Shown here one piece after another: positions 1 to 64,000 of a DNA stretch of 64,000 bases. The translations under genes and the position numbers were made by a program. This DNA comes from Nitrosopumilaceae archaeon. Lineage in GTDB: Archaea > Thermoproteota > Nitrososphaeria > Nitrososphaerales > Nitrosopumilaceae. A model generated the notes under the pieces. That model saw only the letters and a list, made by a program, of their open reading frames with translations. It searched no databases and was not told where the DNA came from. The stretch is taken from contig OZ242365.1 in the NCBI GenBank assembly GCA_965208905.1, positions 1,408,001 to 1,472,000 of the forward strand, in the 5' to 3' direction. The first letter of the stretch is position 1, and the number at the start of each line of letters is the position of its first letter.

Positions 1-708
1 CTTGTAATTACAGTAGTACGAGATGGCTCTGCAGTACTGGATGTATCCTTTGGCAAGGATGGTATAATACATGGGTGTGAGACTGCCCCCGTAATAGCCG
101 ACATGAGCACCATATCTCCCATGGACTCTGTAAAGATAAACAAAAGGTTTGAGGAGCACAACATTGTATGGTTGGGTACGCCGGTCATGGGGGGTCCGGA
201 TGCGGCTGCTGATGGCCGCCTCGTACTAATAGCGGATGGCGATAAAGCATCATTTGATGGCATCCGAGACGTATTTGATGTGTTATGTAACAAGATACAC
301 TATGTGGGCAAGTCGGGTACGGCCCATGCAGTAAAACTCTGTATGAATATGCAGATAGCCTCACTGGCAGTATCACTCTCTGAAGGGATAACTCTGGCGC
401 GTATAATGAATGTCCCACCAGAGACATTCTTGGATGTATTGAATTCTACATATTTTGGTACAGGTATGAGTAGAAACAAAGCGTTTAAAATGATAAACTC
501 GCAGTACAATGCCACGTTTACATTAGAAAACCTCACCAAAGACTTGAACATAATATGTGATACTGCCAAACCATCTGATGTGTACTTGGAGATGTCACAA
601 ACAATTCTAAGCATGTATACTCGGGCACTGTCTGAGGGCATGGGTGATTTGGACTATACGGGAATACTGGAGTTTGTGCGACAAAATACGAAATCTGATA
701 ATAGCTAA
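1..708 (+). CDS. NAD(P)-dependent oxidoreductase, 3-hydroxyisobutyrate/6-phosphogluconate dehydrogenase family (5' partial)
   Basis: Frame open from the window edge; motifs DMSTISP, PVMGG, K(L)xxN, C-terminal GxGDLDY. Confidence 0.85.
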   Translation, partial: LVITVVRDGSAVLDVSFGKDGIIHGCETAPVIADMSTISPMDSVKINKRFEEHNIVWLGTPVMGGPDAAADGRLVLIADGDKASFDGIRDVFDVLCNKIHYVGKSGTAHAVKLCMNMQIASLAVSLSEGITLARIMNVPPETFLDVLNSTYFGTGMSRNKAFKMINSQYNATFTLENLTKDLNIICDTAKPSDVYLEMSQTILSMYTRALSEGMGDLDYTGILEFVRQNTKSDNS

Positions 709-1011
709 ATGTATGATCAACTATCATACAAGTCATATCGACATGACTATCTACTAGTATATTGTATAACCTATCAGAGTAGACTATACTATACATCCAA
801 GGTTGTATATCGTGGCATATCATTTTTTGGCAATATGTCATATGTCAAAAGACACACGCCCATCATCTTGGAGTATAATTACAATACAGTTGAAGCCTGT
901 TAATTGTGCAGACTGACTTTTTGTACGACTAATCGGCCTTTAGTTGCTGCACAGAAACATTAGGCAACACGGTGAGATCTTTTAAAAAGCCCCATATTGT
1001 ATAATGCCATA

Positions 1012-1767
1012 ATGAGAGACAAAATTTGCCTAGTGACTGGAGCTTCAAGTGATATAGGTGAAGGTATAGTCCAACGCTTCGTTGAGGAGGGTGCCATTGT
1101 TATACTCTTGTCTAGAAGTCTGTCCGCCATGGAAGATGTGAGAAAACGTGTAGGATCCATGGATCGTACAGTGTCAATGGTGTGTGATATAACCAACACC
1201 TCTCAAGTACTACATGCAGTGGATCGTATAGTTGCCGAATATGGCCGAATCGATGTTCTTGTAAACAATGCAGGAATAATAACATCCTCCACACACTTTC
1301 ATCGGATGCCCCAGTCTGATATAGATAATCTGATAAACATCAACCTGCAAGGCATGTTCAGCGTGACCCGGGCAGTGTTGCGAAGCATGACGGATATAAA
1401 TCAAGGCAGCATTGTAAATATAGGCTCCATATCCTCTGAGCGAGCCATACCAAAGGTACACCTGGCAGTATACTCATCAACAAAGGCAGCACTATCGATG
1501 TTCACAAAATCCATAGCAGTAGAGTATGCTCGACGTAACATACGGTGTAACTGCGTCAACCCTGGCATAATAAACTCGGGAATGATAAAGCCCTATCTAG
1601 ATGATCCTGAAGCAAGAAAAGTTTTAGAAGCACGTCTTCCCATGGGACGCATAGGCGAGCCACGAGATGTGGCCAACGCAGTACTCTTCTTTGCATCTGA
1701 TGAGTCTTCGTGGGTGACTGGTACCACACTGAATGTTGATGGTGGCAGATCTGCATCCGAGGGTTAG
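1012..1767 (+). CDS. Short-chain dehydrogenase/reductase (SDR)
   Basis: TGASSDIG Rossmann motif, NNAG, YxxxK (YSSTK), NVDGG. Confidence 0.93.
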   Translation: MRDKICLVTGASSDIGEGIVQRFVEEGAIVILLSRSLSAMEDVRKRVGSMDRTVSMVCDITNTSQVLHAVDRIVAEYGRIDVLVNNAGIITSSTHFHRMPQSDIDNLININLQGMFSVTRAVLRSMTDINQGSIVNIGSISSERAIPKVHLAVYSSTKAALSMFTKSIAVEYARRNIRCNCVNPGIINSGMIKPYLDDPEARKVLEARLPMGRIGEPRDVANAVLFFASDESSWVTGTTLNVDGGRSASEG

Positions 1768-1874
1768 TCTGTCTGCCTTTTGTTCCATCGAATATATGAA
1801 AATGCCGCAACCAGGGTAATCCCCGCAGTTATGCCGCCCCATATGATCAACCGTATCGCATCAACATCTGCCAT
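1764..1874 (-). CDS. Small single-TM membrane protein (36 aa, not in ORF track)
   Basis: Manual translation MADVDAIRLIIWGGITAGITLVAAFSYIRWNKRQTD; hydrophobic helix with basic tail; co-directional with the upstream genes. Confidence 0.5.
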   Translation of the reverse strand: MADVDAIRLIIWGGITAGITLVAAFSYIRWNKRQTD

Positions 1875-1900
1875 CAGATGATAGAATACAAGACATCAAT

Positions 1901-2212
1901 TTAGCCATAATCCAAGTATCTTTTGTATCGTTTCTCAATCTCTCTGTTATATCCAGATGTAATATCTTCTACCTCTTGCTTCATCCTGTGCCGTATGTAT
2001 TTTTTGATTGGTGTAAACTCATCAGAGTCCGGAAATGTCTCCAATGCGTTGCAAGCAGCCTGAAAGTGTTCTACAACCTTGGCCCGGAACTCTTCTTTGG
2101 AAGGCTCTCTATTTCCGCCTAATCGGAACCACACAGTAGCAAAACTTGCTCCTGCTATGTGCGGTAGCTGGTCCATAGCCCGTACTATCTCGAATCTTTC
2201 ATCATCCCTCAA
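1901..2212 (-). CDS. Hypothetical protein
   Basis: 103-aa ORF overlapping the hemB stop; protein-like composition. Confidence 0.7.
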   Translation of the reverse strand: MRDDERFEIVRAMDQLPHIAGASFATVWFRLGGNREPSKEEFRAKVVEHFQAACNALETFPDSDEFTPIKKYIRHRMKQEVEDITSGYNREIEKRYKRYLDYG

Positions 2213-3177
2213 CGCAACAACCTGGACACTTCACGAGCAAAGTATGTTACAATGATATCTGCACCCGCCCTCTTTATGGACCCGAGCATCTCTAGCATGA
2301 CTGCATCCTTATTTATCAGTCCTTGCGCATCGGCCGCATGTACTAGAGCATACTCGCCAGACACATTATACGCAGCTACGGGTACATCAAAGCGCCTACG
2401 GGTCTCTGCCACCAAGTCTAGGTATGGAATTGCGGGTTTTATCATGATTATATCGGCACCCTCGGTGATATCTGCTGCCACCTCCATCATGGCCTGACGA
2501 GAGTTTGCGTACGACATCTGATATCCACTACGATCCCCACATTTAGGGGCGCAACTGGCCGCATCTCTGAACGGAGTGTATAGTGATGAGTGATGTTTGG
2601 CAGCATGAGCCAATATCGCCACGTCCGTATACCCTTCATAATCTAGGCGCGTTCTTATGGCAGCAACTTGACCATCCATCATTGCCGATGGCGCCACTAT
2701 ATCCACACCTACCTTGGCATAACTAGCAGCAATCTCTGCCAGATATCGTATTGTCGCATCATTGTCTACTGCACCTTTACGATATATCCCACAGTGACCT
2801 GTATCTGTATACTGACACATGCAGACATCTGCCATTATCACCATGTCAGGAGTTGATCTTCGTGTCTCTCGTATGGCGTTTTGTACCACACCATCTTTGT
2901 CATAAGCCGAACTACCAAGACTATCTTTTGTCTTTGGTACTCCAAACAACATTACTGCAGATATTCCATCGGCCTGTATCTTTTTCATCTCCTCCTGTAC
3001 CATACTAGGCGGTATTCTCTGTATGCCAGGCATGGACTGTATTGTTTGAGGCTCAGTTAATCCCTCCCCGACAAATATGGGATACACTAAATCATCCAGA
3101 CTTAGATGACTCTCTTGTACTAGTCTGCGCATACCATCGGACTTTCGCAGTCGGCGCAGACGTTGCTTTGGAAACAT
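2209..3177 (-). CDS. hemB: Porphobilinogen synthase (delta-aminolevulinate dehydratase)
   Basis: RLRRLR N-terminus, Zn motif DVCMCQYTDTGHCG, SAMMDG, IMIKP, AYNVSGEY. Confidence 0.97.
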   Translation of the reverse strand: MFPKQRLRRLRKSDGMRRLVQESHLSLDDLVYPIFVGEGLTEPQTIQSMPGIQRIPPSMVQEEMKKIQADGISAVMLFGVPKTKDSLGSSAYDKDGVVQNAIRETRRSTPDMVIMADVCMCQYTDTGHCGIYRKGAVDNDATIRYLAEIAASYAKVGVDIVAPSAMMDGQVAAIRTRLDYEGYTDVAILAHAAKHHSSLYTPFRDAASCAPKCGDRSGYQMSYANSRQAMMEVAADITEGADIIMIKPAIPYLDLVAETRRRFDVPVAAYNVSGEYALVHAADAQGLINKDAVMLEMLGSIKRAGADIIVTYFAREVSRLLR

Positions 3178-3544
3178 AGTGTATACTGTTGTATAACCAA
3201 AATATATTTTGTGTATATTATTATACGAAAAAGGATTCAGTTATACACTCCATGTAATGCTGTAGCACATGTCGCATGTAAGATGGTTGATACTCAGCGT
3301 ATGATGTGATGGAACCTGCAGATGTACATTTGTGGTGTATCTTTATCGATATAACTCTTCAAAGACCGAACATTATATCAATAAATAGACAAACCCTTAC
3401 AGTGCGGCATCTAGGATATTATACATATATCTACTTGATACAGTTCCTCAAAAACAACGACAATTATTTATATTCAACATAAGTTCATAACCACCATGTG
3501 CCGAGTATTGTATACTAACTGCTTGACATTTACAACGAGGTAAC

Positions 3545-5014
3545 ATGATGAGTGACACTCAAAAGCCAATATTGACCCGTCCGACATTAGCATCCATGAT
3601 CTTCTCCATAAATACAAATAATAATATCATAAAATGTAACCACAAATTCGCCCACGCGCTCGGTTATGACCGAAGTGAGGCCATTGGCATGTCTGTATTC
3701 ACCTGCATACCTAAGGCTGAACATAGTGTGCTTGATGACATACTGGTACGTTGCGCATCAAACAAAACTGTACAAGGTCGCAAACTTACACTATTAGCTC
3801 GGGACGGACAGACATTTGAGGCGATGATGACCACGATGGAGGCCACTTACTCGGACGGCTCTCCAAAGCGGTATAATATTACACTACTAAACTATAAAGA
3901 ACTCCAGAATATGCAGGAGAAAGTCAAGATCAGCAAGTATAAGAGCTTATACGAGGACTCGCCTGACATGTACAGAACAGTAAACATAGATGGAACTATT
4001 ATAGACTGCAACAGGGCATATGCCGAGAAGCTGGGTTACACCAAAGATGAGGTAATTGGACACAAACTAGAAGAGCACACGGCCGAATATAATGTCACTA
4101 CAATGCTCAACAACATGTCCGACTGGCGCAAGGATGGCCTATGTAACCCCACTAAAATACACATGAAAAAGAAAGATAACAGTGAATTTCTAGCCCTGGT
4201 CTCTCCTACCAACCTGTATGATTATGACGGTGCGCTTCTGGGGCGAAACGTAGTCATTCAAGACATGAGTGAGCTAGAGAAGCAGAAGAATATACTCCAT
4301 GAGACGAAACTGGTGGAGCAGATGAAGGATGAATTTTTAGTCAACATGAACCACCAACTCAAAACTCATCTAACTCCCATCATTGGTTTTTCACAGGCCC
4401 TGACAAATCAAAACCTACTGGGAACACTGAACGAGAAACAGTTGGATATCGTACAAAATATACTGAACAATGCAGTAAATCTACGTCAACTACTGACAGA
4501 TATGATACAAAGAAAAGATGTGGAGCTCGAAGAGATGGCTATTACACGTGAGAAGTTTGCTGTATCTGATATGATTCAAGAGATAAAATCAAAAGTGGAG
4601 AGTGCCGCCGAAAAAAAGTCATTAAAAGTCATATTTGATGTACAGTTCAAAGATGAAGTGGTGGGAGACAAAACTCATACCTATAAAATACTAATCAATT
4701 TGATATATTGTGTAATCGACTTTACACGTCAAAATGCCGGCCAGATATACATTACAATCTCCCGTAAAGATGGATTGTTAGAGTTTAAAATAACAAGTAA
4801 TAATGTACACATGTACAAGACAGAAGATTCCGACGATCTGCTGAATAAATTCAACCAATTATACATAAGCATGCCTCACTCCTCCAACGAGAGTGACCTG
4901 AGTTTGCTTACCTGCAAAAGTATGGCTGAACATCTAGGTGGAACTTTGGGCATACACAATGTTGATGCCAATCATACAATGTTCTACTTTACTGTACACG
5001 TACAGAGTACTTAA
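3545..5014 (+). CDS. Double-PAS sensor histidine kinase-like protein with degenerate ATPase domain
   Basis: Two PAS repeats (CNxxFAxxLGYxxxEAIG / CNRAYAEKLGYTKDEVIG), H-box NMNHQLKTHL, eroded HATPase_c. Confidence 0.85.
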   Translation: MMSDTQKPILTRPTLASMIFSINTNNNIIKCNHKFAHALGYDRSEAIGMSVFTCIPKAEHSVLDDILVRCASNKTVQGRKLTLLARDGQTFEAMMTTMEATYSDGSPKRYNITLLNYKELQNMQEKVKISKYKSLYEDSPDMYRTVNIDGTIIDCNRAYAEKLGYTKDEVIGHKLEEHTAEYNVTTMLNNMSDWRKDGLCNPTKIHMKKKDNSEFLALVSPTNLYDYDGALLGRNVVIQDMSELEKQKNILHETKLVEQMKDEFLVNMNHQLKTHLTPIIGFSQALTNQNLLGTLNEKQLDIVQNILNNAVNLRQLLTDMIQRKDVELEEMAITREKFAVSDMIQEIKSKVESAAEKKSLKVIFDVQFKDEVVGDKTHTYKILINLIYCVIDFTRQNAGQIYITISRKDGLLEFKITSNNVHMYKTEDSDDLLNKFNQLYISMPHSSNESDLSLLTCKSMAEHLGGTLGIHNVDANHTMFYFTVHVQST

Positions 5015-5092
5015 TGAAATAATATAAAATGGTCGTGCATGCACATGCGCAGTCTATACACTATGGTACAATCATAAAAAAATGATCAGTCG

Positions 5093-8118
<3,026 letters not shown>

Positions 8119-8204
8119 CGACGATCATCGCAACTACCCCGGCTAGGGGGCCGCTACGTCCTTCATACGTCACTTTCATGACGTACTGCATCCTATTTGA
8201 TATG

Positions 8205-9770
<1,566 letters not shown>

Positions 9771-9909
9771 CACATCTCAGACCAAACCGTTAGATTAGGT
9801 CCTCACTTTGTCAGCGAAACTGGAGGTCCACAAATCATCAAATGGCATTTTGCCACACTTCATAGTGGACGCCGCTCTTGCGTTTCGTAAAAGAGAGTCG
9901 GAGTTAAAA

Positions 9910-9930
9910 TGAATATAAACCATGCGAAAT
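9910..9930 (-). promoter_or_regulatory. Probable rRNA operon promoter (TATA box)
   Basis: TTTATA on the minus strand at 9914-9919, about 200 nt upstream of the mature 16S 5' end. Confidence 0.5.
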
Positions 9931-10125
9931 TAGGTTTCTGTGTAAGAATGCGCTCAAAGACATCTTTGGGAGTGTGCGGTATCTTTTGTATTACATATGT
10001 TGAATGAACTCTTGCAAGTATGTGTATACTCTGGAAGATATGTGTCAGTCAGATTAAATCTCACTATTACAAAAGAAGCTATCGACCAGATGTATCACTA
10101 TGAATCTATAAAGTCAGGCGTTAGT

Positions 10126-10959
10126 CTACATGATGCCGTCCCAGAATAATTTGAGTGATGCGCCCACCAGAGTTATCACTGCCAGTACTCGGAGGTATTG
10201 CTCGCCCACCACCAATGAAAGTTTGGCGCCCACCATCCCACCAAATAAACCTCCGGCCGAGAGAATCAACGCCAGTACTGCATCTGAGTTGCCCAATGTT
10301 CCATGAGTGGCCATTCCGACAATCGAGGCCAATAAGATGGCAAACATAGAAGTGGATGCTGCGCGCATTATGCTCATACCGGCCAGTATAATTAAGACAG
10401 GCACAAAGATGACGCCTCCACCGATACCAAAGAATGAGGATACCACACCAGCAAAAAAACTGGCAGTCGCTGGGAGTATCAACACTGTAATGGTGTTGCG
10501 GGGTGGGTGGCTGCTCAAGCGGGGTTTTATAAAAATATAGATACTTGCCAACAGAAGCGTGATCCCTAAAAGTATGCTGAATAGCGTAACATCTGCATTT
10601 GTGGATACTACCGCGCCCAGAACACTACCGGGTGTAGATATGATGCCCAACCTCAGAGCCTGTTTATACTCTATACGTCCTTGTTTTGCATACATAATAG
10701 ACGAAGTAGCGGCATTTGACAATGTAGCAGCAAGGCTGCTGGATGCGGCTACTGGCGGTGGCAGTCCCATGAGAATCAGTACTGGAGTTATGATAAGACC
10801 ACCACCCAAACCCACCATTGATCCTAACAGCGTAGCACCAATCGACAACAACAAAAAGAGTATGCCGACCCACACATCAGGTACTGTCGGCGATGCACCA
10901 ACAAAAATGGCCAGCATAATCAATGCCATGGAGGCAGAGACAATAATCCAAAATATCAT
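10126..10959 (-). CDS. Sulfite exporter TauE/SafE family membrane protein
   Basis: Duplicated GxGGG motifs (GLGGGLIITP, GIGGGVIFVP), multiple TM helices. Confidence 0.9.
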   Translation of the reverse strand: MIFWIIVSASMALIMLAIFVGASPTVPDVWVGILFLLLSIGATLLGSMVGLGGGLIITPVLILMGLPPPVAASSSLAATLSNAATSSIMYAKQGRIEYKQALRLGIISTPGSVLGAVVSTNADVTLFSILLGITLLLASIYIFIKPRLSSHPPRNTITVLILPATASFFAGVVSSFFGIGGGVIFVPVLIILAGMSIMRAASTSMFAILLASIVGMATHGTLGNSDAVLALILSAGGLFGGMVGAKLSLVVGEQYLRVLAVITLVGASLKLFWDGIM

Positions 10960-11134
10960 AATATGTTACTCACCACAACACTCTGTCTAATTGTAAGCTG
11001 ACACTCTACACGAACCATCATACTACACACATACGAAATTCAATTAAAACTTCCCAATCTTTTTATCACCCTTATGCAGCACCTGCCATTCAATTAGGAA
11101 ACAAGCCAGCTGGGTGGCCGGCGACATGCAGTTG

Positions 11135-13504
11135 CTAGTCGGACGTGTAATAGCCCGACCCGAAGACCAACCCGTCGTGCATTATCAACCAGGTGCGCTT
11201 GTCTTCCGTCTCGCCGGTGACCGGGTTTGTGAGCTGGTAGTTCACCCACATGCCGGTTCCCCTCCTTATCTCGCTGAGTATGTCGTCCACCGGCAAGTCC
11301 GAGCTGATGGCATCCCAGTCGGAGGTAGACCCCATAAGGTCGGGGTTTACGTTCCGCGCCTGGGTTATCCCGGTCGCCGGGTCCGCCACAAAGACGTAGG
11401 TGGGGATGACCTGCTCGGGAATGGTGTTGAGGTCTGCAAAGGCAGCATCTCTACCCTTGTTGTTGTACTCGAGGATTTGGCCGTAGGCGGCTGCCTGGAC
11501 CTGTGAATCCAGCAGGTAGTAGCCCGACCCGAAGACTAGTCCGTCCCGCAGCTGCAGGTAGGTGCGCTTGAGCTGCTCTATACCAGTAGAGGGGTTGTGG
11601 AAGGTGTAGGTCACCCAGACACTCCCATTGGCCTCCAAGTCGGCCAGAACGTCCTTGACGGACCTGCCCGAGGTATCCAGGATGGTCTCGGCTTTGCCGA
11701 CCCGGTCCGGCACCACGCCGTCGGCCAGCCTGGTCCAGGATGTTGCGTTAATGACGAACGGGTAGAGGTCGTCGGTTATGATGGGTTCATCGGGGGTGAT
11801 TATGTCTATCCAAGCGTTGTTCTCCTTGTTGGACTCGTAGGTGAATATGGCATAGTCTACTGCTGATCTGGTATCTGCATCGGAGAGGGTGTAGGTGGAT
11901 GCAAAGAGGTAGTCGTCGTATAAGGTATTGGTGCCTCGCTTGATCTGATCCGCACCGGTAAAGGGGTTTACGAAGGAGTATAGTGACCATACTGTACCCC
12001 CGCTTTCCGCGGCCACGCTCCATATATCCGCGTTGGATCTTGCTATCTGAAAGCTCGGAAGCGGTCCGATCAGGTGCGGAAGCGTGCCATGTGCGACTAT
12101 ATGCGTAAAGTTTCTGACACCGGGATATATGTCCAGTCTGTTGAGCTTCCCGGAGGTTATCACCTCAAAGCCGCTCTCCGGGTCGTTCCTGTAGGTGTAG
12201 ATGGCCTCATCTACCACCGACTGTATCCTAGAGTCGGGCAGTGAGTAGCCGGCGCCGAATATGTAGCCGTCATACAGGGACACGTAGGTGTAGGTGAGCT
12301 GGTCGGTCAGGGTGGCGGGGTTCTGCGCCATGTACCACACCCAAGCGCCCTCCGCCGAACGTAACTCCTCCATGATGCGCTCCAGTGACCTGTCGGCCGC
12401 GGCAAGGTGCTGGTCGGTGCTTCCCACCAGGTCCGGCAGCAGGCCGTGCGCCACTACTTCCAGTGTAGTCTCATCCAGCACGAATGAGGACTGCAGGGCC
12501 AGGGGGTCGGCTACCTCCGGCGTTATGATATCAAACGCTTCCTCGCCGTTGGCCTTGTACAGGATTATGGCCTCAGCTACCAGTGACTGCATTCTGGAGT
12601 CCTGGATGTAGTAGCCGGAGCTGAAGATGTACCCGTCGTACAGGTACAGCCAGGAGCGCTTGAGCTGCTTTGTTTCGGTGGCGGGGTTTGTAAAGACATA
12701 CTCGACCCAGGTGCCCCCGTCCCTCTCCAAGTCGGCCATGATATCCTCTACCGGCCTGTCGCCGGTATTCAGTATCGAGTATGGCACATGTCCTAGACGG
12801 TCCGGGATGGCTCCGTGCGCCACCGTCTTCAGGGTGGTGGAATTGAATATGAACGGATATAACTCCGTGACGAGCAGCGTCTCCTCAGGCGTGATTATCT
12901 CAAAGGCCTCCTGCCCCTTTGACTCGTACAGCCGCACCGCATCCTCCACCACGTACTTTGCCTCGGACTCGGACAGGTAGTGGCCGGAGCCGAATATGTA
13001 ACCGTCATGCAGGTACAGCCAGGAGCGCTTTGGCTGTATAATCCCGTTGGCCGGGTTTGTGGCCATGTACTCGACCCAGGTGCCCCCGTCCCTCTCCAGG
13101 TTGGCAAGTATGATATCGACAGGGCTGTCTGCCCGGGTTAGGGTGTCGGGTATCACGCCCGCAAGGTCTGGGAACGCTCCGTGTGCCACCGTCTCAAGGG
13201 TCTCCACGTCCAAGACGAACGAGTATATGGTGTCAGTGATGAGCGCCTCCTCGGGTGTAATCATCTCGAACGCGGTGGGGCCCATCTCCCAGTACTGCAT
13301 CAGAGCCCTTACAACGGCAGCCTGAACCCTGGAATCTATGCTGTTCGCGTCATACCTCGCATATTCAGGAAGCGTTGCCGCCATTTTATCATAGGACATC
13401 GCATCGGACTGTCCCGCCATCATTGCATCGTCCGCCGCAAGTCCGGAAGGAAACAGGTACCCGGCCAGTGCGATTGCCGCCATCACGGCAATCAATGCGG
13501 GCAT
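11135..13504 (-). CDS. Secreted protein made of six tandem single-Cache-like domains
   Basis: Signal peptide MPALIAVMAAIALAG...; six ~120-aa repeats with YxFV, VAHG, GxWVxY, NPxT...KR, IFGSGYY. Confidence 0.8.
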   Translation of the reverse strand: MPALIAVMAAIALAGYLFPSGLAADDAMMAGQSDAMSYDKMAATLPEYARYDANSIDSRVQAAVVRALMQYWEMGPTAFEMITPEEALITDTIYSFVLDVETLETVAHGAFPDLAGVIPDTLTRADSPVDIILANLERDGGTWVEYMATNPANGIIQPKRSWLYLHDGYIFGSGHYLSESEAKYVVEDAVRLYESKGQEAFEIITPEETLLVTELYPFIFNSTTLKTVAHGAIPDRLGHVPYSILNTGDRPVEDIMADLERDGGTWVEYVFTNPATETKQLKRSWLYLYDGYIFSSGYYIQDSRMQSLVAEAIILYKANGEEAFDIITPEVADPLALQSSFVLDETTLEVVAHGLLPDLVGSTDQHLAAADRSLERIMEELRSAEGAWVWYMAQNPATLTDQLTYTYVSLYDGYIFGAGYSLPDSRIQSVVDEAIYTYRNDPESGFEVITSGKLNRLDIYPGVRNFTHIVAHGTLPHLIGPLPSFQIARSNADIWSVAAESGGTVWSLYSFVNPFTGADQIKRGTNTLYDDYLFASTYTLSDADTRSAVDYAIFTYESNKENNAWIDIITPDEPIITDDLYPFVINATSWTRLADGVVPDRVGKAETILDTSGRSVKDVLADLEANGSVWVTYTFHNPSTGIEQLKRTYLQLRDGLVFGSGYYLLDSQVQAAAYGQILEYNNKGRDAAFADLNTIPEQVIPTYVFVADPATGITQARNVNPDLMGSTSDWDAISSDLPVDDILSEIRRGTGMWVNYQLTNPVTGETEDKRTWLIMHDGLVFGSGYYTSD

Positions 13505-13668
13505 GGACGTTGCTAATCTATTTTTCAATATCTGTCGTATGTTGATGAGTATTATTAAGATTTTATAGTACATTTGTTGAAGATGTCAAAAACTGGTGCG
13601 CATACACGGCTAACTCATCTGCCTGCGACCAAATATAATGCTAAATACACTTTTGAAAATAGTATGTC

Positions 13669-16326
13669 GTGAATGTAATTTGGATGGCATTGTTGTTATC
13701 TTGGGCCGCCTTTGTATCGGCATCATATGCAGATGTGTCGTATCATACAAGCGGATTTCATGCGTTGGATGGCCCAACCGGCATAGATACAATCACCATA
13801 CAAAACCACACATATGCCATAGTGAGTAGTTCTGTTGATGGGGCAGTCCAGATACTAAATATAACCAACCCCTATACACCACAGCCTGTATACAGTATAT
13901 CTGGCCAATACCTAATTGATGCGCAGGATGTTGTCGCAGTAAACGTGGGAGATGAAGCATACATCATGATAGCTGGTGCCAAGACCGGTTCAATACAGAT
14001 TATAGATATTACCAATCCACAAGCACCCCTAATCATAGGAGACATTGCAGGATTTGAGACGTCAGATGACATGGGAGAGTTAGATCACATAGATGGCAGT
14101 CGTGCCGTTGATGACACATCTGGATTTGAGGCGCTGGGGGGTGTTAACAGTCTCGAACTTTTGTCACTGCCAGGCAACTATACATATGTGGTAGCTTCGG
14201 GCCCCGCAGATGATGCAATTCAGATAATGGATGTAACATTTTATGATTATCCGGGCCACATCTTTGACTACAATTGCATGTATGCACCCCGACCAGTAGC
14301 CAGCATATTTGATGGAGAGTATGATACAATATTAGATGGTGCATGGAGTACGCTTCCCATCAAAAAGTGGGACCGGGAGTACATACTTGCAGTGGGATCA
14401 AGCAGCTACATATCGGTTTTAGACGTAAGCCACATAACCACACCACATACGGACTTGCGCCCTTGTGATGACCCGCGCAGGAGCGGAACGTATCAGGATG
14501 GCAGTACTGCAGATTCATCTTCAGTACCACCATACACAGGGAGTTCATCCTTGTTTGGACCCCAGCCAATAGTTAGCATAACCAATAGTACAGCAGGGTT
14601 TGAGTCTTTATACAGCATAAACAAGATGGTTGCCATTACACATACAGATGATAACACAATACCAACGCGAGTCTACGAGGATATAGTACAAAGGACAGAG
14701 GGTACAAATGATACAACCTCCCTTAAACGAGGACCAACCCACATAATAGCGATTAGTGATAACTCTGTTCAAGTTATCAGAGTTAACAGCACATATGCAC
14801 ATTACCTAAACTCCACACATGATACGATACGACTGCCTCCCAAGACAGACATACCGGACATCACACTGACATCCGTGCATACAATATACGATGATACCGA
14901 CGGGTTTGAGGCGCTGGGCGGTGCTCGCGACATCAAACTTGCGTATATGAACAATCATACTATTGGCGTTATAGCAGGATTTGATGATGATGCACTACAG
15001 ATAATAGACTTTACCATACCCGAAGACCCTAAGCCCATATCCAGCATATTTGATGGCATAAATGGGTTTGAGGCCTTGGGTGGCGTATATGGTATCGAAA
15101 TTACAGATATTGGTGATAATACATACGTCATAGCCGCAAGTCATCTTGATGATGGTGTGCAGATAATAGACATTACCAATCCGTACAAGCCATTACCGGT
15201 ATCCGGCGTGTTTGATCACAGTTACTTTGACTCTTTGGGAGGGGCCAACCATGTCACCATATCGGAGATATCAGATAGATTATACGCCATGGTAACTGCC
15301 TCTTCAGACAACTCCCTTCAAATAATTGACTTTACCTCCCCTGAGTATCCTGTATCGGCTGCCAGCATACGCGATGATGCTGATGGGTTTGAGGCCTTGG
15401 GTGGCGCGCAGGACTTTGTATCAGCTACTATTAAAAATCGCACATATGGAGCCGTTGTGGGCCATTCAGACAATGCAGTCCAGATCATAGACATCACAGT
15501 ACCAAACAATCCAAAGCCCATATCTGCAATATTCGATGATACTGATGGGTTTGAGGCCCTGGGTGGCGCCAACGGCATAGATGCAGTTACAATACATAGG
15601 CACACATATCTTGTAGTGGCCAGCAAGTCAGACAATGCAGTACAGGTAGTCAACATGACCGACCCCGCACATCCCAGGCCTGTATATGCAATATTTGATG
15701 ATACCGATGGGTTTGAGGCCCTGGGTGGCGCCAGCAAGGTACAATGCCACAACACATACTGTCTAGTAACTGCAAACACAGATGATGCCGTCCAGATACT
15801 AAACATTACACAGGATGGTTCCCCGCAGCCGCTTGCAGCCATATTTGATGGCCAAGATGGCTTTAAATCTCTAAAAGATGCCGGCGAGATACAAATTACA
15901 ACCATAAACAGTCAGACATTGGCAGTTGTTACGGCCAGGGGGGATGATGGTTTACAGATTATAGACATAACAAACCCCATATCTCCAAAAGTAGTCTCCA
16001 ACCTGTTCCGTTACACAGAGGGATTTGACTCGCTGAGCGGTATTCGAAATGTAAGCATATACAATGACACATATGCCATTACAGCCAACGGACTAGGCGG
16101 TACTGTATCCATAATAGACATGACATCTCCAGATTCGCCCAAAGTCATATCATCGATAAATTATCATATGTATGGTCTAGGTGACCTGTACGGCGTAACC
16201 GGCATAGACATATACAACAACACCTATGCCGTATTTTCCAGCAAAGACAAGAGCAGTGTCTTAATATTTGATATTGCAGAGCCGTCTTCACCCCGACTGG
16301 TATCTGTGATTAATGATCAAAAATAA
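13669..16326 (+). CDS. Secreted LVIVD-repeat beta-propeller protein
   Basis: Signal peptide; many repeats of DxAVQIIDITxPxxPxPVxxIFDDxDGFEALGGA. Confidence 0.85.
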   Translation: MNVIWMALLLSWAAFVSASYADVSYHTSGFHALDGPTGIDTITIQNHTYAIVSSSVDGAVQILNITNPYTPQPVYSISGQYLIDAQDVVAVNVGDEAYIMIAGAKTGSIQIIDITNPQAPLIIGDIAGFETSDDMGELDHIDGSRAVDDTSGFEALGGVNSLELLSLPGNYTYVVASGPADDAIQIMDVTFYDYPGHIFDYNCMYAPRPVASIFDGEYDTILDGAWSTLPIKKWDREYILAVGSSSYISVLDVSHITTPHTDLRPCDDPRRSGTYQDGSTADSSSVPPYTGSSSLFGPQPIVSITNSTAGFESLYSINKMVAITHTDDNTIPTRVYEDIVQRTEGTNDTTSLKRGPTHIIAISDNSVQVIRVNSTYAHYLNSTHDTIRLPPKTDIPDITLTSVHTIYDDTDGFEALGGARDIKLAYMNNHTIGVIAGFDDDALQIIDFTIPEDPKPISSIFDGINGFEALGGVYGIEITDIGDNTYVIAASHLDDGVQIIDITNPYKPLPVSGVFDHSYFDSLGGANHVTISEISDRLYAMVTASSDNSLQIIDFTSPEYPVSAASIRDDADGFEALGGAQDFVSATIKNRTYGAVVGHSDNAVQIIDITVPNNPKPISAIFDDTDGFEALGGANGIDAVTIHRHTYLVVASKSDNAVQVVNMTDPAHPRPVYAIFDDTDGFEALGGASKVQCHNTYCLVTANTDDAVQILNITQDGSPQPLAAIFDGQDGFKSLKDAGEIQITTINSQTLAVVTARGDDGLQIIDITNPISPKVVSNLFRYTEGFDSLSGIRNVSIYNDTYAITANGLGGTVSIIDMTSPDSPKVISSINYHMYGLGDLYGVTGIDIYNNTYAVFSSKDKSSVLIFDIAEPSSPRLVSVINDQK

Positions 16327-16834
16327 CCACATAATCCACCCATGATGTATAAAGTTCATAACACCATGATGAATCTACATGGCTGGAAGTGGAGTGGCAG
16401 CCTGGCCAGTGTGAAATGATGATCCAAAGTGGACAACTGATCGTAAGATAATGTAGTGAGTCTCGGACATATCCGCCAAGACCACCAAGATACCTAATAT
16501 GTGGTCTTGCAAATATCAAGAGCACGAGTCTGTCGCCAACCTAGGGAAAAATTACATACTCGAATCCACTATCAGTACTGTCTAGGTGCATATTCAACCA
16601 TACATGACTCTGCCAGGATAACGCGCACTTTCATGTTATTGGTTATACCTAACACCTGACTCTAGAACCCAACTCTTGACATGTTTGGCCGTTCCAAACA
16701 CCGCACACTCACAATCTGGATTGATCGAGTTGCTACGGTAGAATCATAAAGCCATTCAGACATCCAATTCTCAAATTTGCAGCAATACCGGCCCACCTAC
16801 AGTATTTATTAATATAATCAGGTAAACAATCCTA

Positions 16835-18562
16835 ATGCGCTATTGTGAGCATTCCTATATGCGTGGTAGCGGGTATCACTTTTGCGTAAAGTGTGGTCAA
16901 AGACGATGTCACAATACACGCAGGGTGGCGTATGTCTGTCTACCCTTGGCAGTGGGCTTAGTTGTGGTACTGCTTTTCTTTCCAAATGTATCAATACCAC
17001 ATGAGCTCTACGAAGTAACTGCGATTGATACACATGCTGATACTGCAGCAGCACATTCAAGGCCAGACACACATACTGTTTTAGACAAGATTGATCAGCA
17101 GATGACCACTAATGCGACAGATAAAGCCGATGACAGTGTAGATGTGTCCGTACTTGCTACAGGTAGTCAAGATCATACGGTTGTTAAAACAACAAACTCT
17201 GCACACGATGTTCAGCATATTCCCAATGAGTTGAAATCATACATGTTGAGCCTAATCAATACACATAGGGCAGGTGTTGGACTTGATCCAGTCATACTAG
17301 GATCCAATCCTGCTGCACAGAATCACGCCGACTCCATGCTACAAAATTGCTTCTCTAGTCATTGGGGAATAGACGGCCTTAAACCATATATGCGATATTC
17401 TTTGGCTGGCGGTTATCAATCTAATGCAGAGAATGTATCCGGGCTGGACTATTGTATTAAACCATGGGACGGATATATTCCCAATGGGCCATTACAAAAC
17501 GAGATTGATGAAATAATGTCGGGGTTAATGTCAAGTCCCGGACACAAGAACAACATACTGAATCCGCACCACTACGCTGTGAATATCGGCCTAGCATGGG
17601 ACTCTTATAATATGCAGATAGTACAACATTTTGAGCACAACTATGTACAATTCATGCAACCTCCTGATATAACAGACGGTACACTTACAATGTCCGGTAA
17701 TGCAATAGGTACTTCTGGGTTTCCATCAGATAATGATTTAGGAGTTCAGATATATTATGATCCAACACCCCACAATCTAACACTAGGACAAGTAAGCAGA
17801 ACCTACTGCTATGACAGTGGAATGCTTGTTACGTCACTGCGTCCACAACTGGACGGTGGCTGGTATTATCCATCTGACACATTCATCCGCACGAGTCATG
17901 AGCGATGTCCAGACCCGTACGACATACCACCTGATGCGCCAGCCCCCACATCACCTGATGAAGCATATGGGATTTACATAGAAGTAGCCAACGCCATTGC
18001 ATTCTCAACATCAAAAGTACTCCCCTGGACTGACTCACACACCATGACTACGTCTGGTGATGCATTTGAGGTCAAAGCCGACATATCTAAAACCATACAA
18101 AAGTATGGGTCTGGTGTGTACACCATAGTTGTCTGGGGTGTAGCACATAATGAAGATGTTGTAATAGCGGATGTTGCTCTGTTCTATGATGCGGAACTTG
18201 GGAATACTTATCATTGGATAGATGATCTTCCACAGGATGCCTTTCGAGGCAAACTCACCCGTATAGTTGATGCCGGTACGCTGGAGATAGACAACCACAT
18301 ATACAAATTGACTCTCATCAATTTTCCTGAAAAGGGTGAACCTGGCTATGATGATGCCAATGACATTGTACAAGATACCTGTCTGCAAGATAGCATAGTG
18401 CACATATACATAGACGGCGAGCAGGAACACAGCCCTCTATTAGCTCAGGTCTGGTGCGGACATACCCATCTACAGACGGTCCTACTGGACAGCGGCCACG
18501 TTGAATTTGACTTCGCCCAATGTAATATGACGGACTTGGAAGGGGATTGGATACGGTGTTGA
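16835..18562 (+). CDS. Membrane-anchored CAP/SCP-domain protein with C-terminal thermonuclease-like domain
   Basis: N-terminal Cys/His cluster plus TM; CAP motifs LINxHR, AQNHADSM, FSSHW, ENV, SSPGHKNNIL; C-terminal RIVDAGTL...FPEKGEPGY. Confidence 0.8.
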   Translation: MRYCEHSYMRGSGYHFCVKCGQRRCHNTRRVAYVCLPLAVGLVVVLLFFPNVSIPHELYEVTAIDTHADTAAAHSRPDTHTVLDKIDQQMTTNATDKADDSVDVSVLATGSQDHTVVKTTNSAHDVQHIPNELKSYMLSLINTHRAGVGLDPVILGSNPAAQNHADSMLQNCFSSHWGIDGLKPYMRYSLAGGYQSNAENVSGLDYCIKPWDGYIPNGPLQNEIDEIMSGLMSSPGHKNNILNPHHYAVNIGLAWDSYNMQIVQHFEHNYVQFMQPPDITDGTLTMSGNAIGTSGFPSDNDLGVQIYYDPTPHNLTLGQVSRTYCYDSGMLVTSLRPQLDGGWYYPSDTFIRTSHERCPDPYDIPPDAPAPTSPDEAYGIYIEVANAIAFSTSKVLPWTDSHTMTTSGDAFEVKADISKTIQKYGSGVYTIVVWGVAHNEDVVIADVALFYDAELGNTYHWIDDLPQDAFRGKLTRIVDAGTLEIDNHIYKLTLINFPEKGEPGYDDANDIVQDTCLQDSIVHIYIDGEQEHSPLLAQVWCGHTHLQTVLLDSGHVEFDFAQCNMTDLEGDWIRC

Positions 18563-18566
18563 CAGT

Positions 18567-19778
18567 ATGTTTGGTTTTACATTTAAATCTAAAAATAAAA
18601 ATAAACCCAAGTCAAAATATCTCATTGAATTTAGATTCTCAGGTTATGCCAAACGCACCATCAAAGATCTACAATCAGCAATCTCAAGGAACTTTCCGAT
18701 TTCGTCTCGTAGAAGGTATGTGCCGCATATTACACTAGTCGGGCCGCTATACACCAGAGATGCCAAAAGGATGATCACCGAGGTTCAAAACGTGATCAAG
18801 CAGCAACGTACTACCCCCACATTCCAAATAGATGGTTTTGGTGTGTTCGAAGATAGGGCAATATTTGTTAAAATCACACCATCGCCGGAGTTGATCCAAC
18901 TACGCAAAGAGATCATAGAACGATTAGATGGATTTTGTGAACTAGGGGAGTATGATCGTGGTACGTACAATCCGCATGCTACACTACTACTGAATACAGA
19001 TTTACAAAAAGGTAGACAAGACTATCAATTCAACAAGATACTAAAGTATCTTGACAGTTGGAAGGTGCCAAGCATGAAACAAGGTGTGTTGCGTATAACA
19101 ATACTGAACAGTCATGGCAAGATCGCATGTGAATACGACCTGATACTCAAAAAACTTCTTGACCGTCAGGATGCACTTGATAGCGATATGCGCAAAAAAA
19201 CATTGGACCAATGGCGTAAGCAAAATTCCCCCATAACACAACAGTACTCGGATCCTGTTGTTGAGAATAACCGTACATTTGTGGTAAGTGATCTTCATTT
19301 TGACCATGACAACATAATACGATTCTGTAACCGGCCTTTCCAATCGGTACGCGATATGAACCAAACAATGGTAGACAACTGGAACAAGACTGTAGACTAC
19401 AATGACAGGGTTTACTATCTAGGTGACATGACCTATGGCCGGCAGAGGAGGCCCATTGATTTCTGGCTCTCAAAACTGAACGGAAATATCCTGTTTATAC
19501 GAGGTAACCACGACACCGATATCATCACAAGAGCGACTGTTTTAAAAGACAAGTTCCATATAATGTACAAAGAATATGAATTTCTATTGATGCATGATCC
19601 ATACAGACCAAAACACTATGACGGTTGGATCATTCATGGTGATAAGCACAACAATAGTCCTGATAAGTATCCACATGTTTGTTATGAAAACAAGACCATC
19701 AACGTATGTGCAGAGTTTACTGAATACACGCCCCTGAATCTAAATAACATAGTCACATCCATCACCGCTCGCAGATAG
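18567..19778 (+). CDS. 2H phosphoesterase (2'-5' RNA ligase family) fused to a calcineurin-like metallophosphoesterase
   Basis: Two HxT motifs (PHITL, PHATL); SDLHFDH, LGD, RGNHD, MH, IHGDKH. Confidence 0.88.
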   Translation: MFGFTFKSKNKNKPKSKYLIEFRFSGYAKRTIKDLQSAISRNFPISSRRRYVPHITLVGPLYTRDAKRMITEVQNVIKQQRTTPTFQIDGFGVFEDRAIFVKITPSPELIQLRKEIIERLDGFCELGEYDRGTYNPHATLLLNTDLQKGRQDYQFNKILKYLDSWKVPSMKQGVLRITILNSHGKIACEYDLILKKLLDRQDALDSDMRKKTLDQWRKQNSPITQQYSDPVVENNRTFVVSDLHFDHDNIIRFCNRPFQSVRDMNQTMVDNWNKTVDYNDRVYYLGDMTYGRQRRPIDFWLSKLNGNILFIRGNHDTDIITRATVLKDKFHIMYKEYEFLLMHDPYRPKHYDGWIIHGDKHNNSPDKYPHVCYENKTINVCAEFTEYTPLNLNNIVTSITARR

Positions 19779-20036
19779 ACTACCTACAAAAGTGCTTAAC
19801 GATAAACCGTCCAGCCACGAACTGGCAATGGAAGAGATCTGTTAACTAGTCGCATGTACACATTGTGCATATCCCAAAGTTACTAACTACTCTAGTAAGG
19901 GTAGTTCTGATTCACATGCTTCCTTTCCAACACCTATATCAAAATCCATGCGGTTGTTAAAGCCGACAAGCTTGTAAATCTTCCACGATGTATGGTAGTA
20001 AATTTTATACGTGTATACAAAATTTATCACGATATA

Positions 20037-20939
20037 ATGTTGTTTTCAATACAAGGCAAAAGACTCAACAGAATAAGAGAAATAGGTTTTGAGTTAGAAT
20101 CAGAGCTGCAACGCCTAATAGAAAACAACCTAGAATCCATACTAGAGATCAGTTTTGTAAAAAACGAGATGAAAGTGAGAAACTTTCGCATCGATACGGT
20201 TGGATTTGATCCGGACTCTAGGTCCTTTGTGATTGTAGAGTATAAACGGGACAAAAACCAATCTATAATAGATCAGGGCATGGCATACGTGTCACTACTG
20301 CTGGAAAACAAGGCAGAATTCATACTTGCGTATAATGAAAAATTTCAAAAGCCTATACGAAAGGAAGACATAGATTGGACATCATCAAGAATTGTTTTTA
20401 TCGCCAAATCGTTTACCGAGCATCAAAAACAGGCATCGGGGTTCAAGGATCTGCCCATAGAGCTTTATGAGATAAAACATTACGAAAACAAAACCATACT
20501 GTGTAATTCGGTAACCACAAAAAACACAGAATCAATTAAAACTATACGTAAGAAACCAAACGACAGAATCAATAAGGAGATAAGAACATACACTGAAGAA
20601 GATCATCTAGCAAGGGCGGCCCCGGAAATAAAACAGATTTACGTAGAAATCAAACAGATCATGGAATCTTTGTATGATGACATGCAGGTTATTCCAAAAA
20701 AATTGGCGATAACGTTCAAAGCAGAACATAAGTTTGCTTGGGTTGTTTTACGCAAGAATGCTATTGATGTCTATCTCAAAGCCAAAGTAGACCGTCTAGA
20801 TGATTCCAAAAGAATTCTACAGGATGTCACCAATATCGGCCACTGGGGCGGAGGCGACTCACGGATAAGAATTGCAACGACCTCAGAGTTACCATATGTG
20901 CGTGGCCTGATTGAACAAGCCTACACTGAATTCAAGTGA
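20037..20939 (+). CDS. PD-(D/E)xK nuclease-like N-terminus plus DUF5655-type C-terminal domain protein
   Basis: E...RIDT...IVEYK...Q...Y nuclease motif; C-terminal DVTNIGHWGGGD. Confidence 0.75.
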   Translation: MLFSIQGKRLNRIREIGFELESELQRLIENNLESILEISFVKNEMKVRNFRIDTVGFDPDSRSFVIVEYKRDKNQSIIDQGMAYVSLLLENKAEFILAYNEKFQKPIRKEDIDWTSSRIVFIAKSFTEHQKQASGFKDLPIELYEIKHYENKTILCNSVTTKNTESIKTIRKKPNDRINKEIRTYTEEDHLARAAPEIKQIYVEIKQIMESLYDDMQVIPKKLAITFKAEHKFAWVVLRKNAIDVYLKAKVDRLDDSKRILQDVTNIGHWGGGDSRIRIATTSELPYVRGLIEQAYTEFK

Positions 20940-20956
20940 CAAATAGGCAGGTTCAC

Positions 20957-22255
20957 ATGAATCCAAAACATAAAACAAAATTCAAGAAGGTGAAATGGCT
21001 CTTTGGCAGGGAGATTGAGATTCCAGAAGGATGGAAATGGGAAAAACTAGAAAATAATTCTACATTAAAGGGTAGAATTGGTTGGCAAGGATTAACAACT
21101 GCCGAATACCTAAAACATGGTAAGTATTATCTCGTAACAGGAACTGATTTTAAAAACGGTTCCATTTATTGGGAAAATTGTGTTTATGTAAATAAAGACC
21201 GTTACTCTCAAGATTCTAACATTCAACTAAAGAAAAATGATGTCTTAGTTACAAAAGATGGAACGATAGGAAAAGTTGCCTTTGTTTATATTCTTTCAAA
21301 ACCTGCAACACTAAACAGCGGAGTTTTTGTCATTCGTCCAATTAACAAAACGTATTTTCCTTTATTCCTATACTATGTTTTACGCTCAGATTATTTTGAG
21401 AAGTTTCTAGATAGACTCAAAGCAGGATCAACCATTAATCATCTATATCAAAAAGATTTTGTTAATTTTAAATTTCCGATCCCATCGAGATCAGAACAAA
21501 CCCGTATTGCATCAATCCTTGGCGGAGTTGATGCATGTATAGAGGCCACACAGAAAATAATTGAAAAATATGAGAGATTAAAGAAAGGCCTAATGCAGCA
21601 TCTTTTAAGTCACGGGATTAATCATACCAAATTCAAAAAAGTGAAATGGTATTATAACAAAGAAATAAAAATTCCATATAAGTGGGAGTGGAGTGAATTG
21701 GGTAACGAAGGGAGCCTTTCTTCAGGTGCCACACCTAAACGCGATCACCCTAAATATTACAATGGTAATATTTTATGGGTTTCAAGTGGAGAATTAAATT
21801 ACAATTTAATTACAACGACTAACGAATTAATAACTGTCCTCGGTCTACAAAAAACTAATTTAAAAATTCACTCAGAAGGTACTTTTCTTTTTGCAATTAC
21901 TGGATTAGAAGCAAGAGGAACGAGAGGGCGGTGCGCAATCTTGGGAAGACCTGCCACTATTAACCAATCCTGTATGGCTTTTTATAATTCTTCATTAGAT
22001 GTTAAATTTTTATTTTACTATTTTTTAGCATTTGGAGAAAAAATTATTTTTGCAACAGCACAAGGAACAAAACAACAAAGTTTAAATTTAGAAATATCTA
22101 AGAAAATCAAAATTCCTATTCCGTCTTTCTCAGAACAACAAAAGATTGCATCAATCCTGTCAGGAGTTGATGCAATTCAAAATCTGTTTTGGCCTATAAA
22201 AATATGTGTAGGATTAGTAATGTTTTTAATACTTTTAAGAGTAGTAAAACTATGA
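20957..22255 (+). CDS. hsdS: Type I R-M specificity subunit, copy 1 (two TRDs, C-terminal conserved helix missing)
   Basis: IPEGW, EQTRIASIL...LKKGLMQHLL, second TRD ending EQQKIASILSGVDA, then an unrelated tail. Confidence 0.9.
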   Translation: MNPKHKTKFKKVKWLFGREIEIPEGWKWEKLENNSTLKGRIGWQGLTTAEYLKHGKYYLVTGTDFKNGSIYWENCVYVNKDRYSQDSNIQLKKNDVLVTKDGTIGKVAFVYILSKPATLNSGVFVIRPINKTYFPLFLYYVLRSDYFEKFLDRLKAGSTINHLYQKDFVNFKFPIPSRSEQTRIASILGGVDACIEATQKIIEKYERLKKGLMQHLLSHGINHTKFKKVKWYYNKEIKIPYKWEWSELGNEGSLSSGATPKRDHPKYYNGNILWVSSGELNYNLITTTNELITVLGLQKTNLKIHSEGTFLFAITGLEARGTRGRCAILGRPATINQSCMAFYNSSLDVKFLFYYFLAFGEKIIFATAQGTKQQSLNLEISKKIKIPIPSFSEQQKIASILSGVDAIQNLFWPIKICVGLVMFLILLRVVKL

Positions 22256-22464
22256 GTACAATCGTACAGAAAAAGACGTATGCAGTGATAATTGCAAAAG
22301 ATCTTGAAGAAGGAGGATTTGTCGGTACGTGTGATGAACTGCATGCAGTTTCAGAAGGAGATACATTTGGGGAGATCGTAGAAAATATGAAAGAAGCAAT
22401 GGAGTTAGCGGCCGAAGAATCTGGAAATCCAACTAACTTCAATATGTTAGTAGTAGAATGCTAA
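22252..22464 (+). CDS. hicB: HicB-family antitoxin (short form)
   Basis: YAVII...GGFVG...SEGDTFGEIVENMKEAMEL; ATGA overlap with the hsdS stop. Confidence 0.85.
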   Translation: MSTIVQKKTYAVIIAKDLEEGGFVGTCDELHAVSEGDTFGEIVENMKEAMELAAEESGNPTNFNMLVVEC

Positions 22465-22700
22465 TGTCAAAGTTTCCAAGTGTGTCAGGTAATCAAATGA
22501 CAAAATATCTTCAAAGTAAGGGGTTCGCCATAACAAAGAGAAGAGGAAGTCATGTAACATTAAGATACAAAAATATTTTTACAGTTATACCTTTGGGTAG
22601 TAAAAGGCTGAAGATCAGAACTCAGTTTTCCATACTACTGTATGCTGGTATTAGTAAAGAAGAATTTGTTAATGACTATGACAGTGGGCTGGTAGCATAA
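22464..22700 (+). CDS. hicA: HicA-family toxin
   Basis: KFPSVSG...L..KGF...RRGSH motif; overlaps the hicB stop. Confidence 0.88.
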   Translation: MSKFPSVSGNQMTKYLQSKGFAITKRRGSHVTLRYKNIFTVIPLGSKRLKIRTQFSILLYAGISKEEFVNDYDSGLVA

Positions 22701-22757
22701 AGTAGCTGATAACTCTCACTTGCAAGTAGAAATAGAAACTTTTCGATTAATCTATAC

Positions 22758-23678
22758 ATGTCCAAACACACAAATCAAAGAAGTATGATGCTGTTTGAAG
22801 AATCAATAAAATCAAAATACACCAAGCAGAATTACATATCACATCTAAACCAATTCAAAAAGTTTAGCGGTATATCTAATGTAGATCATTGGCTGAATAT
22901 TCCATCAAATGAACTACAAACTGTACTAGAAGATTATGTCATATACTTAAAGCATACTACGAGCCCAAACTCTATCCCATCAAAGCTTAGGGGCATAAGA
23001 CATTTTTTTGTGATGAACCGAATTAAGCTTGACTGGGACATAATTTGTAAGATGTTCCCTCCTAAACAAAAAACTTCTACTTTGAGAGCATACACCACAG
23101 GAGAGGTACAAAAGATGCTTTTGCATACCAAGAACTCAAGAGATAAAGCTCTAATTCACTTCCTGGCATCAACCGGAGCAAGAATCGGAGTGTTTGATCA
23201 CCCGTTGTTAATAAAACATAGACAAAAAATGCCATCAAATTGCACTGCGTTTCTGTTTTATGCAGGAACTGTTGAAGAATATTGGTCATTTCTCACACCG
23301 CAGGCAACTAAGATACTTGATGTCTATCACAACATACGTAAACGCGACGGTGAAACTTTTAAGCCAGACACTCCCATATTTGTAACATCAAAACATAATT
23401 CAACTCAGCTTAGTTGGAGTGGTGCACGCTCTGTAATATATAGAAATATTTCTAAAACCACAATAAGACTCAAGCATGGTAATCGTTTTAACGTTCAAGC
23501 AGACCATGGATTTAGAAAAAGATTTAACACCATACTTAAGATGGATAATTCTGTAAACCATAATATAGCAGAAAAATTAATGGGGCATAAAAATGGTCTA
23601 GATGGGGTATATTTTACTCCGTCGCTGGAAGAATTATTTACAGAATTTAAAAAGGTTATAAATCGATTGCAGATCTAA
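22758..23678 (+). CDS. Tyrosine recombinase (site-specific invertase/integrase)
   Basis: Catalytic R (STGARIG), HxxR (HGFRKR), H (LMGH), Y (GVYF). Confidence 0.93.
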   Translation: MSKHTNQRSMMLFEESIKSKYTKQNYISHLNQFKKFSGISNVDHWLNIPSNELQTVLEDYVIYLKHTTSPNSIPSKLRGIRHFFVMNRIKLDWDIICKMFPPKQKTSTLRAYTTGEVQKMLLHTKNSRDKALIHFLASTGARIGVFDHPLLIKHRQKMPSNCTAFLFYAGTVEEYWSFLTPQATKILDVYHNIRKRDGETFKPDTPIFVTSKHNSTQLSWSGARSVIYRNISKTTIRLKHGNRFNVQADHGFRKRFNTILKMDNSVNHNIAEKLMGHKNGLDGVYFTPSLEELFTEFKKVINRLQI

Positions 23679-23700
23679 CTGTGTCGATGAAAATGTGTAA

Positions 23701-25014
23701 TTATATTTTTACTCTAATTTTTCCAGTGAGGAGCTTCTGCATCAATCCTTTCTTTAGACGTTCTAATTTTTTCTTATATTCCTGATTCTTCTGAATGTAT
23801 GCATCAACTCCTGACAGAATTGATGCAATCTTGGTTTGTTCATCTATTTCAGGTATAGGAATTATAAAATTTCTTAGATCTTTTTGTGTGAATAAAGGAA
23901 CTGTAGTACCAGATGTAAATGCTTTACAATATGTTTGAAATGGTTTTGATTTGAAGAACCAATAGAGGAATTCTGGTTTTAACGATTTATCATGCACTCG
24001 AACTGTAACAACATGTGAATTGACTGTAGTTGGTTCTGGAAGTTTTTTTACAAATCCAATTCTTCCAATGTCTCCATCTTTTGCAACTAATACATCTCCA
24101 TTTTGCAATTGAATTTCTGGAGATTCAGAATATCTAAATTGACTCAATCGTTTAATACCTTGTGTAAAATTAATTCCATATAGGATATCTACTAAACTCC
24201 AAACAGATAGCATCAAGAAACCTGATTCAACGTATTCGTCAGAGCGAAGATTTTTCCATCCAATTCTCCCGTGTACTGTGGCAAATATATTCAATCTAGA
24301 TAACTGCCAATCTACAGGAATTTTATAATCTATAAAATGCCTTCCGAAAGTTATCTTTTTGAACTTTATGTGACCAATACCTCTAGTCAGAAGCTGTTGC
24401 ATCAAACCCCTCTTCAGACGTTCTGTTTTCTCTATTACCTTCTGCGTGGATTCAATACATGCGTCAACTCCGCCAAGGATTGATGCAATCTGAACTTGTT
24501 CTGGAAGTGGAGGTATAGGCATAAGTGAATTAGAAACAACGGTACTTGTAATCGCAGGATACGCCATTCCTTCCATTTGTCTAAAATAATTTTCATGAAA
24601 ATAATGACTCTGACAATAATTAAAAAGAAAATGTGGATGACAAGCAGATTTGGATCTTAGAACTGCAAATCCCGTAGAACAAACTATATTTGATTTATCT
24701 ATACTTATTAAAGAAAATGCTTTCAGATATGGGCGCACCAATGATATGATGACATCATCTACTCTTACAATCCTCTGAGCTCTACTAGGACGTTCATATA
24801 ACTGAAATTTTTCTAATTTTGTTGTTTGAAAATTCTTGATGGCTGAGATATCAATATAATCAATTTCATCAAATCTGTAGTCGTTTTGAATCTGTTCAGG
24901 ATTGATTTTTGCAATATCCTGTATGCACAACAGTCTCCACTCTTCTGGAATCTCAATCTCCTTTCCAAAGAGCCATTTTACTTTTTTAAAACTATTGTTC
25001 AGTTTTGTATTCAT
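23701..25014 (-). CDS. hsdS: Type I R-M specificity subunit, copy 2 (complete, downstream of hsdM)
   Basis: Two TRDs, central and C-terminal conserved helices ending LKKGLMQKLLTGKIRV. Confidence 0.95.
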   Translation of the reverse strand: MNTKLNNSFKKVKWLFGKEIEIPEEWRLLCIQDIAKINPEQIQNDYRFDEIDYIDISAIKNFQTTKLEKFQLYERPSRAQRIVRVDDVIISLVRPYLKAFSLISIDKSNIVCSTGFAVLRSKSACHPHFLFNYCQSHYFHENYFRQMEGMAYPAITSTVVSNSLMPIPPLPEQVQIASILGGVDACIESTQKVIEKTERLKRGLMQQLLTRGIGHIKFKKITFGRHFIDYKIPVDWQLSRLNIFATVHGRIGWKNLRSDEYVESGFLMLSVWSLVDILYGINFTQGIKRLSQFRYSESPEIQLQNGDVLVAKDGDIGRIGFVKKLPEPTTVNSHVVTVRVHDKSLKPEFLYWFFKSKPFQTYCKAFTSGTTVPLFTQKDLRNFIIPIPEIDEQTKIASILSGVDAYIQKNQEYKKKLERLKKGLMQKLLTGKIRVKI

Positions 25015-25034
25015 ATGGCCCCCACTACTACAAT

Positions 25035-26516
25035 CTAAACTTTGAACCCCAGTTCCTTCATGTCTTGTATGACCTTGCATTCTAATTCTTTGCGTTCATC
25101 ATTTAACTGATTGAGATCATTTAGAGTCTCCTGAATGTCAATCTCCTCCTCTGGTTCTGATATGTCCACGTATCTTGGGACGTTGAGATTGTACTCGTTC
25201 TCCTTTAATTCTTCAATACCTGCAACATGACAATATCTGTCAACATCTCGAAAGTTACAAAAATGTTTTGCAATCTTGTTAATGTCTTCTTCTCTGAGAT
25301 TGTTCCTATTCTTACCCTCTAGGTATTCTTTTGCCCCATAAATGAAGATTATTTTGTTTTTTCTCTTTGTTGGTTTTTTCTTGTTTAGAACCAAAATGCA
25401 TGCAGGTATGCCGGTACCAAAAAATAGTTTTTCAGGTAGTGCAATGACTCCCTCTATGACATCTTCGTTTATCATGCCTTCCCGTATGTTTTTTTCTGCT
25501 CCTCCACGAAACAAAACCCCCTGCGAGCAGATTATGGCAGCCTGTCCAGTATTATTTAGTTGTGCAAACATATGTTGTATGAATGCAAAGTCTGCTTTGC
25601 CCTTTGCAGGGGGAACTCCAAAACGAAATCTATTGTATGGATCATTTTCTGCGCCCTTGTCATTCCAGTCCATCGAGAACGGAAAATTGGCAAGCACCCT
25701 ATCATATGTCTTGAGAGTGCCCCCCTCTACATGTTGTGGTTTTGCCAACACATCGCCATACTCTATTGTAAAGTTAGGTATTCCATGTAGTACCATGTTC
25801 ATCTTACACATTGCCAAGTTTCCATAGTTGGATTCCTGTCCATCCAGTACCAGATTTCTCGGATCACTGTTTTGTCCCTCTACATGTTTGCGGGACATTA
25901 TCAACATGCCGCCGGATCCGCATGTAGGGTCACATATGCGCATTCCTTCTTTTGGATCTATTATGTTCACTAGTAGATTGACTACCTCCCGCGGCGTAAA
26001 GAATTCGCCACCCTTCTTTTTTGTAGCATCTGCAAACTGCTCGAGTAGATACTCGTATGCGTCACCAAATATGTCCTCTTTTTCAAGATCTGAGTTTCTA
26101 AGTCTGGGTTCGTTAAAATGAGATATGAGATTTGCAAGCTGATCATCAGGATACTTTCTGGGATCCGAATACTTTGTATTTGTCAGAACTCCCTCAAGTC
26201 TTGGATTTGCCAACTCAATCTTTTTGCATAACTCGTCTATCTTCTGACCAACTTTGCGACTCACGCCCTGTAGATTATGCCATCTTGCATCGCCAGGTAC
26301 AAAAAAGTCATGGTAAAATTCCAGATTTGCATCCTCTTCTGACTTGCCTTGACTCAACAATTCTTCTACATTCTCCTCAAACCTGTCATTGAGACGCTTG
26401 AGAAACAACAAAGTCATGACAGGTTGTCTGTACTCTGATGCATCAAGGCTACCACGCAGTATGTCTGATGCCTTCCACAGATGTATCTTGAGTAAGTCTA
26501 GTGTTACATTGCTCAA
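25035..26516 (-). CDS. hsdM: Type I R-M methyltransferase subunit (start uncertain, TTG at 26516 or 26558)
   Basis: LWKASDILRG, GEFFTP, DPTCGSGG, catalytic motif NFPF. Confidence 0.96.
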   Translation of the reverse strand: MSNVTLDLLKIHLWKASDILRGSLDASEYRQPVMTLLFLKRLNDRFEENVEELLSQGKSEEDANLEFYHDFFVPGDARWHNLQGVSRKVGQKIDELCKKIELANPRLEGVLTNTKYSDPRKYPDDQLANLISHFNEPRLRNSDLEKEDIFGDAYEYLLEQFADATKKKGGEFFTPREVVNLLVNIIDPKEGMRICDPTCGSGGMLIMSRKHVEGQNSDPRNLVLDGQESNYGNLAMCKMNMVLHGIPNFTIEYGDVLAKPQHVEGGTLKTYDRVLANFPFSMDWNDKGAENDPYNRFRFGVPPAKGKADFAFIQHMFAQLNNTGQAAIICSQGVLFRGGAEKNIREGMINEDVIEGVIALPEKLFFGTGIPACILVLNKKKPTKRKNKIIFIYGAKEYLEGKNRNNLREEDINKIAKHFCNFRDVDRYCHVAGIEELKENEYNLNVPRYVDISEPEEEIDIQETLNDLNQLNDERKELECKVIQDMKELGFKV

Positions 26517-26611
26517 TATATCTGACAAATAATAGCAGGACTTAATAGAGATTCCCATTTTTCACATGCTTACAATAAAAGACTTTTACAAGTCATTTCA
26601 TATATGACATC

Positions 26612-29599
26612 ATGCATTTTGATGTCGGCAGGGGGGATGAGGCAACAGAATCGGAGCTTCCGGCACTCAAACAGCTTGTTGCCATGGGATACGAATACAA
26701 GACCCAAGCAGAACTAAACAAGACACGACGGGATTTTCGTGAAGTGTTGTTATACGACAGACTGGAAAGGGCAATCAGAAGACTCAATCCAGATATTGAC
26801 GATGATGGAATTAATGATGCCATAATGCAGATAGCAGAGGACTCGTATCCACATCACCTGGACATTATAGACACAAACGAGAGGATCTGGGCCAAGTTGG
26901 TAGAACTCTCAAAATCCAGTGGACTAATTCCCATAGTGGTGACACAGATTTCTGATGGTGAGCCAGTACAGAGAATAGTCAAGGTGTTTGACTTTAAAGA
27001 TCCACAAAACAATGACTTTCTTGTGACCAATCAGTTTCATCTTGATGGATTCAAGCGCCACATACTGCCTGACATAGTTATATTTGTAAACGGAGTCCCA
27101 CTGGTAATAATAGAGTGCAAATCGCCTGCACTGCTTGATCCAATAGTAGAGGCAGTAGAAAAGAAAAACTTTAACAGATATCAGCAAAGAGGCGAGGGAT
27201 ATGAACGGCTCTTCTTTTACAACCATTGCCTTGTGGCCACATGTGGAACCTTGGCAAGAGTGGGAACTGTAGGATCTACTGCAAACCATTTTGCAAGATG
27301 GGCCAAACCACATCCCATGACAGAAGATGATGTGGAGAGCCTCTGCGGCGCAAAGCCACGCGAACAGGAGATCCTTATTGCAGGATTGTTATCCAAGAAA
27401 AATCTGCTTGATCATCTGCAAAACTTTGTACTGTTTGACATCAAGGGAAACCAGCGCGTCAAGATGATTGCAAAACACCAACAATTCCACGCAGTAACGC
27501 AATGCGTAAAAAGACTGAGTGAGGATACAAAAGACAAAGGTGGAGTAATATGGCACACACAAGGATCTGGCAAATCATTTTCCATGTTGTGGTTTGCAAC
27601 ACATCTAAAGTACAAGCTTGACAATCCACCGATTCTCATAATTACTGACAGAAAGCAACTTGACAAGCAGATCCACGAGACATTCAAAAAGTGTGGTTTT
27701 CCAAGCCCGGTCAGGGCAAAGTCCGGACTACATCTTGCCGAACTACTCAAAAACCCGCGCGGAAAGACGATAATGGCTATAATAGACAAATTTGCAACTA
27801 CGGCAGAGCCTTTTACAAAAGATAAAGTGATATGCTTGGTAGATGAAGCACATCGTTCCCAATTCAAGATAAATGCCGAACAGATGAGGGCCGCTATGCC
27901 AAATGCAGTATTTTACGCTTTTACTGGAACCCCAATCACAAAGCCCGAGAAGAACATCTACAAGGTATTTGGACCACTCATTGACAAGTACGGCTTTCAA
28001 GAGTCACAGGCAGATGGTGCAACAATCCCTATAAAATACCAGGGAAGGATGCCACAACTGCATGTAGAAGGAGGGACTACAATAGATGAGATATTTGAAA
28101 GGGTATTCTTTGATATGGATCAGGAACTAAAGGACAAACTCAAGAGGCAGTATGTTACCAAGGGTAAGATTGCCGAGGCCCCATCACGAATAAAACAGAT
28201 AGCACTAGATCTTACAAAGCACTATACAAAGCATATAGAACCCAATGGTTACAAGGCAATGCTTGTCGCACCATCAAGAGAAGCTGCAGTGACATACAAA
28301 AGAGAGCTTGACATGATAAATGCGCCGCCTTCCAAGATAATAATGACATCGTCCTTGGGAGAGAGGGGGAAGGACGATCACAGTTGGGATGACTATTATC
28401 TTTCGACAAAACAACAAGAGCACGAATCAGAGAAATTCAAGAGTCCTGATGATACTACAAAGATTCTCATCGTGGTAGACATGCTACTTGTGGGCTATGA
28501 TGTTCCCATATGCCAAGTATTATATCTGGATCACGGGATAAGGGAGCACAACCTGCTTCAGGCAATAGCCAGAGTGAACAGACCATATGACGATGCAAAG
28601 AAATACGGCCTCATAGTGGATTATTCGGGAATCACAAAAGAGCTGCAGAAAGCCTTGGAAATGTTTGAGAATCAGGATGTGGATGGTGCCTTGACTCCTA
28701 TGGATGAACTTCTTCCCATATTGAAGCAGAGGTACGTTAATGCAATAGCATTCTTTGATGGGGTTGACATGGAAAATACAGGTAAGATAATCGAGCATTT
28801 TGAGTCTGCACATACAAGAGATTCATTTGAATACACTTTCAAGACATTTGCAGCAGCACTTGATTCTGTCTTGCCTAGTAAGGAGGCAGAACCATATATT
28901 GCAGATTTTAAGGCATTAAGCAGGGCACGACAAATAATTAGAACATATTATGAAGGAATAGAATTCAGCATGCACAGCTATGCAAAAAAGATTCAACAAC
29001 TAATAGATGATCACATACACTCCCTTGGCATAAAAGAGCTCATAGAGCCAAGGACCATCACCCATGAGAACTTTCTGGCAACTATACAAGAAAAAATGCC
29101 AGAAAACAAGCGTGCCCAAGCTGCCCTCATACGTAACAAGGCAATTCAGGTAATCGAAGAACTTATGCCAAACAACCCTGCATATTATGAAAGACTGTAC
29201 GAGATGTTGCAGAGAATAATCCAGGATGAAGAGGATAGACGAAAGAAAAATGCAGATTACTTTACAAATCCAGAAGAATATGAAAAAATATACAATAAAG
29301 TACTTGCTGAAGAGGCAGAAAGAAAGAAAATTTTTGGAGATTACGAGGCTACCCAGTTCGAGTTCTCACTGTACAGCAGACTCAATCAAACGCAGAACAG
29401 ACAGGATTCCATTAATATTGTACAAAAGATATACAAAAAGATCAAACCACTTACAGGTCTAGTAGATTACAAGACAAATCCTATGGTCGAGAAAGATATA
29501 AAAAAAATAGTCTACGAGACCCTCAAGCCACACATGAATTATGAACAAATCATGAGTGTTGCAGAAGAGACGATCATGCTGGTGAGGCACAGATTATGA
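26612..29599 (+). CDS. hsdR: Type I R-M restriction subunit
   Basis: PD...ECK nuclease, HTQGSGKS Walker A, DEAH, FTGTP, QAIARVNR. Confidence 0.97.
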   Translation: MHFDVGRGDEATESELPALKQLVAMGYEYKTQAELNKTRRDFREVLLYDRLERAIRRLNPDIDDDGINDAIMQIAEDSYPHHLDIIDTNERIWAKLVELSKSSGLIPIVVTQISDGEPVQRIVKVFDFKDPQNNDFLVTNQFHLDGFKRHILPDIVIFVNGVPLVIIECKSPALLDPIVEAVEKKNFNRYQQRGEGYERLFFYNHCLVATCGTLARVGTVGSTANHFARWAKPHPMTEDDVESLCGAKPREQEILIAGLLSKKNLLDHLQNFVLFDIKGNQRVKMIAKHQQFHAVTQCVKRLSEDTKDKGGVIWHTQGSGKSFSMLWFATHLKYKLDNPPILIITDRKQLDKQIHETFKKCGFPSPVRAKSGLHLAELLKNPRGKTIMAIIDKFATTAEPFTKDKVICLVDEAHRSQFKINAEQMRAAMPNAVFYAFTGTPITKPEKNIYKVFGPLIDKYGFQESQADGATIPIKYQGRMPQLHVEGGTTIDEIFERVFFDMDQELKDKLKRQYVTKGKIAEAPSRIKQIALDLTKHYTKHIEPNGYKAMLVAPSREAAVTYKRELDMINAPPSKIIMTSSLGERGKDDHSWDDYYLSTKQQEHESEKFKSPDDTTKILIVVDMLLVGYDVPICQVLYLDHGIREHNLLQAIARVNRPYDDAKKYGLIVDYSGITKELQKALEMFENQDVDGALTPMDELLPILKQRYVNAIAFFDGVDMENTGKIIEHFESAHTRDSFEYTFKTFAAALDSVLPSKEAEPYIADFKALSRARQIIRTYYEGIEFSMHSYAKKIQQLIDDHIHSLGIKELIEPRTITHENFLATIQEKMPENKRAQAALIRNKAIQVIEELMPNNPAYYERLYEMLQRIIQDEEDRRKKNADYFTNPEEYEKIYNKVLAEEAERKKIFGDYEATQFEFSLYSRLNQTQNRQDSINIVQKIYKKIKPLTGLVDYKTNPMVEKDIKKIVYETLKPHMNYEQIMSVAEETIMLVRHRL

Positions 29600-30126
29600 A
29601 AAAAAACATCCAAGTAATTACTGCCACTATTCCATACAAGATCATACGGAGTGACAGGAGAAGAACATCTGAGATACAGGTAGGGGAGAATGGCATCGAA
29701 GTCAGGGTACCCATGCACAAGAAAGACAACGAGGTCATGGATATGATACATTCCAGACAGCAATGGATCTACAAAAAATATCTAGAATTTCAAACGGAGA
29801 AAAAGGGGTTCAAGAGTAGAGTTGGCAGACCATACATTGAGCGGCGTGTAGATGAGCTTGCAGTAAAGGTAGGTGCCAAACCATCCAAACTATTCATAAG
29901 ACCACTCAAAACAAGATGGGGCAGTGCAACATCAAATGGGACAATCACCATAAACTCTAGACTTTTTAAGGCACCAAAAAGTGTAATCGATTATGTCATA
30001 ATTCACGAGTTGTGCCACCTCAAGATACCGGGGCATTCTAGAACATATTGGAGTCTTGTGGAAATGCACATACCAAACTATATGGAAAAGATAAAATGGC
30101 TGAAAAAATATGGTAGGTTTATATGA
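29596..30126 (+). CDS. YgjP/M48-like zinc metalloprotein associated with Type I R-M
   Basis: RWGS, IDYVIIHELCH, HS..YW; overlaps the hsdR stop. Confidence 0.88.
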   Translation: MKKNIQVITATIPYKIIRSDRRRTSEIQVGENGIEVRVPMHKKDNEVMDMIHSRQQWIYKKYLEFQTEKKGFKSRVGRPYIERRVDELAVKVGAKPSKLFIRPLKTRWGSATSNGTITINSRLFKAPKSVIDYVIIHELCHLKIPGHSRTYWSLVEMHIPNYMEKIKWLKKYGRFI

Positions 30127-30527
30127 TCGTGAATATCATATACACTTTGATCTAACACAAAGGTCTACAAAAACAGATCAAATGATCTAAAAAACAAAAC
30201 ATAGTATTTAGATCATTTAATATGTAAAATTGATTTATAGGTAAATCCACAAAAGAAGGATCTCAAATAAACACTTGCCCAAATTGATATTAAAGTTTAT
30301 GCGTCATAGACGTGCCTGTTGTATAAATAATTATGATCTATCTATACTATTTGTCAAATATTCTAAATGTATAGTAGAATTAGGTGAATTGTAACAGATT
30401 GTATCTGTGAAGACAGGTACGAAAAACCCGAATATTCTAAAAGAGAATTAAATATTTTTCAAAACATGGACTCCAGATATAGTCAGGTGCATAAATAACC
30501 CGACACCTGTTTTACGTCGGTAGGATT

Positions 30528-31652
30528 TTGTCCAAATTTCTGAATAGAATTTTGCGCACCTTAAATCTTATTTCAAGTGATTCGTATATTCGCATGATTT
30601 TTCTTCAGAAATACCTTTTGGCCGGTTGCTTGAAAATTTGTCGTATCTTCGCTTTACCATTACCATTTGGCCGGGTTCAAGAACGGCTACAGACCGTTGG
30701 AGCCGGACTACGACGTCTCAAGATTGACGTTATAGGTGAGGAATACATACACTCTCGAGCAGAAAGTCTGACTAAAATCAAGTGGTATGAAGTTGAACAG
30801 CCAGTAGCGGTTCCGCATATAGACGGAAAGAATGTCGGTAAGGGACGCAAGGTGGACGTTGTCTGGGATTTGGATTCTGACACGCTGTACGTCAAACGTC
30901 TACCGCGACCCATGCTGGCAAACTGTGTGCCGCAAGTAATTGGCGGAATGTTCAACCGTAAAGACATACAAAATGTACTCTATTACAGTTTTGAGCGACG
31001 GCCACAGGACATCCGCGAGTACCTTGAGAATAACTTTAGACTATCCGAGGATGGTGATGAGGGCAGCGTACCCTCACCCAAGCACGAACCCGAATCTACA
31101 CGCACTAGCACCCATACAGAACAAGCCAGTAACACTCCAACAGATAACGATGGTGAGGCATCTACACCCGAGCCTAGATTCAAATCCAGACACACTAGCA
31201 CCCATGCAAAACAGAATAACATTATTACGACTAACAGTAATGATTCGGAATCTGCAGCTGACCGCAAGAAAGTGGAATGTAAGGGGATAGAGTTAGTCAT
31301 AGAGTGTGAGAAGCAACGGAATCCCAACAGCGATATTAAAGATGTGTCCGCTGATAAATGCGGATACGATATTAAATCATCCGACAGATACATAGAAGTA
31401 AAGTCATTCAAGACTACAGGTTCCCCGTCTCTTACAGAGAACGAGTGGAATTTTGCCAAGAATAACAGCTCCAAATGTTGGCTGTATGTAGTGGAGAATA
31501 TATTTGATGATGATATGTCACTTGAAGAGAAAATTATTAGAATAGAAAATCTTGGCGATAAGCAGGTAGAGGTAGCCACTGTCACGTACAAATTTCAAAA
31601 TTGGAATAAAGTACGTAAGGAGGCGAAGCTCGGATTACATTGTAACACCTAA
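30528..31652 (+). CDS. DUF3883 (NOV C-terminal nuclease-like) domain protein, probably an N-terminally truncated remnant; start uncertain
   Basis: C-terminal DVS...GYDIKS..RYIEVKS...LTENEW..A...WLYVV. Confidence 0.65.
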   Translation: MSKFLNRILRTLNLISSDSYIRMIFLQKYLLAGCLKICRIFALPLPFGRVQERLQTVGAGLRRLKIDVIGEEYIHSRAESLTKIKWYEVEQPVAVPHIDGKNVGKGRKVDVVWDLDSDTLYVKRLPRPMLANCVPQVIGGMFNRKDIQNVLYYSFERRPQDIREYLENNFRLSEDGDEGSVPSPKHEPESTRTSTHTEQASNTPTDNDGEASTPEPRFKSRHTSTHAKQNNIITTNSNDSESAADRKKVECKGIELVIECEKQRNPNSDIKDVSADKCGYDIKSSDRYIEVKSFKTTGSPSLTENEWNFAKNNSSKCWLYVVENIFDDDMSLEEKIIRIENLGDKQVEVATVTYKFQNWNKVRKEAKLGLHCNT

Positions 31653-31905
31653 GCAAAGATCATGACGAATTATCAAAAGGTATGCCAAATCCATCAACTG
31701 ATAAAATTGAGAAAATATAGCATGACATTTTACACAGGTTTACCATCATATAATTGTACGTGTTACACAAAATGTATTTGCATTACACGTCTTTACACTC
31801 TATCTTATACCAGTACGTGTAGTGCTACGTAGTTTACACATAATTTTTCATTAAATGTATATGCGCATCACAACTAATTTTAAATGAGTCAACAGAGTAA
31901 CGCGC

Positions 31906-32784
31906 TCACTCAAAGAACGAGTCGTCCACCTCTTTTATGGTGTATGACTCTTTCACTTTGACTCCCAAGTCGTACTCATACATGTATTCGACAAGCTTGG
32001 AACCATCAATCAGTATTATTTTAGATTTTATATCCTTAACATAATCGTACGTCTGTTTCGAAAAGCTGGATGTAGTAATCATGATGCCTTTCTGGGATTT
32101 TTTGCCGTCCAATGATCCAACAAAGCTTTTAACGCGGTCAATCGGCACTGGAGATTTCCATCTTTTAGCTTGAAGATATATGAAACTAAATCCAAGTTTA
32201 TCCTCCCGTATCTCACCATCGATTCCGCCATCGCCTGGCCTCCCAATCACTTGACCATCTATTCCATAATCCATCTTTCTTATGACATCCAACACTAACT
32301 GCTCAAAGAATTTAGGTGAACACCCATTAATTTTTTCAAGAATATCATGCTCCACTGCCTGTTTAATTAACTCATAATTAGTTTCAATTATTTCAGTTGG
32401 TGCTTTAGCATCATCTTCCTCCTTCTCTGACTTTTTTTTACCTGTCGCTTTCTTCCATTCAAGGTATTTGGGTATAACCATAAGGAATTTTCTATCTATT
32501 TTAGCTGGTTTTTTCGAAATGATCATTAATCCGTCTTCGGTGATTGCGTATGTGCGATTTTCACGACTCAAAAGGCCGGCATGTGCAAGTTCAAATAATG
32601 CCCAGGAGGCTCTATTGTAAAGTGTAGTTTGACGACCACTTGGCAATAATTGCTCTTTTTCTTCTTTTGTCAGTGAGAACGACTTGGCCAATTTGTCCAC
32701 TATATCGTAAGTCCTATACTTCTTGTCCTTGTCCTGACATATCTTTAAAATGGGCAGAGTTATGTCGTAAAGACTTGGTATCAT
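31906..32784 (-). CDS. mrr: Mrr-family (Type IV) restriction endonuclease
   Basis: Mrr_N (LPSG...NR..WA...L..AGLL), FFEQLV, GDGGIDG, YLQAKRW, ITTS.F, LIDG. Confidence 0.93.
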   Translation of the reverse strand: MIPSLYDITLPILKICQDKDKKYRTYDIVDKLAKSFSLTKEEKEQLLPSGRQTTLYNRASWALFELAHAGLLSRENRTYAITEDGLMIISKKPAKIDRKFLMVIPKYLEWKKATGKKKSEKEEDDAKAPTEIIETNYELIKQAVEHDILEKINGCSPKFFEQLVLDVIRKMDYGIDGQVIGRPGDGGIDGEIREDKLGFSFIYLQAKRWKSPVPIDRVKSFVGSLDGKKSQKGIMITTSSFSKQTYDYVKDIKSKIILIDGSKLVEYMYEYDLGVKVKESYTIKEVDDSFFE

Positions 32785-33155
32785 TGTCTAAAAACTAATA
32801 TTATGATATTAGAACGTTTGGCGTACTTAGCGATATTTCATAATTCTACATCTTACGACTAAATTATAACATGTTCTCTTACTAAACTATATTGTAGGAT
32901 AACGATGTCATTTCATTACGCCTTTCAAGCATAAAATTTTACGATCTTTTTACATAAAAAAAGTGTATTAAAATTGTTATATTAAATGACGGTGGTTAAA
33001 AGATGTAACAAAAAACCCAACATGACATAACAAGTCAAAGTATGTCTCTGCAAAAAACAACTCTAATTTAATATATTTGAGGATACTGCAAGATTTAATG
33101 CAAAACATCTATCTTACTAACTTGTTTGATACATTTTTGGGATGTGGGAATTGAT

Positions 33156-34517
33156 ATGACAGGTAGCAATACTGGCATGATCAGACTAGTACAATACTAC
33201 ATAAAGATGTGGAATTGGCGGTTATACTTTTTCATACTCTTGTTTTTAGGCCTTCCCAACGCCTACCAAGTCTACCGTACAGCCATAATAGGAACAACTC
33301 TACCGGATCCGGGAAGCTTGGCGATAGTCTCCCAATGGCAGTTTGTGGGATTGGCCGTTGAAGTTCTTCAAGAGGCAACGGTTCTGGCCATATTCTTCTA
33401 CGTTGGGTCACAAGTACGCAACAGTTCGACAGTCCAAATGGACCGCGCCAAGACAGTACTGTTCGTCATATTTATGTCAACACTAGTGTACGCGATGGGC
33501 GTATTTGCGTTTACAGATGTCTTCATAGATGCCATAGGAACTCCAGAGGATGTACGAAATCAGACACGCACATATCTGGAGGTTAGTATCTTTAGTCTCC
33601 CATTCACCGTGCTTACTGCGGCAATAGTCGTACTATTCGAATCACTGGGCATGCGCAGAATGGTGTTGATAATGGCGCTTGTTAATGTGGGTCTAATGTT
33701 TGGTATGGATATGCTGTTCTTTGGGGAATCTGGACCCCTGTTGATGGCGGACACAACGGGCGTGGCGTGGTCCACGTTACTGGCCAGCCTTTTTCTGTTT
33801 GTGATAGGATTGATTCTGCTGTTTCACACTAATTGGGCACAAGTGTCATCCCTGTTACAATTACCATCGTTCTCTGGCTTACGTACCTACTTGCGCGTAG
33901 GCATATGGAGCGGGACAGACAGTATAATTCGAAATGCAGCATACTTTGTTATGATAATCGGAATTGTAAACTCGATAGGGACAGGGGAGATGGGTGGATA
34001 TTATATATTCATCCAAGTTATGTGGGGATTCTCGTTGGTACCAATTCTGGCGTTTGCTGAGTCGGCCAAGGCACTGGCCGCCAACGTTTCTGGGTCTACG
34101 CAAGACACTCGGTGTCTCTGGATATCGTCTATGCTAATAACCTCTCTTATACTGATCACCATCTGGTTTCCCATACTCTTGTTCTTTGAAAACATCGTAG
34201 AATCCATGACAGAGGACGTACAGATATTAGAGTTCGCTCTCTTGGCGTTTGGCATACTACTCTTTCCCTACGTGATGTTTGCGTTCAATACAGTTACTGA
34301 CAGTATCTTTTATGGAATGGGCAGGACCATATACATGGCAATCCAGTCTGCCATCACCAATGGTACGGTCTATCTGGGAGCGTTCATTCTGTACGTGTCG
34401 GGGACATGGTCCCCTACATTCGAGGGTGTCATGTGGTTATTCTTCTGTGGCATAGCCGTCGATACCTGTTTAACCTTATTCTTGTTGCGACGGTTGTTGT
34501 ACAACAAGACTGTGTAA
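33156..34517 (+). CDS. MATE-like multi-pass membrane transporter (start uncertain)
   Basis: About 12 TM helices in two halves; DSIFYGMGRT motif. Confidence 0.7.
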   Translation: MTGSNTGMIRLVQYYIKMWNWRLYFFILLFLGLPNAYQVYRTAIIGTTLPDPGSLAIVSQWQFVGLAVEVLQEATVLAIFFYVGSQVRNSSTVQMDRAKTVLFVIFMSTLVYAMGVFAFTDVFIDAIGTPEDVRNQTRTYLEVSIFSLPFTVLTAAIVVLFESLGMRRMVLIMALVNVGLMFGMDMLFFGESGPLLMADTTGVAWSTLLASLFLFVIGLILLFHTNWAQVSSLLQLPSFSGLRTYLRVGIWSGTDSIIRNAAYFVMIIGIVNSIGTGEMGGYYIFIQVMWGFSLVPILAFAESAKALAANVSGSTQDTRCLWISSMLITSLILITIWFPILLFFENIVESMTEDVQILEFALLAFGILLFPYVMFAFNTVTDSIFYGMGRTIYMAIQSAITNGTVYLGAFILYVSGTWSPTFEGVMWLFFCGIAVDTCLTLFLLRRLLYNKTV

Positions 34518-34925
34518 CTGTGACCATATACTGACCCATACTCGTATAAGAGAACAGCCACAACGGACTAGAAAGAAATGCTGACCTATACACGGTTGGG
34601 AAAGTGCTAACTGGAAGTGGGAAAGTGCTGATCTGACCTATGTTTCCACTCCGCACGCGTCTATTTCTAGTCAATTTGGACTTCTACAGGCGAGAGGCGT
34701 GCGACCCAAGCGGCATCATGCCTTCAATACTGAATAATAATTGCTGGTGTAAACGTCCCACCATCTTCGAATCGATGGGATATCACGTCATGCGTATTTA
34801 ACCATCATATCAAACAGATGGTAGTATGCATCCAAAAATGTCGCTTTTGGAAAATTTTAGGCGGGGTTATGATACCAATTCACATAAACTCTAAAATTAT
34901 AACCCATGCCGAATATACAATAACC

Positions 34926-35483
34926 ATGCTGCCAAGACTGGAATCTATACGACAGGTACGCCAAAAACTGGGCGTTACACAAAAGAGACTGGCCCGAATG
35001 TGCGATGTCAGTGCATCAATGATAAACCAGATAGAGTCGGGCAGAAGCAAGCCCAGTTACGACACAGCAAAGAAGATATTTGATAGTCTGGCCAGCTTGG
35101 AGGGCAAGACGATGTCCCGAACTGCAGGCAGTCTGTGCAGTGAGGATATAGTGAAGTTGGATGAGCAAGACACGCTACAAGATGCAGTAAAGCAGATGCG
35201 ACAGTACTCCATAAGTCAGATACCCGTATTTTCCGGCAGAGATCCTGTGGGCGCAATAACCGAGGATGGCATAGTGAAATTTTTGGCCAGTGGTAAAGAG
35301 TCGGATCTAAAGAGCATAAGACTGATCAGCGCCATGGACCCCATACCTCCCATCGTGGACCATGACACGCCGGCCGCATTGCTGGTACCACTCATTCGAT
35401 ACTCAAAGTGTATACTGGTATCAAAAAAGTCAAAAATAGTGGGAATAATAACGGCATCTGACGCGCTAAAGATAATGGAGTAG
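34926..35483 (+). CDS. HTH plus CBS-pair transcriptional regulator
   Basis: Xre HTH (TQKRLA...INQIESG) followed by two CBS domains (ISQIPV, VGIITASD). Confidence 0.92.
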   Translation: MLPRLESIRQVRQKLGVTQKRLARMCDVSASMINQIESGRSKPSYDTAKKIFDSLASLEGKTMSRTAGSLCSEDIVKLDEQDTLQDAVKQMRQYSISQIPVFSGRDPVGAITEDGIVKFLASGKESDLKSIRLISAMDPIPPIVDHDTPAALLVPLIRYSKCILVSKKSKIVGIITASDALKIME

Positions 35484-35485
35484 TG

Positions 35486-35881
35486 TCACTTTGGGTGTGC
35501 GCAGAGCTCGGCTAAAACACCATGCAATGACTTGGGATGAATGAAGGTCACACGGGTTCCTGCAGAACCAGGCCGTACATCACCAAGAAACCTGATACCG
35601 CAGGAGGTCATACGGGACACCTGCGAATCTATACCCTCCGTCTCCAAAGCAATATGATGCAAGCCCGGCCCCTTCTTTTCTAAAAATTTTTTAATCGGGC
35701 TGGAATCTCCAATGGGTTCCATCAGCTCGATGCGACCATTCTCCAGGTGTAGTATGGCGACTGAGACGCCTTCGGACTCAACACGCTCGTACTCTATATC
35801 GTCCACCTGCAGAAGAGTCGAGTATGTCTGAACTGCCTCTTTTAAATCATCGACTGCAATGGCGATATGATCAATCTTCAT
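35486..35881 (-). CDS. mce: Methylmalonyl-CoA epimerase
   Basis: IDHIAIAV, GLHHIAL, FIHPKS..GVL.EL. Confidence 0.95.
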   Translation of the reverse strand: MKIDHIAIAVDDLKEAVQTYSTLLQVDDIEYERVESEGVSVAILHLENGRIELMEPIGDSSPIKKFLEKKGPGLHHIALETEGIDSQVSRMTSCGIRFLGDVRPGSAGTRVTFIHPKSLHGVLAELCAHPK

Positions 35882-37434
35882 CAGAACACCTCCTGTGGCC
35901 TATACTCCCCAAAGACCTCCCTAAATGCATTGCTTATCTCACCGGTGGTGGCTCGTGCCCGGGCTGCATCAATTATGAGCGGCATCAGGTTCTCGTCGGT
36001 GTCTGCTGCAGCTACTAACTTTGATAGTACATTCTTTACATGCGTATTATCTCTGGACTGCCGTAGTCTCTTTAGTGCGCTGTTTTGTTGCATCTCAACT
36101 GTATCGTCAATGCGTAGCAGATTTGGCTGCTTTTCGTCTGTGTCGACATACTTGTTTACTCCCACAAGTATACGATCATTTGCATCCGCCTCCTTCTTTA
36201 GTCGATACGCATTCTGACGTATCTCAGACTGGAAGAATCCTCGCTCTATGGCCGCGACAGATCCCCCCATCTTTTCAATACGGCTCAAATAGTCCCAGAC
36301 ACCCTCTTCAATACTTGCGAACAGGTCCTCCATATAGTAGGATCCCGCCAGCGGGTCTACAGTCTTTGTAATTCCGCTCTCGTGCGCCACTATCTGCTGT
36401 GTTCGTAATGCTATTTTTGCCGACTCTTCAGTGGGAAGTGCCAACGCTTCATCTCTGGAGTTTGTGTGTAGGGACTGCGTTCCACCCGCCACAGCTGCCA
36501 TGGTCTGTATGGCTACCCGTACTATGTTGTTGTTCGGTTGTTGCGCCGTCAGTGATTCCCCACTAGTCTGTGTGTGGAACTTTAGCTGCATCGATTTTGG
36601 GTTCTTTGCGCCAAACTGCTCCTTTAGTATTTTAGCGTATATGCTTCGGGCAGCGCGAAACTTGGCCACCTCTTCAAAGAACTCTATTGTACAACAGAAG
36701 AAGAATGATAGACGCGGGGCAAAGTCATCTATGTCCAAACCCCTGTCCAGACACGTCTGTATGTATGCAATGGCATTGGCCAGCGTAAATGCCACCTCTT
36801 GAGTAGCAGTACAGCCAGCCTCCCGCATGTGATATCCGGATATTGAGACCGGATACCATGATGGTACCTTCTTTGCGCAGTACTGTATCATATCTCCAAT
36901 GAGTCTCATGGAGGGCTTGGGCGGATAGATGTACGTATTGCGGGCAATGTACTCTTTTAGTATGTCGTTCTGCGTGGTACCTCTCAATACCTTGCTGTTA
37001 AATCCCTGCGACTCTCCTACCACTATATAGTAAGATAATAGTGTGGAGGCAGTCGAGTTTATCGTCATGGATGTGCTAACCTTACCTAAAGGTATGCCGT
37101 CAAAGGCAGTCACCATATCATCAACGGATGCTATGGATACGCCCACTTTGCCCACCTCGCCCTCGGCAGGACCCGAGTCGGGATCATGACCTATCTGAGT
37201 GGGCAGGTCAAACGCCATCGACAGTCCTGTCTGCCCCTTCTCCAACATGAACTTGAATCGTTCGTTGGTAAGTCTTGCATCGCCAAAGCCAGAGTATTGT
37301 CTCATAGTCCAGAATCTATCCCTATACATGCCAGCATGTATGCCTCGCGTATACGGATATGTGCCAGCATCCTCAGCATTCCCATATATCCGCTTTACCT
37401 CAAAGTTTGAGTCTGTAAATATATCATTGGACAT
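35881..37434 (-). CDS. Methylmalonyl-CoA mutase, large subunit
   Basis: YPYTRG, WTMRQYSGF, QNDILKEY, ISGYH, SLHTNSRDEA. Confidence 0.95.
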   Translation of the reverse strand: MSNDIFTDSNFEVKRIYGNAEDAGTYPYTRGIHAGMYRDRFWTMRQYSGFGDARLTNERFKFMLEKGQTGLSMAFDLPTQIGHDPDSGPAEGEVGKVGVSIASVDDMVTAFDGIPLGKVSTSMTINSTASTLLSYYIVVGESQGFNSKVLRGTTQNDILKEYIARNTYIYPPKPSMRLIGDMIQYCAKKVPSWYPVSISGYHMREAGCTATQEVAFTLANAIAYIQTCLDRGLDIDDFAPRLSFFFCCTIEFFEEVAKFRAARSIYAKILKEQFGAKNPKSMQLKFHTQTSGESLTAQQPNNNIVRVAIQTMAAVAGGTQSLHTNSRDEALALPTEESAKIALRTQQIVAHESGITKTVDPLAGSYYMEDLFASIEEGVWDYLSRIEKMGGSVAAIERGFFQSEIRQNAYRLKKEADANDRILVGVNKYVDTDEKQPNLLRIDDTVEMQQNSALKRLRQSRDNTHVKNVLSKLVAAADTDENLMPLIIDAARARATTGEISNAFREVFGEYRPQEVF

Positions 37435-37440
37435 TACACA

Positions 37441-38352
37441 TCACCTCAAGAGCAGCCCTGTTATGTATTCGGCTGCCTTGTATGGATTTGAATCTCCTGC
37501 TCTGATTAAATCCACCTGCTGCGCAACACGATCGTCTTTTTGAGCCATATGGTTCAGCTTTCCATATAGGTTACTTAAAATTATATCCACAAGTTCGGCC
37601 TTTATTCTGTACTCTTGCCTCTCTTGTGAGTCCATATTGGAGTGTAACGCCTCTTGTATTATACGTGATAGCTCATCTATGCCCTCGTTGTTCTTTACGG
37701 ATGTCAGTAACACATGTGGGTTGCGGTCAGACTCACCTATAAAATCTCGCACAGCATCAAAGAGTGCAGCACTTCCAGGCAGATCAGACTTGTTCACTAC
37801 GCAGATATCGCCTATCTCAGTAATTCCCGCCTTTATCGTCTGTATGCTATCGCCGGTATGTGGATTAAACACCACTACAGTTACGTCGGCCAAATCTGAA
37901 ATGTCCACCTCTGTCTGGCCAGCACCCACACTCTCTACTATTATAGGATCAAAACGAGCATACTCTAATACGCGTATGCTGTTTCTCAGAGACCCAGAGA
38001 CGGCCCCGGTGGCCCCCCGGGATGCCAGACTACGTATATACACACCCGAATCTGTTGATTCGGTCATACGGACACGATCTCCTAGTATGGCGCCACCGGT
38101 TATATGACTTGTTGGGTCGACTGCCAATACGGCAGGCTTGCAGCCTGATTTTGACAGGCGTACAGTCAGCTGGTTTATCAGTGAACTCTTTCCGGCCCCC
38201 GCAGGGCCTGTGATACCCACTATGCCCGCATCTCCTGTATGCGGGAATATCTCTTGAAGGAATTTTTGGGCCTGTACTGGGTCATTCTCGACCAAAGATA
38301 TGGCCCGGGCCACACTTCTACGGTGACCGTTGCGCAACCTCTCTAAATCCAT
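37441..38352 (-). CDS. meaB: Methylmalonyl-CoA mutase-associated GTPase
   Basis: GPAGAGKS, DPTS...GGAILGDRVRM, ESVGAGQ, NKSD. Confidence 0.93.
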   Translation of the reverse strand: MDLERLRNGHRRSVARAISLVENDPVQAQKFLQEIFPHTGDAGIVGITGPAGAGKSSLINQLTVRLSKSGCKPAVLAVDPTSHITGGAILGDRVRMTESTDSGVYIRSLASRGATGAVSGSLRNSIRVLEYARFDPIIVESVGAGQTEVDISDLADVTVVVFNPHTGDSIQTIKAGITEIGDICVVNKSDLPGSAALFDAVRDFIGESDRNPHVLLTSVKNNEGIDELSRIIQEALHSNMDSQERQEYRIKAELVDIILSNLYGKLNHMAQKDDRVAQQVDLIRAGDSNPYKAAEYITGLLLR

Positions 38353-38782
38353 ATCTAACTGCTATACGTCAGGTAATAAATTCTTGATTGTTTCATTGAT
38401 TTATCGAAGGATGAGCCGGGGATTACATACACAGGCTTCCCTGACAAAAAAATCATACATTCAAGTCACAAACTGCTAAAAGCATACCATCTTTGCCCCT
38501 GCGCAATGTCGGTCAGGGCACTGCCGTCGCGCGGCACGTCCATTATCATAACATACTGCTCCTCCTCGGTGACCCGCTGGAAGCATACGGTTACATCTAC
38601 CTGTTCTTTTCAGACGTGCTGTGGCTGGGCTCGTGGGGCAGGCCGCGGTGGCTGGGGATGGTCCGACCCTCGCCGTTGATGTCCAGTGTCGTGTTTTTAG
38701 CGTCAATTTCAGCTGGATCGACACAAAGAACGTGAATACTCCAAACATAATCTTAATATCTATAGTTGAATACAACGTATGC

Positions 38783-39721
38783 GTGAAATTTCTATGGGTG
38801 GTTGCAGGAGTGTTGTGCGTGATGATGACCGGGCTGGGCGTAGGCTGGGCCGAGCACCAACTAGTGCCAGAAGGTTTGAGCGATGAGGAGTTGGAACGCT
38901 TTGAACAAAGAGCTGCCATGCCAGATGCATCTGGTCATATTGAAGGCGAGTATGGTGACTGTCTGTTGAGTTTCGTCAGTTCTTCCATCTTTGACCAGAA
39001 CTCCATGGTCGACATATCTATGAATTGTAAATTTGGTTATGGCGGCGGAGGAGGCGGAGGAGGCGATGAGCGGTTCTACCACAATCTGCTGAGACCGAAC
39101 TTCCACGGCCCCCCGTCCAACTCGTTCGCTTGGGAACAGGACAGTGTAGAGTATTGCGACCTGCAAGCAACCAACAAGGCGCGCTATCCAGGACACGGCC
39201 CTACCACACTGACGATTGTCATCAACTGTTGGTGGGAGGATGAGGTGACAGTCCTCAATGCCACCATAGATGACCGCCCCATTGAAAAGTTGGCAGCGGA
39301 TGCTACCCATGCCGTATTCGGCGTGGTGACGCGAGTTGACACCGTCCTGTACAACGCGACCACAATCAACGGAACCGCGATTAACGGAACCGAATCGGTC
39401 CGCGAGACGATCTTCACCGATGTGACTATTGTCATCAATGAGGACCTAAAAGGTGCCTATAATGACACGTTGATGACGCTTCGATTCGAGGGCGGCGCCA
39501 TGGACAGCTTGAGGATAATCAACCCCGTGGCTCCGCAGTTTGAATTGGGTGAGTACGTGTTCGTTCTAGTGGGCGAGCCGGATGAGGAGGGATACTACCC
39601 AATAATAGGCCAGGTCAACGGCAAGTACACAATTGAGGGTGAAAGCGCCAGAACGACCCACTATGAGCGGTTCACCACGGTCAATGCGTTGCGGACCCTG
39701 TTCGCCGAGGAGCAACCCTGA
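38783..39721 (+). CDS. Secreted hypothetical protein with poly-Gly tract (GC-rich)
   Basis: GTG start, signal peptide KFLWVVAGVLCVMMTGLGVGWA, G8 tract, C-terminal domain with VFGVVT...GG...PQFELGE. Confidence 0.65.
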   Translation: MKFLWVVAGVLCVMMTGLGVGWAEHQLVPEGLSDEELERFEQRAAMPDASGHIEGEYGDCLLSFVSSSIFDQNSMVDISMNCKFGYGGGGGGGGDERFYHNLLRPNFHGPPSNSFAWEQDSVEYCDLQATNKARYPGHGPTTLTIVINCWWEDEVTVLNATIDDRPIEKLAADATHAVFGVVTRVDTVLYNATTINGTAINGTESVRETIFTDVTIVINEDLKGAYNDTLMTLRFEGGAMDSLRIINPVAPQFELGEYVFVLVGEPDEEGYYPIIGQVNGKYTIEGESARTTHYERFTTVNALRTLFAEEQP

Positions 39722-40104
39722 TTGGGCTGACTGACACCGTGCCATACTAAGTTTTAATGTAGCCGTCCAACACGGAGCTGGGTAGAAATGGTGACCTACC
39801 ACATGTCTGGGTAATTTGTGACCTAGAGTGGGTAAAATGTGACCCAGAGTGGAAACTGGGGTCTGGTTGTTTTGTAGATATTTTCTACGTGGAGTGGAAA
39901 TGAGGTCAGATTTTTGGAGTAGAGATTGGGGTCGTATACCTACATTGCCAGCCCAAGTTAGCTTTTATCGGCAGTTTATTTGTTACCCTAGAATGTTATG
40001 ACAGTCCACCCATCATTAAACATGAATGCTAGATATGGGAACCAATAACCATCGTTTATGTCGATATGATTAACCATGTGTAAGACACCAAATAGGCGTA
40101 GAGT

Positions 40105-40827
40105 CTAACTATTATACCTACACTCGTTACTCAGCTTACAGTTATTGCAACCGGGATCCTGCTTTGTACACACATCCAAACCGTGATAATAGAGGGGCCG
40201 ATCTATCTTCCATGGATTATCAGGTTCTATTTGGCTGGCTAATTCCTGAGCTCTAGTCACAGATATCTCACCATCACCATCAAATACCCTTCCAAGCACA
40301 CGTTTTGTGTTAATGTCCGCCTTTATTCTACCGCGCTCCTCCCTAATATGACCCGTATCTTCAAGTGCACCTCTAATCATGTCGGAGATATCATTCCCAG
40401 CTCGGATGTACCGCAAACGCCGTACTATTTCATCTGAAGACTGCTCCTTCCATATGTTCCGGGCATCCCCATCATACTCTTCTACAATGCTGTGGGCAAT
40501 CCTCAATACCCGTACTGGTACCTTATTGACGAACCGGTGTAGTGAATGTTTTGTAAAAGTGTGTATCATCCAATCTTCGGTTTTACCGGTTATTATGTTC
40601 CATAGGTTGTCTGGATCTCCTAGTATCTCTTCTGTGAATATTCTGGCATTCTCCCATGCCCTATTTGCGGGAATCTGATAGTCTATAATTGCACCAAACA
40701 TGAACTTGTTGGCCTCTTTTTTGGTTGCCGGTCTGTCCAGTGGGAGCCATGGCCATCCTACTTCCGGCCTCTCCTCACCTCCCGACATTTCCCGAAGTAT
40801 ATCTCTGACTCGGTTGTACTTTGTCAT
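40105..40827 (-). CDS. HhH-GPD/endonuclease III-like DNA glycosylase with 4Fe-4S motif
   Basis: IDYQIPANRAW, LHRF, ADINTKRV..R, C-terminal CxxxxPxCxxCxLxxxC. Confidence 0.8.
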   Translation of the reverse strand: MTKYNRVRDILREMSGGEERPEVGWPWLPLDRPATKKEANKFMFGAIIDYQIPANRAWENARIFTEEILGDPDNLWNIITGKTEDWMIHTFTKHSLHRFVNKVPVRVLRIAHSIVEEYDGDARNIWKEQSSDEIVRRLRYIRAGNDISDMIRGALEDTGHIREERGRIKADINTKRVLGRVFDGDGEISVTRAQELASQIEPDNPWKIDRPLYYHGLDVCTKQDPGCNNCKLSNECRYNS

Positions 40828-40963
40828 GTTCCCATTAATTATAACATCCTGTAAAAATACATTTGTGCAATAAATGTATAGAGAACTCTTGACTTGGGTA
40901 GAAATAGATGTGGCCGACTATTATTTCCACATGGTGTTTTGTATGTCATCCCCGAGTAATCCA

Positions 40964-42007
40964 TCAATCACCATTTGTCAAACGACGCGGAGTCGTATCA
41001 ATCGACTTGGCTTCAGGTAGCTCATCTATTGTAGCACCAGCCTGTGCTAGCTTCTCGGCTGCCGGCATCAACCGAGAATCCCAAGATCCAACACTATCAT
41101 TGTAGTTTTTTATGGCCTTGCCTAATGCATCACCGGTCTTAACATAATGTTTGCCAAATGTGTTCAACTTGCTGTATAATTCCGCAGAGAGTTTGCCTAT
41201 ATCCTTCACAGTATCGGCCATCTCATTCTGTTTCCATATTATATTAACTGCACGTAACAACACCATGAGTACGGACTGTGTGGCTAGCACCACCTTGTTT
41301 CCCCAAGCATACTCTGTTAGTTTACTATCTTTTTCCAGTGCAGGTAGTAGGGCATATTCTGGCATTACCAATATGACACATTCCAACGACTCATTACCCT
41401 TCCAGTATTCTTTGTTGGATAGTGACCTAATGTGACCCTTAACAGCCTTGACATGCTCGTCCATATAGTATGATTTGTGGTTCTCATCCTCCGCGGCGAT
41501 GGACTTTTGTAGTGCATCCAATGGGGCCTTTGAATCCAGTATTACGTTACGATTGTCTGGTAGATGGACAATAAAATCAAGCCTCCCAGCATCCGTCGTA
41601 TGTTGAGTGTTGTAGTGCTTACCCTTCTCAAATCCGGACATCTGAAGTACTTTCTCTATAGTTATCTCGGAATATTGGCCACGCTTCTGTGAGCTTGTCA
41701 GCACCTCGGATATGTCCTTGGTACTTTTTACTAATTCAGTGGTCACCTGTTTGTTTTCTGCATACTGTCCTACGATTTTCTCCATACGTTCGTCAAGCTT
41801 ATTCATCATCTCGCTTAGAGGTTCAAGCATTGGGTCTGTTGCCTCCTTCGTCAGTGCCGGAAGGTCCTCGGTTTTTATTTTCAGTGTGGTGGATAGTCTA
41901 TCACATTCCCTGTTTATTTTATCATATTTTTTTCGCAGCCGGTAATATGCTAGAAATAATATCGCTGCGATAACTACCATCACGCCAAACGCACCCTCAA
42001 ATGCCAT
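40964..42007 (-). CDS. rmuC: DNA recombination protein RmuC
   Basis: N-terminal TM, coiled coil, KRG..SE, DFIVHLP...ILDSKAPL, HIRSLS.KEYW, YN.SVGS. Confidence 0.9.
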   Translation of the reverse strand: MAFEGAFGVMVVIAAILFLAYYRLRKKYDKINRECDRLSTTLKIKTEDLPALTKEATDPMLEPLSEMMNKLDERMEKIVGQYAENKQVTTELVKSTKDISEVLTSSQKRGQYSEITIEKVLQMSGFEKGKHYNTQHTTDAGRLDFIVHLPDNRNVILDSKAPLDALQKSIAAEDENHKSYYMDEHVKAVKGHIRSLSNKEYWKGNESLECVILVMPEYALLPALEKDSKLTEYAWGNKVVLATQSVLMVLLRAVNIIWKQNEMADTVKDIGKLSAELYSKLNTFGKHYVKTGDALGKAIKNYNDSVGSWDSRLMPAAEKLAQAGATIDELPEAKSIDTTPRRLTNGD

Positions 42008-42087
42008 GATAATATCATATTATGTGTGTATAAAAAAGATCTAACAACCACAGAATGACACATAGGGTCTATATGACATCATATCTG

Positions 42088-42190
42088 TGTAATGTAGTAG
42101 GAATTGCACAGGGTATCTGGGAGCCATGCCCGGCATTCTACGGGATGTAGGTGAAGCGGTGATGTAACACCAGACTATTTCTACAGTATT
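42088..42190 (+). other. Isolated copy of 23S rRNA helices 76-78 (L1 stalk)
   Basis: Ungapped match to the reverse complement of ~5807-5909; 46-nt identical core at 42103-42148. Confidence 0.9.
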
Positions 42191-42650
42191 CTTGTACATA
42201 ATCCCCCAACACTACTCTAGGTCACAAATTACCCAGACATGTGGTAGGTCACCATTTCTACCCAGCTCCTGTGTCCGCGATCAAAGTACCTTTCAGTCTC
42301 CCGATCCGGCTCACCCTGCCCCACCATATGGGTGCGGGCGGCCGGCATCGAACGACACGGGAAGCAGGAGGTGGCGGTTCTGGCCTTCTTGAAGTAATAA
42401 AATCATTATGAACTTTTTCATTCCAGTATTGGTAATCATATTACTCCCCCGGTTACTGGCGACTAGACAGGCGACCAGCAGCAACATCATAAAACTGAAT
42501 GGCGAGCATGCCAACAGTATACACGGTAGTTCTGTGAACTGAAGCATATAATTCTGAGTCACATACATCTTGAAATTGACAAAATTCAAGCCAAAAGACT
42601 CAACGTTGTTACAGATAGCTCATAGTACAATCTGCTCTTCGATGGTACGC

Positions 42651-43037
42651 TTATGGTCTGACAAATATAATGTCAGCCTGTGGTTGACCCAAATCTCGAA
42701 ACTCGGTCTTGAGTGTTATGTTGCCTAGCGTATCGTGTGTAATGTGTAGCAGTATGGGGTGAACGCCCCAACCATACTGTGGTGGCGCACCAAAGTGTAT
42801 ACTGTCAGTAAAGTTGTATGAATCATAAGTTCTAAAGAACGTCTCCTTCATCCCCTGTATCTCCATTGAAACCTGATGCGTGCCTCTGGACTTGTCTGTA
42901 AACTGCACCTCTACTGTGGAGCCATCGTATGTGGCATATACATCAAAGTCTGATGTGTACTCTGTATCGTTGGACGGCAATAACATAACTATCAAAAGAG
43001 CAATTACAGGTATAATCAACAGTATCTTTTTTGTCAA
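42651..43037 (-). CDS. Hypothetical membrane-anchored/secreted protein
   Basis: N-terminal hydrophobic helix; overlaps the aminopeptidase stop. Confidence 0.7.
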   Translation of the reverse strand: MTKKILLIIPVIALLIVMLLPSNDTEYTSDFDVYATYDGSTVEVQFTDKSRGTHQVSMEIQGMKETFFRTYDSYNFTDSIHFGAPPQYGWGVHPILLHITHDTLGNITLKTEFRDLGQPQADIIFVRP

Positions 43038-45553
43038 TGCAATATATCTTGCGCAGCTTGCCGACGAAAGTTCGAGTACATCTTGGTCAAATCCAATAGG
43101 TGTCTAACTGACCTATTTATACTGTCTATGCCTCTCTGCTTGAAGAATGTATCCATCTCTTTGTATTCGGAGCCATCCGTAGCCAACGCAAGACCAGACA
43201 CAATTCGTCCCAGCAGTCCGCTTTCAATGCCTACCTTTGAGCTCACCGCGTCCCAATTGTCGCGAAGCCACGGCCACAACAAGCCTCGACTGTTTGGGTT
43301 GGATGCTGTATGTATGATAAAACTATGAACGTTTTGTGGTCGAACCTTATTGCTTATGGAAAAGTCTAATGTGCGCCTTAGTATGTCTGGCGTGTTAAAT
43401 TCACACAACCCCACGACTATACGCATCTGCTCTTCTGCAGAGTCTGTATTTGTAAACAGTCTTGATAGTTTTGAGTGTATGCGGATATTACCATGACGGG
43501 CCACGGCTGCAAACATGGGATTTCGTATGTCGGGATGAACCGTGTTTGGATCATCAACATATGCATCAAACATGTCAGCGGTCTTGGTAGATATCTCTCT
43601 GTCCAGACGCCCCATGGACATTATGGCCATTGTTCGCAGAAACGAATCTGTATGGGGCTCGTTTTGCAGAGGCTTCCAGCCAAGCCAGCCCAGCATACCC
43701 TCAAATATTGGAGTGGATACATCATGTATCTTTTTACTCCAATCTTGCATATGTGACATCTTCAAAAGCAGTGATAGGTTTTCGCCAACATTTATCAGCG
43801 GCATATATTGCCTTTCGTCAGTATATGCGTCCACCAAGTCTAGGTAGTCCAATATGCTGGCCTTACCAACCATGCACATTGCAAAGAGATCATTTTGTAT
43901 GGACCAACGATCCATGCTGACTATTGTCTTCCTCCGAATCGACTTTTTGATATTAGCAAGAACATCTCCCTGATACAATACACGATAAAAGCCCATACGT
44001 TTGGGATTCACGATAAATTTGCCTGACAGTTTTATCTCTCCTGTCTCTGCCTCCATCAGGAAGCGCTTGTTGGTGTATTTGCTTTTAATTATAATTGGTA
44101 TGGGCCATGTATCAGGTTTGGTTGACTGTTTATGCGCCCGGAATGGATGTTGAGTAAGTTTGACTATACCTTGCTCCTGGGTTACGTGTACCATCGGGAA
44201 ACCACTGATATTCAGCCATGGCTCCATTATTTTACGTACCGATACATCTGTAATGTCTCTCTGCGCTCGTTTAGAAATTCCACCCTTTATGGAATTTTGT
44301 ACTGATCTGTCAATCGAGTCCCATAGGTCAAGACCAGTGGCATTTTGAAACTGAAAGTCTCTGATGTATAACCTCAATCCGTCTCTGAATGGTATTTTTC
44401 CCACGTAATCTTCTATCATGCGCAACAGGCTGCCGCCTTTTTCATATGAGATTGCATCAAAGATCTCTCGAATCTGCGCTGGAGACCTCACCTTTACATC
44501 TATGGGATGGGTGGATGGCAAAGAGTCCATCTCCATTGCAGTTTTTGATGAACTATTAACAAACTGATCCCATAGATTCCAGGTTGGGTACAACCAATCC
44601 AGGGCTTTTGTAGCCATAAACGTCGCAAAACTCTCATTTAACCACAAGTCATTCCACCACTTCATTGTGACTAGATTGCCAAACCACTGATGGGCTAGTT
44701 CGTGCGAGACTACCTCTGCCACTAACTGTTTTGTGCTACTTGAGGAGTTCGCCTCATCGTATAACAAGAGATTCTCCCTAAATGTCATAGCTCCCCAGTT
44801 CTCCATTGCTCCAGAACCAAAGTCTGGTAGAGCTATCAGATCTAATTTTGGTAACTGGTAAAATTTTGCAAAGTACTGCTCATATAACGGTATGAGTCTC
44901 TCTGTCAACTCTAGAGCAAATTTACCATGTTCTGACTTTCCAGCAGTCGTCACTACGCGGACTCTACCGTTGCCATTCAAATACTCGAACTCACCGACTC
45001 CCAGATATACTAGATATGTGGACATCTTTGGAGTCGTCTCAAAGACAAACATCTGACCATTACTCGAATCGTCTGTGTACTTAACAGGCATATTTGAGAT
45101 GGCAGTCATACCTTTTGGCGCAAATATAGATATGTCAAATGTGGCTTTGAGGTCTGGTCTATCAAAACATGGAAAGGCGCGCCGGGCATCGGCAGCCTCA
45201 AACTGCGATGTCGCCAAATACTTTGTTTTGTTGCCAACCTTGTATGAACCCTTATAAAATCCGATTAACTTGTCGTTCAATACCCCCTTATACTTGATGG
45301 TCAGTGTACAGCCATCATTGATTGTATGGTGCGTATTTATCACCATCTGACCATCATTTATGGCATATGTGGGTTGAACCTCTATGCCATCTATATTGCA
45401 TGAACACGATTCGATAGTTATGTCCTCAATGTCCAGCCTTATAGTATATGTGGGTTGAATACAGGTGATGGTTATCTCGGCCACACCATCAAATACAAAA
45501 TTTTTAAAGTCTGGAATGAACTCCAACTTGTAATTTTGCGGTATCGTCTTCAA
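43034..45553 (-). CDS. M1-family zinc aminopeptidase
   Basis: GAMENWG, HELAHQW...LWLNESFA, AISYEKG. Confidence 0.96.
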   Translation of the reverse strand: MKTIPQNYKLEFIPDFKNFVFDGVAEITITCIQPTYTIRLDIEDITIESCSCNIDGIEVQPTYAINDGQMVINTHHTINDGCTLTIKYKGVLNDKLIGFYKGSYKVGNKTKYLATSQFEAADARRAFPCFDRPDLKATFDISIFAPKGMTAISNMPVKYTDDSSNGQMFVFETTPKMSTYLVYLGVGEFEYLNGNGRVRVVTTAGKSEHGKFALELTERLIPLYEQYFAKFYQLPKLDLIALPDFGSGAMENWGAMTFRENLLLYDEANSSSSTKQLVAEVVSHELAHQWFGNLVTMKWWNDLWLNESFATFMATKALDWLYPTWNLWDQFVNSSSKTAMEMDSLPSTHPIDVKVRSPAQIREIFDAISYEKGGSLLRMIEDYVGKIPFRDGLRLYIRDFQFQNATGLDLWDSIDRSVQNSIKGGISKRAQRDITDVSVRKIMEPWLNISGFPMVHVTQEQGIVKLTQHPFRAHKQSTKPDTWPIPIIIKSKYTNKRFLMEAETGEIKLSGKFIVNPKRMGFYRVLYQGDVLANIKKSIRRKTIVSMDRWSIQNDLFAMCMVGKASILDYLDLVDAYTDERQYMPLINVGENLSLLLKMSHMQDWSKKIHDVSTPIFEGMLGWLGWKPLQNEPHTDSFLRTMAIMSMGRLDREISTKTADMFDAYVDDPNTVHPDIRNPMFAAVARHGNIRIHSKLSRLFTNTDSAEEQMRIVVGLCEFNTPDILRRTLDFSISNKVRPQNVHSFIIHTASNPNSRGLLWPWLRDNWDAVSSKVGIESGLLGRIVSGLALATDGSEYKEMDTFFKQRGIDSINRSVRHLLDLTKMYSNFRRQAAQDILH

Positions 45554-45691
45554 GTATGATTCAGGTTATTGTTGACATGTATTTATTCATATTGTTAATG
45601 ATCAACTTTGAAAAAATAAACTAACTGAATTTATGATGTCTTTGGCCCACAAATCGTAACTAATTTAGGCATGATGTGTGGTATGTATGAT

Positions 45692-46960
45692 ATGGTTTTT
45701 GGTTGGGGGAGGAAGAAACCTCCGGAGGCACCACAAGTACATGCCATACAGTTGGATGAGGCTATCGAGATTGTAAAGAAGACGCATCGCATGCGTGCCG
45801 AACGTACAATAACTGAAGCAGGTAATCTGGTGCACAGGACAAACACGCTGATTCGTGAACTAGTTCAAATACGTAAAGATCTAGAAAAAGATGATCTGAA
45901 AGAGGAGGAAATAGATGCAAGGGTAAAGCCTCTTGTTATAAAGGGCAAGAAGATGCTGATGGATGCTCTCCGTATGAATGCGGTGGAGATAAGACCCATA
46001 CATAACTATGAAGATATGGTTAGGGCCAATGAGGAGTTAGAGCACCGCCTCAAACGGATGGGGAACATCTTGGGAAAACAGACACGAATAATACACATAT
46101 TTGCAGAAAAGTATGCCGTTCGACTCAAGCAGATATTAGAAGAGGTAGAAGAGAATAGAAAACAGGTGTTATCTGCCACCACATGGCATAAGAATGATAC
46201 AGAGCTAGCCGAGACTGTGACCGGAGGCATAGAGGACGTACACAACATGGAGGCACTCATTAAGGACAATGAACAAAAGCTTAGCAACTCCGAACAAGAG
46301 CGCATAGATATAGAGTCTGGCATAGAGAGTACGCAATCAAATATAGCACAATTCAAAGAGTCGTCTGAGTATAATGACTGGCTGACACACCGCAGCTCAT
46401 TGGAGCAGTGCAAACGCAATAGGTTGGAACTCAAGACCGATATATCAACACAATTTACAAAGATATCCCGTCCACTGGGACGATACTCGCGCATCTCTGC
46501 AGATAAGGAGCAGTCTGCATTACTAAAAAAGATGATAGATGATCCGTACGATACGATATGGTCAGCAGAAGGCAAAAGTGTCTTTACACTACTAGAGGGT
46601 GTACGCAAGGCTACATCGTCCGGTTCAATATCTGTCAAGGATGTTGGCAAGGCTTTGGATGCAATAACGCAGACACAAGAAGCTGTAATCCAATTTATAG
46701 AAAAGATAAACGATATAGAGACAGAGATTCAAAAGACCATTAAAGCTATCGATGAGACCAAACCCACTAAACTATATCTCCTAGAAGAGGAGGTACACAA
46801 TCTTGAAGGAACACAAGAGCTGACACACAAAAAGATAAAAGATATACACAGTTCTACTGAAAAAACAAAAAAGGCCATTCCTCTTGAGATAAAAAAGATA
46901 CACAATGCACTAGAGGCTATTACGGGTACTCGATACGATATAAAATATACGACACTATGA
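45692..46960 (+). CDS. Coiled-coil hypothetical protein
   Basis: Long helical/coiled-coil ORF beginning MVFGWGRKK; QFTKISRPL motif. Confidence 0.75.
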   Translation: MVFGWGRKKPPEAPQVHAIQLDEAIEIVKKTHRMRAERTITEAGNLVHRTNTLIRELVQIRKDLEKDDLKEEEIDARVKPLVIKGKKMLMDALRMNAVEIRPIHNYEDMVRANEELEHRLKRMGNILGKQTRIIHIFAEKYAVRLKQILEEVEENRKQVLSATTWHKNDTELAETVTGGIEDVHNMEALIKDNEQKLSNSEQERIDIESGIESTQSNIAQFKESSEYNDWLTHRSSLEQCKRNRLELKTDISTQFTKISRPLGRYSRISADKEQSALLKKMIDDPYDTIWSAEGKSVFTLLEGVRKATSSGSISVKDVGKALDAITQTQEAVIQFIEKINDIETEIQKTIKAIDETKPTKLYLLEEEVHNLEGTQELTHKKIKDIHSSTEKTKKAIPLEIKKIHNALEAITGTRYDIKYTTL

Positions 46961-47263
46961 GAGAGAATTACATAAAGTTAACATTGTCCTAACGTATATG
47001 TCGGCCTTGTCGCCACCATCCAATTTTTCGGTAGTGATCAAATCTTCCTCCACATGTTGTATGGCATGATTCTCAATCCTCGCCATACCACATCGCTCCA
47101 TGCCTGCACACCGAATATTGAACGGAGCTGACCCTGTCCTCGGCGCCTGCAAACAATGACTGCGTGTTTACAAGCACATCCATGGGAAGCATTGAGCGGC
47201 CAGTTCCACCAAAATGTTCACCGCGGTTGCCTAGCAGTCCGTACCGTCTGGTATGTAATTTCC

Positions 47264-48902
47264 GGGAATTATATACAAAAGTACAGCAGTCTTAACCGCC
47301 TACTTTTCGTTGGCTTTCACCATTCAGGGTGCGTGTGTTTGGCATGCGCTTTGGAAGCGCGGTCTTGACTACCTGCCAGTCTCCTACAACCGGTGGTGGC
47401 GTGCGGTTGCGTAGGCTTATTCGGTCCCTCAAGTCCGTCCCGGACTTGATGCATAAACGACTTGCCTTTTGGGCGCGTCTTGAGTTTGGTTTTATGTAAT
47501 CATAATTGTTGTTATAGTTGTTGTCTGGACTGTACATGATGTTGAATGCGCCGTTATAGTCGGCATGACATACAGTGCCGCAGTTCCGACACTTGAACTT
47601 TCTATCATGGTTCCACCTCTCATGTACAATTTCATTATTGTGCCAAATCTTGAATCCACCGTAGCGTTCGGTGTCCTTACTACAACATGCGCCACACCGT
47701 TTGGACGTATTGTAGGGTTTAACCTCTCTGATTTCCGTATTATGCTCAGGGGCTTTCTTTGTACACCAATCACGGACTTCACCGGCCTTACTCTCTTTTA
47801 GTGTGCGGTTCTTGCCTTTGGCGCAGTTGCCCCCCTTGCGGGTAAGATTCACCAAGTTGAGGTTCTCAAATTTTACCAAATCGCAGTCCACGCACAGTTC
47901 CTTGCAAAAGTGTCTGTACTTATTCAACTGCCAGTTGTATAGCGTTTTGCGCTGCCGTTTCATGCTGTCATTTATCTTATTCCATCTGTTGCTGTTATGT
48001 GTACATCTGTCACGTTCGGACTGGAGTTTTCTAATGTGCTTGCCTATTTCATCATTGTACAATTTAAGAAGGCGTGTAGTACCGTCCGACAGTGCCACAT
48101 ATGCTGTCAACTTGCCTATGTCAACACCCGCCGTCAACCCTGTTATCTTCCTGTCCGGGATGTACTTTTGTATTGTAAGGTGTAACTCAAACTGGCGGTG
48201 ACCGCGCCGTCTATCCGCATCACTCGTTATGTCAACAATCTTGTGTGACACTACGGTTTTGATGTTGGGTAGCCGCCCCTTCGTGATGCTGAACTGTGTG
48301 TCTGACTTGGGAAATGTGACCGTGTTGTGTTTGATTCGCTTTGGTGCACCAAGGAAGAATATCGGATATGTTTTACCGTCTTTGAGATGCGTACAGTCCT
48401 TCATTTCAATACCTGCCAGGATTGCACCGCGAATTAAGTGTAGTGGTGCGCATTCCTTGGGGTCGGTATTATCCCATTCTGCCATCATGCTTTTGGCAAC
48501 CGTAACGCATGTCAATGCGCTTCGGGGATACGGACTAGGACTACTGCTGGCAGTGAACTGCACGTTCAAGTTACGACACATAACACCTAGTTCAACCCAC
48601 ATACGGCTTTCGGCCTCCAGACTTTCAACATATGAGGTGATTATACTATTTGTCTTTAGGCGGTATTTGCGGGTTCTATAGATTATACTCTTCTTGGTCT
48701 GCATATCACATATTATGATATTTCAGATATAAAGTTACATACCTCATATTTACTATATGATATGTATAGTACAGTCCCGACCACATGCCAGTCTGTCAAA
48801 TTACGGCGCTGTTATACGGCATGCCAAACACACGCACCCTGAATGGCGAAAACCAACGAAAAATAGGCGGTTAAGCCTACTGTACTTTTGTAAGTAATTC
48901 CC
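47264..48902. mobile_element. TnpB element flanked by 84-bp imperfect inverted repeats (47264-47347 / 48819-48902)
   Basis: 77/84 identity by eye; both copies terminate in ...TAATTCCC. Confidence 0.75.
47292..48704 (-). CDS. tnpB: TnpB-like RNA-guided endonuclease
   Basis: RuvC-I GVDIG, RuvC-II FENL, Zn finger TSKRCGAC...FKCRNCG, RuvC-III HADYNGAFNI; no transposase adjacent. Confidence 0.85.
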   Translation of the reverse strand: MQTKKSIIYRTRKYRLKTNSIITSYVESLEAESRMWVELGVMCRNLNVQFTASSSPSPYPRSALTCVTVAKSMMAEWDNTDPKECAPLHLIRGAILAGIEMKDCTHLKDGKTYPIFFLGAPKRIKHNTVTFPKSDTQFSITKGRLPNIKTVVSHKIVDITSDADRRRGHRQFELHLTIQKYIPDRKITGLTAGVDIGKLTAYVALSDGTTRLLKLYNDEIGKHIRKLQSERDRCTHNSNRWNKINDSMKRQRKTLYNWQLNKYRHFCKELCVDCDLVKFENLNLVNLTRKGGNCAKGKNRTLKESKAGEVRDWCTKKAPEHNTEIREVKPYNTSKRCGACCSKDTERYGGFKIWHNNEIVHERWNHDRKFKCRNCGTVCHADYNGAFNIMYSPDNNYNNNYDYIKPNSRRAQKASRLCIKSGTDLRDRISLRNRTPPPVVGDWQVVKTALPKRMPNTRTLNGESQRKVGG

Positions 48903-49120
48903 TATGTGGTCTGGCCAGCATATCGGCGAAATGAATAGAGAATTTGTATATTTATATGTGAGATTATGCCATTAGCATTATGAAGAAATTTAAGCATACA
49001 AATGATGAGTTGGAACAAGCAAGGCTTGAGGCCAAGGGCGGCGATGACCCCACTGTACGGCAAGGCCAAAAGAAGAGTAAATATGGCCAAAGTATAATAG
49101 AATTTTAACTTTTTTCATTA

Positions 49121-49393
49121 TTATTTAAATGGGTCCAGCTGAATGCGATCGTCTGGGTCTGCGCGGATACAGTCGGTACCAACAGGATGTAGTTTTACAA
49201 ATTTTATCACACCCTTTGGTATTTTGTTATGTAGTTGTAAGTATGTGACCTTTTTGGAGACATCATCTCTATGTGTAGCACATGTCACCCCCACCATGTA
49301 TTCATCATTATCACTTGTTACAGATACCACAAACTCGGGCGGGTTGGAGCACCGCCGCTTGTTATGTATGATGGCGCATCTATCGGGAAGCAT
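49121..49393 (-). CDS. Hypothetical protein (Cys-containing)
   Basis: MLPDRC...CSNPPEFVV...EYMVGVTC..H...VGTDC. Confidence 0.7.
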   Translation of the reverse strand: MLPDRCAIIHNKRRCSNPPEFVVSVTSDNDEYMVGVTCATHRDDVSKKVTYLQLHNKIPKGVIKFVKLHPVGTDCIRADPDDRIQLDPFK

Positions 49394-49438
49394 CTCACTA
49401 TTACACATAATACTACAAGATATATCAATATGCATTTG

Positions 49439-50734
49439 ATGAGAGAGTACGATATAGTAATCATTGGTGGCGGCATACTGGGGGTATCCATATCGTACTT
49501 TCTGGCATCTCTAAGTCCGGATGCAGATATTGTAGTGATAGAAAGAGAGAAGGGTGTAGCGTACCATGCCAGTGGTAGAAATACAGGCAAGGTTCATGCC
49601 CCGTACAGATACGAACCAGATAAAAACAGACTCTCGGCCAAGTCGGCCCTACTGGGATATGATATGTGGGAGAAGTATGCAGGTATAAAGGGACTGCCCT
49701 TTAAAAAAGACGGAGTTGCAGAGGTCGCACTAGACAGTGCGCAGGTCCACACATTGGAGAGATATCAAAAGTGGGGTCTGCAGAATGGTTTGAGTGATGA
49801 GGATATACGAGTGGTCGATGGCGTATCGTTTCATAAAGATGAGCCCAATGTGCAGTGTGTCGCTGCCTTGATATGCGACAAGGACGCATCGGTGGACTAT
49901 CGTGTACTGACACAGAGTCTGGCAGATGATGCAGCATCATGCGGCATAAAATTTCTGTATGGAGAGCCATCGACTGTAAACACAAAGAACGGATACAATA
50001 TAGTATCATTGAGTGATGCCACGCCAATACGGGCAAATCTTTTGATAAATGCCGGTGGCGGAGAGGCAGTAGATATAGCACATAGTATGAATGTCGGTCA
50101 AGAGTATACTGATATTCACTTTCGAGGAGAGTACTGGCAAGCCCCAAAGAGATATCACAGATTAACCAGTAAAAGCATCTATTCGGTTCCACAGAATATA
50201 CAATATCCTTTCTTGGACCCCCACTGGATACTGCGATACGATGGTACCTGCGAGGTTGGCCCCAACGCCGTCTTGGTCTTTAGTCCATACGGGTATGACA
50301 CAAAAGAGAATATACTAAATATACTGCCAAAGACGCGTGAGATTTTAGAGTCGGGCGCCCACAAAATTCTACTGGATAGCCAGTTCCGCAACTTGGTAGT
50401 CAACGAGGCATGGTCGTCCATATCAAAGCACGCCATGATAAATCGTGTAAAGAGGTTCCTACCAGCATTGGATGCAGGACTCTTTAAGAGTCGCGGTACG
50501 GCCGGTATAAGATCAAGTGTAATAAACCAGAATGGTCGCTTTGTTACAGGTCCCATAATACTATACGAGAATAGCTCGGTGCATGTATTAAATTACAACT
50601 CACCTGGAGCCACCGGCGCTCTGCCCTTTGCCGCACATCTGATAAATGGTATGAATGAGCAGGGAATGTATAATATAAAACAACAGGATGCAACCTGTGG
50701 GCCTTGGAGATTCTCAGATATTATTACTGTGTGA
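49439..50734 (+). CDS. FAD-dependent oxidoreductase, L-2-hydroxyglutarate oxidase family
   Basis: IIGGGILG, HASGRNTG, FRGEY, YPFLDPH, GPNAV, SPGAT. Confidence 0.88.
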   Translation: MREYDIVIIGGGILGVSISYFLASLSPDADIVVIEREKGVAYHASGRNTGKVHAPYRYEPDKNRLSAKSALLGYDMWEKYAGIKGLPFKKDGVAEVALDSAQVHTLERYQKWGLQNGLSDEDIRVVDGVSFHKDEPNVQCVAALICDKDASVDYRVLTQSLADDAASCGIKFLYGEPSTVNTKNGYNIVSLSDATPIRANLLINAGGGEAVDIAHSMNVGQEYTDIHFRGEYWQAPKRYHRLTSKSIYSVPQNIQYPFLDPHWILRYDGTCEVGPNAVLVFSPYGYDTKENILNILPKTREILESGAHKILLDSQFRNLVVNEAWSSISKHAMINRVKRFLPALDAGLFKSRGTAGIRSSVINQNGRFVTGPIILYENSSVHVLNYNSPGATGALPFAAHLINGMNEQGMYNIKQQDATCGPWRFSDIITV

Positions 50735-51425
50735 TCGTCTCATCATCCAAGACTAAACTCTCCTGAGTAGATTTTGACTCTGTATATTGTGTGTTTAGTA
50801 TCTTTTTTATGCGTTCAGCGCGGGACTTGCCCAGTCCAGGAACCTTGCTCAAATCTGGCAGCGGCGCACTCAGGGCTGCCGAAGGGGTGCCGAAGCGCTC
50901 CAAGATTCTAATGGCCAGTTTCTCTCCGATTCCCGGCAGGCTGCTCAGTATGACTAGCTGTTGTTGTTCTAGGTCTTTGCGTTTTCGAATCTTTTTTAGG
51001 TATGGTCCTGATGATCTGTTCTTGCGCGCTGCCATTGCCACCAGCAAGCGAGCCGTATGATCAGCGTCGGGTGTGGGCATTATAGATATGTGAAAGTCAA
51101 AGGCCACCCTTATCAAGGCTCCATAGAATATTAGGGGATTCTCGACTATATTGGTCAGCTCATCAGTGTTGCCCTCCACCACCAGTATGGGCCGCTCAAA
51201 GTTCTCTTTGAGACGGGAGCATTGATCAAACAGTCTGCCATCAAAGACCGACGAGATCAGGTCATGTATGCTCTTACGCTCCACGACAGTCTCATTTGAT
51301 ACTATGTAATCTCCAATTTGCAGGGTCTTGATCTCCAGGCTTATACCTGCTTTCTTTAAAAGATTAGGGATTCCAGATTTGCGTTCCCGATCATCGGCAA
51401 TTATACGTAAATCTTTAAGCGACAA
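50724..51425 (-). CDS. xpf: ERCC4/XPF structure-specific endonuclease (short form)
   Basis: DDRE, GDY, VERKS..D, tandem HhH (LPGIG, VPGLG). Confidence 0.92.
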   Translation of the reverse strand: MSLKDLRIIADDRERKSGIPNLLKKAGISLEIKTLQIGDYIVSNETVVERKSIHDLISSVFDGRLFDQCSRLKENFERPILVVEGNTDELTNIVENPLIFYGALIRVAFDFHISIMPTPDADHTARLLVAMAARKNRSSGPYLKKIRKRKDLEQQQLVILSSLPGIGEKLAIRILERFGTPSAALSAPLPDLSKVPGLGKSRAERIKKILNTQYTESKSTQESLVLDDETITQ

Positions 51426-51791
51426 TCAGGATCCCGGTTTCATGGCGCCACCATGTATGGCTTGGTTGAGACTAGCTCCTTGTTCACGAATTGTCTTTTC
51501 AATCTTTTCTTTATGTTTAGTTAATACGGCAATCTGTGTCTTTGATAGTTCCTGTTGCTCTTTGAGATGTTCGGTCATTGTGGCTTTATCCGACTCTACC
51601 AATATGGAGCCTGCCTCTTTGTAGATAGCCTTGTCATCTGGTGTCTTTTCTAGTGTTTCAAGTGCATTTTTGGTGGTTTGAACATCAAGTTCTAGTTGTT
51701 GTAGTTGTGCCTGTACATTCTCTAGGTTAATTTGGGATTTTTGGTAGGCTTTTACCTTCTCCTCCAACCATGGCGGTATTGTTTGTGACAT
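51426..51791 (-). CDS. pfdB: Prefoldin beta subunit
   Basis: Coiled coil with central IYKEAGSILV hairpin; exosome-operon context. Confidence 0.9.
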   Translation of the reverse strand: MSQTIPPWLEEKVKAYQKSQINLENVQAQLQQLELDVQTTKNALETLEKTPDDKAIYKEAGSILVESDKATMTEHLKEQQELSKTQIAVLTKHKEKIEKTIREQGASLNQAIHGGAMKPGS

Positions 51792-52692
51792 TACAGATTG
51801 TATAATGTCATGCCATTATAAGCTATCCCCCACAAGAACAGCAAGTGTTCCGCATAACCTCAACTTTCTAGGCATATACTTACTCAAAGATACTCCTCTG
51901 GCACATCTGATGAATGTTTTCAAACAATTTAACAAAGTCAGATTTGTGTATATGGTCATCGACAGGTACATACTTTATGTCATCTGGAATGCTTTGATCT
52001 CTTTCTACAATGATTATTTTGTTTTTTTACGTACGTAATCTAGTTCTTAACGTATGACATCCGATTGGATTTACTTGGCCGTTCATATAATAATTAATTC
52101 TGCCATTTAAAATTAACAAATAAAGCCGGGATTTATGCATATTCGAGACTTGTTATGCCGTAATGATAATACTATGAAAAACCATCAGATAATAAAAAAT
52201 CTTGCTGCAGATGCCAAAGATGGTATAATTATCTAGACCATAACGAGGGTTCTTCAAGATACATTTGTTGCGATAAATAATCGACATCATATACAAAATG
52301 GACATACAAGTATCCGACGTTCCCCATTAAACTTGATTGATAATGGTTATGTGTATAAAAAATGATATTTTTTTGTCCAGAACAGCGTGTAGTATGTTGC
52401 GCATGACTTTATGCCAGAGCTGTCCAGACTCGGAAAAATCGTTTGTGTGTGTTTTAGAATTTCTGTTGGATTTGACGGGCAAAATTGTATTCGGTGTTGT
52501 ATACACAAAACATTTTGGATTTATGGTGTTTTTGTTCAGAGTGTAAATTTATTACCTAAAATTTTGAATTTTATGCAATAATATTTTATTTAACATACAA
52601 TTTCGGTAATGCGAAATGGTGGTACATTTACGTAGACTGACAATATCAGGCATTATCTGTGCTGTCATATTAGTACAATTTTTGTATTAAAA

Positions 52693-52941
52693 TTAATTTT
52701 CTTCATTAGTGCTCAACGTGTCATGCGCAGCTTGGACCAATCGAAGTACAGAGTTGATACCTGCGCGCATATGGGCCAGACGTTTAGCCGTTACGGTGAT
52801 TTTTATGGAGCCATCATTATATGAAATATCGATACTATCGGGGCCATCATAGTATTCATTATCCACAAGAATTGACTCGTATACGGATTTTGTATATGGA
52901 CCTGCATCTATTACAATATCAGTCTTATACTTTGATGTCAT
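52693..52941 (-). CDS. KEOPS complex subunit Pcc1
   Basis: C-terminal RAGINSVLRL; follows L37ae. Confidence 0.75.
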   Translation of the reverse strand: MTSKYKTDIVIDAGPYTKSVYESILVDNEYYDGPDSIDISYNDGSIKITVTAKRLAHMRAGINSVLRLVQAAHDTLSTNEEN

Positions 52942-53134
52942 ATGCCATGCCGGCTACCTTGTGTGGGCACTTTTTACAGGACCATATTCCCACGGCAATC
53001 CGACGAAAGTTTTTAGAACCGCAGTCCGGGCAGACCCTCTTTTTCTTGAGTGTAAAGTGCACTTTGGTGTACTGCTTTCGAGGCTTGATACCATATCTAG
53101 CGCCCAGGCCTTTTAGTGACTTTTTCTTCTTCAT
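52925..53134 (-). CDS. rpl37ae: 50S ribosomal protein L37ae
   Basis: GARYG, CPDCG...GIWSCKKC, VAG.AY. Confidence 0.93.
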   Translation of the reverse strand: MKKKKSLKGLGARYGIKPRKQYTKVHFTLKKKRVCPDCGSKNFRRIAVGIWSCKKCPHKVAGMAYDIKV

Positions 53135-53940
53135 TTTGGAACCACCGCCTGCAGTATGTCACGTATTTTATTGGAAGAGTTTATTGCTATCTCACCACAG
53201 GTGGCCAGCTCATCCACAGTAAAGCCGCCCTTGCCTCCCTTTTGGAGGGCGCAGATATTTCCCTCAGAGTTTGTGGTAATTGTGATGCGCGCATCCATGC
53301 AGTCCCACTCATCCGAGTTGGGGTCAGCAATGATGTGACTGCCAATCTTTGCCATTGTTACAGATACAGGTAGTGTAGTGGTAGGTAGTGGTTCCAGACC
53401 TTCTTGTAGTTCAGGCCCGTTATCGCCATACTCCCAGCGAGGCATTTGAGCCGTAAGTATGGCAGATGTGGCAGCATACGAGCAGGCATCAAATAGGTTG
53501 CCATCATAATCTAGTACCACATTATCTGCAAATACCCCCACAACAGACTCATCCTTCTTTATGACCAATTGTGTTAGGTCTATCATGTGGCTCTCTCGGA
53601 TACCCCTATCAACTACCCTAGCCAACTCAATAACAGATTCGTTGGGTGGGCCAGTCTCCACTGTTGGATGCGACAATGGAAGTAGTTCTGCAGTGCAGAT
53701 AAAGATGCCCTTCTCACCCACATCCGAGAAAGGACGGTCTGGTTGTATTTTAATGCCACAGATAACTTCAGAGTCGCCCAAACGTACACGCGCAGAGCCA
53801 TTGGCCTTTGGTACAACGCCAGTATCAATTGTTATAGAACGATACTCGTCCAAGGCGCGACCATCTATACGTTTACCCTCTTGCAGTAAATCCATAATAC
53901 GATTACGCTTAAGCTCATCCATCGTAGTGAATACAGTCAT
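53131..53940 (-). CDS. rrp42: Exosome complex subunit Rrp42
   Basis: RIDGR, ETGPP, ELARVVDRGIRES, DYDGNLFDA. Confidence 0.95.
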   Translation of the reverse strand: MTVFTTMDELKRNRIMDLLQEGKRIDGRALDEYRSITIDTGVVPKANGSARVRLGDSEVICGIKIQPDRPFSDVGEKGIFICTAELLPLSHPTVETGPPNESVIELARVVDRGIRESHMIDLTQLVIKKDESVVGVFADNVVLDYDGNLFDACSYAATSAILTAQMPRWEYGDNGPELQEGLEPLPTTTLPVSVTMAKIGSHIIADPNSDEWDCMDARITITTNSEGNICALQKGGKGGFTVDELATCGEIAINSSNKIRDILQAVVPK

Positions 53941-54671
53941 GATTGCTCCTCGGGAAAGTACTTCTCTGCCAATGCCTTCTTTTGCAGTTCATATACGATT
54001 TTACAGCCCTTTATGCCAATCTCAATACACTTGTTGTACTCTTCAAGTGACATGATACCATCTAGTTGTAGCAGGGTGATCTGATTTAGATTCGGCATAT
54101 ACGCTATGGGCATATCAGCCTGACCTGCCTGGTCCTCTTCGTTGTTTACATCTAAAATTACCGTATCGGCCACTTTGCCTGCTGCGCATGCAGAGACCAT
54201 ATCCCTCATGGGAATGCCTGCATCGGCCAAAGCTACGGCGGCAGCATCCAAGGCTGCGCAACGGGTACCGCCATCGGCCTGTAGTATCTCCATGTATACA
54301 TCAACAGCAGTTCTGGGAAACCTTTCTAGCATTACAGCTGGTTCTAACGCCTCACGGATAACCTTGGATATCTCTATCTCACGACGACTGGGTGCAGGAT
54401 TCTTTCGCTCGGAGACTGAAAACGGCACCATGTGGTAGCGACATCGTAGTATGCCGGTATCTGCATTTGACATATGCTTTGGGTGAACATCCCTGGGACC
54501 ATACACTCCTGCCAAAATCTTGTTATCGCCAAATTCTATATACGCAGAGCCGTTGGCATTCTTGAGTACACCAGCCTTTATCGTGATACGGCGGGGTTCA
54601 TCTACCTTACGACCATCACACCGAATTCCATTCTCATCTAAAAGCACCATATCGGTGTCGCGTCCACCCAT
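53937..54671 (-). CDS. rrp41: Exosome complex exonuclease Rrp41
   Basis: VYGPR, PFS..ERK.PAPSRREIEIS, QADGGTR. Confidence 0.96.
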   Translation of the reverse strand: MGGRDTDMVLLDENGIRCDGRKVDEPRRITIKAGVLKNANGSAYIEFGDNKILAGVYGPRDVHPKHMSNADTGILRCRYHMVPFSVSERKNPAPSRREIEISKVIREALEPAVMLERFPRTAVDVYMEILQADGGTRCAALDAAAVALADAGIPMRDMVSACAAGKVADTVILDVNNEEDQAGQADMPIAYMPNLNQITLLQLDGIMSLEEYNKCIEIGIKGCKIVYELQKKALAEKYFPEEQS

Positions 54672-55345
54672 TACTTTTCGGCCTCCAACATCTTTCTAAC
54701 TTTATCTGTCAAGTTGTGCATATGAGCCATTCTTTCAACCATACGAATTGCTTTTTTTGCCTTTATTAAGCCATTTGAATCTTCGCTGGAGGCAACCACC
54801 CAGCCATTCTGACCTACGGTTATCATTGAGTCAGTCTGGGATTCAATCATCTGTATCATTGTGCCACGCTTACCTATGAGTCTAGGTATCTTACTAGAAG
54901 ATATCTCTATCAGCTCACCAGAGTCTATCTTGCCCAAATCCCTATCCACAATAGTCAGTAGCGGATCCCGACTTCTGTCAGAGTTGGCTATGCGGGCAGC
55001 CACCAAATCACCTCGTTTGAGGCGCGTGTTCAACTCATCAGAACGGGCAGAAAAGTCACGACCAAACACATCTGTGGCGGGCAAAAATCCCACATAGCAT
55101 GAGTTTATGTCCAGCTCCCAGGCTAACGATGTATGTGTAGTTACTTTACCCACAACCATGTCGTCTATGCGAGGCATATACATGCCAGTCAGAGGTATCA
55201 CACGTACTGCACCATCAGCTATCTCAGATACGCCCACAGTCGTGGATACGATAAGACGTCCATCTAAGACTGTATTCTGATCAGCTCTGTAAGGACCAGT
55301 GGTAACAACATCGCCAGGAATGACGTGTTTTCGTTTTTCACTCAT
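54671..55345 (-). CDS. rrp4: Exosome RNA-binding subunit Rrp4
   Basis: VIPGD, S1 domain, KH motif RLIGKRG, VGQNG. Confidence 0.95.
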   Translation of the reverse strand: MSEKRKHVIPGDVVTTGPYRADQNTVLDGRLIVSTTVGVSEIADGAVRVIPLTGMYMPRIDDMVVGKVTTHTSLAWELDINSCYVGFLPATDVFGRDFSARSDELNTRLKRGDLVAARIANSDRSRDPLLTIVDRDLGKIDSGELIEISSSKIPRLIGKRGTMIQMIESQTDSMITVGQNGWVVASSEDSNGLIKAKKAIRMVERMAHMHNLTDKVRKMLEAEK

Positions 55346-56028
55346 CGTGAGATCTCCACAGAGGCAGCCCCCCGGGTAATTTGGTTCAATTTGTCTATCA
55401 CATTTTGCTTGGTAGCTGCTGATATTTCTAGTATTGCTTTTAGAGATCCATTGGGTAGCCAGTCAGACGTCTTCAAAGTTCCCACTGACTGTAGGACAGA
55501 GTATGAATGAGAGGCAAACTGTGCAGGTATGCTAACTTCAAGTAGCATCTGCTCTGTTTTTAGTGGTATTATGGATCGTAGTCGCTCCACCACACCAGGT
55601 ATCTGCTCCTCAGCAGGTTTTTGGGGATCGATAACAACCCGGGCATCCCGTATAGCCTGTTGTATACGCAGAGGCGGATGGGGCAGGTGTGTGCGCGGGT
55701 CCACATATGATTTTGCTATACGTTCTATTATTTGCAGTCGTTTGGCCTCGGTCATGCGACGGCGCTGCTCAGTAGTTAAATTCATTACACCTTTATTCAG
55801 TATTATGGTAGCCACCTCCACTGTATCTGATGTTCCAAACGCCTTCTGCAGATTTTCATCCGATGCGCGTGTTCCCTGACCAGAATCAGTGTATATGTCA
55901 TCAGATACAAGTACCGATGACGGGGAGATCTTCTTGCCACTCCTATACTCCAAGGCAGGATCTGGTTTTACTAGTATCTCAAACTTTAGGTCGCCATGTG
56001 AGTATCGTATCAGTGTATAGTCCACCAT
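55342..56028 (-). CDS. Ribosome assembly factor SBDS
   Basis: KFEILVKPD, AFGT.D, LTTEQRR, DPRTHLPHPP. Confidence 0.95.
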   Translation of the reverse strand: MVDYTLIRYSHGDLKFEILVKPDPALEYRSGKKISPSSVLVSDDIYTDSGQGTRASDENLQKAFGTSDTVEVATIILNKGVMNLTTEQRRRMTEAKRLQIIERIAKSYVDPRTHLPHPPLRIQQAIRDARVVIDPQKPAEEQIPGVVERLRSIIPLKTEQMLLEVSIPAQFASHSYSVLQSVGTLKTSDWLPNGSLKAILEISAATKQNVIDKLNQITRGAASVEISR

Positions 56029-56304
56029 GGTATATGGAAAAGGTTTTCCGTATTTATTCATATATGTAACCATTAAGGAGACATCTATACAGCACCATGC
56101 CTGAATCATTCCTGTTCATGCACATGATATATGAGAAAACATCATACAACAGGTTATGAGTAAATAATACAGGTGTAGCTTTATAGTTCAATAAAGATGC
56201 AGAAAAATATGTATTTTTAAAATATCAATACGGTTGATAAAAACATAATAATTCATAACTCATCCTGTAACAAATTATATGATGTGTCATCTGTTTCATA
56301 CCAG

Positions 56305-57501
56305 ATGTCAGATATACAAAAGTACGATGTGATAGTTGTCGGAGGCGGTCCGGCAGGCTCGTCGGCAGCCTTGCAGGCTGCCAATGGTGGGGCATCGGTT
56401 CTGATGATTGAGAAGGAGCCCCAGATTGCCACAACTGTGCGCACCAGTGGCGTCACATGGATGGATACTGTAACAGAGTTTGAAATTCCTAAAAGATGCT
56501 ACAATCCCATCAAAAATTATGGATTTTGCTCCCCCAATAATTCGGTAATATTACATGATAAAACTCATCGAGCAGTTGTTCTAGATGTGCGCTCTACATA
56601 CAGATGGCTGGCCACACAAGCAGAGAAGGCCGGCGTTACAATACAAACTGGTGTTACAATAAAAAAAGCCACTCGAAATAATGATAATACAATTACAATA
56701 AGTGGTACCGATAACACTATAGCACAGGGTAAAATAATAGTTGATGCCAGTGGCTTCTCTAGCGTAGTTGCGCAGAGTTTAGGGGCGACCCAACAGTGGA
56801 GACGATTTGGTGTTGGCGCCGAATATGAGATGCATGCAGAAGATATAGATGCGGAAACCTGGTGGCTCATGGTGGGAAGCATGTACTCGCCTGCAGGGTA
56901 TGCATGGATATTTCCAGTGGGTGGCGACCTGGTCAGAATAGGTGTAGGTATAGCAAAGCCTGAATCGTCGGTGGATCCACGGGAGGTACTTGATAATATT
57001 CTGCAAAAGAAGATAGGGCCAGTGGCCAACCTGGGACATCTTAAGATCTCTGAGTATCATTATGGTCTGATACCCAATAGCGGTATCGACAGAAAGAGCG
57101 TATATGATGGTATGATTTTGGTGGGGGATAGCGCCGGCCAGTCAAATCCGTTAGTATTGGAAGGAATACGGTTTGCCATACGGTTTGGTCGCATGGCAGG
57201 TGATGCGGCTGCCGCCGCCATACATGACCCTAATAACGCAAAGCCCATACTATCATCATATGAGACGGATTGGCGGAGGATGGCCGAAGCTCGCATCCGT
57301 TCGGCATACAAAGTACAGAACCGCTGGCTTGCCCTATCCGATGAAGGGTGGGACAAGGAGCTAAATATAATAAAAGAGTTGAGCGTTGATGAATTTCTAG
57401 ACTTTGTGCGTGCTGATTTTACAATGTCTAAAATAATAAAGATGACTTTACGCCATCCACGTCTGGCTGTACGGCAGTTATTCAAGCTTGTACAGCATTA
57501 A
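56305..57501 (+). CDS. Geranylgeranyl reductase-family flavoprotein
   Basis: VVGGGPAG, DASG, PAGYAWIFP, VGDSAGQ.NPL..EGI. Confidence 0.85.
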   Translation: MSDIQKYDVIVVGGGPAGSSAALQAANGGASVLMIEKEPQIATTVRTSGVTWMDTVTEFEIPKRCYNPIKNYGFCSPNNSVILHDKTHRAVVLDVRSTYRWLATQAEKAGVTIQTGVTIKKATRNNDNTITISGTDNTIAQGKIIVDASGFSSVVAQSLGATQQWRRFGVGAEYEMHAEDIDAETWWLMVGSMYSPAGYAWIFPVGGDLVRIGVGIAKPESSVDPREVLDNILQKKIGPVANLGHLKISEYHYGLIPNSGIDRKSVYDGMILVGDSAGQSNPLVLEGIRFAIRFGRMAGDAAAAAIHDPNNAKPILSSYETDWRRMAEARIRSAYKVQNRWLALSDEGWDKELNIIKELSVDEFLDFVRADFTMSKIIKMTLRHPRLAVRQLFKLVQH

Positions 57502-57987
57502 TGCTAATATGATGTATTTTTTTGTCTGGAGTTAATCGCAATAATAGGAATTAAATATTCAAGTTGTGCATCCACTAAATGTTGTGTACAAATAGAATAA
57601 TCATAGTACATAATGAGTGGATTTATTAATATTTTTGATTAATTCACATAATAAAATTATTCTACACATCAGGCTACGTAAAAGTAGTTTAATCTAACTG
57701 TAATTAATCATGTCAAATTAATTGCAAGTATTTGTAATGTGAAATATAGTAGTGTCAATCTATGTAAAAGTAGTTTAATTTAATTTAATTAAATTAAGTT
57801 ATTACATGGACTGGCATTAGAATGGTTTGGCGAATCTTCGTGCTGGGCCGCTTGGTTTTTCTACGATCCGAGATATAACAGCAGGCTTGTTCGGACGAAT
57901 AGTTTTTTCACAGCGTTACTACCAGAATCATGACGTACAGTTGGCAATCACGTATGTTTATAAGAGGATGTATGAGAATAGACAAAA

Positions 57988-58284
57988 ATGGCCTCAAAGA
58001 ATAAACCAGCAGCTGCGCAGGAGAAGAAACGAAAGACACAAGATCCCAAGAAGGACAAGTCTACCGGACCTGCAAAAGCCGAGATCACTGTCATACTGAC
58101 AGAACAACAGGTATCCAAATTCACAAAGAACGCCAAAGTAATTACAGCTCAAGAGTTGGCCCGGCAGGCGGGCGTAAAGACATCTGCAGCCAACAAATAC
58201 CTAAAAGATGCTGTAACTAAAGGAACTATAAAGCGAGTGGGCGGATACAGTGGGCACTGGCTCTATCAGGTAGTATCCTCATAG
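57988..58284 (+). CDS. rps25e: 30S ribosomal protein S25e-like
   Basis: Lys-rich N-terminus, winged-helix core KVITAQELA...GVKTSAA. Confidence 0.7.
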   Translation: MASKNKPAAAQEKKRKTQDPKKDKSTGPAKAEITVILTEQQVSKFTKNAKVITAQELARQAGVKTSAANKYLKDAVTKGTIKRVGGYSGHWLYQVVSS

Positions 58285-58667
58285 ATACTCATCGTATCAC
58301 CAGATTGTAGTGATTTTAATATGGATATGTCACCCTCCATCACACCCAATGGGGTCATGAGTTTTTTGGTGTCATAATCACCTACAATAAAACAGAGGCA
58401 TTGTTGACCGGGTAGAAATGCAATATCGCCAGCCGAGAAGTCATCCCGGCCCCGCTCCAGACTAGACTTTATCTCGGCATTTATGTATACCATCTGCCCT
58501 AAAGAGTGTACATGGCCACGTAATGGTAATGATGCCAGTATACGTCGTACAGTACGTGGTGCCAAATGCCGTTTTAGATGTAGTCGTATTGAAACTCCAC
58601 GTACATCCAGCATTATCTTTTGATAGGATAGTGTACGGCTCTGCAGTATCTTGTCTTTAGATGACAT
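58266..58667 (-). CDS. Cyclophilin-like fold protein
   Basis: RHLAPRTV...LP...GDIAFLP...LCF. Confidence 0.75.
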   Translation of the reverse strand: MSSKDKILQSRTLSYQKIMLDVRGVSIRLHLKRHLAPRTVRRILASLPLRGHVHSLGQMVYINAEIKSSLERGRDDFSAGDIAFLPGQQCLCFIVGDYDTKKLMTPLGVMEGDISILKSLQSGDTMSIYEDTT

Positions 58668-61300
58668 TATACTTCACTGATGGCGGCTTGCGCAGCAGCC
58701 ACCATCGCTATGGGAATGCGGTGGGGCGAGGCGCTAACATAACTTATGCCAGAAGCATGACAAAACTTTACAGAGTTTGGGTCACCGCCATGCTCTCCGC
58801 ATATTCCAATCTCCATAGAACTATTGACAGAGCGTCCTTTAGATATTGCTATATTCATCAGTTCGCCAACACCATCAACATCTAGTGACTGGAATGGGTT
58901 ATGAGACAGTATCTCTTTATCCATATACTCAGGAAGGAACTTGCCTTCAGCATCCTCACGGCTAAATGAGTAAGTGGCTTGTGTCAGGTCGTTGGTGCCA
59001 AAACTAAAGAACTCAGCCGTTGTGGCCAGTGCATTCGCAGTTATGGCTGCCCGGACCACCTCTATCATAGTTCCAAAGTTTACAGAGAGTTTGCGGTTGT
59101 ATCTCTTCTCCATCTCTGCCTTTATTGTGCCGTATATCTCTTTGATATAGTTCAACTCCTCAACACTTCCCACCTGGGGAATCATTATCTGGGGGCGAGC
59201 ATCGACTTTTTCGTTGGCCAGTCTGGCAGTAGCCTCAAAGACTGCCCTGATCTGCATCTTGTATATTTCAGGGTAGGTAATACCGACTCGAACGCCTCTG
59301 TGACCCATCATGGGATTGACTTCGGCCAAATCCCTAGCCCGGCGCAGAACAGGTGTAGTGTCTTGCGCATCGGACTTTGACATCGTCTTTATCTTGTTGC
59401 TTAGGGTCTCGGGATCTGGTAAAAATTCATGTAGTGGCGGATCCAGTAATCGTATAGTAACTGGATATCCTTCCATGGCTCGTAGTATCTTGACAAAGTC
59501 ACTACGCTGTAGTTGTTGCAGTTTCTGCAGTATCTTGTTTCGCTGTGTTATATCATCAGCCATTATCATATCAACAAAGAGTCCTATTCGATCTTTGGCG
59601 TTAAACATCCTTTCAGTGCGGCACAGTCCAATTCCTTGCGCCCCATACTTGCGGGCCAGTCGGGCGGCTTCAGGAGTATCTGCATTTGCTCGGATTCCCA
59701 AGCGTTTGGAGTCTTGAGCCCAGGATAGTAATCTTTTAAAGTTTTTAGTTATCTTGGGAGATATTGTGGGTACCTCGCCTGTATATATTACGCCAGTAGA
59801 GCCATCTATTGTTATCGAGTCCCCACTATGTAGTGTGGCATTTTGGGTAGTACATGTATCTGAATCATAGTCTATGTGCAGGTCCACACAGCCGACTATG
59901 CAGGGCTTGCCCATACCGCGGGCCACCACTGCAGCGTGTGATGTCTTGCCGCCCCTGCTGGTCAATATGCCCATCGAAGCAAAGAATGCAGGTACATCTT
60001 CAGGCTTTGTCTCCTCCCGGACTAGAATGACAGGCTTTCCCTCCTCGCCTAGTGCGGTAGCCTTCTTGACATCAAAGACTACGATACCAGACGCAGCTCC
60101 GGGCGAAGCTGCAATTCCCTTGGCCAGTATTTTGTGATTTTTGGCGGCCTTTGTATCTATACTAGGGTGCAGCATCTGCTCTAGTTGATCTGCAGAGAGT
60201 CTGGATACGGCACGGTTCTTGTCTATCAGACCCTCATCAACCATCTCTACAGATGTGCGAACCATCGATACGGCATTCATTTTGGCGCTTCGGGTCTGCA
60301 GTAGATAAAAGCGACCCTGCTCCAGTGTGAACTCTATATCTTGTGGTTCAGAAAAGTGTTGCTCTAATGTATTGCAGGTCTGCACCAATGTATCGTATGC
60401 CTCGGGCAACTCCTTCTTCATGTTAGATACAGGTTTTGGTGTGCGCGTACCAGCAACAACATCCTCACCTTGTGCATTAACCAGATAATCACCAAATATT
60501 TGATTGGCTCCATTTCCAGGGTTTCGGGTAAATATTACGCCTGTGGCCGAGTCGTTACCCATGTTACCAAATACCATGGTTACTACATTCACGGCAGTAC
60601 CATCGGCAATATCCGGAGTGATGTTATTCTTTTCGCGATACACCAAGGCCCTCTCACCCATCCAGCTGGCAAATACTGCTTTTATTGCCAACTCAAGCTG
60701 CTCGTCCGGATCAGATGGGAACTCTGCTCCTGTCTGTTTCTTGCATACATCTTTGTATTTTTTCACTATATTCTGCAACGAGTTCTCATCAAGCTCGCTA
60801 TCCAGAGTAACATTGCAGCGGGTCTTCTCTGCATTCAATATATCATCAAAGTGCGAGTCATCAACACCAAAGACAACCTTGCCAAAGAGTTGTATGAATC
60901 GACGATACGAATCCCAGGCAAATCTTGGATTACCACTCTGCGTCTCCAGACCAACTACAGTATCATCATTCAAGCCTAGATTCAGTACTGTATCCATCAT
61001 CCCAGGCATTGAGATGGCTGCGCCAGAACGCACCGATACCAACAGGGGGTTGGTCTTAGACTTCCATCTCTTTCCGGTCTCTTTGTCCAGTACCGCTATC
61101 TTACGTTTTACCTCCTTCATCAACGACTTTGGTAGTGTGTTGTTGTTTGCATAGTACGACTTGCACACATCCGTGGTAATTACAAAGCCAGGAGGAACCG
61201 GTAGTTTCAAGGATGTCATCTCACATAGGCCAGCTCCTTTTCCACCAAGTAATCGGCGGCTCTGACCATATCCTTCATTGAAAAGATAGACTGTCTTCAA
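58667..61300 (-). CDS. ppdK: Pyruvate, phosphate dikinase
   Basis: LLGGKGAGL, SMPGMMDT, GKTSHAAVVARG, GLCRTE, FSFGTNDLTQ, GICGEHGG. Confidence 0.98.
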   Translation of the reverse strand: MKTVYLFNEGYGQSRRLLGGKGAGLCEMTSLKLPVPPGFVITTDVCKSYYANNNTLPKSLMKEVKRKIAVLDKETGKRWKSKTNPLLVSVRSGAAISMPGMMDTVLNLGLNDDTVVGLETQSGNPRFAWDSYRRFIQLFGKVVFGVDDSHFDDILNAEKTRCNVTLDSELDENSLQNIVKKYKDVCKKQTGAEFPSDPDEQLELAIKAVFASWMGERALVYREKNNITPDIADGTAVNVVTMVFGNMGNDSATGVIFTRNPGNGANQIFGDYLVNAQGEDVVAGTRTPKPVSNMKKELPEAYDTLVQTCNTLEQHFSEPQDIEFTLEQGRFYLLQTRSAKMNAVSMVRTSVEMVDEGLIDKNRAVSRLSADQLEQMLHPSIDTKAAKNHKILAKGIAASPGAASGIVVFDVKKATALGEEGKPVILVREETKPEDVPAFFASMGILTSRGGKTSHAAVVARGMGKPCIVGCVDLHIDYDSDTCTTQNATLHSGDSITIDGSTGVIYTGEVPTISPKITKNFKRLLSWAQDSKRLGIRANADTPEAARLARKYGAQGIGLCRTERMFNAKDRIGLFVDMIMADDITQRNKILQKLQQLQRSDFVKILRAMEGYPVTIRLLDPPLHEFLPDPETLSNKIKTMSKSDAQDTTPVLRRARDLAEVNPMMGHRGVRVGITYPEIYKMQIRAVFEATARLANEKVDARPQIMIPQVGSVEELNYIKEIYGTIKAEMEKRYNRKLSVNFGTMIEVVRAAITANALATTAEFFSFGTNDLTQATYSFSREDAEGKFLPEYMDKEILSHNPFQSLDVDGVGELMNIAISKGRSVNSSMEIGICGEHGGDPNSVKFCHASGISYVSASPHRIPIAMVAAAQAAISEV

Positions 61301-61338
61301 ACAATTTTCACCTATTTATGGCTCTTTTAAAGCCTTGC

Positions 61339-62776
61339 GGGGCTTATCCCTGTAACTGTAACCTAAAAACAGCCAGACTTGTAAACCCATATCATGAGTT
61401 AGGTTTTTAAAGTACTATAGCGTATAGAACGGCATGTATAGATCACATAGCGTCCGCATAGACCTGACACGCTCTCAGGCGCGTCACATATCCAAAATAC
61501 GGAACTCACAGCGGTTCGTGTATAATTGGGCCGTAGAGAAGCTGCTGGCCGACCCCACACTCACTACATATGATCTCTCCAGGGAGTTTACCAAACTTCG
61601 CAGATGTACACCGCACCTACAGGAAGTAGAGCGCATATACCAAAATACGGCCATCCAGCAGGCCCGCACTGCTGCGGATGTCTCGAACAAATACGGCAAC
61701 GGCAAACTAGGTTTCCGCTCCAAAAAGCTTGACAATACAAAGGCAGTATCATGTGATGTACAGCCTGTATATGTGGACAACAGACACGCGTCATTGCCGG
61801 GCCTTGGTGTTGTTGAGTTGCCTGAGGAGCAGCCATACCAATTTCCACACAACTGGCTGTATGGCTCAAGGTCTTTCCGTTTGGTATGTATAACACCAAA
61901 GTCGTGGGGGCACGTCAAGTCATGTGACCATATCTACCGGTTGCACATAACATATGACGTACCTACACCCGAACGGCGCGCCAAGACCGGTGTTGTTGCC
62001 GGCATAGATAGGGGGATAACAAATCCAACGGTTGTCTGTAAGACAGACCATAACGCCTCAAATATAACATCATACGATACAGCAACCGCATTCCGCACTA
62101 ACCGTACATGGAATGATGATGCGCGTCGTACCATATCACACCGCAACAAGCACTCCCGTACAACATACAAGATGAAACGCAAGCGAGAAAAGTACAATCG
62201 TGGTAATGCGAATGACCGCGAGTATGCAGAATGGTTATTGGCCAAGAAGATATGCGAGGGTGTGGATGTGATATATGTCGAGCAGCTCCACCTTGAGGCC
62301 ATGAGCAGGCGCGGTGGTAGGCACAAAAAGGGCATGAATCGTGGTATGAGGTTCATTCGGCATTATGCAATACTGCGAAAGATACGCATTGTCGCAGAGC
62401 GGTTGGGCATCCGTGTAGTAGAGGTGAATCCAAAACACACGAGTCAGGAGTGCAGTATATGCGGCTACACAAACAAGGAGAATCGAAATGGGGAGACATT
62501 CAAGTGTCTCAAATGTGACCACATGGCAAACGCCGACGGCAATGCGTCGGTGAATATAATTCAACGGGGGACCGGTATGAAGGTTCCCGCGGGGGAAGGA
62601 ATAGCCCTCGAAAGGCGTGAAATGGGCCGGACCCGGAAGCCACCTGTTTGTGCAGTTCCGGACGCCAAGCGGCGGCGTGAGAATCAAGCGTGCAATCGAC
62701 CCAAAACATCAAGCGTCATGAAGCACCTGGGAATGTACGCGTATGTTACGTATGTTCAGTAAGGTGGATAATTCCC
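61339..62776 (+). mobile_element. Non-autonomous TnpB element with terminal inverted repeats and 8-bp target-site duplication
   Basis: AGCCTTGC at 61331-61338 and 62777-62784; ends GGGGCTTATCC / GGATAATTCCC. Confidence 0.85.
61434..62762 (+). CDS. tnpB: TnpB RNA-guided endonuclease
   Basis: RFVYNWA N-terminus, GIDRG, VEQL, VNPKHTSQECSICG, FKCLKC, NADGNASVNI. Confidence 0.93.
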   Translation: MYRSHSVRIDLTRSQARHISKIRNSQRFVYNWAVEKLLADPTLTTYDLSREFTKLRRCTPHLQEVERIYQNTAIQQARTAADVSNKYGNGKLGFRSKKLDNTKAVSCDVQPVYVDNRHASLPGLGVVELPEEQPYQFPHNWLYGSRSFRLVCITPKSWGHVKSCDHIYRLHITYDVPTPERRAKTGVVAGIDRGITNPTVVCKTDHNASNITSYDTATAFRTNRTWNDDARRTISHRNKHSRTTYKMKRKREKYNRGNANDREYAEWLLAKKICEGVDVIYVEQLHLEAMSRRGGRHKKGMNRGMRFIRHYAILRKIRIVAERLGIRVVEVNPKHTSQECSICGYTNKENRNGETFKCLKCDHMANADGNASVNIIQRGTGMKVPAGEGIALERREMGRTRKPPVCAVPDAKRRRENQACNRPKTSSVMKHLGMYAYVTYVQ

Positions 62777-63250
62777 AGCCTTGCCATGAAAGTATTGTGG
62801 GTTTTGCAGAATGGTATCGTGTGGAGTATAGTGTTTTTTTATCTCTTGGTGCGTACACAATATTATATGTTGTAAGGTGCCAGAAGGTCCAACTTCAGAT
62901 GTGTTATACGGTTGGCGTTACAGACACAAAATAGATGACATATACAATATATTGTCAAAAATTATCTGTGAATAGCATCTTTTATTCCACACCAAATAGT
63001 GTCCAAAAACATGAAAGTTAATTTTTGGGGCTGGGAAGATACGGTGACCTGGTGTATACTGGAAAGTTTGTGACTCGGAGTGGAAGGGAGGTCGTTATAC
63101 ATTAGGAGTGTGGAGTCATATATGAGGTCGCATACTTACATTTCCAGCCTAGGTGTTTTAACTGAATGGGAGCCATACACTGAACAGTTCAGCCTTGACA
63201 GAACCATTCAATCAAATAAAATTTTTAAAAAAGCGCATCATAATATAACT

Positions 63251-63430
63251 ATGGGCATGGATTTAGATGAGTTGGAACGCAAGTGCCGAGAATACGAAGC
63301 CGGCTCCAAGGAACTACACGAATGGGCGGTACAACACGGCGCGACGGAACTTGCGGAATCGACCAAGCGTAGTGGATCTGGATGGGATGAAGTCTACAAG
63401 AAGATTGAAGAGTATAGGAACTCAACGTAA
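63251..63430 (+). CDS. Small hypothetical protein
   Basis: 59-aa acidic helical ORF preceded by a TATA-like TTTTTAAAA. Confidence 0.45.
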   Translation: MGMDLDELERKCREYEAGSKELHEWAVQHGATELAESTKRSGSGWDEVYKKIEEYRNST

Positions 63431-63595
63431 CTTCTCAAGATCATCCAAATCCTTCTCCAACTCCACTTTTTTATCTCTCAAGATGGTTCCCATATCATAC
63501 ATTTCATGGGTTTCACAATCAACTATAGTTGGGAGCATAAATAATCCTACATTCTGTTAGAAAGGCATAAATGATCAAAATTATTACCTAATTAT

Positions 63596-64000
63596 ATGAA
63601 TAACCAAACTAATGCCCAAAAAATAAAGGCTGCCCTAAAACAGACTAAGAGTACAACGCAATACGCCCGTATCGTAGCCGTAAATATGGTGCGCGTTAAA
63701 GGATATACCGTCTCTGCGGCAGCGGATGTGCTTGGTGTAGATCGTAGCACCATATATGATTGGCTTAATGTCTACGACCATAAAGGCCTGGATGGCCTCG
63801 CCGATGGTGCGAGGCCTGGCCGTCCATCTTTCGTACCGCGCCACACATTAGAGAATATAATTAACAATACCAAACAATTCACCGCCTACGGATTTGTTAA
63901 ACTGGCTGAGAAAAAGACCGGCATAAAATACAGCGAATCGCAAGCGCGCCGTATCCTTAGGTCTCTTGGGTTTACCATACGGAAGACTCCCCGGATATCC
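63596..64000 (+). mobile_element. IS630-family transposase, N-terminal HTH part (runs off the window)
   Basis: Manual translation ...AADVLGVDRSTIYDWL...GLDGLAD..RPGRP...RRILRSLGF; not in the ORF track. Confidence 0.85.

Follow-up and report, generated by a model that had tools for sequence, protein, structure and literature searches.

A candidate recombinase-driven hsdS shufflon in a Nitrosopumilaceae archaeon

Much work has been done on invertible hsdS loci in host-associated bacteria, where they serve as defence and epigenetic switches; in pneumococci, the spare hsdS copies lack the 5′ part. The Streptococcus pneumoniae SpnD39III/cod-ivr locus, as described, carries several opposed hsdS genes beside a tyrosine recombinase, exchanges TRDs via inverted repeats situated within hsdS coding regions and supplies alternative HsdS to one hsdM/hsdR pair (PMC4948785, PMC7672463). 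Inversion in bacterial Type I loci that carry 'clade-2' invertases is reported to result in ON/OFF switching and a truncated HsdS (Huang et al. 2020, PMC7672463). Invertons in archaea are described as minimally investigated, and large surveys as having omitted archaea (PMC10028968, PMC9881135).

Layout of the archaeal locus and its recombinase

We analysed a 64,000-nt stretch of a Nitrosopumilaceae genome (contig OZ242365.1; "the window") and found a locus that resembles the pneumococcal one in these three respects. The Type I R-M gene set is complete, with HsdR, HsdM and two HsdS recognised by their signature Pfam domains in one locus. Archaeal LSU and SSU rRNA genes lie within the window, in agreement with the archaeal origin proposed in a preliminary description of this DNA. 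ORF calls and Pfam searches also confirmed the gene order given there, in which convergent hsdS1 and hsdS2 surround a small HicB-like ORF, hicA and a tyrosine recombinase. The genes are as follows.

19992..20939, + strand: DUF5655 gene just upstream of hsdS1 (Pfam DUF5655, E 1.3e-11); context
20957..22255, + strand: hsdS1 (Methylase_S, E 1.6e-43; alignment with hsdS2), comprising in order the N-terminal motif, TRD1a, helix D1, TRD2a, site B and a 27-aa non-helical read-through tail, without D2
22252..22464, + strand: HicB-like small ORF, 70 aa, with an antitoxin-type N-terminal domain only and no DNA-binding domain
22458..22700, + strand: hicA-family toxin gene (Pfam HicA_toxin, E 2.8e-6; marginal, scoring 27.8 bits where the cut-off is 27)
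22758..23678, + strand: tyrosine recombinase, proposed invertase, 306 aa, of an unnamed hsdS-associated Xer-like clade
23701..25014, − strand: hsdS2 (Methylase_S, E 1.8e-32), comprising TRD1b, D1, TRD2b and D2 (complete)
25035..26558, − strand: hsdM (N6_Mtase, E 1.9e-106; HsdM_N, E 3.1e-24)
26612..29599, + strand: hsdR (SWI2_SNF2, E 6.6e-70; HSDR_N, E 1.4e-29; T1R_D3 also matched)
29596..30126, + strand: YgjP-like metallopeptidase gene (Pfam YgjP-like, E 1.4e-40), overlapping the end of hsdR; context

Only 20 nt separate the hsdM stop from the hsdS2 start, and the hsdS2 ORF is open as far as 25080. The N-terminus of the DUF5655 protein is weakly HsdR_N-like (HSDR_N_2, E 0.0026, below cut-off), and a 33% identical homologue of the gene was found inside the invertible cassette of genome G387.

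A site-specific recombinase gene in or beside the locus is a feature of invertible hsdS shufflons, and here one lies between the hsdS genes. The best family and PDB matches of its product were to XerA, XerD and XerC. NCBIfam E values were 4.7e-12, 1.5e-9 and 4.5e-8, respectively, with all three scores below the curated cut-offs (46 vs 220, 37.6 vs 329.6 and 32.8 vs 335), and a sequence profile matched XerA in the PDB (5hxy, E 0.003) over the N-terminal half. Judged by these scores, the protein is a relative of the XerA, XerC and XerD equivalogs and not a member of them. It did not reach the gathering threshold of Pfam Phage_integrase (PF00589; 19.5 vs 27.1 bits), and about half of the 120 recombinase relatives listed have a precomputed match to this family. 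The C-terminal domain contains the Arg, His-x-x-Arg, His/Trp and Tyr set of a tyrosine recombinase. These residues (R142, H250, R253, H277 and Y285), which we take to be catalytic from their positions in the motifs, were invariant in 10/10 aligned homologues. The AlphaFold model of the recombinase was poor (mean pLDDT 53.8).

The small ORF, previously labelled hicB, does precede hicA, but it had no match in Pfam or NCBIfam and its identity as HicB is tentative. A profile built from ten homologues matched PDB entry 2yzt (E 1.8e-6), HicB 6u0i (E 0.013) and HicB 6hpb (E 0.079). In Foldseek, its model (pLDDT 76) matched 2yzt, 1wv8 and HicB chains at TM 0.53–0.69 and E of at least 0.0077, with the HicB chains at TM 0.53–0.54.

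Paired sites and a single C-terminal helix

The two nested pairs of inverted repeats noted in the preliminary description correspond to four 28-nt dyad-symmetric sites, all located in the IASILxGVDA codons with which each HsdS dimerisation helix begins. Sites A and D form the outer inverted pair and B and C the inner, each pair 27/28 identical. These sites and associated features are listed here.

20993..21029 and 24942..24978, inverted: 5′ homology, 35/37 match
21508..21535, + strand: site A, outer pair, start of hsdS1 helix D1; TGCATCAATCC-TTGGCG-GAGTTGATGCA
22147..22174, + strand: site B, inner pair, end of TRD2a; TGCATCAATCC-TGTCAG-GAGTTGATGCA
22175..22251, + strand: hsdS1 tail and putative hicB promoter region, with a TTTAATA box ~20–25 nt before the hicB ATG
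23701..23799, − strand: D2 (C-terminal) helix module, single copy, attached to hsdS2; nearly invariant across seven loci
23800..23827, − strand: site C, inner pair, partner of B; coding strand TGCATCAATTC-TGTCAG-GAGTTGATGCA
24460..24487, − strand: site D, outer pair, partner of A; coding strand TGCATCAATCC-TTGGCG-GAGTTGACGCA

The sites parse as 11-6-11, like a Xer/dif core, with spacer TTGGCG in the outer pair and TGTCAG in the inner pair and with 11-nt arms that are imperfect inverted repeats (9/11 symmetric). Sites of Xer/dif systems, including that of archaeal XerA, are likewise described as 28 nt long with two 11-nt imperfect inverted arms and a 6-nt spacer, dif-type cores being cleaved at the spacer edges (PMC2958812, PMC8371274). 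Unlike Xer/dif systems, which resolve chromosome dimers, this locus has four sites in coding sequence, arranged as inverted pairs that are predicted to give inversion; the recombinase score is also far under the XerA equivalog cut-off. A degenerate site pattern matched these four places only in the 2,214,775-nt genome. The two opposed hsdS genes carry inverted repeats within their coding sequence, which is a feature of invertible hsdS shufflons.

Comparison of the tails confirmed that hsdS2 alone has the C-terminal helix, as had been claimed: of the two genes, the extension YIQKNQEYKKKLERLKKGLMQKLLTGKIRVKI is confined to hsdS2. The earlier observation that hsdS1–hsdS2 similarity ends at the inner site also held: the similarity stops where site B/C ends on its downstream side, identity dropping from 96% in the site to 27% over the next 30 nt. 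When the DNA of nine such hsdS1 tails was aligned, a TTTAATA-like box and the hicB start were conserved, suggesting that the tail may double as the hicB promoter region. The four TRDs said to differ are all present, but they are not all unrelated, as TRD1 of hsdS1 shares 42% identity with TRD2 of hsdS2.

The 5′ homology had been noted as a third one beside the two pairs of inverted repeats. The 35/37 match is real, but a role as a recombination site was not supported, as no dyad site was found in it. It codes for the conserved HsdS N-terminal motif FKKVKWLFGxEIEIPE, which also precedes TRD2 in both genes. In four other loci checked, inverted repeats with the motif (45–51 nt, 77–82%) paired a gene start with a mid-gene copy only.

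This is probably a Type I R-M locus that contains a shufflon, a switch based on site-specific inversion and operated by its own internal tyrosine recombinase. The recombinase would bind the four 28-nt sites, in each of which two inverted 11-nt arms enclose a 6-nt spacer within the IASILxGVDA codons, and would presumably catalyse exchange there. Since tyrosine recombinases require matching spacers, A would pair only with D (TTGGCG) and B only with C (TGTCAG). Partner choice directed by the spacer would permit in-register inversions and disfavour deletions and out-of-register products. Inversion between B and C would flip a 1.6-kb cassette, consisting of the hicB promoter, hicB-like ORF, hicA, recombinase and sole D2 helix, and would shift the helix from hsdS2 to hsdS1; since there is one movable D2 helix, one HsdS would be complete at a time. 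Inversion between A and D would exchange the D1–TRD2 modules of hsdS1 and hsdS2. Together, the inner and outer inversions would give four alternative complete HsdS for the single HsdM/HsdR. Here hsdS1 is presumably expressed, with the DUF5655 gene a possible source of its transcription, and HsdS without the helix presumably inactive. The logic predicted at the outset, in which inner inversion toggles the complete hsdS and outer inversion swaps the second TRDs to give four specificities, fits both this architecture and the comparison of seven loci below.

The locus differs from that of S. pneumoniae in that both hsdS genes keep intact 5′ ends and start codons, it is the C-terminal helix that is unique and movable instead of a 5′ part linked to a promoter, 28-nt dyad cores with pair-specific spacers take the place of long repeats, the recombinase and HicA/HicB-like pair sit inside the invertible segment, and the host is an archaeon. 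At 'clade-2' loci, as they are described, truncated and complete HsdS are likewise predicted from repeat position (PMC7672463); compared by description, truncating one gene here would complete the other, and the locus is predicted to change specificity instead of simply switching ON and OFF. D1 and D2 are described as an antiparallel coiled coil of HsdS, and half-size or truncated HsdS such as EcoDXXI delta-50 and NgoAV as working as homodimers (PMC3874165). Single-TRD hsdS genes in genome G010 and in the strain of metagenome run X1 are similar, as joining to the shared helix would make them TRD-plus-helix half-subunits. In contrast, the window's two genes have two TRDs each, and the incomplete hsdS1 lacks D2 only.

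Recurrence within the family

The same design was found in six more Nitrosopumilaceae genomes of three other genera, making seven two-hsdS loci in four genera. Among 401 genomes of the family searched, the site pattern was present in 17, while a reversed-pattern control gave 0 among the genomes listed. A search with the recombinase alone placed its clade in 28/401 genomes. At fetched recombinase loci with at least 55% identity, 15/25 had an hsdS gene within 1.5 kb, compared to 0/5 at 47–51% identity.

In all seven two-hsdS loci (7/7), a near-invariant D2 helix was attached to exactly one hsdS. In the window, G387, G390 and G314 this was the hsdS that follows hsdM, and in G318 and G010 it was the other one. 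One TRD type (72–77% identical) occurred in three settings: before a central site in the window, before a C-terminal site with the helix in G041, and before a C-terminal site with the tail in G397. TRDs appear to have been shuffled at the sites.

Spacers followed the proposed pairing. For the six loci tallied, the 6-nt spacer was identical in 11/11 register-matched inverted pairs but in 0/11 out-of-register inverted pairs and 0/11 direct pairs (0/22 together). The seventh locus (G041) has one matching pair; its C-terminal pair, TTTCAG vs TGTCAG, is one base apart and also has an arm change. In G387, both pairs encode Leu-Ser-Gly, with CTT TCA GGA in one and CTG TCG GGA in the other. Since these synonymous spacers match within pairs, protein constraint does not explain them.

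We compared codons at conserved residues that have degenerate codons. These were identical at 18/20 positions in the sites and 24/51 in the conserved blocks that flank them (Fisher one-sided p = 7e-4), an argument that the DNA is still under selection. Across the eleven pairs, the sites stand out as islands with 93–100% identity. The 30 nt upstream were at most 63% identical in 10/11 pairs, the exception being the L040 central pair at 83%. For the six C-terminal pairs, identity over the 30 nt downstream was 13–37% in five cases and 77% in the L042 case. This pattern points to DNA-level constraint on the sites.

Orientation in metagenomes and competing explanations

Runs X10, X12 and X13, which derive from one sample, the only one holding the full window, each gave one 17,438-nt contig with all four sites in the reference orientation and 0 differences. 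No inversion joints at the sites were found in the contigs of these runs. Since a single orientation was present in the contigs of all three, frequent switching is unlikely in this source-like sample, with the qualification that assembled contigs drop rare variants. Thus, for the phase-variable shufflon originally proposed, the architecture and inversion logic stand, but mixed orientations within one population did not appear in the contigs of this sample.

Contigs from run X1, a metagenome from another study, are ~95–99% identical to the window over the aligned pieces. One joins 23815 to 24476, the centres of sites C and D. A second runs from hsdM (25343 to 25129, − strand) to 22133–22418 (+ strand) across 583 letters that do not align; in it, site B, the tail and hicB point the same way as hsdM, which is the cassette orientation opposite to that of the window. 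The X1 strain shows rearrangement at the sites without being a clean flip of this locus; its contigs possibly represent more than one strain, and their TRD complement is unlike the window's.

The single orientation in 3/3 runs of one source-like sample would also fit a locked or fossil shufflon, with an invertible ancestry but with switching lost here or occurring only on evolutionary time scales, leaving hsdS1 as a silent spare and hsdS2 as the sole working gene. The locus is a low-GC island (33–43% vs a genome mean of 45.6%), and neither site nor recombinase was found in the 9 other genomes of the same genus, which fits a recently acquired island; G041 indicates that site pairs may decay. 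However, the four sites are intact, with pairs 27/28 identical and spacers the same within each, the recombinase has an uninterrupted ORF and retains every catalytic residue, and the excess of codon identity in the sites over the flanks argues for selection that continues. We consider a locked or fossil shufflon unlikely.

It is more improbable still that hicBA and the recombinase form a small mobile or integrative cassette targeting the hsdS motif, with hsdS rearranged by host homologous recombination or gene conversion. Consistent with mobility, the toxin-antitoxin-like pair aboard is typical of mobile elements, and several genomes carry 2–3 recombinase copies or fragments beside hsdS stubs. 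Short stubs adjoin cassettes in G023, G400 and G337, and G390 has a second, truncated cassette. At the remaining 10/25 recombinase loci, no hsdS lies within 1.5 kb (the hsdS genes of G387 lie just past that limit), and in L021 a cassette sits beside a single hsdS without an inverted partner. Long central repeats in G390 (212 nt, 95%) and G314 (263 nt, 83%) could support homologous exchange. Yet the cassette lies between B and C, which are inverted relative to each other, whereas an integrated element is expected between direct repeats, and the identity of the window's pairs is limited to about 28–42 nt with sharp edges, which is short for homologous recombination. The 11-6-11 dyad and pair-specific spacers suit a tyrosine recombinase core, and homologous recombination would maintain neither.

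That there is no switch, the repeats reflecting conservation of an HsdS protein motif and hsdS1 being a pseudogene truncated by insertion, is disfavoured as highly improbable: the sites do encode a conserved motif, and to our knowledge IA-x-IL-type motifs before helices are general in HsdS, but synonymous positions are conserved in the sites and not in the flanks, synonymous spacer variants co-vary within the G387 pairs, the genome's two further Type I loci both lack the 28-nt site, and the one-helix design recurs in 7/7 loci of four genera.

The inversion switch run by the internal recombinase is the explanation we prefer. In its fullest form, Nitrosopumilaceae, which are marine ammonia-oxidising archaea, would possess an actively switching, self-contained cassette carrying the recombinase, the HicA/HicB-like pair and the only D2 helix, with dif-like 28-nt cores in hsdS codons and 6-nt spacers serving as a register code that restricts inversion to in-frame products and blocks deletions, so that a single Type I enzyme would cycle through up to four specificities. 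This extended proposal, which includes switching within a population, is tentative, and we give it slightly less than an even chance.

By its genes and sites, the recombinase-driven hsdS shufflon appears to be an archaeal version of a known bacterial switch, undescribed for archaea in the literature searched. The design is compact and conserved and has testable features: a dif-like core in codons, a pairing rule based on spacer identity, and a shared helix that would choose the complete gene. If correct, this would be the first phase-variable R-M system shown in archaea and a new partner-choice mechanism for shufflons, in an environmentally important archaeal group. If the locus switches, the small archaeal recombinase-and-site pair would be usable in experiments, and virus defence and methylation patterns would be diversified within populations of ammonia-oxidising archaea.

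The R-M island and its recombinase

The genome is a single contig of 2,214,775 nt with 45.6% GC. Since the window contains archaeal LSU and SSU rRNA genes, it is archaeal; the rRNA operon lies ~11 kb from the restriction-modification (R-M) island. The gene set of the island, which spans 19.9-30.1 kb and ends with a YgjP-like peptidase gene, is listed here with the rRNA operon and the two flanking ORFs.

Features of the window around the R-M island (window positions)
5116-9707, minus strand: archaeal rRNA operon (LSU 5116-8090, SSU 8237-9707)
18567-19778, plus strand: 403-aa ORF with a 2′-5′ RNA ligase/LigT-like domain (E 1.1e-16) and a weak calcineurin-like phosphoesterase match
19992-20939, plus strand: DUF5655 gene
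20957-22255, plus strand: hsdS1
22252-22464, plus strand: HicB-like ORF, 70 aa
22458-22700, plus strand: hicA
22758-23678, plus strand: recombinase gene, 306 aa
23701-25014, minus strand: hsdS2
25035-26558, minus strand: hsdM
26612-29599, plus strand: hsdR
After hsdR, last in the gene order: YgjP-like peptidase gene
30528-31652, plus strand: 374-aa ORF with a NOV_C domain (E 5.9e-14)

The LigT-like ORF is directly upstream of the island and the NOV_C ORF directly downstream of the R-M locus; NOV_C-type domains occur in defence islands. From 19 to 34 kb (19000-34000), a stretch containing the whole R-M locus and its neighbours, GC is 33-43%, compared with the genome mean of 45.6%, and neither the recombinase nor the site pattern described below was found in nine other genomes of the same genus. 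Together, the low GC and the absence from these congeners suggest that the island was acquired by horizontal transfer.

The HicB-like ORF, hicA and recombinase gene form a cassette between the two hsdS genes. The hicA match is barely above the Pfam cut-off (27.8 vs 27). The 70-aa ORF has no family match and no DNA-binding domain. A ten-member profile matched 2yzt (E 1.8e-6) and, more weakly, HicB chains (E 0.013 and 0.079). A structural model (pLDDT 76) is similar to 2yzt, 1wv8 and the N-terminal domains of HicB at TM 0.53-0.69, but the E-values are weak. The ORF is best called HicB-like.

The recombinase gave sub-threshold Pfam matches to Phage_integrase and its SAM-like N-terminal domains, and NCBIfam matches, all far below curated cut-offs, to XerA (E 4.7e-12), XerD (1.5e-9) and XerC (4.5e-8). 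A profile of ten homologues matched XerA 5hxy (E 0.003). Residues R142, H250, R253, H277 and Y285 are invariant in 10/10 homologues; their positions are consistent with the catalytic residues (Arg, His-x-x-Arg, His and Tyr) of tyrosine recombinases. The AlphaFold model (pLDDT 53.8) was too poor for structural use. At E <= 1e-5, 1447 proteins match; among the 120 matches listed, none is named and about half have a precomputed PF00589 match. Judged by these searches, the clade is large and unnamed.

Four paired sites within the hsdS genes

The two nested pairs of inverted repeats reported in the preliminary description are real, and we read them as 28-nt sites. In each, a 6-nt spacer separates two 11-nt arms that are symmetric at 9/11 positions. 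Sites A and D form the outer pair, and B and C the inner pair.

The four sites (window positions)
21508-21535, in hsdS1: site A, coding strand TGCATCAATCC-TTGGCG-GAGTTGATGCA
22147-22174, in hsdS1: site B, coding strand TGCATCAATCC-TGTCAG-GAGTTGATGCA
23800-23827, in hsdS2: site C, spacer as in B, one arm difference
24460-24487, in hsdS2: site D, spacer as in A, one arm difference

A degenerate form of the site pattern occurs at these four places and nowhere else in the genome; two further Type I loci of the same genome lack it. The sites encode IASIL(G/S)GVDA, which starts the central dimerisation helix (D1) at A and D and the C-terminal dimerisation helix (D2) at B and C. Past site B, hsdS1 encodes a 27-residue non-helical tail, while past site C hsdS2 encodes the D2 helix sequence YIQKNQEYKKKLERLKKGLMQKLLTGKIRVKI. 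As the preliminary description stated, the C-terminal helix is present on hsdS2 only.

Nucleotide identity is 96% in each site. At the inner pair it is 57% over the 30 nt upstream and falls to 27% over the 30 nt downstream, bearing out the earlier observation that hsdS1-hsdS2 similarity stops at the inner site. At residues conserved between the two proteins, codons are identical in 18/20 cases inside the sites vs 24/51 in the conserved blocks that flank them (one-sided Fisher test within the window, p = 7e-4). The 35/37 homology near the hsdS 5′ ends is also present; as it lacks a dyad site, we rejected it as a third recombination site. What had been observed in the sequence was confirmed.

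Recurrence of the design in other Nitrosopumilaceae

We searched 401 genomes of the family for the site pattern and annotated the larger loci by tblastn together with the pattern. Matches were found in 17/401 genomes, spread over 6/27 genera; a reversed-pattern control gave 0 among the matches listed. Six other genomes carry two inverted hsdS genes and a homologue of the window's recombinase. Genome G010, from a genus other than the window's, has one full hsdS and one single-TRD hsdS (TRD, target-recognition domain); G387, G390, G314 and G318 belong to a third genus and G041 to a fourth.

In the six loci tallied, spacers were identical in 11/11 inverted pairs matched in register (central with central, C-terminal with C-terminal), in 0/11 out-of-register inverted pairs and in 0/11 direct pairs within one gene. 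Both pairs of G387 encode Leu-Ser-Gly with different codons, and their spacers, TTTCAG and TGTCGG, match within each pair. The sole spacer exception is the C-terminal pair of G041 (TTTCAG vs TGTCAG, plus an arm change); the central pair of this genome matches (TTTCGG).

A near-invariant D2 helix ends exactly one hsdS in 7/7 loci, the other hsdS running into unrelated sequence. Which gene carries it varies: in the window, G387, G390 and G314 it is the hsdS downstream of hsdM, and in G318 and G010 the other one. Between genomes, the non-helical tails align as DNA and contain a TTTAATA-like box a short distance upstream of the start of hicB. We rejected the tail as a conserved protein domain, since conservation at the DNA level fits a hicB promoter; the tail sequence is a putative hicB promoter region.

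One TRD type, 72-77% identical between genomes, was found in three settings: before the central site (window hsdS1), before the C-terminal site and helix (G041), and before the C-terminal site, tail and hicB (G397). By sequence comparison, hsdS modules are shuffled over evolutionary time. All-against-all blastn of the fetched loci revealed no genome pair with the same TRDs in flipped arrangement.

A family search by recombinase alone (E <= 1e-90), independent of the site pattern, identified the protein in 28/401 genomes at 36 places, 30 of which were analysed as loci. Where the recombinase was at least 55% identical (25 loci), hsdS similarity lay within 1.5 kb in 15 and hicA in 13. At 47-51% identity, both counts were 0/5.

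Several loci have other layouts. In L076, L090 and L021, the hicB-hicA-recombinase cassette lies beside an hsdS of another subfamily, with the motif KIESIFxxIDA, in which the codons opening the helix make up a comparable dyad (GAATCAATCTT ... ATTGATGCA). The resemblance hints that the recombinase clade may recognise an ATCAAT/ATTGAT core more widely. L021, the sole locus from a recombinase scan of genome contigs, has a single hsdS and no inverted pair; it is 99.3% identical over 4.3 kb to L045 (G192), with a different hsdS structure and no clear orientation call. L045 itself has a stand-alone site and D2 helix stub (7516-7665; 84% identity to its counterpart in the window) next to hsdS of a different subfamily. 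Its two hsdS copies (7603-8461 / 13759-14617) enclose hsdR-hsdM as an inverted repeat of 860 nt at 98.4% identity.

In L039 (G387), the cassette contains a perfect 39-nt inverted repeat (7872-7910 / 8932-8970; 1021 nt between arms) in the interval from hicA to the recombinase gene, possibly a small element that inserted there or a second segment capable of inversion. The hsdM match of this locus (12767-14343) is split in two, residues 288-507 and 18-289, and the gene may be frameshifted. In L040 (G390), two cassette copies (5061-5886 and 15295-16550) flank the R-M genes, the left with a recombinase truncated to residues 5-130. Short-read MAG contigs C132 of G397 (L064) and C43 of G041 (L049/L069) stop within or just past the hsdS repeats, C132 at 31 nt past a central site. 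Since assemblers break likewise at a repeat or an invertible segment, these ends alone are not evidence of switching.

Orientation in metagenomes and a model for switching

Thirteen runs contain part of the stretch (X2-X9 small shares); four runs, from a single sample, contain it entirely and are its possible source. We compared three source-like runs (X10, X12 and X13) and X1, from another study, as assembled contigs rather than raw reads. In each of X10, X12 and X13, a single 17,438-nt contig spans 19500-27000 with 0 differences, and none shows an inversion joint at the sites. This makes frequent switching in the sample unlikely, though assembly would have dropped rare variants. These runs also contain 33-42-nt contigs at 23800-23841 (site C), with 2-3 differences and greater depth than the main contig, which probably come from other hsdS genes in the same metagenome. 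Neither these nor side contigs of 538 and 823 nt were taken as inversion junctions.

X1, a marine metagenome, contains a relative ~95-99% identical over the compared pieces; several strains are possible, and uncovered parts are not evidence of absence. In record 3, 23493-23815 is fused directly to 24476-24630, with the junction at the centre of sites C and D; the product, TRD1b (first TRD of hsdS2), site and D2 helix, is a half-size hsdS. In record 1, hsdM sequence (25343 descending to 25129) is followed by 583 unaligned nt and then by 22133-22418, which covers site B, the tail and hicB in the same direction as hsdM; relative to hsdM, the cassette points the other way from that in the window. 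TRD1b is also present in record 4 (5 differences over 341 nt), which diverges from the window beyond 24987. X1 places natural rearrangement breakpoints inside the sites but shows no clean flip of the window's locus. Of the mixed orientations envisaged in the preliminary description, assembled contigs revealed one orientation in the source-like runs and other junctions at the sites in the X1 relative. A metagenome scan with the single recombinase protein gave no match; with the recombinase alignment, 12 loci were found, but their retrieved stretches had no hsdS similarity and were uninformative on orientation.

Tyrosine recombinases require spacer homology. HsdS is described as TRD1-D1-TRD2-D2, with D1 and D2 forming an antiparallel coiled coil (PMC3874165), and dif-type cores as 11-6-11, cleaved at the spacer edges (PMC8371274, PMC2958812). 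On these grounds, we propose that the recombinase acts catalytically on the four sites, with spacer identity limiting exchange to A x D and B x C. Recombination at B x C would flip the 1.6-kb cassette and pass D2 to hsdS1; at A x D, it would swap D1-TRD2 and all that follows between the genes. Four states with one complete subunit each would result: TRD1b-TRD2b, TRD1a-TRD2a, TRD1a-TRD2b and TRD1b-TRD2a (a, hsdS1; b, hsdS2). In this model hsdS1 is presumably expressed and helix-less HsdS presumably inactive. The unlike spacers within one gene would guard against TRD2 deletion. The recombinase and the HicA/HicB-like pair would travel inside the cassette under their own putative promoter, and the pair may, at a guess, stabilise the cassette or regulate the recombinase.

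A locked or fossil switch would account for the single orientation in the source-like sample, but with sites and recombinase both intact we consider it unlikely. Less probable still is that hicBA and the recombinase make up a mobile cassette and that host recombination accounts for hsdS exchange: multiple copies, fragments and long central repeats in G390 and G314 would fit, while the inverted arrangement, the sharply bounded 28-nt islands of identity and the spacer rule argue against it. Pure protein-motif conservation of the site repeats is contradicted by the synonymous-site data and is very improbable.

In the main texts searched, neither an invertible hsdS locus of archaea nor anything on Nitrosopumilaceae was found. 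Bacterial clade-2 invertase loci are described as ones that would yield truncated HsdS (Huang et al., 2020; PMC7672463), and another scan covered bacteria alone (Milman et al., 2023; PMC9881135). Atack et al. (2020; PMC7394358), whose supplement may list loci, use none of the archaeal terms looked for in their main text; Chanin et al. (PMC10028968) describe archaeal invertons as minimally investigated and credit Atack et al. with suggesting that archaea have such systems. Retrieved passages of a thaumarchaeal mobile-element survey do not describe hsdS inversion, and the words "restriction" and "invertase" each occur 0 times in a review of archaeal tyrosine recombinases. Since supplementary tables may list archaeal loci, we limit novelty to the main texts searched: hsdS shufflons are already known, and a putatively invertible archaeal hsdS locus with one shared helix is new relative to these.

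The shufflon reading of the preliminary description is thus supported in part: switching within a population was not seen in the contigs. Structurally, the locus shows all the hallmarks of a recombinase-driven hsdS shufflon sharing one C-terminal helix. By sequence comparison, this design is conserved in four genera, with constraint acting on the DNA itself.

What the first reader, a model, noticed from the sequence alone, without database searches (positions are those of the whole stretch)
42088..42190. Stand-alone copy of the 23S rRNA L1 stalk with structure-preserving substitutions
Seen: about 100 nt align without gaps to this genome's own 23S (reverse complement of ~5807-5909), with identical blocks of 46 and 16 nt. 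The match covers essentially only helices 76-78. All differences in the closing helix keep pairing: copy AATGTAGTAGGAAT/ATTTCTACAGTATT vs rRNA AGTATAGTAAGGAT/CTTCTTGCAGTACT. The copy lies 24 nt inside the right 56-bp inverted repeat, divergent from rmuC. Known: this domain binds ribosomal protein uL1, and archaeal uL1 also binds mRNA mimics. Inference: either a captured fragment of a related organism's or ancestral 23S allele, or a selected ncRNA acting as a uL1 decoy, a regulator or a gene-conversion template for the single rRNA operon.
Basis: partly seen in the sequence, partly recalled or inferred. Interest (0 to 1): 0.8.

Follow-up and report, generated by a model that had tools for sequence, protein, structure and literature searches.

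The report
Free-standing ribosomal L1-stalk copy beside rmuC
An ammonia-oxidising archaeon carries, on a small accessory DNA cassette next to a nuclease gene, an exact-domain extra copy of the ribosomal RNA arm that binds protein uL1 and grips tRNAs; its binding core is untouched and its stem is altered but still paired, so it may be a working small RNA, although expression is unproven.

Summary
Window 42089-42192 (+) is a full-length copy of 23S helices 76-78. A covariance model built from 22 natural L1 stalks scores it 94.8 bits over positions 1-103 of 103; the genuine stalk at 5805-5908 (-) scores 113. It is the only rRNA-derived fragment in this 2.2-Mb genome.

The copy differs from the genome's 23S at 15 of 104 positions: 11 in the H76 stem, 4 in unpaired variable positions, none in H77/H78. 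Pairing is kept, 27 of 31 pairs in both. This is non-random, but only modestly (P 0.001-0.05, depending on the assumed ancestor).

No 23S in 166 family genomes matches the copy better than 89%. Three of its changes hit positions invariant in family 23S, so simple capture of a relative's allele is not supported.

The copy lies in a 2.8-kb insertion that the nearest relative lacks. In a run from another study, a contig runs from rmuC into the copy.

Best reading (0.45): a retained structured RNA that presents a free uL1/tRNA-elbow binding site. Near rival (0.38): neutral cargo kept similar by gene conversion. Expression is untested. Earlier notes of this scan report stand-alone L1 stalks in phages and CPR bacteria.

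The parts
42089..42192 (+). Stand-alone copy of the 23S L1-stalk domain (H76-H78), 104 nt
   Evidence: Covariance model R1 gives 94.8 bits over model positions 1-103 of 103. It is 88% identical to the genome's 23S. 27 of 31 consensus pairs form.
42089..42106 (+). H76 5' strand of the copy (18 nt), with 4 differences from the 23S
   Evidence: Structure mapped from the Rfam LSU_rRNA_archaea alignment; differences tabulated.
42107..42174 (+). Core of the copy (junction, H77, H78 and their loops): 4 differences, all at unpaired variable positions (61, 70-72), and none in H77/H78 pairs
42175..42192 (+). H76 3' strand of the copy (18 nt), with 7 differences from the 23S
5805..5908 (-). The genuine L1 stalk inside the single 23S rRNA gene (5116-8090, minus strand)
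   Evidence: Rfam RF02540 scores 2647 bits. R1 scores 113 bits.
40964..42007 (-). rmuC (347 aa), divergent from the copy; its start codon lies 81 nt from the copy
   Evidence: Pfam PF02646 7.6e-66. PADLOC RTasRmuC 1.7e-34.
40105..40827 (-). 240-aa HhH-GPD-like protein with a C-terminal four-cysteine cluster motif
   Evidence: Weak NCBIfam hits below cut-off: TIGR03252 at 2.9e-10 and mutY at 1.6e-4. No Pfam hit.
39774..39829 (+). Left 56-nt inverted-repeat arm, made of GGGTA..TGTGACC iterons; the iteron array continues inward to about 39940
42214..42269 (-). Right 56-nt arm, 100% complementary to the left arm, beginning 21 nt after the copy
39777..42565 (.). Segment present in this genome and replaced by about 110 unrelated nt in the nearest relative G005
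   Evidence: BLAST of the window against G005: homology covers 37500-39776 and 42566-44000 only.
42029..42037 (.). A/T-rich TATA-like box. On the minus strand it starts 30 nt before the rmuC ATG. On the plus strand it lies 52-60 nt before the copy.
   Evidence: Read from the sequence. Spacing compared with TATA-like boxes about 31-33 nt before this genome's tRNA genes. Inference only.
42069..42076 (+). Second TATA-like box (CTATATGA), 20 nt before the copy. If used, it would start the RNA near H76 position 10-12.
   Evidence: Inference only.

Best explanation
The element is a domain-exact duplicate of the L1 stalk. It was copied from a 23S gene of this same clade and is now carried just upstream of rmuC on a small accessory cassette.

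I think it is most likely kept as a short structured RNA, transcribed on the plus strand divergently from rmuC. That RNA would fold like the ribosomal stalk and offer a free binding site for ribosomal protein uL1 and, through its two interdigitated T-loops, possibly for tRNA elbows. In effect it would be a decoy or sensor that acts off the ribosome.

Shown: the domain is complete. Its protein- and tRNA-contacting core is letter-for-letter that of the genome's own 23S. The stem has changed at 11 positions and still pairs. The element is accessory and sits beside rmuC in a second organism.

Inferred: that it is transcribed, that it binds uL1 or tRNA, and that it has any link to the neighbouring nuclease and glycosylase-like genes.
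For: 1. Domain-exact ends. Similarity starts 1 nt before H76 and stops within 2 nt of its end, and the 40 nt downstream match in register at only 4 of 40. A random fragment would rarely be cut this way.

2. Distribution of differences. 11 of the 15 lie in the 36 stem positions (hypergeometric P 0.0012; Fisher P 0.002). The longest identical run is 46 nt (simulation P 0.001).

3. Pairing. H76 keeps 15 of 18 pairs despite 11 changes (simulation P 0.02). Three single changes (G-C to G-U twice, A-U to G-U once) keep pairing only on the rRNA-sense strand.

4. Changes arose after the copy left the rRNA. A6, G95 and C104 are invariant in 22 distinct natural family stalks, are changed in the copy, and each change keeps its pair.

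5. No natural 23S stalk of the 35 compared has more stem than core differences by such a margin; the copy has 11 against 4.

6. Uniqueness. It is the only rRNA-derived fragment in the genome.

7. Second organism. In run X8, from another study, one contig runs from rmuC through the spacer 42 nt into the copy, and another covers 42101-42184 with 4 differences.

8. Established knowledge. L1 binds the same kind of target on rRNA and on its own mRNA (abstract of PMC2175363). The L1 stalk, RNase P and T-box RNAs all grip the tRNA elbow with interdigitated T-loops (passages of PMC4810234).
Against: - No transcription evidence of any kind. The runs laid were contigs, so they say nothing about RNA starts, ends or strand.
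- No convincing promoter or terminator. The nearer TATA-like box would start the RNA inside H76, and the first run of five T lies about 220 nt downstream.
- The stem is weaker than in the rRNA. The canonical fold scores -9.9 against -19.2 kcal/mol. The minimum-energy fold at 37 C loses the lower stem, and with 40-nt flanks H76 is not predicted at all. The fold z-score is -0.24.
- Against the most favourable natural ancestor (H76 of the G009 type plus the genome's own core), the statistics drop to P 0.05 for pairing and P 0.045 for distribution.
- Distribution is very narrow. No second copy was found in 400 other family genomes or 150 other order genomes, and none beside five other rmuC homologues.
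- In X8 the copy (4 of 84 differences) is no better conserved than the adjacent rmuC 5' stretch (36 of 643).
Confidence: 0.45

Rival explanations
1. Neutral cargo or relic. A piece of 23S DNA (or cDNA) was caught in the spacer upstream of rmuC in an ancestor of the cassette. It has no function. Occasional gene conversion from the resident 23S keeps the middle identical while the edges drift, and the stem pairing that remains is partly luck.
For: - The identical middle with diverged edges is what short conversion tracts would give.
- Significance falls to about 0.05 under the most favourable ancestor.
- The stem is thermodynamically degraded.
- No promoter, terminator or expression evidence was found.
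- The copy is absent from all 400 family and 150 order representatives searched.
- It sits in a hypervariable spot that differs even from the nearest relative.
- In-register identity in the 40 nt upstream is 16 of 40, which may be a decayed longer fragment.
Against: - Conversion does not explain why similarity ends at the base of H76 on both sides.
- The four core differences (positions 61, 70-72) sit between the two identical blocks and have not been converted.
- Changes at family-invariant stem positions all keep their pair.
- It is the only rRNA fragment in the genome.
- It is kept next to rmuC in a cassette that is 6-11% diverged.
Confidence: 0.38
2. Unaltered capture of a foreign 23S allele. 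The differences, including the compensatory ones, evolved inside a functional 23S of an unsampled relative, and the fragment arrived with the cassette by horizontal transfer.
For: - The cassette is accessory and shared among related organisms.
- The AGGAAT/TTTCT state of the upper stem occurs in the natural 23S of five genus members: G001, G002, G003, G006 and G009.
Against: - No 23S in 166 matching family genomes is more than 89% identical to the copy.
- 0 hits for two copy-specific patterns in the metagenome and viral collections.
- The copy changes three positions invariant in 22 natural stalks.
- It combines the clade-specific core of G000, G005 and G008 with a stem more divergent than in any family 23S examined.
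Confidence: 0.06
3. The element works on the minus strand or at the DNA level. One form is an antisense-to-23S leader read through from the upstream minus-strand genes into rmuC. Another is a homology patch for recombination with the rRNA operon.
For: - All neighbouring genes (aminopeptidase, the 128-aa ORF, rmuC, the 240-aa ORF) are on the minus strand.
- 46 nt and 16 nt of perfect complementarity to the 23S would exist in a minus-strand RNA.
Against: - The TATA-like box 30 nt before the rmuC ATG predicts a nearly leaderless mRNA that excludes the element.
- Four G-U pairs in the stem would be A-C mismatches on the minus strand.
- The minus-strand fold is weak, z -0.87.
- The 52-aa minus-strand ORF is equally open in the antisense of the real 23S, and the differences in its frame are mostly amino-acid-changing (7 residues), so it is a by-product.
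- The copy is inverted relative to the 23S, so crossing-over would split the only 23S gene (inference).
Confidence: 0.07
4. Assembly artefact: a chimeric join through the shared 46-nt block.
For: De Bruijn contigs break at the shared block.
Against: - In run X1, contigs bridge both junctions with no differences (39900-42124 and 42105-42269).
- In X8, from another study, a contig bridges the left junction.
- The copy differs from the 23S at 15 positions, so it is not a mis-placed rRNA read.
- Caveat: X1 may be the sample the genome was assembled from, so it is not independent.
Confidence: 0.02

Closest known systems
L1 stalk of archaeal 23S rRNA (H76-H78; Rfam RF02540, about model positions 2196-2299)
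   Same: Same sequence family, same length, and the same 31-pair consensus fold. The H77/H78 pairs and all loops are identical apart from 4 variable unpaired positions.
   Different: It is not part of an rRNA gene. It stands alone 36 kb from the operon, in inverted orientation, on an accessory cassette. Its stem carries changes at positions that are invariant in the family's rRNAs.
uL1 autoregulatory mRNA sites (archaeal L1 operon mRNA; bacterial L11-operon leader)
   Same: Both are an RNA outside the ribosome that presents the uL1 binding determinant of the 23S. L1 binds the same kind of target on rRNA and mRNA (abstract of PMC2175363).
   Different: By my recollection, those sites are short partial mimics lying within the uL1 operon mRNA. 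This is the whole domain. It lies 1.43 Mb from the single uL1 gene and is not in any ribosomal-protein transcript.
Interdigitated T-loop elbow binders (RNase P J11/12-J12/13, T-box stem I distal platform)
   Same: They use the same structural motif as the L1 stalk to grip tRNA elbows (PMC4810234, passages read). A free L1 stalk could do the same.
   Different: Those RNAs converged on the motif. This one is a direct sequence copy of rRNA, and tRNA binding is not tested.
Stand-alone L1-stalk RNAs noted earlier by this scan in large phages and CPR bacteria (e1-5917807, e1-6165052, e1-6024874, e1-842590, e1-4912343, e1-1083937)
   Same: A free-standing copy of H76-H78 away from any rRNA gene.
   Different: Those are bacterial or phage elements, often part of longer ncRNAs, and reported as conserved across several lineages. 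This one is archaeal and bare. It was seen fully in one genome, with contig evidence in one further run. Those notes are unchecked AI notes and I did not test them.
rRNA GTPase-centre fragment as cargo on a mobile cassette (earlier scan note e1-1481734)
   Same: An rRNA protein-binding domain of about 100 nt sits alone on a small cassette with inverted ends.
   Different: It is a different rRNA domain. That case was judged to be non-functional cargo, and I did not test that note.

Membership tests
23S rRNA L1-stalk domain (H76-H78) | Sequence-plus-structure match over the whole domain | tested here: met
   Model R1 (22 natural stalks with the Rfam structure) scores 94.8 bits at E 8e-23 over positions 1-103 of 103. 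The genuine stalk scores 113 bits.
23S rRNA L1-stalk domain (H76-H78) | Consensus base pairs can form | tested here: met
   27 of 31 pairs form in the copy and 27 of 31 in the genome's 23S. H76 has 15 of 18 in both.
Functional 23S rRNA gene | Embedded in a complete LSU rRNA | tested here: not met
   Rfam at gathering threshold finds one LSU only, at 5116-8090. The E-value search of 41950-42350 finds none. The flanks are unrelated to the 23S: 4 of 40 in-register matches downstream.
uL1 autoregulatory mRNA mimic | Lies in the mRNA of the uL1 operon | tested here: not met
   The single Ribosomal_L1 gene is at genome position 18032-18601, and the copy is at 1450089.
uL1 autoregulatory mRNA mimic | Binds uL1 | not testable with these tools
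   Only inferred from letter identity of the H77/H78 core with the 23S.
Neutral rRNA pseudo-fragment | Differences spread at random and pairs decay | tested here: inconclusive
   Measured against the genome's 23S: P 0.001-0.03. Measured against the most favourable natural ancestor: P 0.045-0.05.
Independent ncRNA gene | Own promoter, defined ends, transcript detected | not testable with these tools
   Only contigs were laid. The TATA-like boxes at 42029-42037 and 42069-42076 are inference. No terminator-like site was found (a bacterial-type scan).
Independent ncRNA gene | Conserved with covariation in other genomes | tested here: inconclusive
   Only G000 of 401 family genomes and only G000 of 151 order genomes (both counts include G000) have an unequal second copy. 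One further copy is seen only as contig pieces in run X8, and its letters were not available to me.
Inverted-repeat-bounded mobile cassette | Terminal inverted repeats | tested here: met
   Arms of 56 nt, 100% complementary. A related pair lies at genome 1903198-1903252 / 1905217-1905272.
Inverted-repeat-bounded mobile cassette | Presence/absence polymorphism with ends at the repeats | tested here: inconclusive
   The segment is absent in G005. The left break lies at 39776/39777, at the outer end of the left arm. The right break lies at 42566, about 296 nt beyond the right arm. In X8 the sequence to the right of the copy differs.
Inverted-repeat-bounded mobile cassette | Transposase or recombinase, and a target-site duplication | tested here: not met
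   The two enclosed genes are rmuC and an HhH-GPD-like gene. I saw no direct duplication at the ends.

The most novel reading that the evidence does not exclude
Free L1-stalk RNAs form a real and so far undescribed class of small RNAs that also exists in Archaea. In this case one rides on a mobile rmuC/glycosylase cassette of ammonia-oxidising archaea. With uL1, it would form an off-ribosome particle that binds tRNA elbows or titrates uL1. That would couple the state of translation, or infection, to the neighbouring DNA-cutting genes.
Probability: 0.25. Interest if true: 0.8.

Novelty: new variant of a known kind. Interest (0 to 1): 0.55.

Why it matters
If the element is expressed, it would be an archaeal case of a ribosomal RNA domain re-used as a free RNA. 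It would be a natural uL1 or tRNA-elbow decoy moving on accessory DNA.

That would link with the stand-alone L1 stalks this scan noted in phages and CPR bacteria. It would suggest a general trick for tapping into translation.

If it is neutral cargo, it remains a clean example of how rRNA pieces get caught on cassettes. It also shows how gene conversion can imitate selection on structure, which is useful as a caution for covariation-based RNA discovery.

Tried and rejected
**Searches and tests that led nowhere**

- Rfam E-value search of 41950-42350 found no local LSU hit.
- Two copy-specific patterns found 0 hits in metagenome contigs and 0 in viral contigs. These scans need exact matches and cover only those collections.
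- BLAST of 39700-42700 against the phage and plasmid collections gave no match.
- RmuC and the 240-aa protein found no relatives in viral contigs.
- RmuC in genome contigs found only G009 (record OZ220738.1, a Nitrosopumilaceae MAG), at 75% identity. That locus shares only rmuC with the window and has no L1 copy.
- RmuC at E <= 1e-40 occurs in 6 of 401 family genomes, G000 included. Model R1 with filters off, run on five other rmuC loci and four control loci, gave nothing better than E 0.58.
- The 52-aa minus-strand ORF 42041-42199 is rejected as a gene. The same frame is open in the antisense of the real 23S, and seven residues differ.
- The sigma-70 promoter and intrinsic-terminator scan does not apply to archaea. 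I use none of its hits.
- Thermodynamic folding neither supports nor excludes the fold. Even the genuine stalk's H77 and outer H78 pairs are not predicted.

**Limits of the read data**

- Run X5 has cassette pieces at 90-95% identity but no cover over 42078-42198. Run X10 has no cassette cover. These gaps prove nothing.
- Read from its loose end, the lower 3' stem in X8 could still pair at 6 of 7 positions with this genome's 5' strand. X8's own 5' strand was not visible to me, so I give this no weight.
- The 23S-like piece in X8 (record 19) may come from another organism in that run, so I could not compare X8's copy with its own 23S.

**Literature**

- Searches for 'L1 stalk' + mimic + 'non-coding RNA' (22 papers, 15 listed), 'L1 stalk'/stand-alone/rRNA-like (21 papers, 10 listed) and '23S rRNA gene fragment' showed no title or abstract describing a free-standing L1-stalk RNA gene.
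- This covers the held library only. I saw search listings only, plus passages of PMC4810234 and the abstract of PMC2175363.
- Supplements were not consulted.

Full report
**What is there**

The window comes from a 2.21-Mb single-contig archaeal genome. It has one rRNA operon: 23S at 5116-8090 and 16S at 8237-9707, both on the minus strand. A relative's record title places the family as Nitrosopumilaceae.

Window 42088-42190 aligns without gaps to the reverse complement of 5809-5909 at 88% identity. Mapping onto Rfam's archaeal LSU structure shows that the match is helices 76-78, the L1 stalk.

I built a covariance model from 22 distinct natural L1 stalks of the family, using that structure. 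It aligns 42089-42192 to all 103 model positions at 94.8 bits. The genuine stalk scores 113 bits.

A BLAST of the whole operon against the genome finds no other rRNA-derived fragment.

**How the copy differs from the 23S**

Over 104 nt there are 15 differences:
- 11 lie in the 36 positions of the H76 stem.
- 4 lie at unpaired positions that also vary among natural rRNAs (61, 70-72).
- None lies in the H77/H78 pairs or the conserved loops.

The copy and the 23S each form 27 of 31 consensus pairs, and H76 has 15 of 18 in both.

Two stem pairs changed on both sides (G-C to A-U; A-U to G-C). Five changed on one side and stayed paired. One mismatch became a pair. One pair at the base broke.

In simulations that start from the genome's 23S:
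- Keeping this many pairs has P 0.02-0.03.
- The crowding of differences in H76 has P 0.001.
- A 46-nt identical run has P 0.001.

If I instead assume the most favourable natural ancestor (the upper-stem state seen in G009 and four other genus members, plus this genome's core), 11 differences remain. The two tests then fall to P 0.05 and 0.045. The pattern is therefore non-random, but not overwhelmingly so.

**Where the copy came from**

Its 46-nt core is the allele shared by this genome, G005 and G008. Other genus members differ there.

No 23S among the 166 of 401 family genomes with a match is more than 89% identical to the copy. Two copy-specific patterns found nothing in the metagenome or viral collections.

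Three of the copy's stem changes hit positions that are invariant in all 22 natural stalks. None of 35 natural 23S stalks shows its ratio of 11 stem to 4 core differences.

So the fragment was not simply lifted from a relative's working rRNA. It derives from this clade's 23S and then changed in place, mainly in the stem.

**Context**

The copy lies 81 nt from the start of rmuC (40964-42007, minus strand; Pfam 7.6e-66; PADLOC RT-associated RmuC 1.7e-34) and in the opposite orientation. Downstream of rmuC is a 240-aa HhH-GPD-like gene.

Perfect 56-nt inverted arms made of short iterons bound the pair. A related arm pair elsewhere in the genome flanks an unrelated 438-aa gene.

In the nearest relative G005, whose flanks are 93% and 96% identical, the segment 39777-42565 is replaced by about 110 unrelated nt. 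The left break falls at the outer end of the left arm. The right break falls about 296 nt beyond the right arm.

RmuC itself is rare in the family: 6 of 401 genomes, this one included.

The single uL1 gene is 1.43 Mb away.

**Read support and a second copy**

In run X1, which may be the source sample, contigs bridge both junctions without a difference.

In run X8, from another study and carrying another organism label:
- One contig covers 40367-41407 (113 differences) and 41488-42130 (36 differences). It runs from rmuC through the spacer 42 nt into the copy.
- Another contig covers 42101-42184 with 4 differences and then continues into different sequence.

The copy is therefore linked to rmuC in at least one more organism, but not to the right inverted arm.

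No second copy exists in 400 other family genomes or 150 other order genomes. The genomes with 2-3 equal-scoring hits have several rRNA operons.

**Interpretation**

Three features are what one expects of an RNA kept for its fold and its uL1/tRNA-contacting surface:
- ends that coincide with the base of H76;
- an untouched binding core beside a changed but still paired stem;
- changes at rRNA-invariant positions that keep pairing, and only on the sense strand.

L1 is known to bind the same kind of target on rRNA and on mRNA (abstract of PMC2175363). The L1 stalk grips tRNA elbows with a motif shared with RNase P and T-box RNAs (PMC4810234).

Several points weigh against this reading:
- There is no transcription evidence.
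- No clear archaeal promoter or terminator was found.
- The stem is weakened.
- The distribution is very narrow.
- Conservation in X8 is no better than that of the adjoining coding sequence.

Gene conversion from the resident 23S could keep the middle identical without any function, although it does not explain the domain-exact ends.

I put the functional-RNA reading at 0.45 and neutral cargo at 0.38. Minor rivals are a minus-strand or DNA-level role (0.07), an unaltered foreign allele (0.06) and an assembly artefact (0.02).

**Comparison and novelty**

The element is a member of the L1-stalk sequence family, but not of an rRNA gene. It fails the defining location test for a uL1 autoregulatory mRNA site.

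My three literature searches of the held library showed no description of free-standing L1-stalk RNA genes.

Earlier notes of this scan report such elements in large phages and CPR bacteria, and an rRNA GTPase-centre fragment as cassette cargo. I did not test those notes. They served only as leads.

Noticed in passing
window 39774-39940 and 42214-42269; genome 1903198-1903540 and 1905106-1905272 (L022:5199-7273): A family of iteron arrays (GGGTA..TGTGACC units about 21 nt apart, with further GGAAA..GGGGTC-like units). It occurs as two inverted pairs, each enclosing about 2-2.4 kb of non-mobility genes. The strict motif occurs 12 times, only at these two loci, and degenerate copies lie at about six other places. 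G005 lacks the second enclosed region too. Their nature (protein-binding sites, cassette ends or origin-like boxes) is open.
   Followed up: partly
window 42086-42110: In the copy, the bases just before and in the lower 5' stem can pair with the top of the same strand (about 7-8 pairs). This gives an alternative hairpin that the genuine 23S cannot form. It wins in the minimum-energy fold at 37 C.
   Followed up: no
window 42270-42565: A stretch specific to this genome, between the right arm and the point where homology to G005 resumes. Part of it (about 42270-42390) looks unusually G+C-rich by eye. There is no Rfam hit and no repeat elsewhere in the genome.
   Followed up: no
window 20954-25017: Nested inverted repeats (148, 82, 63 and 42 nt) in a low-GC stretch (0.33-0.34). 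An earlier first-reader note (e1-6365944) reads these as an hsdS shufflon.
   Followed up: no
window 47264-47363 and 48803-48902: A 100-nt inverted repeat, 86% complementary, with 1.4 kb between the arms.
   Followed up: no
window 42095-42134 in run X1: The 40-nt contig shared by the copy and the 23S has depth 44.8, against 6.6-8.5 for the flanks. That is more than two single-copy loci would give, so other organisms or RNA in that run probably contribute.
   Followed up: no
window 40964-42007: The archaeal RmuC's best match in PADLOC is the RT-associated RmuC of DRT systems (1.7e-34), yet no reverse transcriptase is in the cassette. Such an enzyme in an ancestor could have made a cDNA of a protected rRNA fragment, but this is pure speculation.
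   Followed up: no

Follow-up and report, generated by a model that had tools for sequence, protein, structure and literature searches.

The locus described here lies within a 64,000-nt stretch of archaeal DNA (the window) from a Nitrosopumilaceae genome (G000) that is assembled as a single contig of 2.21 Mb with a completeness of 99.6%. A tnpB gene on the minus strand is enclosed by a long inverted repeat, and the outer edges of the repeat coincide with the edges of a mobile unit. The features, in window coordinates, are as follows.

47264..48902, minus strand: whole mobile unit of 1639 bp, very likely a non-autonomous IS1595-type terminal inverted repeat (TIR) element with tnpB, delimited by an identical second copy and by empty sites.
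47292..48704, minus strand: tnpB, 470 aa, with predicted RuvC D/E/D motifs and zinc finger (Pfam, NCBIfam, PDB alignment).
47264..47363: right-end arm, comprising the terminal TIR and the 3' part of the omegaRNA-like region, and overlapping the last 72 nt of tnpB.
48803..48902: left-end arm, which repeats the final 84-100 nt of the right end in inverted orientation; its terminal ~22 nt are the superfamily-wide TIR.
47264..47452, minus strand: predicted omegaRNA scaffold, at least ~190 nt long and running to the transposon end (alignment of six right ends, fold).
47244..47263, minus strand: predicted guide, as expected from TnpB biology, made up of the target-site duplication (TSD) copy (47256-47263, TAATTTCC on the plus strand) and flank.
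48727..48733, minus strand: TATA-like box TTTATAT, ~26 nt upstream of the tnpB ATG and inside of the left arm; conserved, with a putative promoter role.
48903..48910: degenerate TSD copy of the second insertion site, TATGTGGT (AATTTGGT in the empty site of the same-genus genome G083).

The two arms are 100 nt long and 86% complementary, with a core of 84 nt in which 77/84 positions are identical, the core figure being that given in a sequence-only reading of the same DNA. A 28-nt word of the arms was found within the window only at both arms (0 expected, 100 shuffles). Arm homology ends at TAATTCCC on both sides, and the tnpB gene at 61.3 kb terminates in the same letters (62769-62776), so the common terminus described in that reading also holds. 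The bare 8-mer is not significant alone, occurring five times in the window against 2.35 expected, with at least five occurrences in 10 of 100 shuffles. A direct repeat beside the arms (D1, 47362-47382 and 48774-48794) was set aside as chance or lineage-specific, being unconserved in five other 5' regions.

A second copy of the unit lies 594 kb away in the same genome (2049469-2051107) and is 100% identical over window positions 47264-48904 and no further. The window copy is flanked by TAATTTCC on one side and TATGTGGT on the other, and the second copy by AATTGGGT and TAATTTCC. Both insertion sites are empty in G083, each with a single 8-bp target (TAATTTCC and AATTTGGT, respectively): site 1 reads GGTATG-TAATTTCC-CTATGAG and site 2 reads CATAATTTGGTCTTGCC. 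In a contig from metagenome run X6, site 1 is empty and position 47263 is followed at once by the sequence that lies to the right of the second copy, while in run X8 the element occupies site 2 between AATTTGGT and TATTTGGT. Runs containing the element were mostly sponge or marine metagenomes. Scanned against metagenomes, a degenerate right-end block pattern had 0 matches, and the TIR pattern matched a single lone end (L054) for which no partner was found.

Each insertion produced an 8-bp duplication, and the two identical copies later exchanged flanks by recombination; for the chromosome to stay in one piece, a further exchange is needed. The window copy is without a TSD because of this swap. 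The lack of a TSD recorded earlier is therefore correct for this copy, whose flanks differ, but not for the element, since TAATTTCC is found again to the right of the second copy and is single in the empty sites. A two-replicon cointegrate was considered as the cause of the swapped flanks and dropped, because G083 holds both sites in one chromosome and recombination between the repeats suffices. The first flank had also been likened to another element end placed head-to-head. That likeness is real, but it reflects the target duplication and a site 1 target that already resembled a TIR end before insertion (GTATGTAATTTCC versus GTATGTAATTCCC). A further match proposed from the second flank, of ATGTGGTC to 48779-48786, is present but is not kept: other strains carry T at 48906 (G>T), and the internal partner is unconserved in five relatives. 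We rejected it as an autoregulatory match.

On sequence criteria the encoded protein is a divergent member of TnpB, the OMEGA RNA-guided nuclease, with a RuvC-like D/E/D triad and a zinc-finger/TNB domain both recognisable. It matched the Pfam model Cas12f1-like_TNB above cut-off (E = 1.3 × 10−14) and aligned to a solved TnpB (PDB 9nzp_A; E = 9.4 × 10−5) with GVDIG, KFENLN and HADYNGAFNI in place. We call it divergent because its score against the NCBIfam model guided_TnpB (E = 7.1 × 10−25, 88.1 bits) falls below the cut-off of 100. Upstream of the gene, ACAACTTTATATC was retained in four of the six aligned 5' regions, carried one change in the window copy (GTAACTTTATATC) and was absent from the sixth (L025). 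As the TATA-like box lies inside of the left arm, the arm would not be part of the tnpB mRNA if the box is the promoter. The one metatranscriptome run, X20, yielded a single contig of 172 nt (48017-48188) inside tnpB, which holds no strand or end information; neither arm is covered, and the contig is uninformative on transcription of the arms.

The terminus GGGAATTATA...TATAATTCCC is common to 25 paired TIR/TSD elements in the source genome (thresholds: TIR at least 17/30, TSD at least 7/8). Members of this superfamily include three TnpB clades, MITEs of 45-641 bp and four elements of 2.1-2.8 kb. Clade A proteins have ~451 aa, those of clade B, to which the 61.3-kb gene of the window belongs, 442-456 aa, and those of clade C, with the present element, 470-487 aa. 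The 61.3-kb element belongs to a subfamily of 1438 bp that has a left end of its own and a perfect TSD, and the idea that it is 5'-truncated was rejected on that ground. There are 75 TnpB (TNB) domain matches in the genome; 20 of the 74 examined were inside TIR elements, 13 with 8/8 TSDs. The TIR 15-mer was present in 9/10 genomes of the genus, and clade C TnpB in 4/151 genomes of the family, all four in this genus.

The four 2.1-2.8-kb elements have the same termini and encode proteins of 313-320 aa with a DDE_Tnp_IS1595 domain (E ~1 × 10−40) and an IS1595 zinc ribbon; the NCBIfam IS1595 transposase model was matched at 176 bits (cut-off 75). Two of the four are identical 2131-bp copies with different TSDs. 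A methylase-HNH gene is also present in two of the four. All four share GGGAATTATA(TA) with the tnpB element, and only the first 10-13 nt of the TIRs are in common. We found 0 Y1_Tnp matches and 0 matches to Resolvase (serine recombinase TnpA) in this complete-to-99.6%, single-contig genome. Transposase and tnpB were never seen within one element here.

Because the terminus is shared with elements that carry IS1595 transposases and the genome is without TnpA, we read the window unit as a non-autonomous IS1595-type element with tnpB as cargo and no transposase of its own, a reading that we hold with good confidence jointly with the full explanation below. IS1595-family elements are usually flanked by 8-bp duplications, according to the description of the family in PMC8101967, and the unit has both this TSD length and termini in common with the transposase elements. 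It resembles the family as described there in its 8-bp TSDs and in having autonomous partners with DDE_Tnp_IS1595 and an N-terminal zinc ribbon, and differs in having tnpB and no transposase gene, with TIRs extended to 84-100 nt. Given that termini and TSD length are shared and that no TnpA was found, mobilisation in trans by the 313-320-aa IS1595-family transposases of same-terminus elements appears most likely.

The right end is conserved, structured and omegaRNA-like. Among six clade C right ends, a block reaching at least 190 nt inward from the end is conserved far beyond coding need, and the consensus fold has 42 predicted pairs, five with compensatory changes; four of those five are in one hairpin (alignment A2, columns 119-139). 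The hairpins pointed out in the sequence-only reading were likewise predicted in the right arm, and the first of them covaries among relatives (alignment read by eye). Pairing is predicted between a GGGA segment and the terminal UCCC of the right end, and the 189-nt right-end fold of the window has a z-score of −2.55. A search of Rfam with 47000-49200 gave no match at E up to 1. We take this block to be the predicted omegaRNA scaffold, at least 190 nt long.

Of the right end, only the final 84-100 nt are reproduced in the left arm, which is without about half of the conserved scaffold, including the upstream stems and the GGGA partner. Only two long left arms were available for comparison, those of the window and of a relative in another genome (L010). 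Fold z-scores of the right arm on the sense strand were −1.63 (window) and −2.41 (L010), whereas those of the left arm were −0.06 and 0.01 on the outward strand and −0.42 and +0.41 on the sense strand. Thus, on either strand the left arms folded no better than shuffles. Neither putative guide, at the right or the left end, had another match in the genome at up to three mismatches in 20, so the genome part of a check proposed with the original reading returned nothing further.

The long left arm is not general in the clade. L010 has the same architecture, with a left arm of ~97 nt, and L025/L027 have a shorter extension, while three of the six left ends in the clade (L006, L009 and L020) have TIRs of only ~24-26 nt. 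L006 and L009, with TIRs of ~26 nt, have perfect 8/8 TSDs, so the extension is not needed for movement. Within an element the arms are 91.7% (window) and 84.6% (L010) identical, whereas between the window element and L010 the right ends are 80.0% and the left ends 71.4% identical. Both L010 arms have 90 nt against 84 nt in the window, each comparison of L010 with the window has 6 or 8 gap columns, and the extra length in L010 is one block shared by both of its arms (alignment read by eye). Since arms are more alike within than between elements, they probably evolve in concert, most simply by gene conversion between the inverted arms. L010 is a poor witness either way, because its tnpB has two TAG stops.

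We oriented the elements of four genomes (G000, G065, G083, G100) by tnpB and scored the base just before the left-end duplication. G stood at −1 in 19/23 TnpB elements, and the mirrored C stood at +1 of the right end in 3/23 (P = 4 × 10−6, Fisher test). The preference was found in clades A and C (18/20; P = 3 × 10−10, binomial test) and not in clade B (1/7, consisting of 1/3 counted and 0/4 by eye; P = 6 × 10−4 versus A and C). Clade A has the pattern A(−4) T(−3) N G(−1) upstream of the duplication. Both reconstructed sites of the present element, which are outside the 19/23 count, have G at −1 (ATAG and CCAG), and this G is already present in the empty sites. A G on the second side was seen in one of three sites (site 1, but not site 2 or L010).

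If the guide begins with the 8-bp duplication, the oriented G sits where a TAM is expected, and we lean slightly towards reading it as one. An asymmetric target preference of the transposases is a possible source of the same base, because a G or C on one side is likewise seen in four of eight elements not classed as TnpB-bearing (by eye, with only the four from G000 checked against Pfam), and the difference in flank G/C between TnpB-bearing and other elements was not significant (P = 0.15).

The explanation that we favour, and hold with good confidence, is that the unit is a 1639-bp non-autonomous IS1595 (DDE) transposon carrying tnpB and omegaRNA, with long TIRs and not a second guide gene. 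Such an element would keep the IS1595 terminal inverted repeats and 8-bp target duplications, with tnpB and omegaRNA replacing the transposase, and would be moved in trans by the transposases of elements with the same terminus. Its right end would double as the transposase site and the 3' end of the scaffold of at least 190 nt; because one end would serve as both, the first bases of the guide would be the duplicated 8 bp, followed by the flank. The unusually long TIRs would have arisen in this sub-lineage when the final 84-100 nt of the right end were copied, inverted, to the left end, and gene conversion has probably kept the arms within each element alike.

The sequence-only reading had offered two accounts of the inverted copy. 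One of them, that the 3' part of the omegaRNA was built into long TIRs, is supported: a TIR/TSD transposon ends in these two arms, and its left arm repeats, in inverted form, the final 84-100 nt of the conserved omegaRNA-like right end. The second was a truncated second scaffold giving one nuclease two guides, in which the left arm would be read outward on the plus strand as a short omegaRNA-like scaffold, the left flank would be the guide and one TnpB would cut the empty site from both sides. The left arm does retain the most conserved single-stranded block (28/28 as in the right arm) together with the exact terminus, L010 keeps an arm of about the same length, reconstructed site 1 has G just outside the 8-bp duplication on both strands, and an AT-rich stretch upstream of the arm could hold a promoter. 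Against this, about half of the scaffold is missing from the left arm, including the GGGA predicted to pair with the terminal UCCC in the conserved right-end RNA; left arms fold like shuffles whereas right arms do not; three sister elements, two of them with perfect TSDs, are without the arm; the second-side G is present in only 1/3 sites; and the 5'-region alignment has no conserved outward promoter. Because the arm is partial, has lost the fold and is absent from sisters that still transposed, the data do not support two guides, and we regard such a locus as very improbable. The left arm is most likely not an RNA gene, and the 'second guide' is most likely, and most simply, a long TIR. We give as little credence to the long TIR as a two-ended homing device, with a full omegaRNA on the right, a minimal scaffold of 84-100 nt on the left and the empty site cut on both strands by way of an oriented TAM flanking the variable 8-bp duplication; if true, it would make this the first TnpB locus in nature to have two guides, and would show RNA-guided homing within a DDE (IS1595) transposon.

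The persistence of the arm and its homogenisation, as seen by comparison with L010 and L025/L027, could reflect selection for some function. The long left arm might provide extra transposase-binding sites for synapsis, or an antisense partner that damps TnpB in read-through transcripts. Homogenisation of the arms within each element fits such a role, as does the position of the arm upstream of the tnpB TATA box, where only read-through RNA would contain it, and at two of the seven differences between the arms, both G to A changes within stems, G-U pairs would be left on the sense but not on the outward strand (by eye). However, sister elements without the arm transposed cleanly, on the sense strand the left arm folds no better than shuffles do, and gene conversion between inverted repeats requires no selection, so that we think a separate function unlikely, though less so than a second guide. 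The upstream copy might instead be an unrelated MITE or omegaRNA fragment that landed beside tnpB by chance, in a genome that is rich in related MITEs of 45-641 bp; the original reading had named one of many decaying MITE fragments as the finding that would overturn it. The empty-site data contradict this, as the mobile unit stops exactly at the outer edge of the arm in both identical copies, and the empty sites show the same boundary. Moreover, the source genome has no stand-alone copies of the 84-bp unit, full-length matches occurring at the four arms only, and L010 shares the architecture. A chance fragment is thus scarcely credible.

The usual descriptions pair TnpB with the transposases of IS605 or IS607, which excise without a scar. 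The present element resembles the IS1341 group of IS200/IS605 in being a solo tnpB with an overlapping 3' RNA in a genome with many copies. Unlike IS200/IS605 elements, which have no TIRs or TSDs according to the account in a 2026 review (PMC13565253), it has a TIR of 100 nt and 8-bp TSDs, and the genome is without Y1 TnpA; we therefore did not assign it to that group. Nor did we assign it to IS607, given the TIR, the TSD and the 0 Resolvase matches in the source genome.

Similar in architecture are the six DDE-associated TnpB branches (DDE-1 to DDE-6) with inverted terminal repeats reported in the main text of Altae-Tran et al. 2023 (PMC10691335). As here, tnpB lies inside elements with inverted terminal repeats, and the 3' end of TnpB is close to the element end (up to 250 bp there, 28 nt here). 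The same main text describes solo TnpBs with the same ends as transposase-bearing elements, probably moved in trans, and the ends are shared in this way in the present genome also, in which tnpB and transposase were never seen in one element. For its DDE branches that text names only IS630 (PMC10691335). The review, in its treatment of DDE carriers of TnpB, gives ISL2, IS630 and IS1031 (PMC13565253). IS1595 has 0 mentions in the main text of PMC10691335 and is not named in the main parts of PMC13565253 or PMC10711439, although supplements may list it. At title and abstract level, the literature searched held no direct precedent for TnpB in IS1595-type elements or in Nitrosopumilaceae.

Fanzor and TnpB also ride eukaryotic cut-and-paste TIR/TSD transposons, where the TSD is part of the scaffold, as set out in the text of Yoon et al. 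2023 (PMC10711439). In those Fanzor elements the 3' end of the guide RNA overlaps the transposase-recognised TIR (PMC10711439), as is predicted here. They differ in that a short, fixed TSD is said to be folded into the scaffold (PMC10711439), whereas here a variable 8-bp TSD would supply the first 8 nt of the guide, and in that their hosts are eukaryotic and the present host is an archaeon.

The rarity of TnpB in DDE transposons has been used to argue, in the discussion of homing in PMC13565253, that there is little homing benefit there. The sponge-associated Nitrosopumilaceae genome analysed here combines 75 TnpB domain matches and no TnpA with at least 20 TnpBs in IS1595-type TIR/TSD elements, which have moved recently, as identical copies and empty sites in relatives indicate. 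If the TAM reading is true, RNA-guided retention or homing would work with a DDE transposase and a variable TSD, and the locus would offer an archaeal TnpB/omegaRNA pair that is compact and testable and has a predicted TAM. The genome also contains a second, unrelated TIR family (GGTTCCTCCCGCAA..., with 8-bp duplications), in which T stands at −2 in 13/13 and A at −1 in 10/13 elements.

The main element, a 1639-bp IS1595-type TIR transposon carrying tnpB, occurs as two identical copies in the window's own genome (G000), and each of the two insertions produced an 8-bp duplication.

G000 1455264-1456902 and 2049469-2051107: identical copies of the main element, in direct orientation, 594 kb apart
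Window 48903-48910 and G000 2049461-2049468: copies of the duplication at site 2, TATGTGGT and AATTGGGT

Despite this direct orientation, the flanks of the two copies are swapped in G000 relative to G083, a genome of the same genus. As both sites are empty in G083 and lie on one chromosome, G000 differs from it by at least two exchanges between the repeats. The elements themselves are identical, yet the two site-2 duplication copies depart from the empty-site 8-mer AATTTGGT at 3 of 16 positions; the metagenome run X8 shows an intermediate state of this duplication.

The tnpB element at 61.3 kb in the window, which belongs to clade B of the same TIR superfamily, is one of a four-copy subfamily within that clade. 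The base at its -1 flank position is A, not the TAM-like G of clades A and C.

Window 61339-62776: intact 1438-bp TIR element, with ends GGGGCTTATCC... and ...GGATAATTCCC
Window 61331-61338 and 62777-62784: its perfect 8-bp target site duplication, AGCCTTGC

Related elements carried passengers, interruptions or nested insertions.

L002 253-1617 (G000 1043578-1046414) and L003 1187-2227 (G000 1770047-1772736): IS1595-type elements in which the transposase is accompanied by a passenger gene for a fused N6/N4 DNA methylase-HNH endonuclease
L004 (G000 1972621-1975198): TnpB element of clade A, split by an IS630-like (DDE_3) transposase gene yet with its outer 8-bp duplication intact
L009 1180-1393 (G083): MITE of 214 bp that belongs to the main element's TIR superfamily, has an 8-bp duplication of its own and is nested in a clade C element, in its 5' region

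Across the whole 2.2-Mb G000 genome there were 75 TNB-domain matches, and neither a Y1 TnpA nor a serine recombinase was found. One further TnpB group of approximately 1310 bp (for example 1947321-1948627), in which no TIR was seen, looks IS605-like, with no transposase of its own in the genome.

A second TnpB element family, found genome-wide in G000, has different TIRs (GGTTCCTCCCGCAA...) and 8-bp duplications.

G000 1677879-1679392 and 329442-331057: example second-family elements, of approximately 1515 and 1616 bp

In its oriented flanks, position -2 was T in all 13 cases and position -1 was A in 10. No transposase partner for this family was identified in G000; an rve-type DDE gene adjoins one copy (805876-808440).

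What the first reader, a model, noticed from the sequence alone, without database searches (positions are those of the whole stretch)
61325..62800. TnpB carried in an element with TIRs and an 8-bp TSD: an RNA-guided nuclease apparently co-opted by DDE (IS1595-like) ends
Seen: TTTTAA-[AGCCTTGC]-GGGGCTTATCC...tnpB...GGATAATTCCC-[AGCCTTGC]-CATGAAAG. This is an exact 8-bp direct repeat outside imperfect TIRs (9/11, about 14/20). The only gene is a TnpB with all three RuvC acidic residues and a long tail after RuvC-III where an omegaRNA would overlap. Known: IS200/IS605 and IS607, the usual TnpB carriers, have no TIRs and make no TSD. From memory, 8-bp TSDs with ends like ggnnatTAT / nnnGcnTATC characterise the IS1595-family ISNwi/ISSod11 groups, which carry passenger genes. 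Inference: the element is mobilised in trans by a DDE transposase, and the omegaRNA scaffold ends at the right TIR so that the guide begins with the TSD. It would then cut the empty allele (TAM ~TTTAA) but spare the filled allele, where the left junction gives only an 8-nt match and the right junction has no TAM. This would be a prokaryotic parallel to Fanzor capture by DDE transposons.
Basis: partly seen in the sequence, partly recalled or inferred. Interest (0 to 1): 0.92.

Follow-up and report, generated by a model that had tools for sequence, protein, structure and literature searches.

The report
TnpB cargo inside IS1595-type transposon ends
A 1.4-kb jumping element in a sponge-associated archaeon carries only an RNA-guided nuclease gene (tnpB) yet has the inverted ends and 8-bp target duplication of an IS1595-type transposon, so a transposase encoded elsewhere in the genome most likely moves it; the general arrangement is published, but this partner family seems not to be.

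Summary
Window 61339-62776 is a 1438-bp element with imperfect inverted ends, flanked by an exact 8-bp duplication (AGCCTTGC). A sister genome (G083) holds the empty site with one AGCCTTGC. The family has 8 copies here and more in 3 of 5 congeners; of 24 insertions, 16 have 8/8 and 4 have 7/8 duplications.

The same closed genome has four IS1595 DDE transposase elements with the same tips (GGGAATTATA) and 8-bp duplications. Two are 2130/2131 identical. It has no Y1 TnpA and no serine recombinase. Trans-mobilisation by an IS1595 transposase is therefore well supported.

TnpB looks functional: the D-E-D triad is invariant, dN/dS is about 0.2, and the 3' 210 nt are conserved like a guide-RNA scaffold.

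They share instead a one-sided TATA-like box 11-18 nt upstream, usually the promoter of a divergent gene.

DDE-associated TnpBs with inverted ends and solo copies moved in trans are published (Altae-Tran 2023), so this is a new variant, not a new kind. IS1595 is not named in the texts I could read. The scan had already found TIR-bounded TnpBs of other families in this genome.

The parts
61331..61338 (.). Left copy of the 8-bp target-site duplication, AGCCTTGC
   Evidence: It is single-copy in the empty allele of G083.
61339..62776 (+). Whole 1438-bp non-autonomous element (subfamily A of the family I call c4)
   Evidence: Copy-to-copy homology begins and ends here. It is absent from the G083 allele.
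61339..61363 (+). Left terminal inverted repeat, degenerate (GGGGCTTATCCCTG...)
   Evidence: It matches the canonical tip GGGAATTAT at 7 of 9 positions, and only 3 bases are identical counting from the tip. Other A copies read GGGACTTAT.
61404..61411 (+). Internal TATA-like box TTTTTAAA. Its TTTAAA starts 28 nt before the tnpB ATG, so tnpB probably has its own promoter and a leaderless mRNA.
   Evidence: Genome-wide, all-A/T hexamers peak at -29 from the ATG of long ORFs. This is an inference.
61434..62762 (+). tnpB, 442 aa. RuvC D192 is the codon at 62007-62009, E283 at 62280-62282 and D368 at 62535-62537. The zinc-finger cysteines are C340, C343, C358 and C361.
   Evidence: These residues are invariant in 11 family members down to 40% identity.
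62545..62776 (+). Putative omegaRNA scaffold, overlapping the tnpB 3' end and the right inverted repeat
   Evidence: Nucleotide identity to congener copies is 75-84% here against 56-66% in the ORF body. dS is 0.021 in codons 371-435 against 0.35-0.38 upstream (two pairs). RNAalifold gives 57 pairs, 5 of them with compensatory changes. There is no Rfam match and no RNA evidence.
62752..62776 (+). Right terminal inverted repeat (...GGTGGATAATTCCC)
   Evidence: It is identical to the ends of the transposase-bearing elements for 9 nt from the tip.
62777..62784 (.). Right copy of the target-site duplication, AGCCTTGC
62777..62796 (+). Inferred guide template (duplication plus flank), assuming the omegaRNA reads out of the right end as in canonical TnpB elements
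   Evidence: This is inference only. The 20 nt are present unchanged in the empty G083 allele.
61313..61319 (.). Host TATA-like motif TATTTAT, in the register shared by the family's insertions (-18..-12 from the first duplicated base)
   Evidence: It is host DNA, because it is present in the empty allele.
61325..61330 (-). Predicted TATA box of ppdK (TTTTAA, at -30..-25 from the TTG start at 61300). It abuts the duplication, so the element sits in the BRE position of the ppdK promoter.
   Evidence: This is an inference from spacing.

Best explanation
Window 61339-62776 is a transposase-less derivative of an IS1595-family insertion sequence. Its only cargo is an intact tnpB with a conserved, structured 3' region that most likely templates its omegaRNA.

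Shown: the element inserted as a unit with an 8-bp target duplication, and it belongs to a multi-copy family that keeps these ends across TnpBs only 55-68% identical.

Strongly inferred: IS1595 DDE transposases, encoded by separate elements in the same genome that share the terminal GGGAATTATA and the 8-bp duplication, bind the ends and move it in trans.

Inferred: TnpB with its omegaRNA is a working RNA-guided nuclease kept by selection acting on the element, and the guide is read from the DNA just outside the right end, meaning the duplication plus flank. For this family the comparative data do not show a TAM next to that target, so the homing step is the weakest link.

Copies of this family sit in a fixed, oriented register next to host promoters. 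A TATA-like box lies 11-18 nt left of the duplication, tnpB points away from it, and a divergent gene usually starts 40-44 nt away. In the window the element lies in the BRE position of the ppdK promoter, and the duplication preserves the original octamer next to the TATA box.
For: Ends and duplication. Of 24 insertions, 16 are 8/8, 4 are 7/8 and 1 is 6/8.

Empty site with one AGCCTTGC in G083.

Partner elements. The core GGGAATTATA occurs 34+34 times against about 2.9 expected per strand, and 15 pairs carry duplications of 7-8/8. Elements of 2131, 2690 and 2837 bp encode a 316-320 aa protein, and the 316-aa one scores DDE_Tnp_IS1595 2.2e-40. The two 2131-bp copies are 2130/2131 identical, and two TnpB copies are 99.9% identical, so transposition was recent. 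Subfamily B ends match transposase-element ends for 10-13 nt from the tip. IS1595 transposase homologues occur in 5 of 5 congeners.

No canonical partner. There are 0 Y1_Tnp and 0 Resolvase matches in a closed genome that is 99.6% complete, against 75 TNB-domain matches.

Functional TnpB. D192, E283, D368 and four Cys are invariant. dN/dS is 0.17-0.20 over codons 1-370 (two pairs). 6 of 8 copies have open frames.

omegaRNA-like tail.

Promoter register. 18 of 21 insertions have an all-A/T hexamer starting at -19..-14, against 2 of 21 at the mirrored right position and 8% of random genome positions. Per-position binomial p is <=1e-4 at four positions and 4e-4 at a fifth. A divergent ORF starts at -40..-44 in 12 of 20. 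The genome-wide TATA peak is at -29.
Against: No experiment links any transposase to these ends.

The window copy's left end is degenerate, with 7/9 to the canonical tip and 3 bases identical from the tip.

No single pair of ends enclosing both a transposase and a tnpB was found. In G065 the two kinds of element merely abut head to head, 6 bp apart.

The nine transposase-bearing elements whose ends I could define have mostly AT-rich duplications and lack this family's TATA register. The same enzyme's target choice therefore does not obviously explain where this family sits.

No conserved base lies at -6..-1, which speaks against a TAM-dependent cut of the empty site.

No RNA evidence exists for an omegaRNA or its 3' end. 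Covariation is modest, at 5 of 57 pairs.
Confidence: 0.8

Rival explanations
1. The omegaRNA guide begins with the duplication, a TAM (~TTTAA) lies directly 5' of it in the empty allele, and TnpB cuts empty alleles so that the element is copied back in (homing). Filled alleles are spared.
For: The canonical TnpB layout puts the guide just outside the right end, and the scaffold-like conservation runs up to the end.

The empty G083 allele carries the 20-nt would-be target unchanged, preceded by TTTTAA.

Sister TnpB families in the same genome do show one-sided motifs directly 5' of the left duplication. These are G at -1 in 12/12 here plus 4/5 in G065 for the 450-aa family with the same tips, and WTA or ATTG-like motifs for the two IS6-type families (5 insertions each). 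Among the 9 transposase-bearing elements only 2 of 9 have G at -1 in either orientation.
Against: In this family, 21 insertions share nothing at -6..-1. The last five bases include TTTAA, GTGAA, CGATA, CACAC, TCTAT and GAGCG. TTTTAA in the window is the ppdK TATA box by spacing.

Three DNA-like runs from three studies show only the filled allele, but contigs cannot show rare alleles.
Confidence: 0.2
2. TnpB is a mere passenger. It is moved by the IS1595 transposase but has no role in the element's spread or retention, being inert, decaying or used by the host.
For: A DDE transposase would not need it. 2 of 8 copies are broken. The family is absent from two congeners that do have the transposase.
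Against: dN/dS is about 0.2 between copies, with dS of 0.35-0.38. The catalytic and zinc residues are invariant down to 40% identity. A 3' RNA-like region is conserved far above the coding need. The association with these ends persists across TnpBs of 55-68% identity in four genomes. Landing sites differ by cargo family, not by end type.
Confidence: 0.12
3. The promoter-edge register reflects targeting or retention that depends on the cargo. Either a dedicated transposase variant or TnpB with its RNA reads a TBP/TFB-bound TATA box and places the element a fixed distance away, or only such copies survive.
For: The register is sharp and one-sided. It is not seen for the 450-aa family with the same tips, for the IS6-type families, or for 9 transposase-bearing elements.
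Against: No mechanism is known. The transposase-bearing sample is only 9. Host selection against insertions that disturb neighbouring genes could give both position and orientation. No link between a donor's guide and a new target was found: the best match was 13/20, which is chance level.
Confidence: 0.3
4. The element is moved by TnpB itself or by an unidentified enzyme, and the resemblance to IS1595 ends is coincidental.
For: No transposase lies inside the element. The window copy's left end is poor.
Against: The 10-13 nt tip identity and the same 8-bp duplication length are shared with four transposase-encoding elements in the same genome, two of them near-identical. TnpB is established as a nuclease, not a transposase (recalled from the literature; PMC13565253 passages).
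Confidence: 0.04

Closest known systems
DDE-transposase-associated TnpBs (branches DDE-1 to DDE-6; Altae-Tran et al. 2023, PNAS, PMC10691335)
   Same: Both have a TnpB between inverted terminal repeats instead of IS605/IS607 ends. The TnpB 3' end lies close to the transposon end. Solo TnpBs carry ends like those of transposase-bearing elements, and trans mobilisation is inferred (section 9 read).
   Different: The main text names only IS630 as a partner, and 'IS1595' occurs 0 times in it. A 2026 review (PMC13565253, passages) lists ISL2, IS630 and IS1031. Here the partner is IS1595 by Pfam. No element was found holding both genes. The supplements that list the loci were closed, so IS1595 may be there unseen.
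IS1595 family insertion sequences, including members with passenger genes (ISNwi1-type ends; from memory of ISfinder, not checked)
   Same: Both make an 8-bp duplication and have short inverted ends beginning GGnnATTAT. Relatives in the same genome carry passenger genes: an N6_N4 methylase-HNH fusion in the 2837-bp element (Pfam) and a related ORF, not Pfam-scanned, in the 2690-bp element.
   Different: This element has no transposase. The passenger is a TnpB with an RNA-like tail.
IS200/IS605 family, IS1341 group (tnpB-only elements)
   Same: Both are a single tnpB with the same domain set. NCBI names close relatives 'IS200/IS605 family element transposase accessory protein TnpB'.
   Different: IS200/IS605 elements have no inverted ends, make no duplication and insert 3' of a fixed 4-5-nt motif (PMC13565253 passages). 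Here there are inverted ends, an 8-bp duplication, no fixed adjacent motif and no Y1 transposase in the genome.
Fanzor in eukaryotic DDE transposons (Bao and Jurka 2013, PMC3627910; seen in a search listing only)
   Same: Both are a TnpB-type nuclease riding in elements with TIRs and TSDs that are moved by DDE transposases.
   Different: This case is prokaryotic, with a small TnpB. According to the review passages, Fanzor TAMs include the short fixed duplication. Here the duplication is 8 bp and variable.

Membership tests
IS1595 family (as a non-autonomous derivative) | Encodes a DDE_Tnp_IS1595 transposase | tested here: not met
   The only long ORF is tnpB. The transposase is encoded by separate elements.
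IS1595 family (as a non-autonomous derivative) | 8-bp target-site duplication | tested here: met
   (16 of 24 are 8/8 and 4 of 24 are 7/8).
IS1595 family (as a non-autonomous derivative) | Terminal inverted repeats shared with transposase-encoding members | tested here: met
   The ends are identical from the tip for 10-13 nt in subfamily B and for 9 nt at the window's right end. The window's left end gives only 3 nt from the tip (7/9).
IS1595 family (as a non-autonomous derivative) | End consensus of the ISNwi1 group as curated in ISfinder | not testable with these tools
   The consensus is recalled only. ISfinder is not available. A search for ISNwi1 plus IS1595 gave 2 irrelevant papers.
IS200/IS605 (IS1341 group) | No inverted ends, no duplication, insertion 3' of a fixed short motif | tested here: not met
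IS200/IS605 (IS1341 group) | A Y1 (HUH) TnpA available in the genome | tested here: not met
   0 matches to PF01797 in the closed genome. The control rang in 6 of 14 genomes.
IS607 | Serine recombinase TnpA | tested here: not met
   0 matches to PF00239. The control rang in 12 of 14 genomes.
DDE-associated TnpB (Altae-Tran 2023) | Inverted terminal repeats, and solo copies with ends like those of transposase-bearing elements | tested here: met
   compared with PMC10691335 section 9.
DDE-associated TnpB (Altae-Tran 2023) | Placement in one of the branches DDE-1 to DDE-6 | not testable with these tools
   The tree and locus lists are in supplements, which were closed.
TnpB RNA-guided nuclease | RuvC D-E-D triad and zinc finger | tested here: met
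TnpB RNA-guided nuclease | omegaRNA overlapping the 3' end, with the guide outside the right end | tested here: inconclusive
   Conservation, a drop in dS and a consensus fold support a scaffold. There is no Rfam hit and no RNA cover.
TnpB RNA-guided nuclease | A conserved TAM 5' of the target in the left flank | tested here: not met
   No conserved base lies at -6..-1 in 21 insertions.

The most novel reading that the evidence does not exclude
In this archaeal genus the TnpB cargo, not the shared IS1595 ends, decides where copies are found.

This family sits at a fixed, oriented register at the upstream edge of host core promoters. The duplication lies 41-48 nt upstream of a divergent leaderless gene, and the TATA box 11-18 nt away.

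The sister family with the same tips shows a one-sided G directly 5' of an AT-rich duplication.

Transposase-bearing elements with the same tips show neither pattern.

That would mean TnpB with its RNA leaves a selective or targeting footprint on DDE-mediated transposition. It would be natural-population evidence that the nuclease works for a cut-and-paste transposon, and possibly a promoter-reading mode of site choice.
Probability: 0.3. Interest if true: 0.8.

Novelty: new variant of a known kind. Interest (0 to 1): 0.55.

Why it matters
TnpB is the ancestor of Cas12 and a compact genome editor. Its known biology, which is homing after scarless excision, is tied to IS605 and IS607 elements.

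This is a closed archaeal genome with 75 TnpB-domain matches. It has none of the canonical partner enzymes, and most of the TnpB families examined here sit in DDE-type shells. It is a natural system for asking what the nuclease does for a cut-and-paste transposon.

It also adds IS1595 to the DDE families seen with TnpB. It offers a defined empty/filled allele pair and recently active partners for experiments.

Finally, it gives cargo-specific landing-site signatures that could reveal TAMs or a promoter-linked site choice.

Tried and rejected
Chance duplication was rejected by the copy series and by the empty site.

RNA-guided choice of new sites by a donor copy's flank-derived guide was tested. 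I compared all ordered pairs of 24 insertions. The best match was 13/20, which is chance level.

I first read the one-sided TATA box as a captured promoter reading into tnpB. I largely dropped this reading for three reasons. The element has its own TATA box 28 nt before the ATG. The rightward ORFs are mostly tiny. Long divergent ORFs start at -40..-44 in 12 of 20 insertions.

I considered that the guide might be the inverted repeat itself. The fold leaves the last 11 nt unpaired, but nothing in the flanks matches such a guide, so I give it little weight.

RNA evidence: run X19 gave a ppdK contig over 60700-61289 and only tiny contigs inside tnpB (61629-61728 and 61849-61907). Nothing covered the 3' end, so no statement about expression or RNA ends is possible. 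No joint skipping the element appeared in X1, X2 or X9, and contigs cannot show rare alleles.

Rfam gave 0 matches.

Wider distribution:
- The genome-contig scan gave 2 loci, both from one Nitrosopumilaceae MAG that repeat loci I already had.
- The metagenome scan gave none.
- 0 of 95 genomes from 26 other genera of the family matched at E<=1e-30.
- The protein search found relatives down to 39-41% identity, but I could not see their DNA.

One search used wrongly guessed coordinates for L013 and is void. One search replaces it.

The script stopped on a division by zero after two of five pairs, so only those two are reported.

In one search my longest-ORF rule failed on 7 of 19 loci. One search recovered 4 of them.

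Of 22 transposase loci, only 9 elements in all (4 in G000 and 5 in congeners) gave definable ends.
Full report
**What is there**

The octamer AGCCTTGC lies at 61331-61338, followed by the element at 61339-62776, followed by AGCCTTGC again at 62777-62784. The left end is GGGGCTTATCC and the right end is GGATAATTCCC, which match 9/11 as inverted repeats.

The only long ORF is tnpB at 61434-62762, 442 aa. Pfam finds Cas12f1-like_TNB (2.5e-18), OrfB_IS605 (28.4 bits, under its 30.5 cut-off) and HTH_OrfB_IS605. Against solved structures it aligns with Cas12f and TnpB chains.

In an alignment of 11 family members down to 40% identity, D192, E283, D368 and the four zinc-finger cysteines are invariant.

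**It is a real, mobile, multi-copy element**

The window lies in a closed genome of 2,214,775 bp. Seven full copies and one split copy share homology that begins and ends exactly at the proposed boundaries.

There are two subfamilies:
- Subfamily A (four copies, including the window) has a diverged left end, GGGACTTATCCC.
- Subfamily B has perfect 20-bp inverted repeats, GGGAATTATATACCTGGGTA.

Homologous TnpBs of 55-68% identity in 3 of 5 other genomes of the genus carry the same tips. None was found in 95 genomes of 26 other genera of the family at E<=1e-30.

Over 24 insertions, the duplications score as follows:

| Duplication match | Insertions |
|---|---|
| 8/8 | 16 |
| 7/8 | 4 |
| 6/8 | 1 |
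| 3/8 or fewer | 3 (one of these, L017, was a mis-pairing that is 8/8 with the other left end) |

Congener G083, whose flanks are 98% identical, has the empty site with a single AGCCTTGC and no copy of the family at all. Three DNA-like runs from three studies carry the filled allele. Two B copies are 99.9% identical.

**Who moves it**

The core GGGAATTATA occurs 34 times on each strand against about 2.9 expected. Fifteen pairs have duplications of 7-8/8. Among them are the following elements:
- Two 2131-bp elements encode only a 316-aa protein with DDE_Tnp_IS1595 (2.2e-40) and a weak IS1595 zinc ribbon. The two differ at 1 of 2131 bases.
- Elements of 2837 and 2690 bp carry a 319-320-aa homologue plus a second ORF. 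In the 2837-bp element that ORF is an N6_N4 methylase-HNH protein by Pfam.

Subfamily B ends match these ends for 10-13 nt from the tip. The window's right end matches for 9 nt, and its left end only at 7 of 9 positions.

The genome has 75 TNB-domain matches but no Y1 transposase and no serine recombinase. Transposase homologues occur in all five congeners.

I found no single pair of ends around both a transposase and a tnpB. In G065 the two kinds of element abut head to head, 6 bp apart.

Trans mobilisation by an IS1595 transposase is therefore the best-supported reading. It remains an inference.

**Is TnpB kept for a purpose?**

Between copies, dN/dS is 0.17-0.20 over codons 1-370, with dS of 0.35-0.38. 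In codons 371-435, dS falls to 0.021 (two pairs, because the script stopped afterwards).

Across genomes the last 210 nt before the repeat are 75-84% identical, against 56-66% for the ORF body.

A consensus fold of 14 sequences gives 57 pairs, 5 of them with compensatory changes. The inner part of the right repeat pairs with an upstream segment, and the last 11 nt are unpaired.

This fits an omegaRNA scaffold that runs to the element's end. Rfam has no match. The one RNA run shows nothing there.

**The guide and TAM model**

If the guide is read from outside the right end, it begins with the duplication. The TAM should then be the last bases of the left flank.

In 21 insertions of this family nothing is conserved at -6..-1. 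The window's TTTTAA is, by spacing, the TATA box of ppdK. All-A/T hexamers peak at -29 from the ATG of 1310 long ORFs in this genome, which points to leaderless genes.

Sister TnpB families do show adjacent one-sided motifs:
- The 450-aa family with the same tips has G at -1 in 12/12 insertions here and 4/5 in G065.
- The two IS6-type families show WTA and ATTG-like motifs, with 5 insertions each.
- Nine transposase-bearing elements do not show this pattern. G at -1 appears in 2 of 9 in either orientation.

**An unexpected register**

This family's insertions share a one-sided TATA-like box at -18..-11 from the first duplicated base. An all-A/T hexamer starts at -19..-14 in 18 of 21 insertions. 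The same test gives 2 of 21 at the mirrored right position and 8% at random genome positions.

In 12 of 20 insertions a divergent ORF starts at -40..-44, which makes the box that gene's TATA box. The window copy has ppdK starting at -31.

The sister families and the transposase-bearing elements lack this register. Donor guides do not match new sites.

I cannot say whether this is targeting or selection.

**What is known**

Altae-Tran et al. 2023 (PMC10691335; I read section 9 and passages) report six DDE-associated TnpB branches. All have inverted terminal repeats, and solo TnpBs carry matching ends and are inferred to move in trans. Only IS630 is named in the main text.

A 2026 review (PMC13565253, passages only) lists ISL2, IS630 and IS1031.

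Literature searches gave the following:

| Search terms | Result |
|---|---|
| TnpB + IS1595 | 9 papers, none relevant by title or abstract |
| TnpB + TIR + TSD + DDE | 17 papers |
| Cenarchaeum + TnpB | 0 papers |
| Five-term search | only the PNAS paper |

None showed IS1595 as a partner. The supplements were closed and may list it.

Earlier notes of this scan had already described TIR-bounded TnpBs of other families in this genome and led me to the PNAS paper.

**Verdict**

This is a new variant of a known kind, and its landing-site pattern is new to me.

Noticed in passing
Whole genome G000 (the window is C1:1408001-1472000): There are 75 TNB-domain matches falling into 8 TnpB families, yet no Y1 transposase and no serine recombinase. 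Most of the TnpB families examined are bounded by inverted repeats, and several have 8-bp duplications.
   Followed up: partly
G000 genome 102957-104422 and 15 other copies; G065 loci L083, L086, L090, L092, L094: A 450-aa TnpB family, 30% identical to the finding's protein, has the same GGGAATTATATA tips. It inserts with AT-rich 8-bp duplications and a one-sided G directly 5' of the left duplication (12/12 here, 4/5 in G065). Transposase-bearing elements with the same tips lack this (2 of 9).
   Followed up: partly
G000 genome, e.g. 239554-241169 and 1677879-1679392: Two TnpB families (about 520 and 465 aa) have 23-bp inverted ends GGTTCCTCCCGCAA..., 8-bp duplications and short derivatives of 189-585 bp. 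The left flanks end in WTA or in ATTG-like sequences (5 insertions each).
   Followed up: partly
G000 genome 1098872-1110533 (outside the window): One copy of the finding's family is split by about 10 kb of inserted DNA. The two halves still share the duplication TGTGCCAA. The insert includes a 461-aa ORF with a weak DDE_Tnp_IS1595 match (E 2.4e-4, below the cut-off).
   Followed up: partly
G000 genome 1043578-1046414 and 1770047-1772736: The 2837-bp IS1595 element carries, beside the transposase, an N6_N4 DNA methylase fused to an HNH nuclease as a passenger (Pfam). The 2690-bp element carries a related ORF that I did not scan.
   Followed up: partly
L025 (G065) 2864-2871: The end of a TnpB element and the end of a transposase-bearing IS1595 element face each other, 6 bp apart. 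This may mean insertion next to a related end.
   Followed up: no
G000 genome 1612204-1612260: A 27-nt fragment of the subfamily A left end lies directly beside another GGGAATTATAT-type end. It may bear on how subfamily A got its odd left end.
   Followed up: no
Genome-wide; in the window, ppdK 58667-61300 (-): All-A/T hexamers peak sharply at -29 from the ATG of long ORFs (303 of 1310 start exactly there). Most genes here therefore look leaderless, with a TATA box at -29..-24.
   Followed up: yes
Window 47264-48910 (genome 1455264-1456910): A third TnpB family (470 aa) with the same TAATTCCC tip lies in the window. Its two flanks do not match each other. The right flank of this copy equals the left flank of the copy at genome 2049497-2050909, which suggests recombination between copies.
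   Followed up: no
Window 63596-64000: An ORF runs off the window end. Its N-terminal helix-turn-helix region looks like that of an IS630-type transposase. This is by eye and was not scanned.
   Followed up: no
Window 61885-62392 in runs X2 and X9: Contigs skip 506 bases of tnpB, with 8 other letters in between. This is an internally deleted variant of some copy of the family in those samples.
   Followed up: no
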